The notes under the pieces: generated by a model | Told to the model about the DNA's origin: nothing | Database searches by the model: none | Seen by the model: the letters and a program-made list of their open reading frames with translations, nothing else | Position numbers and translations under genes: made by a program | Assembly (NCBI GenBank): GCA_964430335.1 | Contig: CAYSEN010000002.1 | Span: 1 to 47,183 of the forward strand | Direction of reading: 5' to 3' | Source: an uncultured Candidatus Saccharibacteria bacterium | GTDB lineage: Bacteria > Patescibacteriota > Minisyncoccia > Phycocordibacterales > SIBU01 | DNA length: 47,183 nucleotides | Part shown: in pieces, positions 1 through 47,183 of the stretch | Layout: every line of letters starts with the position of its first letter | Numbering within the stretch: position 1 is the stretch's first letter

Positions 1-2984
1 GCGGTGGTTGAGGTTGCTGTAATGAAAGGTAGAGATAGAGATGAATATAGAGTAGAGGCAGACGCATCAAAGTTTCCTACTCCTGAAACTGACAAGATTG
101 AACCAGGAGATGTAGTACTAATACCTACGTTACCACCAGATAAAATAGTCATCTGTGGCAGTGATGTGGTACCAACCCCAGCGACAACGCCAAAATTAAG
201 TGTATGAAGTGACTGCAAGAAAGCGTTGGTACCAGTATCCCCAATATAAACTTTATTATTAGCACCGTTAAATCTGAATACGGCCCAATTATCACCAGCT
301 AATGTCGATCCGCTAGTGCCTGGTAAATTAAATCCTATTTGTCGGCTTGTATCACTACCTACCAAAATTGAACCATTGAGGACGTCATTAAAGGTACTGA
401 AGGCAACCGGAAATGTTGTGTTAGAAATATCTCTTATACCTAAAGTTGTAAATGGGCTTGATGTTCCAATTCCCAATTTTCCAGAAAAAGTCGATGTGGC
501 AATTGTTGAAGTTGCCGTAAAGTATGAACCAATGATGTTGTTACCTAAGATGTCGCCGGCGACAGAAAGTTTTTGACCGGGGGTGGTGGTGCCGATACCG
601 ACGTTACCAGCACTGTCAATCCTAACCCTTTCTAATCTAGCAGTAGAACCAATGGCAGTTGTCTCAAATGTAAGATAGGAGCCAATATCAGAACCAGGAG
701 CCCATGCACCTGAGGAGTAGGCATTAACAGCAGATGAGTTAAAGTTTGAAGAACCATTAGGAACAGAAAAGAATAGGCCTCCGAGTCTATCACCTGATGC
801 TGTAGGAAGTTGTGAACGAGATATAACTAGTCCCGCCCCGCCTGTACCTTCTCCTATTAACCTAGCTTGAGTGCCTGCTGAAGATTCTACTTCTAACAAA
901 AATTTCGGAGTAGTAGTTCCTATTCCTACATTACCTGTAAACCAAGCATTGCCCGAAGAGATGGCCGTAGTAGAAGCATAGTTTAGTACCGAAGCAACAC
1001 TTGTAGATGTAGCAGTAAAATATGAACCTATTACATTGTTACCTAAAATGTCTCCGGAAACTGAAAGTTTTTGACCGGGGGTGGTAGTGCCGATTCCTAT
1101 GTTTCCAGAAAAATATCCGTTGCCTATTACTTCCAAAGCTGAGAGCGTCGAAGTCGCACTAGCTCCGATCAAGACCTGATTTGAAGTTGTAGCTAATCTA
1201 ATTCCTGACTTATTAAAGAATGTCCAGTTCCCGTCAGATCCTCCACCAGAGCCAGAACCTACAGCTGCACCATTGTAGTAAAGCTGCCCACCAAAACTAT
1301 ACAATCTGTTTGTGCTAACAGCAGGAGCAGAATCCGCCAAAAATATTGGACCAGTTACTGATAAGGTGTCTGTAGGTGAACTTGTACCAACACCAACACG
1401 GCTGTTTATTGAATCTACATACAGTACTCCTGAATTAAAACTAACATCTCCGCTTAAGGTAGATGTACCTGTACCTGATACGGTTAGCTGACCATTTGTT
1501 GAAAGACTACCTGAAAAAGTGGCGTTATTTATTGTCGGATTAGTAAATGTTCCACCAGTTGAGGTCGGATTTTCTAGAGTTGTATTTCTTAAGAAATCTA
1601 TTTTTTGGCTTGGAGAAGAAACATTATTGTAAACATTGTTTATGTAGGTACCGTTTGCAGCGGTGGCATTTGATACGTTGTAAATTTTTAATGAAAGCGC
1701 TTCGTTTAATTTATTTAATTTTGAATTTACTTCATCTTCAGTAACTCCGTTGTAAATAAAATTCTGGACTGGGTTATTTGTAATTGTCCTTTCGATAACC
1801 GTTGGAGCGACGTTAGTGTTGGAAATTGCAACAACTTTATTTGATTGAATTGTATTATTAGATCCACCTAAGTTTTTATTGATCTTATTTTCGACTGACT
1901 CATTTTTTACCAAAACAGTTGATGACTTTGGTTTAAACAGTGTGGCGATACTTGTGCCAACTTTTGAGAATAAACTATTCACTTTATCGTAAACATTAAC
2001 AGCCAGACTGTCGACACCTTTTTTTAGATCAGCAGGATTTGATGACACCGCACTTCCTAGAAGACTTTCGGAAATTTCATTTACATAACTTGTACCCTTA
2101 AATGCAAAGTCAGAAACGGTTCGAGTGAAATTTGCTATGTCGAGGGGATGATTTACATTAACGCCTCTTATTGGATTTTTTGGACCATCTGAGATACCGC
2201 CAAAAGCGAGAGTGGTGTTATCGTAAATTCCTACCAAGTTCTTGGAAATAACTTGTGCACCTGTCTCCAAATATTTTGGAGAGTTGAGCGAAAGATTTTT
2301 AATGGTGTTTGGTAAAAGTTTTAGATTGAGAGAAAAATCTTTACTAAAATCTTTCACAAAGCCGAGCATCTTTGCCTGCGCCATATTTGCAAAATTTGTT
2401 TGACTAACAAAAAAAGTTCCAAAAACTAGAAAGAAAGAAAAAGATAGAGCGCCGACTTTGTTTATAAAATCTCTGTTTATTACATTTTTGTAAACTTTAA
2501 CAGGTTTAAGTTTTGGCTGTGTCTTGCGTTCAGTTTTATTTTCATTTTTTCTATCACCAACACTTTGTACCAAAACTGATTCAGAAACTTTCTTAGCAAC
2601 ATTTTTTAAAACAGGGATAGTTGGTGCGTTATCAATACTGACAAACTTATTTGAAATTGAGACCACTTTTTTAGATTCAGAGTTTACCCGATCAGCCACC
2701 GGTACGGTCTTTTGTACAGAATTAGAAACCGACTGGGTCAAACCGTTCAAAGCATCATCACCCGAAATCATCCTCAAAACCTTAGAAGCACTTTGTCTAG
2801 CACTTTCCTCCTTATGAGCCATTAAGGAATCTACAGAAACAAACCATGACCTACCTACCATCTTGCACTCAAGCTTGCCACCTCTACAGAGCTGTCCAAC
2901 ATAGTCACTAGTATAACCAGCAAGCTTAGCAGCTTCCCTTGCAGATATGAATTTTTTTCCTTCAAAATTTAGTCCGTCCGACAT
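1..2984 (-). CDS. Giant surface protein (3' end lies beyond the window). Order of parts: N-terminal excisionase/MerR-type HTH, one TM segment, then a tail-fibre-like repeat region.
   Basis: The ATG is the complement of 2982-2984. I checked the minus frame by hand (plus-strand triplets starting at positions divisible by 3) in six separate 60-nt stretches and read it through, finding no stop down to position 1. The translation starts MSDGLNFEGKKFISAREAAKLAGYTSDYVGQLCRGGKLECKMVGRSWFV, which is HTH_17-like. A hydrophobic segment ALSFSFFLVFGTFFV lies near nt 2400-2460. The rest is G/T/S/N-rich with at least 6 copies of the motif [NKR]-[VIL]-G-[IV]-[GS]-T-[TS]-[TS]-P. It is absent from the ORF track because there is no in-window stop. 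Confidence 0.8.
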   Translation of the reverse strand, partial: MSDGLNFEGKKFISAREAAKLAGYTSDYVGQLCRGGKLECKMVGRSWFVSVDSLMAHKEESARQSASKVLRMISGDDALNGLTQSVSNSVQKTVPVADRVNSESKKVVSISNKFVSIDNAPTIPVLKNVAKKVSESVLVQSVGDRKNENKTERKTQPKLKPVKVYKNVINRDFINKVGALSFSFFLVFGTFFVSQTNFANMAQAKMLGFVKDFSKDFSLNLKLLPNTIKNLSLNSPKYLETGAQVISKNLVGIYDNTTLAFGGISDGPKNPIRGVNVNHPLDIANFTRTVSDFAFKGTSYVNEISESLLGSAVSSNPADLKKGVDSLAVNVYDKVNSLFSKVGTSIATLFKPKSSTVLVKNESVENKINKNLGGSNNTIQSNKVVAISNTNVAPTVIERTITNNPVQNFIYNGVTEDEVNSKLNKLNEALSLKIYNVSNATAANGTYINNVYNNVSSPSQKIDFLRNTTLENPTSTGGTFTNPTINNATFSGSLSTNGQLTVSGTGTSTLSGDVSFNSGVLYVDSINSRVGVGTSSPTDTLSVTGPIFLADSAPAVSTNRLYSFGGQLYYNGAAVGSGSGGGSDGNWTFFNKSGIRLATTSNQVLIGASATSTLSALEVIGNGYFSGNIGIGTTTPGQKLSVSGDILGNNVIGSYFTATSTSVASVLNYASTTAISSGNAWFTGNVGIGTTTPKFLLEVESSAGTQARLIGEGTGGAGLVISRSQLPTASGDRLGGLFFSVPNGSSNFNSSAVNAYSSGAWAPGSDIGSYLTFETTAIGSTARLERVRIDSAGNVGIGTTTPGQKLSVAGDILGNNIIGSYFTATSTIATSTFSGKLGIGTSSPFTTLGIRDISNTTFPVAFSTFNDVLNGSILVGSDTSRQIGFNLPGTSGSTLAGDNWAVFRFNGANNKVYIGDTGTNAFLQSLHTLNFGVVAGVGTTSLPQMTILSGGNVGISTTSPGSILSVSGVGNFDASASTLYSSLSLPFITATSTT
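517..1105 (-). repeat. Intragenic direct repeat (module period about 499 nt / 166 aa) inside the giant surface protein gene
   Basis: About 100 nt at 505-617 and 1003-1115 align at roughly 80% identity. An example block is ttacctaaRatgtcNccgg...gaaagtttttgaccgggggtggtRgtgccgat. The two copies encode N[VI]GIGTTTPGQKLSV[AS]GDILGNN[IV]IGSYFTATST. Confidence 0.85.
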
Positions 2985-3661
2985 AGAAATATTTATAATA
3001 ATTATAATTCATCTCGGCACCCAAACCTACGAAAAAATGTGGATAACAAAGCAAATCTCGGCAAAACGAGAAGACTAAAAAATTTCACATTGCGTGTAAA
3101 ACTAAACCAAAGACACGCACACAAAAAATTGATAAATATATTGACGCAACCAATAACCTCAGCCGAACAGAAAGGCTGGCATGTAGCGAACCTCAAACCA
3201 ACAAAACTCAAACAATCTAAAACGTACGAAATCCCTAATAAACTTACATACAGAGCAAAAAGGTAAGCGTAAAATTACCGGCAATTCCTGATAGGAATGG
3301 AAGAGAAGCCTCATGTATACCAAAAGACAAATCAGAAGCAATAAAATCAGGGCAAACAAAAAGTGAAAGCACGAGTCATAATGCGTACAATCAAACAATA
3401 AGGCCACAGTGATTTACTGGTCCTAAGAGTGAACTTAAATTTACGTTGATAAATAAGGACATCTCGGATAAGCGAGAGGCTATCTCGGATGGTATTTTGC
3501 AGTTTTTTTGATTACTTTTTTTGATTTTTGAACTACGTTGCTTGCAGCTTGTTCACTTCAAGATATTTGAAATTGAATTTCGTCTGACGTAAAAAGTCGT
3601 CAACGATCTTGATTCTATTTTTTTACATTTAGTGTTTCACATACGAAAAATCGGTATCTTA

Positions 3662-3704
3662 CCTCCCACTAACTGCAACACTCAGTGTTGCAGTTAGTGG
3701 GAGG
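3662..3704. repeat. Perfect inverted repeat (21-nt arms around a single central base), 21 nt upstream of the Y1-transposase-like ORF
   Basis: The sequence is cctcccactaactgcaacact-c-agtgttgcagttagtgggagg, and the arms are exact reverse complements. No T-tract follows, so it does not look like a simple terminator. Confidence 0.9.
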
Positions 3705-3725
3705 ATTTAATACAATTATCACACC

Positions 3726-4400
3726 ATGCGTAACTTAGAAATTTCAGTCGGAGAGCACTACCACGTGTACAACAGAGGGGTAAATCGGGACCCTATTTTT
3801 ATCGATGATACGGACCGAACCAGGTTTCTATTTTTACTACTTCACAACCAATCTGACGCAAGAATTTTTAATGCAGAAAGGAACACTGAATCATTTCAAA
3901 AGTACAAATCATTTCTTCCCTACCGAAAAACTATTTCCAAAATAATTTCTAGGCGAACAGTTGAATTAGTAAACTTTGCGATCCTTGGAAATCATTTTCA
4001 CCTAACCCTGAAAGAGATAAGTGAAAACGGAATTTCAAAATACATGCACAGAGTACTAATGTCATATTCAAAATATTTCAACGCAAAGTACAAAAGAACC
4101 GGCCATGTGTTTGAAGGGTCGTTTAAAATTATTCACGTTGAAAGCAACGAGCAACTCTTACACCTCTCAGCCTACATTCATAAGAATCCGAAAGAGATAC
4201 CGAAGTGGCACGGAAAGGAGTTTGAGTACCCTTGGTCGAGTTTGGGAGACTATGTAGGGACCAACCGTTTTCATGAGCTTTTAATGCCCGACATCGTCCT
4301 AGGCCAGTTTTCTTCAAAAGATGATTACAGAAAGTTCGTTGAAACCAGTAAGGCCAAGGAGGTTGAAGAGGTGGTAAATAGTGATAATTTTTTCAAATAA
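3726..4400 (+). CDS. IS200/IS605-type Y1 (HUH) transposase-like protein, REP-associated tyrosine transposase (RayT)-like
   Basis: The N-terminus HYHVYNRGVNRDPIF, the HUH motif in LGNHFHLTL, GHVFEGSFK, a Tyr-containing helix SAYIHKNP and YPWSS together match the COG1943/Y1_Tnp pattern from memory. Confidence 0.7.
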   Translation: MRNLEISVGEHYHVYNRGVNRDPIFIDDTDRTRFLFLLLHNQSDARIFNAERNTESFQKYKSFLPYRKTISKIISRRTVELVNFAILGNHFHLTLKEISENGISKYMHRVLMSYSKYFNAKYKRTGHVFEGSFKIIHVESNEQLLHLSAYIHKNPKEIPKWHGKEFEYPWSSLGDYVGTNRFHELLMPDIVLGQFSSKDDYRKFVETSKAKEVEEVVNSDNFFK

Positions 4401-4430
4401 AAAGACCTTCGGAATTCCGAAGGTCTTTTT
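4401..4430. terminator. Bidirectional rho-independent terminator between convergent genes
   Basis: Stem aaagaccttcgg, loop aatt, stem ccgaaggtcttt. An A-run precedes it and a T-run follows. It lies between the stops at 4400 (+) and 4445 (-). Confidence 0.85.
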
Positions 4431-4444
4431 ATAGATCATGAATC

Positions 4445-5896
4445 TTATATAAGTTCTTTAATAATTTTTGAAAGCATTTCTGGATTTGCTGAACCTTTTG
4501 TTGCTTTCATTCCTTGACCTATCAAGAACTGAAGCGATGCCTCCTTCCCTGCTTTATAGTCTGCTGCAACTTTTTCGTTGGCAGACAAAACGTTTTTAAC
4601 GATTTCTTTTAAGGCTCCTTCGTCGCTCTTTTGGATCAAGCCATTTTTATCAGCTACATCATTTGGCTCGCCTCCATCTTTATATATTATTGCCAAAACA
4701 TCTTTAGCACCTCGTGAGGATAGTTTCCCTTGAGAAACTAATCTAACAAGCTCAGCAAAATTCTTAGCTGGAATTTTTGATACCACACCCGAGAATTTAT
4801 CTTCCCAAGAATCACTGAAATCTTTTTTCATGAGTCCGATCAGGTCTGATGTAATGTAGTTTATGAGAGTTTTAGAAAACTTTGCATCACGTTTCAACTC
4901 AGCAAAAGTGGCATCTAGATAGTCGCACAGAGGAATCACGCGAACAAATATTTCCTTAGTATCTTCAGTGATATTCGCACCAAAATCTTTTTTCAGTCTC
5001 TCCCTAACTTCCCAAGGAAGTTCGGGCATTGTGTTCTTAAGGACTTCAGTTGACAGCTCTGAGATTTCCGAAATTTTCAACTTAGGCAAATCTGGATCTG
5101 GGAAATAGCGGTAGTCATGAGACTCCTCCTTCATTCTCTGTGAATATGTCTGCTGTTTTCCATCATCCCAACCTCTGGTTTCTTGTATGACCTTTTCCCC
5201 AGACTCAATTAAATCTATCTGGCGCTTTAGTTCGTATTCAATAGCTCTTTCAACAGATTTGAACGAATTTAGGTTCTTAACTTCAACCTTGGTACCGAAT
5301 TTATCTGTATCACTAACGGAAATGTTTGCCTCTACTCTCATTTCCCCCTTCTCCATGTTGGCATCGGATACACCAAGATAACGTAGAGTCATTTGCAATT
5401 CGCGGGCAAATTTACCGGCTTCGGATGCGCTGTGTATGACTGGTTCAGTAACCAACTCCATAAGTGGTAGCCCTGCGCGATTAAAATCAACCAAGCTATA
5501 ATCCCCTTCCTCGTGTCCTGACCTAGCAGTATCCTCCTCTAGGTGAATTCTGGTTAGTTGTACGCCAGCAAGTTCCCCACCCGATACTAGCGGGTATTTG
5601 TACTGGCTTAATTGGTAACCCTTTGGAATATCAGGGTAAAAGTAGTTTTTGCGATCAAACTCAGTAAAATCTGCCAGCTTTCCGTTTACAGCAATGCCTA
5701 CACGAAGCACATGCTTAACCGCCTCTTTGTTTATAACAGGAAGAGTGCCGGGATGCCCCATACAGATTGGACAGATATTTACGTTTGGTCTTTCTTCTTC
5801 AGGATCATTCTTTGAGTTACAAAACATCTTTGTGAGAGTCTTCAGCTCAGCATGAATTTCAAGACCAATGGTTGGTTTGTATTTGGTATCGCTCAT
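4445..5896 (-). CDS. gatB: Asp-tRNA(Asn)/Glu-tRNA(Gln) amidotransferase subunit B
   Basis: N-terminus YKPTIGLEIHAELKTLTKMFC...NVNICPICMGHPGTLPV plus a C-terminal GatB/YqeY-like tail. The 483 aa length is typical. Confidence 0.95.
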   Translation of the reverse strand: MSDTKYKPTIGLEIHAELKTLTKMFCNSKNDPEEERPNVNICPICMGHPGTLPVINKEAVKHVLRVGIAVNGKLADFTEFDRKNYFYPDIPKGYQLSQYKYPLVSGGELAGVQLTRIHLEEDTARSGHEEGDYSLVDFNRAGLPLMELVTEPVIHSASEAGKFARELQMTLRYLGVSDANMEKGEMRVEANISVSDTDKFGTKVEVKNLNSFKSVERAIEYELKRQIDLIESGEKVIQETRGWDDGKQQTYSQRMKEESHDYRYFPDPDLPKLKISEISELSTEVLKNTMPELPWEVRERLKKDFGANITEDTKEIFVRVIPLCDYLDATFAELKRDAKFSKTLINYITSDLIGLMKKDFSDSWEDKFSGVVSKIPAKNFAELVRLVSQGKLSSRGAKDVLAIIYKDGGEPNDVADKNGLIQKSDEGALKEIVKNVLSANEKVAADYKAGKEASLQFLIGQGMKATKGSANPEMLSKIIKELI

Positions 5897-5955
5897 ATTT
5901 AGACCCTAATATACCGCAAAAAGGTAGAAGTATAAAGAGGTATTAGGGGGTTAAT

Positions 5956-6933
5956 TTATACTGAGTATTTCTTTAAGATTTCAGTCAAATCCCTCTTGAG
6001 AGACTTAATAGACTCAGTATCAATCACCGAGACAGTCAAAATGTTCTGACACTTTTTGCTTAATTTTTTCTGTTTTTTAGCAACTTCCTCGTCAGGTACC
6101 ATATCGGTTTTAGTCAAAATAATTACTTCTGGCTTGTCAGTAAGCTTCTCATTATAAGCCTTAAGCTCCTCGCGAATGGTTTTATACACTTCAAGAACAT
6201 CCTCGTTCTCTAGAGAAATACAGTGAAGCAAAACTTTGGTTCTTTCTATGTGCCTTAAAAATTGATGACCAAGGCCCTTACCTTCAGAAGCTCCTTCAAT
6301 AAGACCTGGAATGTCGGCCAAAATGTAGCCGTAAAAATCTCCGAGGTTGGGTTCCAAAGTAGTAAACTGGTAATTGCCAATTTTAGCAGTGGCATTTGTT
6401 AGCTCGTTTAACAAGGAAGACTTGCCTGCATTTGGCAATCCGATCAATCCTGCGTCTGCAACCAGTCTTAACTCTATGAAAAAATCAGCCTCCTCTCCTG
6501 GTTTACCTGGGGTCCATTCATAAGGACGAATATTTTTTGAACCCTTAAAATGCTCGTTACCATAACCACCTCTGCCTCCATTTAAAAGCAGAACCCTTTC
6601 GCCTTCCACGAGAAGCTCGACGGTCTTTTTTGTACTGAGGTTTGTAACAACAGAACCGACTGGTAGTAGAATTTCGCAATCATCTCCGTTTCTACCGTGC
6701 ATACTTTTACTTTTTCCGTTTTCACCTTTTTCAGCGCTAAATTCTTTTTCGTGACGATACTTTGCCAAAATACCAATATCTCTAACAGCTTTAACATAAA
6801 CGCTTCCACCGTTTCCGCCATCACCTCCAGCTGGTCCTCCGTACTCTTTTCCTTTTTCATGTAGCCAAGAGACAATTCCCCTGCCTCCATTGCCAGCCCT
6901 CATGTGAATTCTCATCTCGTCTACAAATGCCAT
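5956..6933 (-). CDS. obg: GTPase Obg/CgtA
   Basis: FVDEMRIHMRAGNGGRG...GGPAGGDGGNGGSVY is the Obg fold. The G domain shows GLPNAGKSSLL and DIPGLIEGA. Confidence 0.95.
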   Translation of the reverse strand: MAFVDEMRIHMRAGNGGRGIVSWLHEKGKEYGGPAGGDGGNGGSVYVKAVRDIGILAKYRHEKEFSAEKGENGKSKSMHGRNGDDCEILLPVGSVVTNLSTKKTVELLVEGERVLLLNGGRGGYGNEHFKGSKNIRPYEWTPGKPGEEADFFIELRLVADAGLIGLPNAGKSSLLNELTNATAKIGNYQFTTLEPNLGDFYGYILADIPGLIEGASEGKGLGHQFLRHIERTKVLLHCISLENEDVLEVYKTIREELKAYNEKLTDKPEVIILTKTDMVPDEEVAKKQKKLSKKCQNILTVSVIDTESIKSLKRDLTEILKKYSV

Positions 6934-6966
6934 AAAATTTATATTATTGTTAATTATTTATCTTTA

Positions 6967-7866
6967 TTAAAAACTCAAAGCCAAATTTGCTAACTTAATA
7001 GCGCCCTCTTTCGATTTAGCAACGGCCAAAAATCTACCGTTGTGACAAAAAACCGCATCTGGTACGCCAGTTATATCTGACAAAGCGCCGTCTCTTTTAC
7101 CTGCCCAGGCTTCAGGCAAATCTTTTCTGTTTTTAAAGAGTGAGTTGTCATCGCGAATGGCTTTAACATTCCACAAACCGTCAGCACGCAAGGTCACTGA
7201 AAAAACTGGTTCTGGAAATTTAGCTAAAACTTTTTCGCTTGGGTAAAATTTATCTAACACGATTATTCTCTTATCCTGCGACTGATCGTAAGCTTCTTTT
7301 ACAAAAACCTCTGCTAAAAATCTGGCCTTACATTGAACGATTTCTCGTTTTAGTAATTGTTTAGCAACAGCAACCGCGTCGTTAAATCTCTCATTTACAG
7401 AGCTCATTTCTTCCTGCCATGTTGGTCTAAGACTGTAGATAAAATCATCGATCAAATACGGCGCAACATCAGGGATATTTTTTTTATAAATATCCTGACC
7501 ATTATCTCCTGCATCTATGGAAGATACCAAAGCGGTATCCAACATTTTGGCGACCTCTGTGCTTCCGCATAGTAGCGCTCCATATTTTTTCCATACCAGA
7601 CCAAATGAAGCGTATTTTATGCCAGTATCTAGCCTTTGACCTGCACCGCCCTCTTGATGATGATCAAATCGCTCTTTAGATTCATCGTAAACACTGCCAA
7701 CATCAACAACAAAATCAGCCTTATTTATCAAGGTTTCTTCACGGCTTCTAACAATTTTTGCAAAGACAGGTTTATCCTCAAGTACCAATAGCAAAGTGGC
7801 TACTGAAAAAACATCATCAGGATGAAACATGCCGTCGTGTGTGGCAATAATTACATTCTTATCCAT
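6967..7866 (-). CDS. MYG1/UPF0160 family metal-dependent hydrolase
   Basis: The N-terminal THDGMFHPDDV motif and an HHQ motif match the MYG1 family from memory. Length about 300 aa. Confidence 0.7.
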   Translation of the reverse strand: MDKNVIIATHDGMFHPDDVFSVATLLLVLEDKPVFAKIVRSREETLINKADFVVDVGSVYDESKERFDHHQEGGAGQRLDTGIKYASFGLVWKKYGALLCGSTEVAKMLDTALVSSIDAGDNGQDIYKKNIPDVAPYLIDDFIYSLRPTWQEEMSSVNERFNDAVAVAKQLLKREIVQCKARFLAEVFVKEAYDQSQDKRIIVLDKFYPSEKVLAKFPEPVFSVTLRADGLWNVKAIRDDNSLFKNRKDLPEAWAGKRDGALSDITGVPDAVFCHNGRFLAVAKSKEGAIKLANLALSF

Positions 7867-7911
7867 ACGTTTAAGAGTGTAGCAAAAATAGAGAAAAATG
7901 CCTAAATTTAT

Positions 7912-8331
7912 TTATGACACAATCTTACCCTTTACCAGAAAACCCCTCATACTTTTTGCACCATAATATGCTGAAATAAGAAACATTAGAGCCAAAACCT
8001 GATTGACTACAAAGAAGCCGGTATCTAGATTTGAGTAAATATTTCTATAAGAGACCACTGCTTGATATTCGAAAATAACCGTTGCTAGAAAAGAGATGAT
8101 TAGATTAAAAACTGTTACCCATCTTACCAGTGGGTTTAGGATACCTGCACCAAATATCACCAAAATTATTGAAACGATTGACCATGTCATTCCGAAAGGA
8201 ATCATGTCCGAAAAAATAGGTAAGGATACGAGCATAATAAGTCCAGCAAAGATAAAAAGCTTTCTTACATGCATACCATAGTAGTGCTCTTCCTTTAAAT
8301 AACTTTTTGCCGAGTTGTAATCGGATTCCAT
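7912..8331 (-). CDS. Small integral membrane protein, unknown function
   Basis: 139 aa with about 4 hydrophobic spans. Its start overlaps the stop of the upstream gene at 8331. Confidence 0.5.
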   Translation of the reverse strand: MESDYNSAKSYLKEEHYYGMHVRKLFIFAGLIMLVSLPIFSDMIPFGMTWSIVSIILVIFGAGILNPLVRWVTVFNLIISFLATVIFEYQAVVSYRNIYSNLDTGFFVVNQVLALMFLISAYYGAKSMRGFLVKGKIVS

Positions 8332-8750
8332 TATTTTTTGTTTATATTTGCTTTTAAATCTTCTACTTCCTTAGTTAGATGGTCAACTTTTCTAAGAATT
8401 ACTTCCAAAATCTCTTCCTCCTCACGGACCTCTGACTCTGTTTTTTCCTCAACCTTCTTCTCATGTTTTAAGCCAGACATAATAATTCTATCTCCTATAA
8501 AGAAGGAGACAAAAAGCCCGGTACCAAGTAAAACCAAGATGCTTATTAGCAAAGAAACAGCTGGATCAAAAATAAATCCGATGAACGTACCATCGTATTG
8601 CCTATGCAACAAATCAGCTAAATCCCAAATTCCTCTCCAAAACAGCACAATAGATATTGCACCAAGCAAGGCGTAAAAAATTGGAACCAAACTTAGGCCC
8701 TGTCTAATCTTGTCCTCCAACCTATCTAGAAATTTAACAAACTTCAACAT
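8331..8750 (-). CDS. Membrane protein with acidic coiled-coil C-terminus, unknown function
   Basis: 139 aa with two hydrophobic spans, then EKKVEEKTESEVREEEEILEV...VEDLKANINKK. Confidence 0.5.
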   Translation of the reverse strand: MLKFVKFLDRLEDKIRQGLSLVPIFYALLGAISIVLFWRGIWDLADLLHRQYDGTFIGFIFDPAVSLLISILVLLGTGLFVSFFIGDRIIMSGLKHEKKVEEKTESEVREEEEILEVILRKVDHLTKEVEDLKANINKK

Positions 8751-8768
8751 ACCAATATATTAACACGT

Positions 8769-9269
8769 TTACTTCTGATTTTCCTTGTGTCTTTTCAACA
8801 ACCAAGAACTGGACTGAACCTTTCCACCAGCGCCAACATTATAAACTAAGCTAATACCAAGTTTTTCACACAATGCCACCTCAGGGACCGGGTCGCCATC
8901 AGGTTTTCTATCACCTCCATTTGCAAATATATGAGGTTTTATCTTTTCCAATTCAACACACACACTCATATCTGTAGGATTTGGACCATGACCAGTAATC
9001 ACAACCTCGTCGACAGCTCCAAATGATTCAATAATCTCCCTCCTTTCCTCTTCATTCATGAATTCAATGCCTTTTTTCTTTTTTAGCCAATTGTCGTTGT
9101 TCAAAATCACAATCAGCTTGTCACCCATGGCTTTTGCCTCATTAAACATACGGACGTGCCCTTTGTGAACGGGATCAAAACCACCGGACACCACAACAAC
9201 CACCGGCTCCTTCTTTGATTTCTTCTTACTATTTTTTTTCTTAATTATTTTTTTGGCCTTTTTTTTCAT
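8769..9269 (-). CDS. Cytidylyl/adenylyltransferase family protein (RfaE domain II / TagD-like) with a Lys-rich N-terminal extension
   Basis: VVVSGGFDPVHKGHVRMFNEAKAMGDKLIVILNND carries the (H/T)xGH nucleotidyltransferase motif. The first ~20 residues are MKKKAKKIIKKKNSKKKSKK. Confidence 0.75.
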   Translation of the reverse strand: MKKKAKKIIKKKNSKKKSKKEPVVVVVSGGFDPVHKGHVRMFNEAKAMGDKLIVILNNDNWLKKKKGIEFMNEEERREIIESFGAVDEVVITGHGPNPTDMSVCVELEKIKPHIFANGGDRKPDGDPVPEVALCEKLGISLVYNVGAGGKVQSSSWLLKRHKENQK

Positions 9270-9287
9270 AAAATTTACAAAATAATT

Positions 9288-10076
9288 TTAATCAAGCTTC
9301 AAAAGCCTGCCCGCTTTCTTTACATATGCAAACATTTTGTAAAAGAAAAATGTTATAACCGACGCATAAATAATGTTCGTGATAAGTCCTCCTGTAAACA
9401 ACGCCCATGAGAAATTACCAGTAGCGATCACTTCTCTCATACCCTCAAAAACGTAAGTGGATGGGAAAAAATACGATAATTTTTGCAGAAGCGGTGGTAG
9501 AACTGATACCGGATAAAAAACCGCAGTGAATGGCTGAAGTAGCATAATAAATCCGAAAGCAAGAACCTGTGCGGAAGTACCATAACGCAAGATAATGGCG
9601 GTAGTAAACAAACCGAGCACCGAACCAAACATCAGTAAATTAAACATGAATGGAATAAGAGTGAATCCGAATGTAAACAGATTGAAATGATAGAAAAATA
9701 AGGCGATTAAAAACATCACAATACCTACCATAAAAATTCTAACTGCAGCCAAAATAAACGTAGAAGCAATAAATTCCCCAACCTTAAGTGGGGTTACGAA
9801 AATGTTGAGAAAGTTTTTCTCCCAAACTTCTTCTAGAAAAGCTACCGACACCGCTCGCTGGGACTGAGCCAGAAAATCCCAGAAAATAACTGCGCCAAGA
9901 AGGACCGTCACTGCATTAAATCCAGAAACATTCATTTTTTCAATGAATGTGCTAATAAAACCCCAGAGCAGAAGTTCCATTACAGGCCAATAAAAAATGT
10001 CCATGAGTCGAGGCACACTTCTCTTATAAAGATACAGATGGCGCATTATAAGACCGTTTATTCGAGATAGTTTCAT
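9288..10076 (-). CDS. ABC-2 type transporter permease
   Basis: 262 aa with about 6 hydrophobic spans, immediately downstream of the ABC ATPase (4-nt gap). Confidence 0.7.
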   Translation of the reverse strand: MKLSRINGLIMRHLYLYKRSVPRLMDIFYWPVMELLLWGFISTFIEKMNVSGFNAVTVLLGAVIFWDFLAQSQRAVSVAFLEEVWEKNFLNIFVTPLKVGEFIASTFILAAVRIFMVGIVMFLIALFFYHFNLFTFGFTLIPFMFNLLMFGSVLGLFTTAIILRYGTSAQVLAFGFIMLLQPFTAVFYPVSVLPPLLQKLSYFFPSTYVFEGMREVIATGNFSWALFTGGLITNIIYASVITFFFYKMFAYVKKAGRLLKLD

Positions 10077-10080
10077 AAAA

Positions 10081-10824
10081 TTATTTGTCTACTTGATTAT
10101 CCTGCCCTCTAGCGATCGCCAAAAACACATCGTTTAAATCCTTGCGACCGTATTTTGCAACCAAATCAGCTGGAGTGCCTGCGTCTTTTAATTTACCATT
10201 CTGAATGAAAATAACCCGATCACAAATCTCCTCCACTTCCTCCATGTTATGTGAAGTGTAAAGCATGGTCACTTTCCTTTCATTGCGAATCTTAAGAAGC
10301 ATTTTTCTTGTTCGGTCGGCAATGTCCGGATCAAGCGAGGATGTTGGTTCGTCTAAAAGCATAAGCTTTGGACTATTAAGAAGCGCCTTTGTGAGGTTGA
10401 GCCTTGCGAGCTGACCGGTTGAAAGCGACGAGGTCATTTTTGGTAAAAGCGCGCGAATTTCAAAAAAATCTGCCAATGATTCAATGGTACCCTTAACATC
10501 CTTCACACTGTAAAGTCTGGCAAAAGTAGCAAGGTTTTCCCAGGCGGTTAGGTTACCTGGCAAAGAAACGTAAGGCGAAGAAAAATTCATGGTACTTAAA
10601 ATCTCCTCTCGGTGATGCTTCATATCCATGCCAAAAACCTTTATTTCACCGGAAGTTGGCGTGATCAAATCCAAAATCATCTGAATTGTAGTGGTCTTTC
10701 CCGCACCATTTGGACCAAGCAGGCCACAGATTTCTCCCTCATGAACCTCAAAAGACAGTCCGTTTACGGCTGGCACTTTGTTAAACTCCTTGTATAAATT
10801 TTTGACCTCTATAACAGTTTTCAT
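10081..10824 (-). CDS. ABC transporter ATP-binding protein
   Basis: Walker A GPNGAGKTTT, signature LSTGQ, Walker B LMLLDEPTSSLD. Confidence 0.9.
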   Translation of the reverse strand: MKTVIEVKNLYKEFNKVPAVNGLSFEVHEGEICGLLGPNGAGKTTTIQMILDLITPTSGEIKVFGMDMKHHREEILSTMNFSSPYVSLPGNLTAWENLATFARLYSVKDVKGTIESLADFFEIRALLPKMTSSLSTGQLARLNLTKALLNSPKLMLLDEPTSSLDPDIADRTRKMLLKIRNERKVTMLYTSHNMEEVEEICDRVIFIQNGKLKDAGTPADLVAKYGRKDLNDVFLAIARGQDNQVDK

Positions 10825-10851
10825 GCGAGTGATTATAACAGAATATAGAGT

Positions 10852-11286
10852 TTAAGCATCAAAGAAAGTTTTGCCAGTTTTATAACTCTCGATTGTCTCT
10901 TTAATTCCAGCAAACAAAGGTGATGGGAGATTGTCTAAGTCATACCAGCCCCATGATTCACATTTTTCTGGTTCCATGACCTTTGGTTCACCTGACGCCC
11001 AATCTGATACAAAAGAGATGTCCAAATAATGTTTCGGTTTAAACTCTTTGAGATTGTAGACTCTAAGAAAACGGGTATTTTTAATTTCAATCCCGGCTTC
11101 TTCCCTCACCTCGCGACGAAGACACTCTTCAAGAGATTCCATGTGTTCTAAATGTCCTCCAGGCCAAGCAAAATATCCCTCCCCTAATTTACTCTTTCTT
11201 TTTCCGAGCAGAACCTTGCCATCTTTAAAAATCATGGTACCTAGTCCGACAGCGGGTCTTAAATTTTTATCAAATCGTAGCGTCAT
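10852..11286 (-). CDS. NUDIX hydrolase
   Basis: Nudix box GGHLEHMESLEECLRREVREEAGIE. Confidence 0.85.
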   Translation of the reverse strand: MTLRFDKNLRPAVGLGTMIFKDGKVLLGKRKSKLGEGYFAWPGGHLEHMESLEECLRREVREEAGIEIKNTRFLRVYNLKEFKPKHYLDISFVSDWASGEPKVMEPEKCESWGWYDLDNLPSPLFAGIKETIESYKTGKTFFDA

Positions 11287-11291
11287 AAATT

Positions 11292-11879
11292 TTAAAGGTT
11301 TTTAGAAATAATATCTTTAACGTCTTCGACACCATTAAAAATAAAAGATTTAATCCCTAGACTTTCAGCAACTTCTATATTTTTGCTTTGATCATCAAAG
11401 AAAAGACATTCAGACGGTTTCAAGGAATTCTCATCTAGGATTTTTTTCCATGCCATTTTGTCTGGTTTTACAAATCCTGTCTGCCAAGAAAAATAAGCCT
11501 TATCTATTATCTCACCTAGCCAAGGGTAGTGCTCATAATACTCTGACCTCTCTTTAAAATTATTTGATAACAGGAAAATTTTCAAACCCTTTTTTCTCAA
11601 ATCTCTTGCAAAACTGACCATATCCTCTGAGACTATTTCTTGTTTAAACCAGTAATCCCAAAATTCTTGTTCAGAAAATTTTACATTCCATTTCTGTAAA
11701 ACAGGTTGCCAAAACTTAAAAGCTCCGCCTGCGTTTGGCCTACGAACCTCTTCCATAATTTTTGAAAGCTCAATCAAAAATTCCGGTACAGGCACGTTAA
11801 AATCATCCTTAAACCTTTTACTCAGCTTAGGAGCATCTATAAATATTCCGTTTAAATCAAAAATGATGGCCTTGATCAT
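11292..11879 (-). CDS. HAD-superfamily hydrolase-like protein (motif I reads DLN rather than DxD)
   Basis: IKAIIFDLNGIF is motif I. LLSNN and FFDDQSKN resemble motifs II to IV. Confidence 0.65.
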   Translation of the reverse strand: MIKAIIFDLNGIFIDAPKLSKRFKDDFNVPVPEFLIELSKIMEEVRRPNAGGAFKFWQPVLQKWNVKFSEQEFWDYWFKQEIVSEDMVSFARDLRKKGLKIFLLSNNFKERSEYYEHYPWLGEIIDKAYFSWQTGFVKPDKMAWKKILDENSLKPSECLFFDDQSKNIEVAESLGIKSFIFNGVEDVKDIISKNL

Positions 11880-11892
11880 ACCTATTTAGCAA

Positions 11893-12102
11893 TTATTTTT
11901 CGCAAATAAATTTAAATCTTTTCACCTTTACCCCATCTCTTTCTATCTCCTCTTCAAACATCGCTCTTGGCCTTACCCACAACCCGTGTTCACCGTAAAG
12001 TGCACGGTACACTACCAATTCCTCCATAGTTTCGCTATGTTTGGCCAAACCAATTACTTCGTACCTATTTCCTTTATAATGCTCGTAAATTCCTAATTTC
12101 AT
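11893..12102 (-). CDS. DUF1653-like small protein
   Basis: YEHYKGNRYEVIGLAKHSETMEELVVYRALYGEHGLWVRP matches the DUF1653 pattern from memory. There is a 4-nt overlap with the upstream NUDIX gene. Confidence 0.55.
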   Translation of the reverse strand: MKLGIYEHYKGNRYEVIGLAKHSETMEELVVYRALYGEHGLWVRPRAMFEEEIERDGVKVKRFKFICEK

Positions 12103-12530
12103 ATTTTATAAGTATTTTTTATACACTCATCTTCATCTAAAATGAGATCGAGAGACAAGGCTTCACTCGGAGTTACCCATCTGAAATCTTTATGCTCCTC
12201 TTTACTCAAAACCACATCAGGGAAATTCTTGATTTCAGATTTAAAAATATCGAACACGAAATCGTAATCGGGGTACCTCACAAAAACTTTTTTGCTGTGC
12301 TTAACAGAGTCATTGTTTAGAGCAATACCAGTTTCCTCCTTAACCTCTCTTAAAACAGCGAGTTTTTCGCTTTCTCCTTCGTCTATTTTCCCTGCTGGTA
12401 CGCCCCATTTGCCTCCTTGTGATTTGTTATCCTGTCTTTGCAATAAAAGAATTTTGCCATCACATTCAACAAAACAGCTAACCACTTCGAACTTGGGATT
12501 AAATTTTTCAGGCAGATCTTTATAAATCAT
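12099..12530 (-). CDS. NUDIX hydrolase
   Basis: Nudix box AGKIDEGESEKLAVLREVKEETGI. Confidence 0.85.
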   Translation of the reverse strand: MIYKDLPEKFNPKFEVVSCFVECDGKILLLQRQDNKSQGGKWGVPAGKIDEGESEKLAVLREVKEETGIALNNDSVKHSKKVFVRYPDYDFVFDIFKSEIKNFPDVVLSKEEHKDFRWVTPSEALSLDLILDEDECIKNTYKI

Positions 12531-12534
12531 AAAT

Positions 12535-12975
12535 TTACCAGCCGAACTCTGAATAATTGACTCCTTGGTTATAGCAATCTATAAACTGCCCGATGTACGG
12601 AATTACATTTCGCGGCAAATCATCCTTAGAAAACCATGATAAATCATCACATTTATGGGGTTCCGTATTTTTGATTTCACCCTCCCATTTTTCCACAGTG
12701 AAAAACATATCGAGTCTTTCATGATCGCCACAGTGTCGGTGCATCAGATGAACCATTTTTAATTTGCTCGGATCGATAGTAATTCCAATCTCCTCTTTGG
12801 CTTCACGTACCATTGCCTCTCTCGCAGTCTCATTACCTTCCAAGTGCCCTGCAGGAAAACTATAATTTCCATCTTCAAAACCCGTGTTAAATCTTCGAGA
12901 AAATAAAATTTGTTCATTCTTCTCCAACACTAAATACACAGCGGGAGTAATTTTGAATCTTTCTTGTTGTGACAT
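12535..12975 (-). CDS. NUDIX hydrolase (start moved to an internal Met)
   Basis: Nudix box AGHLEGNETAREAMVREAKEEIGI. The track ORF extends to 13035 and would overlap the secA 3' end by 49 nt. The Met at 12975 (MSQQERF...) avoids that overlap. Confidence 0.75.
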   Translation of the reverse strand: MSQQERFKITPAVYLVLEKNEQILFSRRFNTGFEDGNYSFPAGHLEGNETAREAMVREAKEEIGITIDPSKLKMVHLMHRHCGDHERLDMFFTVEKWEGEIKNTEPHKCDDLSWFSKDDLPRNVIPYIGQFIDCYNQGVNYSEFGW

Positions 12976-12986
12976 AGGTAAATTTC

Positions 12987-15500
12987 CTAGGCTCCGTGAC
13001 ATTTCTTGTACTTCTTTCCACTGCCACAAGGACACAAGTCGTTTCTTCCCACTTTGTCATCAGACACTTTCGCGCCAAAAGATTCGCTAGGTAAATTACC
13101 ATTATGTTCAGCATTTGACTCAATGTCCCCCGAACCAAGTATCTCCGCCTGTTCATGAACTTCACGCACTTTCACTGGCTCGATTTTCATAGAGGAACCC
13201 GACACAGCGACAATATTAGGAATCATTTTTACAATCTGATCGGCGGTTACATCTTCCATTTCCTTAAAGAGTCTCAATCCTTCCTTTTTATACTCTACAA
13301 GCGGATCTCTTTGACCATAAGCTCGGAGATTAACAGAACTTCTCATGTAGTCCATGATTTCCAAATGTTCAATCCAAAATGTATCAATCGCCTGGAGCAT
13401 CAATCGTCTTAAACCATTGAAAAATTCCAAATCTCCAACTTGCTTTTTCTTTTCTGAAACCATCTTTGTGAAATCTTCATCACCACCAACCATTTCAAAG
13501 AGAGTTTGTTCCAACTCTTCAACAGAGCCCTGTAAAATATTTCTTCTTCGGCCGTAGATTATTGTTCTTTGATGATTTAAAACATCGTCGTATTCTAAAA
13601 CGTGTTTTCTGGCATCAAAGTTAAAGCCTTCGATTTTAGTTTGCGCAGTTTCGAGTGAACGAGTAATGAGACCATTTTCAATCGCCTCGTCTTCAGGAAT
13701 ATTAAATCGGCCCATCATTTTTTTGATAGTGTCCGAGGCAAAAACTCTCATCAACGAATCATCTAAGGAAACAAAAAATTGAGTTTCTCCAGGATCCCCC
13801 TGTCTTCCCGATCGTCCTCTTAGCTGATTATCAATTCTCCTAGCTTCATGTCTTTCTGTTCCGAGAACAAAAAGGCCTCCTAATTTTCTGATTTCATCTG
13901 AAATTTGTTCTGTTGTTGGATTTCCTCCGAGTTTAATATCAACTCCTCTTCCAGCCATGTTGGTAGCAATCGTAACCGCCCCTTTTCTTCCAGCCTGAGC
14001 AATGATTTCTCCTTCTCGCTCGTGATTTTTAGCGTTTAAAATTTCGTGAGGCACCCCTTCTAATTTCAGATAATCACTGAGCAACTCATTCTTATCAATC
14101 GAAACAGTACCAATTAAAACCGGCTGACCCTTGGCATGTCTTTTTTTCACCTCTCTAGCGATTGCTTTAAACTTTCCGATTTCTGTTTGGAAAATTAAGT
14201 CGTTTTGGTCTATACGGGCGATTGGTTTGTTCGTCGGTACGACCAATGTATCCATGCCGTACACCTTGAAAAATTCTTCAGAAGAAGTCTTAGCTGTTCC
14301 TGTCATTCCGCTTAACTTTTTGTAAAGTCTAAAGTAATTTTGGAAAGTAATCGAAGCCATTGTTCGAGATTCTTTTTGAACCTCAACACCTTCCTTTGCC
14401 TCAATAGCCTGATGTAAACCTTCAGACCATCTGCGACCTGGTTGCAAACGTCCCGTAAATTCATCAACAATCACAACCTGACCTTCCTTAACCACATACT
14501 CCTTGTCTTTATGAAATAAAGCTTTGGCTTTGACTGCCGTCTCTAGGTGATGAACATACTTAATCCCTTTTTCAGTATAGATGTTACCCACTCCTAATTT
14601 TTTCTCCGCTTTTTCTATTCCTTTGTCAGTTAGGGTAATAGCTCGAAGTTTTTCATCAACTTTAAAATCATGATCTACGATAAATGTATCGGCAATTTTT
14701 GCAAAACTAGAGTACAAATCTTCCGAATCAGAAGTCGCCGCAGAGATGATAAGAGGTGTTCGAGATTCATCAATCAAAATTGAGTCTACTTCGTCAACGA
14801 TTGCGAAATTGTAATCTCTCTGTCTTAACTCCTTTTCATCATAGGAAATATTATCTCGAAGATAATCAAATCCAAATTCATTATTAGTTCCATAGGTAAT
14901 ATCTGCACCGTATGCCTCTCTGCGACTTACTGGTCTTAGAAACTCATGTATGACCTTAAACGATCCGACTTCATCACGTTTCTCATCCAATTCTGTATGA
15001 GCAGGATCGTAAATAAAAGAGCTTTCGTGGTTGATTACACCAACTGTTAGTCCTAAAAAAGAGTAAATCTGTCCCATCCAAGCAGCGTCTCTTCGAGACA
15101 AATAGTCGTTTACAGTCACAACATGAACTCCCTTTCCAGTTAATGCGTTCAGATATGCGGGCAAGGTAGCGACCAAGGTCTTACCTTCTCCAGTTCTCAT
15201 TTCAGCGATATTTCCTTTATGCAAAATAATTCCTCCGATCAGCTGAACATCAAAATGTCTTTGACCCAAAGTTCTTCTTGAGGCTTCTCTAACCACAGCA
15301 AAAGCTTCTGGTAAAATTTCATCAAGTGTTCTGCCTGATTCTAACTGGCTTTTAAAAAATTTTGTTCGTCCTGCTAAGGCCTCGTCTGAAAGCGACTGAA
15401 TAGAATTCTCTAAATTATTAATTTCAGTAACTATTGGCAAAAAAGCCTTGATTTTAGACTCATTGCCGTCACCTATAATTTTCTTTAAAAATGAGAGCAT
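12987..15500 (-). CDS. secA: Preprotein translocase ATPase SecA
   Basis: 837 aa with MRTGEGKTLVATLPAYLNAL (Walker A), DEVDSILIDE (DEAD-like) and the C-terminal zinc motif CPCGSGKKYKKCHG. Confidence 0.97.
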   Translation of the reverse strand: MLSFLKKIIGDGNESKIKAFLPIVTEINNLENSIQSLSDEALAGRTKFFKSQLESGRTLDEILPEAFAVVREASRRTLGQRHFDVQLIGGIILHKGNIAEMRTGEGKTLVATLPAYLNALTGKGVHVVTVNDYLSRRDAAWMGQIYSFLGLTVGVINHESSFIYDPAHTELDEKRDEVGSFKVIHEFLRPVSRREAYGADITYGTNNEFGFDYLRDNISYDEKELRQRDYNFAIVDEVDSILIDESRTPLIISAATSDSEDLYSSFAKIADTFIVDHDFKVDEKLRAITLTDKGIEKAEKKLGVGNIYTEKGIKYVHHLETAVKAKALFHKDKEYVVKEGQVVIVDEFTGRLQPGRRWSEGLHQAIEAKEGVEVQKESRTMASITFQNYFRLYKKLSGMTGTAKTSSEEFFKVYGMDTLVVPTNKPIARIDQNDLIFQTEIGKFKAIAREVKKRHAKGQPVLIGTVSIDKNELLSDYLKLEGVPHEILNAKNHEREGEIIAQAGRKGAVTIATNMAGRGVDIKLGGNPTTEQISDEIRKLGGLFVLGTERHEARRIDNQLRGRSGRQGDPGETQFFVSLDDSLMRVFASDTIKKMMGRFNIPEDEAIENGLITRSLETAQTKIEGFNFDARKHVLEYDDVLNHQRTIIYGRRRNILQGSVEELEQTLFEMVGGDEDFTKMVSEKKKQVGDLEFFNGLRRLMLQAIDTFWIEHLEIMDYMRSSVNLRAYGQRDPLVEYKKEGLRLFKEMEDVTADQIVKMIPNIVAVSGSSMKIEPVKVREVHEQAEILGSGDIESNAEHNGNLPSESFGAKVSDDKVGRNDLCPCGSGKKYKKCHGA

Positions 15501-15530
15501 TTCCGTATACTAACATAAAAAAACAATCAC

Positions 15531-15563
15531 AGAAAACACCTCTATCAATTAGAGGTGTTTTCT
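15531..15563 (-). terminator. Hairpin terminator downstream of the 15582-16412 gene
   Basis: Stem agaaaacacctct, loop atcaatt, stem agaggtgttttct. On the minus strand a T-rich stretch follows (gtgattgttttttt). Confidence 0.65.
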
Positions 15564-15581
15564 GATGATTTTGCAAACTAA

Positions 15582-16412
15582 TTATTGATTTGCAATAGGC
15601 AGATGCTCATTTGGCTGTTTAAAGTTTAGATAAAGTACAAGTAGTGTAATAACAAAGAAAGTTGATTTAGAAGTACCTAGGCCAGATATAGCCCCAAGAC
15701 CGTACAATACGGAGGCGGGAGTGACAGCATAAAGGCCCGCAATGTAGAAATTCTTAAAAGTGTAAGGAACCTTAGCGATCTTAGCGGTTACAAGGGCTAC
15801 CAAAGAGGTAATGAGCAAGATTAACAGTACTTGCAAAGTGAATCCTACGAAGAACGCGATGAAGGCAAAAAAGAAAATAGCAATTGAGAATAGCCAGTGA
15901 TAACCAGCTATATAATCGATCCATCCGTAAATCTTTGTCTGATTAATAGAAAAGTTGGGCATTCTGCTTAAGTCAAGAAATTCCAAACGTCCATCATTTT
16001 TAGACATTACAACATAATTCTTGCCCAAAAGAATCTCGGTATCGTAGTTTTTAAAACCGTCTAAACTAAAATCTTTTTTAGTATCAATTACAAGTACATT
16101 TGAATGGATTCTACCCTTTACTGAGATTCCACTTTTATCCTTTATGAAATAAGGTTCAGTAACACTGGTTGAAACATTTCCATTTTTTATATCGATATTC
16201 AACTCTGAAGGATAAAAATCAACCAGCTTTCGCAAATTCTCCTTTGAAAATTCTGGAGCGATGTATACACCAACAACAAATGCCACGGCGACAGACATCA
16301 AACTAACCAGAGACAAAATATATTTAAATGCAACCGAAAATTTTTCGTCTTTGGCACTCTTGTAAAATCCTGGATTGTAGAAAGAGCTTTTAAAAGTTTG
16401 TAAAAAGTTCAT
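15582..16412 (-). CDS. Integral membrane protein, possibly DUF1189-like
   Basis: 276 aa with an N-terminal TM, a soluble middle part and a C-terminal cluster of TM helices. The family guess comes from the N-terminal pattern only. Confidence 0.35.
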   Translation of the reverse strand: MNFLQTFKSSFYNPGFYKSAKDEKFSVAFKYILSLVSLMSVAVAFVVGVYIAPEFSKENLRKLVDFYPSELNIDIKNGNVSTSVTEPYFIKDKSGISVKGRIHSNVLVIDTKKDFSLDGFKNYDTEILLGKNYVVMSKNDGRLEFLDLSRMPNFSINQTKIYGWIDYIAGYHWLFSIAIFFFAFIAFFVGFTLQVLLILLITSLVALVTAKIAKVPYTFKNFYIAGLYAVTPASVLYGLGAISGLGTSKSTFFVITLLVLYLNFKQPNEHLPIANQ

Positions 16413-16445
16413 TTTTTTAAATTAGTTTTTAAGCGCAATGCTATT

Positions 16446-17507
16446 TTACAATTTTTCTACCTCCCAAGCAACCTCGATTCCGGTTTTGTCGAACACTTTT
16501 TGTGCAATATTAACTGCAAAATTTTCAACTTGCTGAGAGTTGGCTCCACCATTATTTACTATGACTATCGGTTGAAATTCATAAAGGCCGACAGGGCCTT
16601 CCGAAAATCCTTTTAAGCCACAAACCTTATCCAAAATCCACGCAAGCGAAACTTTTACCAAAGATTTGTCTATTCCACCTTGATTTGCAGGGAAATTTGG
16701 AATTTCTGGGTAATCTTTTTTAATCTTCTCAAACGACTCATTAGAAATTATCGGGTTTTTGAAAAACGAGCCAGCCGTACCAAAAATTTTTAGATCAGGA
16801 AACTTTTTACTTCTAATTTCCAACACGGCATTTCTTACGGTCTTTAGTGTCGCCGTTTCTGCTTTACCTGAAAAATAATTCGCAAGGTCTTTATACTCTA
16901 AATTTAGTTTGCCAGTCTTTCTCAATTTGAAAGTTACAGACAATACTACAAAATTTTTTCCTTCCTTAGTCTTGAAAAAACTATCTCTATAAGCAAAGTG
17001 GCAATCCTTATTTTCAAAAATTTTTATTCCGCCGTCTCTAGTATCAAGCGTTTCAACAGAGAAAATTGTATCTTTAACCTCAACACCGTACGCACCAATG
17101 TTTTGGACCGGCGTCGCGCCGACTGTTCCGGGAATGCCTGAGAGATTTTCGAGTCCGTATAATTCTCTACTGACGCACGCATCTACAAAACTGTCCCAAT
17201 TTTCGCCAGCTCCAGCCTTAGCTAAAACAAAATCCCCTTCTTCTATAAATTCCAATCCTAAAATCTCATTCTTTATAACCACGCCTTGGAAACCAAGGTC
17301 ACTGACCAAAAGATTTGAACCTCCTCCCAAAACAAAAATCGGAAAGCTGTTCTCGTGCGCGAAGCCTACGGCTTCGCGCACATCTTCAATACTCTTCGCA
17401 CGAAAAAAGTATTTGGCCTCTCCGCCAATTTTGAAAGTTGTGTATTCTCTAAGAAAAATATTTTCCTCGGGTTTAAGCGCCATAAAATTTCCCTGCTTAG
17501 AACACAT
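16446..17507 (-). CDS. murB: UDP-N-acetylenolpyruvoylglucosamine reductase
   Basis: YTTFKIGGEAKYF and the FAD-binding GGGSNLLV match long-form MurB. The true start may be the Met at 17483. Confidence 0.9.
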   Translation of the reverse strand: MCSKQGNFMALKPEENIFLREYTTFKIGGEAKYFFRAKSIEDVREAVGFAHENSFPIFVLGGGSNLLVSDLGFQGVVIKNEILGLEFIEEGDFVLAKAGAGENWDSFVDACVSRELYGLENLSGIPGTVGATPVQNIGAYGVEVKDTIFSVETLDTRDGGIKIFENKDCHFAYRDSFFKTKEGKNFVVLSVTFKLRKTGKLNLEYKDLANYFSGKAETATLKTVRNAVLEIRSKKFPDLKIFGTAGSFFKNPIISNESFEKIKKDYPEIPNFPANQGGIDKSLVKVSLAWILDKVCGLKGFSEGPVGLYEFQPIVIVNNGGANSQQVENFAVNIAQKVFDKTGIEVAWEVEKL

Positions 17508-17560
17508 GTTAACTCAAAAATCAAAAACTCGGTAGTTCGTAAGATGGAACGTAAACTAAA

Positions 17561-17596
17561 AGCCCCGCGGAAGCAAAGCTTCCGCGGGGCTTTTTT
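17561..17596 (-). terminator. Strong GC-rich hairpin terminator after the O-antigen-ligase-like gene
   Basis: A 14-bp stem: agccccgcggaagc, loop aaa, gcttccgcggggct. A and T runs flank it on both sides. Confidence 0.85.
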
Positions 17597-17602
17597 CTAA
17601 AA

Positions 17603-20044
17603 CTACAAACCTTTTCCTGCCCTCACCTGAGAAATCAATTTATCAACCTGAGGTTTTGAAGCTGGATCTAATTCCGATATTTTATTTAGGTCCGCAATGG
17701 CAGCCGTAATTCTCCCCGAAGCCACTTCAATACTAGCTCTGCCCAAGTACAACTGAGTGTTTTTTGGGTTTTGTTTAAGCAAGTAGTTAACCCCTGCCAA
17801 AGCGCTGTCATAATCTCCGGCGTTAAAGAATGCTGAAATAAATCTCTGGTCACCTATAAATGATTCAGGGTTTACTGGTTTTAAAATTTCTCCTGCCTTT
17901 GCAAATTGTTTGTCATAAATCAATCCCAAAGCGTAAATTCTTCTGGCTTCATCAGACGTGGTTTCGAGGTCATAAGCCTGCTTGAAAATTTCAATCGCTT
18001 TTTTGTAATCCTTTTTACCCAAGTAAATTGAACCCAATGAGAACAGAATAGTCTGTTTCTTTTCAGACAATTCGTGTGCCCTGGTTAGCAATTTAACGGC
18101 ATTATCGTAGTCTCCAAAACTTGCATAGAACGATCCGCCAAACAGGAAGTACCTTGCATCTGTAGGCGTTCTGTCCAACTGAATAGTCAATTGTTTCTGT
18201 GCCAATGCAAACAAATCACCTTTGGCCTTCTGATCGACATTTTGCGCGCCAGAAATTGAAACGGCATTCTGCACAATCTGCTCTAGAATTTCCGACCTGC
18301 CTGCTGTGTCATAAGAAAAGGCTTTTTCATAATGTACGACATTAGTAGCAAGTCCTCCCTGTTGGACGCTGATTGCATTTACCAATTCTGTTGATGCCAA
18401 AATTGGAGGGACATTTACAAGGTAGACCACAAACAATGTCGCAATCGAAATAACAGGAATAATTATTCTGTCTCGAGTACCGACATCCATTGCCATTACT
18501 GTTTCCTTCAATTTATTTGGCACTTCCCCAACATGACTGTTGACCCACGAGAGCAAAACAACAAACATAATGTAGCTAGTGATATTGTCGAACACGGTCA
18601 AATTATGGAACATGTATCCAGCCAGAAGTCCCGTCACTAAACTTTTTTCCAAAATCGTGAAATGACCATCTTTTCTCCACAAGTAGTAAATAATGAGACC
18701 AAACAGAGCGAAATACGAAATTACACCTAGTAGACCACCGGCAATCAACCAATCAAAGAAAACATTGTGAGTTCGGTCAAACCACTGCTCGTTTGCATAC
18801 ATTTTAGGGTCGTAATATTTGTTGAATACATAGTTGAAGCTTTCCTGACCCCAGCCAAAAATTGGTTTTTCTTTAAAACCCTGGAAAGCCATATTCCAAA
18901 TCGTAAATCTAGACTGAGTAGTTTTGTCTGAAATAGAAAGATCTGAAAAACGTGACAAGACAGGACTCTTCTTTACCATATCTGTATTTTTTATGGCGTA
19001 GAATCCTCCTACTACCACCACAAGAGCTACAATCATTCCGATTGAAATATTCTGCAAGTTTTTATTTTCTTTATTTAAGAACAAGAAAATAAGCGCTGTT
19101 AAGAATAGTCCGCCAATCAATCCTAGAATCGCACCTCTTGTTGCTGTGTTGTACAAAACATAAATCTGCGAAAGAAATACAAGCGTGTAAAGACCGTACC
19201 TCACCAAAGCCTTAGTTTTCACAGAAAAATTCTTTTCATAAATCCATAGGACCGAAAGTGCTATAAGCCCCACAATTGAAAGCCAAAAAATAGCCATTCC
19301 TAAATTTCCTGTGAAAAAGAATATGCTACTTGCTTTCAGTTCTTCGTTGCTTGGGTAGTGGCTGTAAATTCTGTAAAACTCATTTATTCTTGAAAAATAG
19401 TGATAGAACGGGAACAAAAACGAAAGACCCAGGCCGATAAATCCAGATGTGATAATTGGCTTTGAACTGTGTTCTTCTTTGTCTGACAAAAGCAACAGAG
19501 AAAAGAAAATTAGGAAAACCATGTAAATGGCCAGATATGTAGAGTTACCGAAGGTGGCGTCAATTCTCACACCGCTTTGATGTATATCGAGCTCCTTGTG
19601 TAGCTGAAGCAGAGAGTAACCGTAAGTAAAGATTCCAACCCCGACAAAAGTTTGGAATAAATTTTTCCAAAGCTTTTTGGTCATCACGCTACTTAGAACG
19701 ACAAAAAATGCAAACAAATGTGCCAATGTGACCCAACCTTCCATTCTTTCGTAGTTAGACCAAAAACTCTTGAAGGCGTTTGGACTTAAAAGATCTGAAA
19801 TGAAAATTGTTCCTATAAATATAGCAAACACATAAAACAATTTTGAAACTTTTGGAAAGACAGAATGGTCTCGAATTGCCAAAATTAGCCAAAGTCCAGT
19901 AACGATCTCAACCAAAATCCTAAAAGCGAAATTCTTACTCGTGATAAACGGAAAGAAAAGACTGTTAAATACGAATAAACAAATAAATGGTATTAAAAAT
20001 ATTCCTCCCAAAACGAGGTAACGTAAAATTTTATTAGTTTGCAT
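17603..20044 (-). CDS. O-antigen ligase/polymerase-like (Wzy_C) polytopic membrane protein fused to C-terminal TPR repeats
   Basis: The first ~530 aa hold many TM helices with a large loop (TRGAILGLIGG...), typical of the Wzy_C/O-antigen ligase family. The last ~250 aa are TPR-like (YDNAVKLLTRAHEL..., KKDYKKAIEIFKQAYDL...). Confidence 0.7.
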   Translation of the reverse strand: MQTNKILRYLVLGGIFLIPFICLFVFNSLFFPFITSKNFAFRILVEIVTGLWLILAIRDHSVFPKVSKLFYVFAIFIGTIFISDLLSPNAFKSFWSNYERMEGWVTLAHLFAFFVVLSSVMTKKLWKNLFQTFVGVGIFTYGYSLLQLHKELDIHQSGVRIDATFGNSTYLAIYMVFLIFFSLLLLSDKEEHSSKPIITSGFIGLGLSFLFPFYHYFSRINEFYRIYSHYPSNEELKASSIFFFTGNLGMAIFWLSIVGLIALSVLWIYEKNFSVKTKALVRYGLYTLVFLSQIYVLYNTATRGAILGLIGGLFLTALIFLFLNKENKNLQNISIGMIVALVVVVGGFYAIKNTDMVKKSPVLSRFSDLSISDKTTQSRFTIWNMAFQGFKEKPIFGWGQESFNYVFNKYYDPKMYANEQWFDRTHNVFFDWLIAGGLLGVISYFALFGLIIYYLWRKDGHFTILEKSLVTGLLAGYMFHNLTVFDNITSYIMFVVLLSWVNSHVGEVPNKLKETVMAMDVGTRDRIIIPVISIATLFVVYLVNVPPILASTELVNAISVQQGGLATNVVHYEKAFSYDTAGRSEILEQIVQNAVSISGAQNVDQKAKGDLFALAQKQLTIQLDRTPTDARYFLFGGSFYASFGDYDNAVKLLTRAHELSEKKQTILFSLGSIYLGKKDYKKAIEIFKQAYDLETTSDEARRIYALGLIYDKQFAKAGEILKPVNPESFIGDQRFISAFFNAGDYDSALAGVNYLLKQNPKNTQLYLGRASIEVASGRITAAIADLNKISELDPASKPQVDKLISQVRAGKGL

Positions 20045-20139
20045 GTTGGAATGATAACATGCTCATTTCCAATAGAAAATAGTAAACCGGTTGCGACAGA
20101 TTTTAGAGAGTAAATCAATAGTAGAGACAGTGGTCAAAA

Positions 20140-20808
20140 CTAAACCCTTTTGCTGATTTCCCTCTCTGCTCTTGCCCAATCTTCCGGCTCGTCAATATCA
20201 ACCGCCTTTTCTTCAGACATCAAGAAAATTCCTATTTTTCCGCCGAGTCGATTTTTATGTTTTTTAAAAATATTTTTGTTGGTTAGATAAAATGCTCCGT
20301 TTTCATGAACCACACCTTCAAAGTCCTGTCTGCGTGGTCTTTTTTGATAATCGTAATTGAGTGGTTTTCCTTTTACAGTCCAAAAGAACTTTTTGAACAA
20401 CACTCCTGTTAGAAGAGAGTCGTACTTCTCTTCTACAAATTTTTCTATCGCACTGTCTAAATCTTCAGTAGTAGTCAAAGGTGAAGTGGCCTGAATTAAA
20501 TTTAAAATATCGAAATCTACATTTTCTGAAAAATGCTTCATGACAGATTCGGTCGAAGATGAATCTTCCGCAAGCTCCTTAGGTCGATCGATGACTTTTA
20601 CCGGAAGGCCCAAAGATAAAACTATTTTCTTTATCTCCTCGTCATCGGTTGAAACCCAGACCTCGTCTATATATTTTGAATCTGAGGCTGATTTTAATAC
20701 CCAAAAGCACAGAGGTTTACCTGCAAGCTCCTTAATATTCTTTCTAGGTATAGATTTTGATCCTCCGCGAAGTGGAATGAGACTTACGATTTTTTTGCCC
20801 TTAATCAT
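20140..20808 (-). CDS. Acylneuraminate (nonulosonate) cytidylyltransferase family protein (NeuA-like CMP-sugar synthetase)
   Basis: IPLRGGSKSIPRKNIKELAGKPL and IQATSPL are CTP_transf_3 hallmarks. The start is set at the Met at 20808, because the track start at 20853 overlaps the divergent promoter. Confidence 0.8.
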   Translation of the reverse strand: MIKGKKIVSLIPLRGGSKSIPRKNIKELAGKPLCFWVLKSASDSKYIDEVWVSTDDEEIKKIVLSLGLPVKVIDRPKELAEDSSSTESVMKHFSENVDFDILNLIQATSPLTTTEDLDSAIEKFVEEKYDSLLTGVLFKKFFWTVKGKPLNYDYQKRPRRQDFEGVVHENGAFYLTNKNIFKKHKNRLGGKIGIFLMSEEKAVDIDEPEDWARAEREISKRV

Positions 20809-20846
20809 TTTGGCAGTATAACATATTATTTGTAATCTGGCACCTT

Positions 20847-20875
20847 TTGACACCTTTTGACACTTCTGATAGAAT
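20847..20875 (+). promoter_or_regulatory. Near-consensus sigma70-type promoter for the glycan operon. The predicted TSS lies at or next to the ATG at 20882.
   Basis: TTGACA at 20847-20852, a 17-nt spacer, then TAGAAT at 20870-20875. The ATG begins 7 nt after the -10 box. ccttttgaca is tandemly duplicated. Confidence 0.6.
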
Positions 20876-20881
20876 CAGCCT

Positions 20882-21130
20882 ATGACAGAAGAGATAAAAC
20901 CTCACGCGGTTTATACAACCAGTGAGACCCAAGAAATTCTAAAAATCAGTGAAAGCACTATTAAAAGACTCTTGAAAAAGGGCCTTATTAGAGCCAACAA
21001 AATTGGTGGTCAATATAGAATTCTTGGCAAGGAGCTTCTACACATCCTCTCCCCTGACCTAGAAAAGGAGGCCACTAAGTCATACAGACAACTAAAAAGA
21101 AAGGTTGTACGTGAGATTAAAACTTGGTAA
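20882..21130 (+). CDS. Small excisionase/MerR-type HTH DNA-binding protein
   Basis: YTTSETQEILKISESTIKRLLKKGLIRANKIGGQYRI matches the HTH_17 pattern. 82 aa, first gene of the plus-strand block. Confidence 0.7.
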   Translation: MTEEIKPHAVYTTSETQEILKISESTIKRLLKKGLIRANKIGGQYRILGKELLHILSPDLEKEATKSYRQLKRKVVREIKTW

Positions 21131-21192
21131 AAAGTTAGAACATTACAAGGAGAGATCGTGTTATACTTTGAGACACTTTTAATAACAAAAAT

Positions 21193-22308
21193 ATGAAAAA
21201 AGACAAAAAACCAGCAAAGAAAGGGACAGAGGCAATCAAGAAAGCTTTTATTACAGGAATCACGGGTCAAGACGGTTCTTATCTTGCCGAATTACTCCTA
21301 GACAAAGGTTATGAAGTTCATGGACTAATCAGAAGAGCTTCAACATTTAACACAGGTAGAATTGATCATATTTACTTAGACCCTCACACCAAAGGTAACA
21401 AACTTTTCCTACACTACGGAGATCTCTCTGACGCAAGCAATCTAAAAAAATTAATTTTTGCTATCGCACCTGATGAAGTCTACAACCTCGGTGCACAGTC
21501 ACACGTAAAAGTATCCTTCGATATGGCTGAATACACGGGCGACATCACAGGTCTTGGAGCACTAAGAGTTTTGGAAGCAATTAAAGATTTTCAGGCTCAT
21601 GGTGGTAAAAAAATAAAATTCTACCAAGCGTCATCAAGCGAAATGTTCGGCTCAGCCCTACCACCACAAAACGAGAAGACTCCCTTTGCGCCACGCAGTC
21701 CATATGGAGTGGCTAAAACTTTCGCATACTACGGAACTGTAAATTGCCGTGAATCATATGACGTATTTGCCGTAAACGGAATTCTTTTTAATCACGAAAG
21801 TCCGAGACGAGGAGAAACCTTCGTGACACGAAAAATTACTCAGGCTGTAGCTCGAATCAAACTCGGTCTTCAAGACAAACTCTATTTAGGTAACCTAGAC
21901 GCCAAAAGAGATTGGGGTCATGCTCGCGACTATGTAGAAGCAATGTATCTCATGATGCAACTTCCAAAACCCGAGGATTTCGTAATCGCTACCGGCGAAC
22001 AACACACTGTCCGAGAATTTTGCGAACTAGCGTTTAAAGAAATCGGCATAAAAATAAAATGGCATGGCAAAGGTTTAGAAGAAAAAGGTATTGATTCTGA
22101 AACTGGTAATACTCTAATAGAAATCGACGATAAATATTTCAGACCAGCAGAAGTAAATTCTCTGATGGGCGATGCCACAAAAGCCTACAGCAAACTTGGT
22201 TGGAAACCGAAAACAACCTTCAGCGAACTGGTAAAAGAAATGGTAGCCTCAGACCTAAACGAGGAGTCCAAGAAACACATCTTGGCACAAAGCGGAAAGA
22301 AAAAATAA
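21193..22308 (+). CDS. gmd: GDP-mannose 4,6-dehydratase
   Basis: [42 protein letters not shown] and [17 protein letters not shown] are classic Gmd blocks. Confidence 0.95.
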
Positions 22309-22309
22309 A

Positions 22310-23251
22310 ATGAAGAAGGAATCAAAAATTTTCATTGCTGGACATCGTGGCTTGGTCGGAGGAGCTATCACGAAAAATCTTAAATCAAAAGGCTTCAATA
22401 ACCTTATCCTTAAGACACGAGAAGAATTAGATCTTCTAGACCAAAAAGCTGTCGAGAAATTCTTTCAAACTGAAAAGCCGGAATTTGTTTTTTTAGCGGC
22501 TGCAAAAGTTGGTGGCATCATGGCCAACAAAACTTATCCAGCACAATTCATTCAGGAAAATCTTACAATTCAGAACAACATCCTTGAAAGTGCTCGCAAA
22601 AGTGGCGTGACTAAACTGCTTTTCCTTGGAAGTTCTTGTATCTACCCAAGATTGGCAAAGCAACCAATAAAAGAAGAGGCTCTACTTTCTGGCCCGCTTG
22701 AGTCTACTAATAGAGCATACGCTGTGGCAAAAATCGCAGGAATCGTCACTTGCCAATCATACAACTCACAATATGGTACAAATTTCATCTCTGTAATGCC
22801 GACCAACCTCTACGGTCCAAATGACAATTTTGACCTAGAAAATTCTCACGTCCTCCCTGCCCTAATCAGAAAATTTCACGAAGCAAAAACTCTTGGAAAA
22901 AATGAAGTAACACTTTGGGGGACAGGAAAAGCTAAAAGAGAATTTTTACACGTAGAAGATTTAGCTGAGGCCTGTATTTTTCTTATGGAAAAATACAATG
23001 ATTCAGAAATTGTAAATATTGGAACAGGCATAGATATTTCTATTAAGAAATTGGCCGAGATGGTCAAAAAAGTTACAGACTTCAAAGGCAAAATTGTTTG
23101 GGATAAAACCAAACCAGACGGAACACCGAGAAAAGTCGTGAATGTTAATAAAATTCACAAATTAGGATGGAAGCACAAAATTGATTTAGCAAAAGGACTA
23201 GAATCAACTTACGATTGGTATTTGGAAAACTTACCAATTATTAAAAAATAA
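22310..23251 (+). CDS. fcl: GDP-L-fucose synthase (GDP-4-keto-6-deoxymannose 3,5-epimerase/4-reductase)
   Basis: IFIAGHRGLVGGAI, GSSCIYP, YAVAKIAG and TNLYGPNDNF. It follows gmd directly with a 1-nt gap. Confidence 0.93.
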   Translation: MKKESKIFIAGHRGLVGGAITKNLKSKGFNNLILKTREELDLLDQKAVEKFFQTEKPEFVFLAAAKVGGIMANKTYPAQFIQENLTIQNNILESARKSGVTKLLFLGSSCIYPRLAKQPIKEEALLSGPLESTNRAYAVAKIAGIVTCQSYNSQYGTNFISVMPTNLYGPNDNFDLENSHVLPALIRKFHEAKTLGKNEVTLWGTGKAKREFLHVEDLAEACIFLMEKYNDSEIVNIGTGIDISIKKLAEMVKKVTDFKGKIVWDKTKPDGTPRKVVNVNKIHKLGWKHKIDLAKGLESTYDWYLENLPIIKK

Positions 23252-23255
23252 AGTT

Positions 23256-24299
23256 ATGTCAGATTTCTATAAAAACAAAAATGTTGCGGTTACAGGAGGC
23301 CTAGGACTTATCGGTTCTTTTTTGTGTGAGGAATTATTGAAGGTTGGTGCAAACGTAATCCTTGTTGATGACGAATCAAAAGGCACATGGAAATATATAA
23401 AACACCTTCGCCACAAAGTAGATTTCCGAAAAAAAGATCTGACTGACCCAAAACAAGCTCTGTCATCACTTAAAGGAGCGGACTTCGTATTTCATCTTGC
23501 CTCAAGAGCTTATGGCGTTGGTTTTAGTCACAAAAATAATTTTGAAATGTTTCGTTTCAATGATCTAGTAAACACCAACGTGCTTGATTCTATCGCACAC
23601 AATAAACCAAGCCGAGCGCTAGTAGTTAGCTCAAGTTGTGTTTATCCAGACGACGGACCGACGCCAATGACAGATCAAAAGAACTTCGACGGTGAACCCG
23701 AGATGGTCAACTGGGGCTACGGCTGGGCGAAAAGAATTTTGGAATACAAAGCCAAAATCTACATGAGAGAAACCGGAATACCGATAACGATCGTCAGACC
23801 ATTTAATATTTACGGTGAAAGATATAATTGGGTTGGCCAAAATTCTCAAGCCATTCCGATGCTTACAAAAAAAATCTGTGACAGAGAAGACCCTATTATC
23901 GTCTGGGGTTCGGGAGAACAAAAAAGGACATACATCCACGCTGAAGACGCTGCAAGAATCATGATGCGTTTTGTAGAAAATGGATTTACTAAACAGCCCG
24001 TCAATATAGGTCTTGAAGAAACCATTTCTGTAAAAGAATTAGTAAAACAAATTGCGAAGTCGGCCGATATTGATGTGAACTTAGTTTTTGATAAAACCAA
24101 ACCAGAAGGTCGCCTCGTAAAAAGTGCAGACAGCAAGCTAATGAAACAAGCCCTAGGAAAAGATTTCAAAATTGAAATCGATATTGAAGAAGGCTTAAGC
24201 AGAATGGTTAATTGGTACAAAGAAACTTTTACAATGGAAGGTACAAAAGAAAAAATCAAAAAATTGAAAGTGAAGAGTCATAAAAATAATAAAAAATAA
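23256..24299 (+). CDS. NAD-dependent sugar-nucleotide epimerase/dehydratase (extended SDR) with a Lys-rich C-terminal tail
   Basis: VAVTGGLGLIGSFL is the Rossmann motif and YGWAK is YxxxK. The tail reads EKIKKLKVKSHKNNKK. Confidence 0.8.
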   Translation: MSDFYKNKNVAVTGGLGLIGSFLCEELLKVGANVILVDDESKGTWKYIKHLRHKVDFRKKDLTDPKQALSSLKGADFVFHLASRAYGVGFSHKNNFEMFRFNDLVNTNVLDSIAHNKPSRALVVSSSCVYPDDGPTPMTDQKNFDGEPEMVNWGYGWAKRILEYKAKIYMRETGIPITIVRPFNIYGERYNWVGQNSQAIPMLTKKICDREDPIIVWGSGEQKRTYIHAEDAARIMMRFVENGFTKQPVNIGLEETISVKELVKQIAKSADIDVNLVFDKTKPEGRLVKSADSKLMKQALGKDFKIEIDIEEGLSRMVNWYKETFTMEGTKEKIKKLKVKSHKNNKK

Positions 24300-24303
24300 A
24301 TTT

Positions 24304-25119
24304 ATGGTCACCGTTATCAAACCGAAAAAAACATTGAGCCTTGATGATCTCCGAGAAATCTGGGAATACAAAGGCCTTTTGTATTTTTTTGTTTGGCGTG
24401 ATCTTAAGGTCAGATACAAACAAACTATCGTGGGCGTAGGCTGGGCGATTTTTCAACCATTCATAAACATGGTGGTCTTCAGTGTCTTCTTCGGAAAATT
24501 GATCAAAGTGCCATCAGATGGAATTCCCTACCCAATATTCGTCTACACAGGCCTTTTGTTTTGGCAATTCTTTTCTAGCGCCCTTTCAGAAACTAGTAAT
24601 GCTCTTATTTCAAACGCTGCCATTGTTACAAAAGTTTATTTTCCTCGACTACTCCTACCAATCGCAGTGACCATCACAAAATTCGTGGACACTTTTGTGG
24701 CATCTCTAATTTTAATCGGCTTAATGTTTTACTACGGATTTGTACCTCACGCTCAAGCGATAATAGTCATACCAATAATTTTACTCATTTCATTTATGGC
24801 CGCGGTTGGTGGTGGACTTTTCCTTGCTTCAATTAACGTAAAATATAGAGATGTGCGATACGTCCTGCCGTTCTTCATACAAATGCTTCTATTCATAACG
24901 CCTGTTATTTACCCAGCATCTATAGCAGGAAAATACTCTTGGATTCTTGCGGTAAATCCAATGACAGGTGTCATTAAAGCAGCGAGAGGAAGCATTCTAG
25001 GAACTGAACCGGTCAACTGGCTACTACTCGGATTGTCTTTCATAGCAACAATGATAATTTTTGTAATCGGAATTATTTTCTTCAAAAAAACTGAAAGATA
25101 TTTTGCCGATATCGTATAA
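24304..25119 (+). CDS. wzm: Polysaccharide ABC exporter permease (ABC-2 type, Wzm/TagG-like)
   Basis: 271 aa with the N-terminal LLYFFVWRDLKVRYKQTIVGVGWAIFQP motif typical of Wzm/TagG/KpsM, and 6 TM helices. Confidence 0.88.
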   Translation: MVTVIKPKKTLSLDDLREIWEYKGLLYFFVWRDLKVRYKQTIVGVGWAIFQPFINMVVFSVFFGKLIKVPSDGIPYPIFVYTGLLFWQFFSSALSETSNALISNAAIVTKVYFPRLLLPIAVTITKFVDTFVASLILIGLMFYYGFVPHAQAIIVIPIILLISFMAAVGGGLFLASINVKYRDVRYVLPFFIQMLLFITPVIYPASIAGKYSWILAVNPMTGVIKAARGSILGTEPVNWLLLGLSFIATMIIFVIGIIFFKKTERYFADIV

Positions 25120-25123
25120 AAAC

Positions 25124-26392
25124 ATGGAACCAATAATTGAAATAAAAAATATAGGAAAGAGATACAACATTGCCGGACGTAAAAAAGGTTACGTTGCTCT
25201 TAGAGATATTTTGACCGAAGGTATCAAACACCCATTCGACAGTTTAAAGAAAACGGCAAAATCCGTTTTAGGAAAAAATAAAATGGAGACTTTCTGGGCG
25301 CTTAAAGATATAAATTTTTCTGTACAAAAAGGTGAAGCCGTTGGAATAATCGGTGCAAACGGAGCTGGAAAATCGACTCTCTTAAAAATCCTATCAAGAA
25401 TCACTCCGCCAACAGAAGGTGAAATCACTATTCGTGGACGAGTCGCTTCCCTTCTCGAAGTCGGAACCGGTTTTCATCCTGAGCTATCTGGCCGAGAAAA
25501 TGTTTTTCTGAATGGCGCTATTTTAGGAATGACTCGCGCTGAAATCGCTCAAAAATTTGATGCGATTGTGGCGTTTGCAGGAATTGGCGACTTTATAGAC
25601 ACTCCAGTAAAAAGATACTCGACTGGAATGTATGTTCGTCTCGCCTTCTCAATCGCCGCACATATCGAACCAGACATTTTACTTGTCGATGAAGTCTTGG
25701 CCGTTGGTGACGCGGAATTTCAGAAAAAGTGTCTAGGAAAAATGGAGGAAGTTACAGGAACCGCCGGACGAACGATTCTTTTTGTCAGCCACAACATGGC
25801 AGCCGTAGAAAAACTTTGCACCAAATCGATTCTCTTAAGAAAAGGACAGGTTGTCATGGTTGGAAAAACCAAAGATGTAATTGAAAAATACCTAAAATAT
25901 GAATATGAAAAAAATTCTGACGAGAATGCCATTTTCCCATTCAAGGAAAAGGACGTAATCATAAATTCATTCAACGTCACACAAAGTGGCGTAAAGACCG
26001 AAAACCTAGACACCGACAAACCCTTTGAAGTTGAAATCGATTTCGAAACATTAGCCGACCTAACAGAGTTTAGAATTGGAGTTTATGTAAGAAATGGTCT
26101 GGGCGACGTCTTGTTTAGATCCCTTGCCTCAGATTGGCATCCAGAATTTGAAAAAATTAAAAAAGGAAAATACAAAGCGAAATTATCCTTCCCAGAAAAA
26201 CTATTAAGCCAAGGAAATTACTTCCTCAGCCTTCATGTTAGTAGATATGGAATCAAAAATTACTTGGCAAGACAGGCAATCGAAAGAGGTGTGGTTGTTG
26301 GTCAATCAGCGTACTACAACCAAGGTCACCCTACAGAAAAAGCAGACTCGATGCTACTACTGAACAGAGAATGGAAACTGGAATCAATCTAA
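25124..26392 (+). CDS. wzt: Polysaccharide ABC exporter ATPase with an extended C-terminal (Wzt_C-like) domain
   Basis: Walker A GANGAGKST, signature YSTGM, Walker B ILLVDEVLAVGD. About 170 extra C-terminal residues look beta-rich (FEVEIDFETLADLTEFRIGVYVRN...NYFLSLHV). The ATG at 25124 is preferred over the TTG at 25103. Confidence 0.85.
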   Translation: MEPIIEIKNIGKRYNIAGRKKGYVALRDILTEGIKHPFDSLKKTAKSVLGKNKMETFWALKDINFSVQKGEAVGIIGANGAGKSTLLKILSRITPPTEGEITIRGRVASLLEVGTGFHPELSGRENVFLNGAILGMTRAEIAQKFDAIVAFAGIGDFIDTPVKRYSTGMYVRLAFSIAAHIEPDILLVDEVLAVGDAEFQKKCLGKMEEVTGTAGRTILFVSHNMAAVEKLCTKSILLRKGQVVMVGKTKDVIEKYLKYEYEKNSDENAIFPFKEKDVIINSFNVTQSGVKTENLDTDKPFEVEIDFETLADLTEFRIGVYVRNGLGDVLFRSLASDWHPEFEKIKKGKYKAKLSFPEKLLSQGNYFLSLHVSRYGIKNYLARQAIERGVVVGQSAYYNQGHPTEKADSMLLLNREWKLESI

Positions 26393-26425
26393 TGTCTAAA
26401 TATCCAGTATCTAACATCTAATAAA

Positions 26426-27472
26426 ATGATTACTGTTCGACTTACATCCGAATACCCAAAAGTTCCTCTGGAGAGACAAACTCCAGGTTCACTTGGTATT
26501 TGGGGAAACTACAAATTCATCATCGATCAACCTACAGAAAAGGCTGATTGGTGGGTAGTGCTCGGTGACCTTCCTGAAAAACAAACCACAATTTGCCCGA
26601 AAGAAAACACCATTTTCATCAATCAAGAAACCGAACACATTCGAACCTACAGAAAGGATTTTACTGACCAGTTTGCGACAGTAATTACCTGCCAAAGGCC
26701 ACTAAATCACCCTCACAAAATCTACACTCAGCAAGCACACCTGTGGCATGTTGGATGGTTTGGATCCGGCTCTGGGGTAGATCCAAAAGACTACAAAAAA
26801 ATGTTCACAACGTATGACCAGCTCAAAGCCATTACCGATATTCCAAAAACCAAATTACTTTCAAACGTAACTTCTTCAAAAAACCATACCGAGGGTCAAA
26901 AACTCAAACACGCCTTTCTAAAATTAGTGAAAGAAAAATATGGCGATCAATTTGGTAATTTTGGTGCGGGGATAAATATGCTTCGCGACAAATGGGACGG
27001 CATCGCTCCTTACAAATACTATCTTGCGATCGACAATAGCTATGTAGAAGATTATTGGACAACTAACCTAGGAGACGCCTATCTTGCTGGAGCCTACCCA
27101 ATCTATTATGGCCACCCTAGCGTTCTTAAATATTTTTCATCAGACGCTTTAACCGTAATCGACATCACCAAACCAGAGGAGGCTCTCAAAAAAATTGAGG
27201 AGGTTATTTCTGGAAATTACTACGAAAAATACAAGGATGAAATTTGGAAGGCTCGCGATTTAGTTATGAACAAATATAACTTGTTCAACCTGATTGCTGA
27301 GACAATCGACAGTCTTCCTAAAAACGGAAAGTCGGTCAAACTGACCCTTAAACCTGAAAAGAAGCCTTGGCTTAAGAAAAAAGTCATTGCAACTTTAAAA
27401 GGAAAAAACGGGTTATATGATATGGCGAAAAAAGTCTATAGAACATATCGTCAAATTCGTTATAAAAAATAA
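26426..27472 (+). CDS. GT10-like (alpha-1,3/4-fucosyltransferase-like) glycosyltransferase with a basic amphipathic C-terminal tail
   Basis: YKYYLAIDNSYVEDYWTTNLGDAYLAGAYPIYYGHPSV aligns by eye with the H. pylori FucT block YKFNLCFENS...YVTEKILDAY...IPIYWGSPSV recalled from memory. It sits beside gmd/fcl. Confidence 0.6.
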   Translation: MITVRLTSEYPKVPLERQTPGSLGIWGNYKFIIDQPTEKADWWVVLGDLPEKQTTICPKENTIFINQETEHIRTYRKDFTDQFATVITCQRPLNHPHKIYTQQAHLWHVGWFGSGSGVDPKDYKKMFTTYDQLKAITDIPKTKLLSNVTSSKNHTEGQKLKHAFLKLVKEKYGDQFGNFGAGINMLRDKWDGIAPYKYYLAIDNSYVEDYWTTNLGDAYLAGAYPIYYGHPSVLKYFSSDALTVIDITKPEEALKKIEEVISGNYYEKYKDEIWKARDLVMNKYNLFNLIAETIDSLPKNGKSVKLTLKPEKKPWLKKKVIATLKGKNGLYDMAKKVYRTYRQIRYKK

Positions 27473-28479
27473 TGCTTACTTTAGTCCAAAAACAAACGAT
27501 TGATTCGTTCATACAAAAACTAAAATCCGGAATCTACACCGAGGTTGTAAATCCGTGTCTTTGTGGCGCTCACACAGACAGCCAGATTGCTAGCAAAGAT
27601 CGCTACGGGATCGATCAAAAAATTGTTCTATGTGAAGAATGTGGCCTGATGAGAGCTGACCCTTACTACGACGAAAAAACCTTAGGTTCATTCTATGAAA
27701 ACGAATATCGCAAAATTTATCGTAACCCAAATCACGAAAGCGTTTCAGATTTTTTTAAGGAACAGACCGGTTTTGGAAAATATATTTTTGATTTCCTAAA
27801 GCACAACTATTTTAAAGGCGAGATAAAAGGTAAAAAGGTTTTCGAGATCGGTTGTGGCGCCGGAGGAATATTGCAGACCTTCAAAGATTCTGGCAACGAA
27901 GTTTTTGGCTGTGACTTTGACGAAGAGTATCTAAACTTCGGAAAGTCCAAAGGTCTAACTCTTGAGAGAGATGACGCAGAAACCCTGAGTAAGCATGGAC
28001 AGGCAGACATAGTGATTCTAAACCACACCCTAGAGCATATAAAAAATCCAACCGCTACTTTAGCTACAGTAAAAAAAATTCTAAAAGATGACGGGGTTCT
28101 CTATATTGCCTTACCAGGAATTTACTATATTCACGATACTTACCACGGCAAATTAAATAGTTATCTTCAAAATGCTCATGTTTGGTATTTCACATTAAAA
28201 ACCCTAAATTCCCTACTCGCGCGCTCGGGATTTAAATTGGTACACGGCAACGAGGTGATCATGGCCATTTACCAAAAAGGAGTATCCGAAAATCTACAAA
28301 AAGAAAGTTCAGAAAAAATTAAAAAGTATTTAAGAAAGAATCAAATCCTAAGACCTTACCTAGCATTGAAAAATTTTTCACCCTCTCACCAATTAAGACA
28401 ATTTACACTTGGTGCCCTTAGAAAAAACCAATCCGTATACAATAAAGCCAAGGGTTTGTACCACAAATTGAAAAAATAA
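27472..28479 (+). CDS. Class I SAM-dependent methyltransferase with an N-terminal Cys4 element
   Basis: Motif I VFEIGCGAGGIL, Cys pairs CLCG...CEECG, and a TAATG stop/start overlap with the upstream gene. Confidence 0.8.
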   Translation: MLTLVQKQTIDSFIQKLKSGIYTEVVNPCLCGAHTDSQIASKDRYGIDQKIVLCEECGLMRADPYYDEKTLGSFYENEYRKIYRNPNHESVSDFFKEQTGFGKYIFDFLKHNYFKGEIKGKKVFEIGCGAGGILQTFKDSGNEVFGCDFDEEYLNFGKSKGLTLERDDAETLSKHGQADIVILNHTLEHIKNPTATLATVKKILKDDGVLYIALPGIYYIHDTYHGKLNSYLQNAHVWYFTLKTLNSLLARSGFKLVHGNEVIMAIYQKGVSENLQKESSEKIKKYLRKNQILRPYLALKNFSPSHQLRQFTLGALRKNQSVYNKAKGLYHKLKK

Positions 28480-28480
28480 A

Positions 28481-29134
28481 ATGCCAAAAAAGTCAGACAA
28501 AAACTCAAAAAAATCGGTTGAGAAAAAACAGTACAAAGCTGTTCTCTTTGACCTTGATGGTGTTTTGGTAAACATGCCAGACGGTCACTACGAAGCACTC
28601 AACAAAGCTTTGGCACTTTTCGGTGCCCAGATCGGTCGCGAAGAGCATCTTCAGTATTTTAACGGCCTACCAACTCGTAAAAAATTAGAGGAGTTGGAAA
28701 ATCAGGGTCGCCTACCTAAAGGCCTCCGAGAATTTATTAACAACGTAAAACAAAAGCACACCAAAGATATTATTCCAAAATATTGCCCACCAGACTATTC
28801 AAAAATCATTTTACTTCAACATCTTAAAGACAAGGGCTACACACTTGCCTGCTGTTCAAACTCAATCAAAGAAACTCTTCATCTAATGCTAAAATCCTCA
28901 CACCTATTTGATTTCTTTGATTTAATTGTCGGCAACGATGAAGTGCAAAATCCTAAACCTCACCCAGAAACATATCTATACGCCTTTCAAAAATTGGGAG
29001 TAGAACCTCACGAATGCATCATCGTAGAAGATGCTCCGCCTGGAATCGCGGCCGCAAAAGCTAGTGGAGCAACCGTCATCGAAGTACGAGGAGTTGAAGA
29101 TGTGAACTTGGCCTTATTCGAAAATTTAATTTAA
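28481..29134 (+). CDS. HAD-superfamily phosphatase (beta-phosphoglucomutase-like subfamily IA)
   Basis: AVLFDLDGVLV is motif I, CSNS is motif II, and IIVEDAPPGIAAAKASG covers motifs III/IV. Confidence 0.8.
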   Translation: MPKKSDKNSKKSVEKKQYKAVLFDLDGVLVNMPDGHYEALNKALALFGAQIGREEHLQYFNGLPTRKKLEELENQGRLPKGLREFINNVKQKHTKDIIPKYCPPDYSKIILLQHLKDKGYTLACCSNSIKETLHLMLKSSHLFDFFDLIVGNDEVQNPKPHPETYLYAFQKLGVEPHECIIVEDAPPGIAAAKASGATVIEVRGVEDVNLALFENLI

Positions 29135-29137
29135 CCT

Positions 29138-29458
29138 ATGAAAATTCTAAAACTAAAGGATTTTACGAGAGGTTGGATGATTGGTGATTTTACACCAGCA
29201 ATATTACAAACAAAAAATTTTGAATTCGGTGTCAAAGACTACAAAGCCGGAGACCAAGAAGATGCGCATCTGCACAAAGTAGCAACGGAATTTTCGGTTA
29301 TCGTTTCAGGTGAATTTAAAATGAACGACCAAATTCTTAAAAAAGGAGATGTCTTAGTGATGGAACCAAACGACATTGCAAACTTTAGTTGTATTAGTGA
29401 TGGTTCTACTGCGGTCATAAAGGTGCCGTCCGTTAAAGGAGATAAATATTTAGTATAA
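29138..29458 (+). CDS. Small cupin-fold protein
   Basis: 106 aa with HLHKVATEFSVIVSGEFKMNDQILKKGDVLVMEP, which resembles the cupin motifs. Confidence 0.55.
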   Translation: MKILKLKDFTRGWMIGDFTPAILQTKNFEFGVKDYKAGDQEDAHLHKVATEFSVIVSGEFKMNDQILKKGDVLVMEPNDIANFSCISDGSTAVIKVPSVKGDKYLV

Positions 29459-29460
29459 AA

Positions 29461-29485
29461 AATTCTACAGTGGATCTGTAGAATT
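29461..29485. terminator. Hairpin closing operon 1; also serves the convergent small minus-strand ORF
   Basis: Stem aattctacag, loop tggat, stem ctgtagaatt (10 bp). taaaaa lies on its 5' side, which is a T-run on the minus strand. Confidence 0.6.
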
Positions 29486-29490
29486 ACGAA

Positions 29491-29784
29491 TCAGAAACTG
29501 CTTGCAAACACAAGGAGTGCATACAGGAAAATTGGCAAGGATAGCCACCTGACTATCTTAATCGCGAGGGAAAAACTGGTAACACCTCCTCCTTTAGGAT
29601 CGGGTGCAAAAGTGATGGCAAAAGAGAGTATGGACAGAACTGCCATCGTTGCACTCAAAAGCCGAAGCTCAGAAGAGTCCCGTCTCAAATTTGGGATCGC
29701 GAAAAATATCATGACGTTGACGACACCGATAAAAAAACAGACCGGTGTCTTGTGTTTACCAACCCAAGTGATTTGTCTGCGCAT
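29491..29784 (-). CDS. Small hydrophobic protein, unknown function (intermediate GC)
   Basis: 97 aa with about 3 hydrophobic spans. No family recognised, so coding status is uncertain. Confidence 0.35.
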   Translation of the reverse strand: MRRQITWVGKHKTPVCFFIGVVNVMIFFAIPNLRRDSSELRLLSATMAVLSILSFAITFAPDPKGGGVTSFSLAIKIVRWLSLPIFLYALLVFASSF

Positions 29785-29906
29785 AAAAATCTAGGCTCGG
29801 CAAATTTTAATATAAAAAGAAAACAAGGTCGATAAATTTTCATAAAAAATGAGCATTAGACAATAGTAATTGAAAAAAACCAAAACTTTTACTCAAAAAT
29901 TTGCAA

Positions 29907-29937
29907 GAAAAAAGAGCGATCGAATGAACGATCGCTC
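29907..29937 (-). terminator. Rho-independent terminator of the high-GC IMPase-like gene
   Basis: Minus strand: gagcgatcg, loop ttcatt, cgatcgctc, followed by tttttt. Confidence 0.8.
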
Positions 29938-29965
29938 CGTGAATTGACTGAAAGAACTGATAGGG

Positions 29966-30892
29966 CTATTGGCCCTTGGACGCCCTGACGGCGCGGACCA
30001 AGACATCGAGTGTCTCTTGGTTGTTGGCCGTAACCAGGATGTCGTAGTCCATGACTGACAGCGGGTTGCACTCGGTGAGAGTGCCGTTGTCTTCGACTCG
30101 GAATGCCGTCGCACATCCGCCGGCCTGGAGGACGAGAAGGACCGGGCAGACGTCCCAATAACCGCCGATTGCAGTAGTGATGGCGCCGACGGCTCCCTTG
30201 CCGCCGTGAGCGATGAGCGCATGATGAATCCCGTTACTTCCGAGCATCAACTTGCCGGCCTTCTGGTCGATCAGACCTTCGAGTCGATTGAGTTCGGACC
30301 GCGTCAGAATCTCCCGCCCATCGCGCTTGAAGCCGGGATAGCAGTCGGTGAACACCCGGGTCTTCGAGCTAATTGGCTCCGATGACACACTGCATACTGA
30401 CATGTCATCAGGCGTCGGTTCACTGCCGTCCTCGGAGTAAGCCATTACCATAGTCCCAACGCCCTTCTGGCCGACCCAAATCTGGCCGGTCTGGGGGTTT
30501 CCCACCACACAGAAGAACACCTCCTTGCATGACCTGCTGTAGGCCGCGGCGATGACCGTCGAGGTTCCTGCCCCAACTGCAAACGGCATGGAGCCGTCGA
30601 GAGCATCGAGGCATACAATGATGTCGCTCGTAGGACCCTCAGGTCCAGTCTCCTCGCCGTGCACCAGAACCCCAGGAATTGTCAGCAGGATTTTCTTCCC
30701 CGCAGCCTCGCTGGCCTTGTCGGCCGGAAGGGCCGCCAAGGTGCCGTCGGACTTGCTGCCAAGTGCGTCGATACACCGACCTCGTTGGAACCTTCGTACG
30801 ACAGCCATGGATCGGAGAACAGCCCCGACCACCTGACCACGGCTGTCGCGGTTGAATTCACGATCGTATGGGACCACTTCTGTTGATTTCAT
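29966..30892 (-). CDS. Inositol-monophosphatase/FBPase-superfamily phosphatase-like protein with high GC
   Basis: HGEETG is a metal-binding acidic pair. CLDALDGS is a variant of the DP[IL]DGT motif. YWDVCPVLLVLQAGG is a variant of WDxAAGxxxxxEAGG. Hand-counted G+C in 30001-30240 is 50, 63, 62 and 63% per 60 nt. Confidence 0.6.
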   Translation of the reverse strand: MKSTEVVPYDREFNRDSRGQVVGAVLRSMAVVRRFQRGRCIDALGSKSDGTLAALPADKASEAAGKKILLTIPGVLVHGEETGPEGPTSDIIVCLDALDGSMPFAVGAGTSTVIAAAYSRSCKEVFFCVVGNPQTGQIWVGQKGVGTMVMAYSEDGSEPTPDDMSVCSVSSEPISSKTRVFTDCYPGFKRDGREILTRSELNRLEGLIDQKAGKLMLGSNGIHHALIAHGGKGAVGAITTAIGGYWDVCPVLLVLQAGGCATAFRVEDNGTLTECNPLSVMDYDILVTANNQETLDVLVRAVRASKGQ

Positions 30893-31038
30893 TTGTTTTT
30901 TCTACCCGATAAATCGGGCATTTCGAACCGTTTTGGAACCCCTGTTGCCCTCAAGCGAGTGCAAAAACGTCAAAGATCCCCTAAAACTAACCTTTGACAA
31001 TTTAGCACAAATCTGGAAATATGTCAATATATTTAGCC

Positions 31039-31084
31039 ATAAATTAGCGCCTAAATGTGCTAGAATAGTAACCAATAAATTAGC
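31039..31084 (+). promoter_or_regulatory. Candidate operon-2 promoter: an extended -10 box flanked by two exact ATAAATTAGC repeats
   Basis: TGcTAGAAT lies at 31058-31066. ATAAATTAGC occurs at 31039-31048 and 31075-31084. Further TTAGCC motifs lie at 31033-31038 and 31091-31096. The ATG is at 31103. Confidence 0.45.
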
Positions 31085-31102
31085 CGTTAATTAGCCAAAA
31101 AC

Positions 31103-31930
31103 ATGAAAATCATCTTTCCAATGGCAGGTCTCGGTAGTCGTTTTGCAAAGGTTGCAGATAAAAATTCTGAATATCTAAAACCTAAGCCATTTATAAATGT
31201 TAAAGGCTTTCCTATGATCCGCTGGGCCACAGGTTCACTTCCCTTTTTTGAGCACGCCGGACAAAAAGTAACTGGCAATCTTCGTGTCACTCCAAAAGAT
31301 GTGGCCTTCATTATTTTGAAGGAGCACAACGATGCATATCAAATGGAGAAGCAACTGAAGGAAATTTATTCAGACGATATCACTGTTATTGTGATTGATA
31401 AGCTCACTCGTGGTGCTTCAGAAACTGTTCTTAAGGCCAAGGACTTTATCAATCCTGAAGAAGACCTCCTGCTTTCTGACACCGACCACTTTTTTGATGG
31501 CCGGGGTTTCGCCGATTTAATTGCAAATAAAGACGCGGACACTGCGGGAATCATTCCTGTCTTCCGCGCTCGAAATGATGGTATTCCAAAGTGGAGCTAC
31601 ACCTTGACTAAGCCTGACAGCAATCACATTTCTCAGGTGGCAGAAAAAAGTCGTGAACTTATGGAAAAAGGAGCTTATGCAAATATTGGCGCCTACTATT
31701 TTTCAAAAGGAAAATATTTTATTGCAGAAGCTGAGAAAGCTATCGAAAGAAATGAAAGAGCTGGCGATCCTGTTAAAGGAGAGTTTTATATCGCACCTCT
31801 ATATCAAAAATTGCTTGATCAAGGAATGAAATTGCAGGCCGCTGTAATTCCCGAAATGTGGGGATTGGGTACACCGGAAGATTTAGAATTTTTCTTGGCT
31901 AATTGTCCAATTAACAAACCATCATTTTAA
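31103..31930 (+). CDS. Sugar-phosphate/alcohol-phosphate nucleotidyltransferase-like protein (GT-A fold)
   Basis: The N-terminal IIFPMAGLGSRF...KPFINVKGFPMI signature, plus GLGTPEDLEFF near the C-terminus. Confidence 0.6.
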   Translation: MKIIFPMAGLGSRFAKVADKNSEYLKPKPFINVKGFPMIRWATGSLPFFEHAGQKVTGNLRVTPKDVAFIILKEHNDAYQMEKQLKEIYSDDITVIVIDKLTRGASETVLKAKDFINPEEDLLLSDTDHFFDGRGFADLIANKDADTAGIIPVFRARNDGIPKWSYTLTKPDSNHISQVAEKSRELMEKGAYANIGAYYFSKGKYFIAEAEKAIERNERAGDPVKGEFYIAPLYQKLLDQGMKLQAAVIPEMWGLGTPEDLEFFLANCPINKPSF

Positions 31931-31946
31931 ATAGTTATACACTGAG

Positions 31947-32702
31947 ATGAGTAAAATCCTAAACATCGTAGTTCCAATGGCCGGTCGTGGCACTCCTTTT
32001 AAGGAGGCAGGTTACGCTTTTCCTAAAGCACTTGTCGACATCAAAGGTAAAACCATGATCGAAGTGGTAACTGGAAATCTAAAACCAAACTGCGAGCATA
32101 AATTTATTTTTGTCTGCCAGAGAGAACATTATGAAAAGTACGACCTATATAACATTTTCAAAAATGCTACGGACAATCAGTTTGAAGTGGTCCAGATAAA
32201 TGGTCAGACTGAGGGCGCAGCCTGTACAGTGCTGACCGCGGTTTCTCATATCAACAATGACAACGACCTGATTATTGCAAACTCAGACCAATTTATAGAA
32301 ACCGGTATAAATGATTTCATAAAGGAAGGACGAAAAGATGACAAAGACGGACTGATCATGACTTTCAAGGCCAGTCACCCAAAGTGGAGTTATGTTCGTA
32401 CAGATGATAGCGGACGAGTAATTGAAGTCGCTGAGAAAAAAGTGATTTCCAAAAACGCCACTGTGGGAGTTTACTATTTCAAAAAAGGAAGTGATTTTGT
32501 GGAATCAGCTCAATCAATGATTCACAAAAACATAAGACACAACAACGAGTTTTATGTTTGCCCTACTTACAATGAAATGATTCTTCGCGGTAAAAAAATC
32601 TACACCAAAGAAATTTCTGCTGAAAAAATGCACGGACTAGGAACACCAGAGGAGCTCAATCATTTTTTGAAAGAATTGGAAAAAGGAAAAATCAAAATTT
32701 AA
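31947..32702 (+). CDS. Nucleotidyltransferase-like protein, paralogue of the preceding gene
   Basis: IVVPMAGRGTPFKEAGYAFPKALVDIKGKTMI, KWSYVRTD (compare KWSYTLTK in the neighbour) and GLGTPEELNHF. Confidence 0.6.
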   Translation: MSKILNIVVPMAGRGTPFKEAGYAFPKALVDIKGKTMIEVVTGNLKPNCEHKFIFVCQREHYEKYDLYNIFKNATDNQFEVVQINGQTEGAACTVLTAVSHINNDNDLIIANSDQFIETGINDFIKEGRKDDKDGLIMTFKASHPKWSYVRTDDSGRVIEVAEKKVISKNATVGVYYFKKGSDFVESAQSMIHKNIRHNNEFYVCPTYNEMILRGKKIYTKEISAEKMHGLGTPEELNHFLKELEKGKIKI

Positions 32703-32703
32703 T

Positions 32704-33612
32704 ATGATAAGAGAAAATTACGTGAGAAATGAAAATAAAATTGAACGTGAGCCGGGAGAGGTTGCTGTAATCACCCACCGAGGACTAGACCCAGAAAAAC
32801 CGAACTACTACATGGAGAGCTCGCGAGAAGCTTTTGCTGACCAAATTTCTAGAGGTTTCGGTCTTGAATTTGATTTACAATTTACCAAGGACGGTAAAAT
32901 TGTTGTGCTACACGACAAGGATCTTTCAAGAATTACCAATGGTGCTGATACTAGAAAAATCGGAGAAGTTAATTTTGACGAATTGCTAGACATGGATTTC
33001 AACGGTTACCACATCACCTCATTCGGAGCACTTCTTCAAATGATTCAATCGAATCCAAACGGGAAATCACTAAACGCCATCCACTTTAAACACGGGGTGC
33101 AGACTAAAGAACAGATGGATCAGATACTGAAAGAATTTGAAGGAGCTAACCCTGAACATTTCATATTTTTTGACCTAAAAACAGAATCAGCCAAATATCT
33201 AAAAGAAAAAGACGGCAGACTTCACCTCGCAGCATCAGTCGCACATCCACATGACATCGAAAGATATAATTCGGCAGTCGGTGGAACATTACTACCCCTT
33301 TCCGAAGTTATAGATAATAGGGATGTTTTTGATTGGGTTTGGCTAGATGAATGGGATTTGTCCGACAAAGACGGAGGTCAAAAGTCACTCTACAGCGAGG
33401 AGACTTTCAAAATTGCTAGAGACGCTGGTCTAAAAATTGCCTTAGTCACACCGGAACTTCACGGCACTTCTCCAGGACTACTTGGTGGCGAAGCCCACCC
33501 TGACGCAGGAAACCGCGAAAAATTAAACAAAAGATTAAAAGAAATTTTTGAGCTTAGGCCAGACGCCATGTGCACAGATTACCCCGACTACGTAAAAAAT
33601 TTAAAAAAATAA
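32704..33612 (+). CDS. Glycerophosphodiester phosphodiesterase (GDPD) family protein
   Basis: ITHRGL...ESSREAF...GFGLEFDLQFTKDGKIVVLHDKDLSRIT matches the GDPD HRG / E-x-D / HD pattern. Confidence 0.7.
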   Translation: MIRENYVRNENKIEREPGEVAVITHRGLDPEKPNYYMESSREAFADQISRGFGLEFDLQFTKDGKIVVLHDKDLSRITNGADTRKIGEVNFDELLDMDFNGYHITSFGALLQMIQSNPNGKSLNAIHFKHGVQTKEQMDQILKEFEGANPEHFIFFDLKTESAKYLKEKDGRLHLAASVAHPHDIERYNSAVGGTLLPLSEVIDNRDVFDWVWLDEWDLSDKDGGQKSLYSEETFKIARDAGLKIALVTPELHGTSPGLLGGEAHPDAGNREKLNKRLKEIFELRPDAMCTDYPDYVKNLKK

Positions 33613-33613
33613 A

Positions 33614-34531
33614 ATGCTAGATTTCGCAAAAAAAACACTTTGGAATATTGGTTTTAAATTTGGCAGATTTATCACCATTCACACCAGACCAGCAAAAGTA
33701 GATGGTCTGCCTTTCATTGGATCAAAAAATCCAATCGATGAATCCTGCGCCATCATCATGCAGGGTCCGATTAAGCATGAGTATAATTTCACCTACGAGA
33801 CAGTGCGTTTCTACCTTCAACACTACCCTTCTGCCACAATTATCATTTCAACCTGGGAAGGCGAAGACACAAGCGCTATAGAAAGTCTCAAAGCTGAAAA
33901 AGTGAAAATTTTAAAATGCGCTAAACCGGTTCATCCAGGACCTTGTAATGTAAACATGCAAATTACAAATACTAAAGCCGGAATGGATGAAGCTGTCAGA
34001 CTTGGACTTAAATACTCTCTCAAAACTCGCGCCGACCAAAGAATGTACGGTATCAACTGTCTTGAATTCATGATTAACATGATCGAACAATTCCCTGTTT
34101 TGGGACCAACATCTCAGAACAAGAGAATTCTTGCGACTAACACCGGCACAAGTAAACACCGAAACTATCATTTTTCTGATTTGTTTATGTTTGGAACTGC
34201 GATCGACATGCAGACTTATTGGACTCCGGAAATAATTACTGACAAATCAATCAATCCTAGAGATTTTTTGGCAGAGGGATATTTGTTTACTCAGTTTTTG
34301 ACACACACAGGCTGGAAAATAAAAGACACGCTAGAAGATTTTATTGAAGCATTAGGCGAGAGATGTGTCGTTGTAGACAATGAAGACATCGATGTATACT
34401 GGCCGAAATATGCAGCACAGCAACGTGAATACCGATTGAAAAATTACGTAAGACCAGCTATCGAAATCACCTTCAAAATATGGATGAATGAAGGTTTGGT
34501 TCCCGCACTTAAAAAATATGGAAAAAAATAA
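33614..34531 (+). CDS. Conserved hypothetical glycan-locus protein (possibly WavE-like LPS synthesis family)
   Basis: 305 aa, soluble, tightly coupled to its neighbours. The WavE guess comes only from context and a faint recollection of the IIMQGPI...IIISTWE pattern. Confidence 0.3.
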   Translation: MLDFAKKTLWNIGFKFGRFITIHTRPAKVDGLPFIGSKNPIDESCAIIMQGPIKHEYNFTYETVRFYLQHYPSATIIISTWEGEDTSAIESLKAEKVKILKCAKPVHPGPCNVNMQITNTKAGMDEAVRLGLKYSLKTRADQRMYGINCLEFMINMIEQFPVLGPTSQNKRILATNTGTSKHRNYHFSDLFMFGTAIDMQTYWTPEIITDKSINPRDFLAEGYLFTQFLTHTGWKIKDTLEDFIEALGERCVVVDNEDIDVYWPKYAAQQREYRLKNYVRPAIEITFKIWMNEGLVPALKKYGKK

Positions 34532-44247: not shown

Positions 44248-45471
44248 ATGTCCAAAAAAATCATAGAGGAAGACATCGCAAGAATAGCAAAAGGTTTGGG
44301 AACAGATGCCAAAAAATTTGAGGGCAAAACTATTTTCATTTCTGGAGGAGGAGGTTTTTTGGGGAAATATTTGATTGGCACACTTTGCTATTTAAATGAC
44401 AATGTTCTCAAAACTCCTTGCCGAATTATTTCAGTAGACAACTTTATTACCGGACGACCTCATCCACATTTTAATTACAAAGGTAGACCAGACATTTTGG
44501 AAGTTTGGGGAGATATTACCCAACCTCTTCCTGTTCGTGAACCACTTCATTACATTGTCCACGCTGCTGGACTAGCTTCTCCTGTCTATTACAAAAAATA
44601 CCCACTTGAGACCATCGATAGCGCCGTAACGGGAGTTAGACATCTTTTGGAATTAGCAAAGAAAAACAAAGAAACAGTAGAGGGTTTCCTATTCTTCAGT
44701 TCAAGTGAAATTTACGGTGATCCAGACGAAAAGGCAGTGCCTACACCAGAGACTTATCACGGATATGTCTCTTCAGTCGGTCCACGTGCTTGCTACGACG
44801 AATCAAAGAGATTAGGAGAAACGATCACAACAATTTACAACGAACAGTTCGATGTACCGGGGAAAATTGTTCGACCATTCAACGTATTCGGACCAGGAAT
44901 GGGACATAACGACAAGAGAGTTCTGCCGATGTTTGCTTACAAGGCGCTAAACAAAGAAACTATTCCGGTACACGGAGATGGTCACCAAACCAGGACTTTC
45001 TGTTACATTACCGACGCGGTGACAGGATTCCTAAAAGTTCTACTTATCGGCCAACCAGGACATGCGTACAACATTGGAAATGAAGACAATGAGATTTCAA
45101 TGGCTGATCTTGCAAAAATGTTTGTCGACATTGAAGGTGGAGGAGCTTCATTTGAGCTAATTCCCTACCCAGAAAATTATCCTGCTGGTGAACCACAGAG
45201 AAGATGTCCTGACCTAAAAAAGGCAAAAGATCATCTAAAATATAATCCTGAAATGTCACTTCGAGAGGGATTAACACGATTTATCGAATGGTGCAGAAAT
45301 GACGAAACTTATATAGATCAAAGCAAGAGAACAGCCACCAAGACTACTCCGGAAAATAAACCGGAGAGCAAAAAAGCTGTCATCTCCAATAAAAAAATAA
45401 AAACGGCTAAAAAAGCTTCTCAAAAATCAAAAGCAAAGCCTAAAGCAAAATCACGTCGCGGTAAAAAATAA
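44248..45471 (+). CDS. UDP-glucuronate decarboxylase-like extended SDR with a ~55-aa Lys-rich C-terminal tail
   Basis: IFISGGGGFLGKYL, YDESKRLGE (YxxxK) and GDGHQTRTFCYITDAV resemble UXS/ArnA-type enzymes. The tail ends KKAVISNKKIKTAKKASQKSKAKPKAKSRRGKK. Confidence 0.7.
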   Translation: MSKKIIEEDIARIAKGLGTDAKKFEGKTIFISGGGGFLGKYLIGTLCYLNDNVLKTPCRIISVDNFITGRPHPHFNYKGRPDILEVWGDITQPLPVREPLHYIVHAAGLASPVYYKKYPLETIDSAVTGVRHLLELAKKNKETVEGFLFFSSSEIYGDPDEKAVPTPETYHGYVSSVGPRACYDESKRLGETITTIYNEQFDVPGKIVRPFNVFGPGMGHNDKRVLPMFAYKALNKETIPVHGDGHQTRTFCYITDAVTGFLKVLLIGQPGHAYNIGNEDNEISMADLAKMFVDIEGGGASFELIPYPENYPAGEPQRRCPDLKKAKDHLKYNPEMSLREGLTRFIEWCRNDETYIDQSKRTATKTTPENKPESKKAVISNKKIKTAKKASQKSKAKPKAKSRRGKK

Positions 45472-45479
45472 TTATAGTG

Positions 45480-46379
45480 ATGAAAAATATTGCAGTCATA
45501 GGCGCTGGCAAATGGGGCAAAAATATAATCTCTACCCTAGAAAAAATGAACAGGGTTAATTTGAAGTACCTCTGCGCCAGAGATCAGATATCCCTAGCGC
45601 CATTTTCAAATGAATACACGAAGCTGACAGACTGGCATGTGCTTCTTTCAAAAAATGATTTGGATGCCGTAATAATCGCTACCCCGGCTTCTACTCACAC
45701 AAGTATGGCGATCTCATTTTTGGAAAAAAATATCGCTGTGTTTGTAGAGAAGCCGATGTCTCTAAGTATTGCTGAAGCAAAAAAACTTAAAAAGGCCTCT
45801 GAAAAAAGTAAGGCGGTGTTTATGGTTGGCTATCAATATGTTTTTAATCAAAATGTTGATTTTATTAAAAAGGAGATTTTGAATAAAAAAATCGAGGCCA
45901 TTTCATTCATGAAAACCGAGCATATTAAAAGCCCGACAAGATCTGACATCGACATTTTTTGGGATGTTGCATCCCACCCACTTTCAATTTATCAACATCT
46001 TTTTGGCCAGCCGAGGATAAAATCAGTGAAAGGTAAAATGAAGCCAGACTTCGTATCGGCGGAGGTTTCGTTTGAAAATGCTCCTAAATTAAAAATTAAA
46101 GCTGCCAACGAGGGTGAAAAGAAAATTCGACAAATTGCTTTTGAGACTAAAATACAAAAAATTTTAATAGATGAGACTCTTGATGAGAAAAAATTATCGA
46201 TTAGCAAGAATGGTAAGACAAATCATCCAAAAATTGTTCAAATAGAACCGCTACTAAGTGAGCTCAATCATTTTGTAGAATGCCTAGAAAAAAACCATCC
46301 ACCTGTAACAAATATCAATTTTGGATTTCAGGTAACTGAGTGGATGGAAACTATCTGCAAGGCGCTAAAAAATAAATAG
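45480..46379 (+). CDS. Gfo/Idh/MocA-family NAD(P)-dependent sugar oxidoreductase
   Basis: IAVIGAGKWGKNII is the Rossmann motif and VFVEKPMSLSIAEAKKL is the EKP motif. Confidence 0.75.
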   Translation: MKNIAVIGAGKWGKNIISTLEKMNRVNLKYLCARDQISLAPFSNEYTKLTDWHVLLSKNDLDAVIIATPASTHTSMAISFLEKNIAVFVEKPMSLSIAEAKKLKKASEKSKAVFMVGYQYVFNQNVDFIKKEILNKKIEAISFMKTEHIKSPTRSDIDIFWDVASHPLSIYQHLFGQPRIKSVKGKMKPDFVSAEVSFENAPKLKIKAANEGEKKIRQIAFETKIQKILIDETLDEKKLSISKNGKTNHPKIVQIEPLLSELNHFVECLEKNHPPVTNINFGFQVTEWMETICKALKNK

Positions 46380-46384
46380 AAAAA

Positions 46385-46411
46385 GGTCCGGCAAGCAAAG
46401 CCTGCCGGACC
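46385..46411 (-). terminator. GC-rich hairpin between convergent genes; a T-run follows only on the minus strand
   Basis: ggtccggca ... tgccggacc forms a 9-bp stem. On the minus strand tttt follows, so it mainly serves the DUF218-like gene. Confidence 0.6.
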
Positions 46412-46417
46412 AACGAA

Positions 46418-47098
46418 TCAATTCCCCCTTCGATCGAGGTAACCCAGACACGTTCGAAATTGGACCAAAGGAAACGGCTTTGAACTCGCCGGATCTTGAT
46501 ATTTAAGGATCCTATCGAGTTCGGTACCAATGAGGCCAGCGCGGGTCTCACGCAGAGTGCCTTGAGAATGAGCAACCTCCTCTCCCCACGGAAGGGTAGC
46601 CCCTACAGCGCAATAAACCTTGATATTGGGCGCCCCTTCGTACCTACTGTTCGCAATAGCCGTAATGACCGACATGAAGGCCCTCACCATGTGAAATGGT
46701 GGGGCGACAATCACGAGATCGGGCCAACCCTCGCGCACAGCATAGTCCACCAAGGCAACCGCCTCGCTTAGGGTATTAAGCGGTTCGCTAAGAGGAACGG
46801 TGCTAATTGCAGACAAAGGAAATCCGGCCCTAGAAGCGGCGGCCTCCCATGAACAATGCCCCGTGTAGCCCGCATTGGTGCCATCCAAATCGTTAAGAAG
46901 GAAAAGCCTGAACCGTCTCGGGTTACGAGAGTAAAGAGAGTGGGCAGTGTCAATCACAGACATACGGTTGTCGTTGGTCTGTGTAAAACCATACACGGGA
47001 ATAATGCATGTATCCCCTCGGAAAAACCTCTCCGGCAAACGATCAGTCAAGGCCATCGTTGTGAGCTTGAAGAAATCCGGCAACTCCGAAGTTTCCAT
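46418..47098 (-). CDS. DUF218 (YdcF/ElyC/SanA-like) domain protein with high GC
   Basis: PLNTLSEAVALVDYAVREGWPDLVIVAPPFHMVRA resembles the DUF218 core (NT-x-E-x-A ... VT-x-x-H-M-x-RA). Hand-counted G+C is 55% at 46561-46620 and 62% at 46681-46740. Confidence 0.5.
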   Translation of the reverse strand: METSELPDFFKLTTMALTDRLPERFFRGDTCIIPVYGFTQTNDNRMSVIDTAHSLYSRNPRRFRLFLLNDLDGTNAGYTGHCSWEAAASRAGFPLSAISTVPLSEPLNTLSEAVALVDYAVREGWPDLVIVAPPFHMVRAFMSVITAIANSRYEGAPNIKVYCAVGATLPWGEEVAHSQGTLRETRAGLIGTELDRILKYQDPASSKPFPLVQFRTCLGYLDRRGN

Positions 47099-47183
47099 AT
47101 TTGTATGTTATTTGTATGTAAAGACCGAGTTTTTCAAACGAAAACCAGCTACACACGTAGCAGGTTTATCTATCCAAACTATA

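Follow-up and report, generated by a model that had tools for sequence, protein, structure and literature searches.

A GC-rich IMPase-family phosphatase gene of a CPR surface-glycan module, its alleles and its base composition

Phosphatase steps belong to several nucleotide-sugar and related routes: GmhB acts in the ADP/GDP-heptose pathways, KdsC in the CMP-Kdo pathway, and an IMPase in di-myo-inositol-phosphate synthesis. GmhB and KdsC are HAD-type enzymes, the inositol-phosphate case being the exception. Glycan clusters can also stand apart in composition, O-antigen islands usually being AT-richer than their own genome.

In replacement glycan islands, and in the hypervariable genes that hitch-hike with them (as at E. 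coli gnd; PMC4033161, PMC6696633), diverged alleles occupy a fixed position in a conserved backbone and are exchanged by homologous recombination. With regard to base composition, genes that recombine show a raised GC3 in 11 of 14 groups of bacteria, the effects amounting to a few points (Lassalle et al. 2015, PMC4450053), as set out under the hypothesis of GC-biased gene conversion (gBGC). This is contested, and the link between GC and recombination has been credited to the efficacy of selection instead of biased conversion (PMC11879095).

The window considered here, a 47,183-nt stretch of a contig from an uncultured Candidatus Saccharibacteria bacterium, carries a minus-strand gene for an IMPase-family phosphatase that resembles each of these systems in part. 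As in the GmhB and KdsC pathways, the phosphatase is encoded beside a product-activating nucleotidyltransferase inside a glycan cluster; unlike them, the window pairs an IMPase-type and a HAD-type enzyme with two nucleotidyltransferases. The window shows no inositol-phosphate synthase. The locus shares with replacement islands the combination of diverged alleles, fixed position and conserved backbone, apparent exchange by homologous recombination within a surface-glycan cluster, and a tendency of assemblies to break there; it differs from them in that what varies is one gene for a cytoplasmic enzyme, or blocks within it, whereas the neighboring glycosyltransferase and nucleotidyltransferase genes are 99% identical. 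Unlike O-antigen islands, the variable gene is much GC-richer than its genome. It has in common with other recombining genes a raised GC that is strongest at GC3, but where the published enrichment consists of small genome-wide averages, the shift here reaches +35 GC3 points in one gene with sharp borders, and recurs across CPR phyla. A literature search returned no paper relevantly linking IMPase with CPR and, for hypervariable glycan loci of CPR, only analogues from other bacteria.

A GC-rich phosphatase gene in a conserved glycan module

The IMPase ORF (29966-30892, minus strand, 308 aa) has a GC content of 0.595 (0.615, 0.476 and 0.696 at the three codon positions), against 38% GC and a GC3 of about 0.35-0.36 for the remaining 43 ORFs of the window, and lies ~4.5 sd from the mean GC of all 44 (mean 0.39, sd 0.045, GC3 0.365). 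In 927-nt sliding windows (mean 0.385, sd 0.034) GC peaks at 0.599 at position 29925, and never exceeds 0.489 where the gene is not overlapped. Maximum-likelihood change-points, taken together with a 100-nt profile, delimit a GC-rich block at 29963-30850 (GC 0.606 inside), that is, on the IMPase CDS; an earlier sequence-only reading had tied the shift to one minus-strand gene, and its hand counts for the 60-nt lines of 30001-30240 were exact on recomputation (50.0, 63.3, 61.7 and 63.3% GC).

Protein and codons both contribute to this composition. Host codon usage applied to the IMPase protein predicts a GC of 0.466; about 40% of the excess is attributable to amino-acid composition and about 60% to the choice of G/C-ending codons. 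The protein is poor in FYMINK residues and rich in GARP residues (0.30 vs a host mean of 0.20), the latter beyond the range of host genes, and the GC3 shift is present in nearly all amino-acid classes. Long alternative-frame ORFs do overlap the gene and behave as the by-product of high GC that they had been taken for, none exceeding synonymous-codon shuffles in length and none being conserved across the 13 alleles compared. An antisense or overlapping gene was considered as the source of the high GC and set aside, no frame being open beyond the shuffle expectation in those alleles.

The family assignment is well supported by profile, residues and fold. The Pfam profile PF00459 matches residues 57-303 with 52 bits (curated cutoff 27), and all 31 of the first-round homologues carry the same domain. 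The superfamily motifs reported earlier in variant form (HGEE, LDALDGS and WDVCPV) were all found, and represent the metal-binding motifs GEE, DxxDG(S/T) and WD of IMPase/SuhB; among 32 family members, D96, D99, G100, W246 and D247 are invariant, and E80 and E81 are at least 90% conserved. The AlphaFold2 model (pLDDT 90.7, pTM 0.91) has the two-domain alpha-beta-alpha-beta-alpha sandwich fold, and each of its best 50 Foldseek matches in the PDB is an IMPase, SuhB, HisN or bisphosphate nucleotidase structure (probability 1.00, E as low as 3e-17, TM up to 0.86-0.89). The fold is thus that of E. coli SuhB (2QFL), the Aquifex aeolicus enzyme (2PCR/9MMI) and M. tuberculosis HisN (5YHT). Sequence identity to the nearest solved structures, which are generic SuhB/IMPase, is only 15-21%, and the protein belongs to a separate subfamily of about 144 clusters distinguished from IMPase, SuhB and HisN by the additional conserved motifs GSNG.H and ITTAIGG. 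Of the named NCBIfam families, HisN (TIGR02067) matches best, yet at 41.2 bits against a cutoff of 275, and the archaeal FBPase/IMPase family (NF009321) reaches 21.7 bits against 264. With dN/dS between alleles at 0.15-0.19, the product is predicted to be a working Mg-dependent sugar- or polyol-phosphate phosphatase.

The gene stands in a module whose other members are read on the plus strand. On its downstream side lie a HAD hydrolase of the beta-phosphoglucomutase family (28481-29134; orthologues in the related loci L005, L007, L009, L011, L014 and L033) and a 106-aa cupin (29138-29458; Cupin_2 at 24 bits, below cutoff), an orthologue of which, 106-108 aa long, adjoins IMPase in L001, L005-L009 and L025. 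On its upstream side follow the nucleotidyltransferases NTP1 (31103-31930, divergent in sequence) and NTP2 (31947-32702, a sugar/alcohol-phosphate nucleotidyltransferase), which are 34% identical paralogues, a GDPD-family protein (32704-33612) and a WavE-family glycan biosynthesis protein (33614-34531), a frequent module partner. Assigning the pathway from these partners was considered and dropped: the uncharacterised PDB entry 4EVW is all that NTP1 (36.6 bits) and NTP2 match, and it is in its N-terminal third that GDPD resembles generic glycerophosphodiesterases. The GDPD gene has background GC in the window and is GC-rich in other loci where it adjoins IMPase.

This arrangement recurs widely. 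The subfamily comprises 144 representative clusters at E<=1e-30, and nearly all members that carry a name belong to the CPR (Parcubacteria, Sungiibacteriota/Sungbacteria, Falkowbacteria, Saccharibacteria and Saccharimonadales), joined by two MAGs labelled Gammaproteobacteria (L020 and L021, binning taken as labelled). The window genome is itself CPR-like, as had been supposed: genes flanking IMPase share 75-82% identity with their counterparts in Parcubacteria GW2011_GWA2_47_16. Wherever a related locus offers context, IMPase occupies the same position in a conserved module of two nucleotidyltransferases, GDPD, HAD, cupin and WavE; its partners are constant, as is its divergent orientation relative to NTP1, which holds wherever a locus has NTP1. 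It is always found in this glycan setting, in contrast to the histidine, inositol-lipid or rRNA antitermination contexts of its relatives, and at depth its identities correlate with those of NTP1 (Spearman 0.79). The functional tie to the nucleotidyltransferase/GDPD module that had been suggested earlier gains support from this conserved synteny. The enzyme most likely removes phosphate in a nucleotide-sugar or nucleotide-polyol route, as we infer with substrate and pathway step read from synteny only, and would strip phosphate from an intermediate before, or just after, formation of the nucleotide-activated unit, sugar or polyol, with which the glycan is decorated.

The GC excess recurs with the gene. 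In 28 of 29 loci IMPase has a higher GC than the sequence around it; after de-duplication it is the top-GC ORF in 13 of 18 loci and among the top two in 17, with a mean excess of +0.105 GC and +0.121 GC3 (Wilcoxon p=2e-5). The GC3 excess is nearly absent in L006, L019 and L033, and in L014 the gene falls below its own background; over the 18 loci, the excess tends to be smaller where background GC3 is higher (Spearman -0.45, p=0.06). The closest homologues lie in CPR-type glycan modules of hosts with 33-52% GC, and most family-carrying loci have a background GC of 0.42-0.62, above that of the window genome. Alleles of the window's clade reach a GC3 of 0.64-0.71 in a 38% GC host, vs 0.63 in L002 and 0.58 in L041, whose hosts are of intermediate GC. 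Unrelated neighbor genes are also GC-rich in L005, L011, L021 and L027. Homology among such companions was considered and rejected, since they are heterogeneous (a DUF218 protein in L021, one unknown family in L005/L006/L011, an orphan in L027, which lies on an 847-kb contig).

As judged from these sequence comparisons, high GC is a trait of the whole family and no mark of recent foreign origin. The gene is an old and fixed resident of this conserved module, which forms part of a surface-glycan cluster, and would run from its own promoter to its own terminator. For annotation this calls for caution, as a sharp GC-rich island in an AT-rich genome, a textbook sign of foreign DNA, is here an old resident gene.

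Exchange of alleles and of blocks within the gene

At least three IMPase alleles (A, that of the window, B and C: 100, 94 and 69% aa identity) occur on a backbone that is 97-100% identical. Between the window and L001, the flanks are 96-100% identical in DNA and the neighboring proteins nearly so (HAD 100%, cupin 99%, NTP1 99%), while IMPase is 69% identical with a dS of 1.46. The divergence is confined to the interval between about 29951 and 30941, beginning near the start codon and ending at the stop codon, and the ratio of IMPase to NTP1 protein divergence is 26 for this pair, where the median of 55 pairs is 1.34.

Alleles A and B have a mosaic structure. On the minus strand, block 2 (30726-30892, aa 1-56) is 66% identical in DNA between them, with dS saturated and dN at 0.22, and block 4 (30089-30287, aa 203-268, containing GSNG.H, ITTAIGG and WD) is 82% identical, with a dS of 0.82 and dN/dS of 0.07; over these two blocks dS runs from 0.8 to saturation and omega from 0.07 to 0.2. 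Block 3 (30288-30725, aa 57-202, containing GEE and DxxDGS) is 99.5-99.8% identical between A and B and 73% between A and C, and block 5 (29966-30088, aa 269-308) is 99.2% and 67% identical, respectively; over blocks 3 and 5 together A and B have ~2 differences in ~560 nt (dS 0.01). The longest run of identity between A and B is 256 nt, vs a maximum of 131 in 20,000 permutations, a mosaic beyond chance. Allele B recurs, in six assemblies that stem from different samples, and two assemblies carry allele A.

Gene and flanks also disagree in their relationships, as distance comparisons of L009 and L041 indicate. L009 has the flanks closest to the window (75-82%), yet its IMPase is 43% identical to the window's and nearer to those of L011 and L014 (50-51%), and in L041 the backbone is of the L009 type but the allele belongs to the window's clade. 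Many contigs of the window backbone end at or near the IMPase gene. The backbone is present in the Logan runs SRR23702464, SRR23702466, SRR23702483, SRR23702485, SRR23702486, SRR16481187 and SRR19554463, and in the JGI sets 3300045348, 3300045377, 3300045378, 3300045388 and 3300045398. L049 was considered as a fourth allele and discarded, its divergent tail being contig-end noise.

This comparative evidence shows the IMPase gene to be a recombination hot spot in the window's population, which is a new finding. Whole alleles, and sub-genic blocks from old, functional and equally GC-rich alleles, are swapped into an almost clonal AT-rich backbone, with breakpoints at the gene ends and within internal stretches that are conserved. 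In a CPR glycan module whose other parts are conserved, a single cytoplasmic enzyme thus varies, which suggests that allele-specific substrate choice may vary the surface glycan of host-attached organisms.

Explanations for the raised GC

Our favored explanation, to which as a whole we give slightly better than even chances, combines an old CPR glycan-module phosphatase of family-wide high GC with a recombination hot spot at which exchange maintains that GC. Constant exchange of alleles that circulate among CPR relatives, mostly GC-richer than the window genome, would keep the gene from drifting to the AT-rich composition of its host, and a GC-favoring bias of recombination or repair probably contributes. 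Maintenance of high GC by recombination is our best guess as to the cause. GC3 is indeed raised in this recombining gene (0.696 vs about 0.35). Relaxation toward host GC3 is estimated to give S>W and W>S changes at roughly 5:1, and the polarized differences between A and B number 29 and 23; these changes show no decay toward AT, as read from outgroups near saturation and from differences that are mostly imported blocks. Several observations stand against the explanation: the +0.35 GC3 shift far exceeds the published few-point effects of recombination; window-clade alleles have their highest GC3 in this 38% GC host, which simple import from GC-richer relatives does not predict; the GC3 excess nearly vanishes in part of the family (L006, L019 and L033), and L014 lies below its background; and no near-identical donor allele was found outside the window backbone.

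A stronger proposal, plausible though doubtful, is that a recombination-coupled process pushes one position of the CPR glycan cluster GC-ward and holds it there against AT-biased mutation. Such a position would cover IMPase and any gene adjoining it; 46418-47098 may be a second locus of the kind. If true, this would be a gene-scale, phylum-spanning natural case of bacterial GC-biased gene conversion, or of an equivalent repair bias, with a GC3 shift of 10-35 points. With a 0.9-kb gene, several alleles, a near-clonal backbone and many public samples, the locus offers a compact system for the dispute over whether recombination raises bacterial GC.

The rival that survives best, though we think it unlikely, dispenses with any GC-favoring bias: the gene would be replaced again and again from GC-richer CPR relatives, each time too recently to ameliorate. 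Recent replacement of alleles and blocks is established here, the loci that carry the family mostly have the higher background GC, and the tendency of the GC3 excess to fall with rising background GC3 is in the expected direction. Against this, IMPase exceeds its background even in genomes of 46-52% GC (L009, L016, L017 and L021), the near-identical donor was not found, window-clade alleles are GC-richest in the lowest-GC host, and recombination requires homologous AT-rich flanks, which GC-rich donors would lack.

Gene-specific selection on synonymous sites ranks below it and is fairly improbable; rare G/C-ending codons or a structured mRNA would set expression, with allele turnover a separate matter. 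It would account for change-points that fall on the CDS, for a GC3 that is shifted in nearly all amino-acid classes and is highest in the lowest-GC hosts, and for polarized substitutions that are balanced (with outgroups near saturation), and folding of the 5' region is somewhat stronger than in shuffles (z = -1.9). This value is weak, however, and no Rfam family matches; three loci (L006, L019 and L033) have little or no GC3 excess and L014 has a negative one, and GC-richness extends to unrelated neighbor genes in L005, L011, L021 and L027 and to a second, unrelated gene of the window.

We give very little credence to a single recent acquisition from a high-GC donor outside the CPR, such as an actinobacterial host, that has yet to ameliorate. 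The gene-sharp compositional break and a GARP-rich protein beyond the host range speak for it, as does a best NCBIfam match to HisN, an actinobacterial-type enzyme, though at 41 bits against a cutoff of 275. Against it, the gene is syntenic and GC-rich across many CPR lineages, its named carriers (CPR and the two Gammaproteobacteria-labelled MAGs) include no actinobacterium, and the nearest structures are generic SuhB/IMPase at 15-21% identity. Of the marks of a horizontally transferred island, atypical composition was found; absence or patchiness in relatives, a distant donor clade of matching composition and mobility signatures at the borders were not. The borders have no tRNA, integrase or flanking repeat (no tRNA gene was found in the whole window), and no homologue occurs in IMG/VR contigs, the phage collection or PLSDB plasmids, on which ground a mobile vector as GC-rich reservoir was also rejected. 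The sequence-only reading had proposed just such an acquisition, with an actinobacterial host as an attractive donor. The donor finds no actinobacterial affinity in sequence or fold, nor any named homologue of that kind, and the closest homologues come from low- and mid-GC lineages and are themselves GC-rich, an outcome which that reading had named as speaking against it. The word foreign holds for the recent lateral exchange of alleles and sub-genic blocks and fails for recent import from a high-GC donor; the observation was right and its interpretation is partly supported.

Targeted hypermutation in place, by retroelement-like diversification or damage from head-on transcription, would yield both divergence and odd composition, and the restriction of divergence to one gene antisense to its neighbors fits it. 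We consider it highly unlikely, as the differences fall in blocks with near-zero-divergence blocks between them, omega in the divergent blocks is 0.07-0.2, no template-like repeat of a diversity-generating retroelement lies within 29300-31300, and the mosaic allele stays the same in six samples. The chance that a GC-rich fragment of another organism was joined into the contig is negligible in spite of the many backbone contigs that end at or near IMPase, since such breaks are expected at strain differences, the same arrangement recurs in about 20 other loci, and misassembly is excluded because the two junctions recur, identical in every base, in assemblies made independently from different samples (L001, L013, L044-L046, L048, L050 and L052).

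Smaller features of the locus and the window

The terminator ascribed to the gene earlier is present as an intrinsic-terminator-like hairpin with T-run (29938-29913, minus strand), and lies outside the variable segment because it is identical in alleles A and C. A promoter-like site on the same strand (30999-31027; TTGACA, 17 nt, TAAATT, extended TG, by consensus match only) stands ~107 nt upstream of the IMPase start codon, in the divergent intergenic region common with NTP1. Directly before the ribosome-binding region, the alignment reveals a 5'-leader hairpin (30905-30918, minus strand; CCCGAT-TT-ATCGGG) whose stem appears in the centroid fold; in L001 it reads CCCGAC-TAA-GTCGGG, with both sides of one pair altered. 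The fold of 30700-31000 on the minus strand is weakly better than shuffles, as given above, and the window contains no known RNA element at Rfam gathering thresholds.

A small minus-strand ORF of intermediate GC (29491-29784; 97 aa, hydrophobic, GC 0.456) exists as the sequence-only reading described, but downstream of the IMPase gene and not before it, and is doubtful as a gene: it has no Pfam or NCBIfam match and no homologue in any related locus, the only two positions at which near-identical strains differ in it are nonsynonymous, and in L001 its frame is disrupted by a 1-bp indel. Between it and the cupin gene lies a hairpin that is terminator-like on the minus strand (29461-29485). The 507-bp spacer as a whole (29459-29965) was considered as a relic of the GC-rich GDPD or of the unknown 221-aa gene that occupies this place in L005, and dismissed after a blank blastx against all locus ORFs. 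Elsewhere in the window, a second gene, unrelated to IMPase, shows the same GC-rich syndrome; the window's 226-aa gene has no BLAST match to the GC-rich companion genes of other loci. An IS200-like gene is also present, 25 kb from IMPase.

The IMPase gene and its product

The GC-rich block of the window is a single gene, the 308-aa IMPase ORF at 29966-30892 on the minus strand (GC 0.595; GC1/2/3 0.615/0.476/0.696), and our main finding is that it is a recombination hot spot whose high GC persists. Mean GC is 38.6% for the window, and the 44 long ORFs average 0.39 GC (sd 0.045) and 0.365 GC3. The top 927-nt window (59.9% GC) lies at 29925, none outside the gene exceeds 48.9%, and maximum-likelihood change-points in GC fall at 29963 and 30850. 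Hand counts made in the sequence-only reading for four 60-nt lines (30001-30240) were exact on recount (50.0, 63.3, 61.7 and 63.3% GC), and the terminator claimed there for the gene was found as a terminator-like hairpin with a T-run (29938-29913, minus strand); a promoter-like site lies at 31027-30999 (minus strand). The alternative-frame ORFs remarked on there do occur, but none exceeds in length what synonymous shuffles produce, and they lack conservation. The small ORF at 29491-29784, described as preceding the gene, in fact lies downstream of it; no homologue was found in related loci, the ORF is frameshifted in a strain with ~98% identical flanking DNA, and we leave it out of the supported genes.

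Score, motifs and predicted fold place the protein in the IMPase superfamily: it scores 52 bits against the Pfam inositol monophosphatase family (cutoff 27), all motifs quoted earlier were found, with key residues conserved across 32 relatives, and an AlphaFold2 model (pLDDT 90.7) matches IMPase, SuhB and HisN structures (TM up to 0.86-0.89, identity 15-21%). The closest curated family is HisN, but at 41 bits, far under the cutoff of 275, we rejected that identity, as we did an archaeal FBPase/IMPase identity.

Directly upstream of the IMPase ribosome-binding region is a 5'-leader hairpin, CCCGATTTATCGGG (30905-30918, minus strand). In allele C, carried by contig L001 from another sample, it reads CCCGACTAAGTCGGG, with both sides of one pair altered and the stem kept. 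The divergent intergenic region between IMPase and NTP1 holds three direct copies of a motif of the ...ATAAATTAGC type (31017-31095), which could be operator sites for a regulator shared by the two genes.

A conserved module and a family-wide GC excess

Searching 5.8 billion proteins yielded 31 relatives of the IMPase protein, and an exhaustive profile search gave 144 representative clusters at E<=1e-30. Named carriers are Parcubacteria, Sungiibacteriota/Sungbacteria, Falkowbacteria, Saccharibacteria and Saccharimonadales, together with two MAGs labelled Gammaproteobacteria (L020 and L021). In these two GTDB genomes the family members are GC-rich relative to their flanks (0.60 vs 0.43 and 0.59 vs 0.52), and their carriage is either mis-binned candidate phyla radiation (CPR) DNA or real spread beyond CPR. 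In every contig with sufficient context the partners are constant: two paralogous nucleotidyltransferases (in the window, NTP1 at 31103-31930 and NTP2 at 31947-32702, both plus), a GDPD-family protein (32704-33612, plus), a 106-aa cupin and a HAD hydrolase of beta-phosphoglucomutase type, joined often, though not constantly, by WavE. Because IMPase always lies on the strand opposite NTP1 in these contigs, what had been read as an antisense insertion is the conserved architecture of the module. The flanking genes of the window are nearest to those of Parcubacteria GW2011_GWA2_47_16 (75-82% aa identity). IMPase identity follows NTP1 identity (Spearman 0.79, 55 locus pairs), which shows long co-residence; the gene is a long-standing member of a module conserved in CPR bacteria.

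Synteny suggests a putative role as the phosphatase that acts during the synthesis or completion of a nucleotide-activated sugar or polyol destined for a surface glycan; GmhB, KdsC and the IMPase step of di-myo-inositol-phosphate synthesis are analogues. The sole match of NTP1 and NTP2 is an uncharacterised PDB entry, 4EVW, GDPD matches generic enzymes only, and no specific chemistry could be assigned from these matches.

IMPase exceeds the rest of its contig in GC in 28 of 29 loci. Across a de-duplicated set of 18 loci (background GC 0.32 to 0.63) it is the top-GC ORF in 13 and among the top two in 17, with a mean excess of +0.105 GC and +0.121 GC3 (Wilcoxon p=2e-5 and 8e-4). The GC excess is a property of the family. 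That relatives' genes are similarly GC-rich contradicts the recent transfer proposed from the window alone, and the suggested actinobacterial donor left no such signal in the nearest curated families (HisN, 41 bits) or structures (generic SuhB/IMPase): the observation was right and the donor story wrong. We found no tRNA, repeat or mobility gene bordering the gene, and no relatives on phage, plasmid or viral contigs. An IS200-like Y1 transposase domain (36 bits) occurs in a 224-aa ORF at 3726-4400 (plus), ~25 kb away.

Recoding the protein with host codon usage gives 0.466 GC and 0.348 GC3, so that of the 0.21 GC excess ~0.08 comes from amino-acid composition and ~0.13 from synonymous choice. 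GARP (0.30 vs a host mean of 0.20) and FYMINK (0.19 vs 0.34) both fall outside the host-gene range, and the synonymous shift is visible in nearly every amino-acid class. Across the family the amino-acid part is roughly constant and the GC3 part variable: the GC3 excess is largest in the lowest-GC hosts (+0.35 in the window, +0.28 in L005, +0.27 in L027), 0.07-0.14 in several mid-GC hosts, about zero in L006, L019 and L033, and negative in L014.

Allele exchange at the IMPase locus

In DNA the flanks of L001 match the window at 96-100% identity, and protein identity is 100% for HAD and 99% for both cupin and NTP1, yet the L001 IMPase reaches just 69% (dS 1.46, dN/dS 0.15). Identity drops between ~29951 and 30941, recovering precisely at the IMPase stop codon, and for this pair the IMPase/NTP1 protein divergence ratio reaches 26, where the median of all pairs is 1.34. 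In allele B (as in L013) the 5' flank matches the window at 98.8% identity, yet dS in the gene is 0.31. Compared with the window's allele A, B shows 66% DNA identity and saturated dS over aa 1-56, and 82% identity (dS 0.82, dN/dS 0.07) over aa 203-268, whereas over aa 57-202 and 269-308 together just ~2 of 560 nt differ. None of 20,000 permutations gave an identical run as long as the observed 256 nt; their maximum was 131. This block pattern shows both A and B to be mosaics. In-place hypermutation is excluded by the low dN/dS of the divergent blocks and by the zero divergence of the stretches that separate them; both features indicate swapping between alleles that are old and functional. Assembly artefact is ruled out by recurrence in independent assemblies, the same block pattern appearing in six from different samples for allele B and allele A in two.

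Six of 10 independent backbone contigs (L047, L049-L053) stop at the IMPase gene or immediately in front of it, which points to strain variation co-assembled there, as expected where strains differ. Further afield, L041 carries a window-clade allele on a backbone of the type of L009, the GW2011_GWA2_47_16 locus, and in L009 itself the flanks are the closest to those of the window, but IMPase is closer to L011 and L014. Within the backbone of the window, the NTP2 call is 241 aa in L044 (5665-6390) and L048 (3656-4381) vs 251 aa in the window, and NTP1 identity is no more than 95-97% in L045 and L046, close to where these contigs end. These differences hint that the NTP1/NTP2 junction may be another variable spot, though a milder one.

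Proposed upkeep of the GC-rich state

Every allele and every block of IMPase is GC-rich. Unrelated genes next to IMPase take part in its high GC: in L005 (7776-10556) it extends to GDPD and an unknown gene of 221 aa, in L011 (8867-13150) to GDPD, in L021 (9995-11523) to a DUF218 gene, and in L027 (7297-8855, a 55% GC island in an 847-kb contig of 31% GC) to a 116-aa orphan. GDPD is GC-rich only beside IMPase, and at background GC if placed after NTP2, as in the window. A second, unrelated gene shows the same syndrome: a 226-aa ORF at 46418-47098 (minus), antisense to the adjoining plus-strand operon, forms a gene-sharp island of 52.6% GC. It has no Pfam or NCBIfam match and only two homologues among 5.8 billion proteins, both GC-rich; that in L042 is 77% identical vs 94.5% for the adjoining oxidoreductase (GC 0.50 vs 0.37 for the rest), and that in L043 has GC 0.56 vs 0.49. 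Together, the GC-rich neighbours, the GDPD placement and this gene point to position or its turnover, not one protein's needs.

The best reading, in our view, is that frequent homologous replacement would stop the locus ameliorating, with alleles passing between CPR relatives, most of them GC-richer, and a GC-favouring bias probably adding to the upkeep. Two rivals are live: pure re-import without bias, and codon or mRNA selection for expression control. Polarised A/B differences are balanced, at 29 S>W and 23 W>S, where relaxation to host GC3 is estimated to give ~5:1, a weak comparison with outgroups near saturation. A link between recombination and GC3 has been reported in bacteria in the same direction, but with much smaller effects (PMC4450053), and its mechanism is disputed (PMC11879095). 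As an evolutionary object the locus resembles replacement glycan islands and the hitch-hiking hypervariable genes beside O-antigen loci (PMC4033161, PMC6696633); unlike such islands, its variable unit is one cytoplasmic enzyme gene, GC-richer than its own genome, and the trait is conserved across CPR phyla.

Elsewhere in the window, a 644-aa protein (34488-36422, plus) that joins NeuB (sialic-acid-synthase type) to a SAF domain and a xylose-isomerase-like TIM barrel, a CMP-sugar synthetase (20140-20808) and a Wzy_C/TPR protein (17603-20044) indicate a predicted glycan containing nonulosonic acid. Long ORFs from 4445 to 20808 are all minus and those from 21193 to 46379 nearly all plus, and cumulative GC skew declines until ~31 kb and is flat thereafter. 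The switch at ~20800-21200 could be a replication-related strand-bias boundary, in which case the IMPase and 46418-47098 genes would both be head-on to replication.
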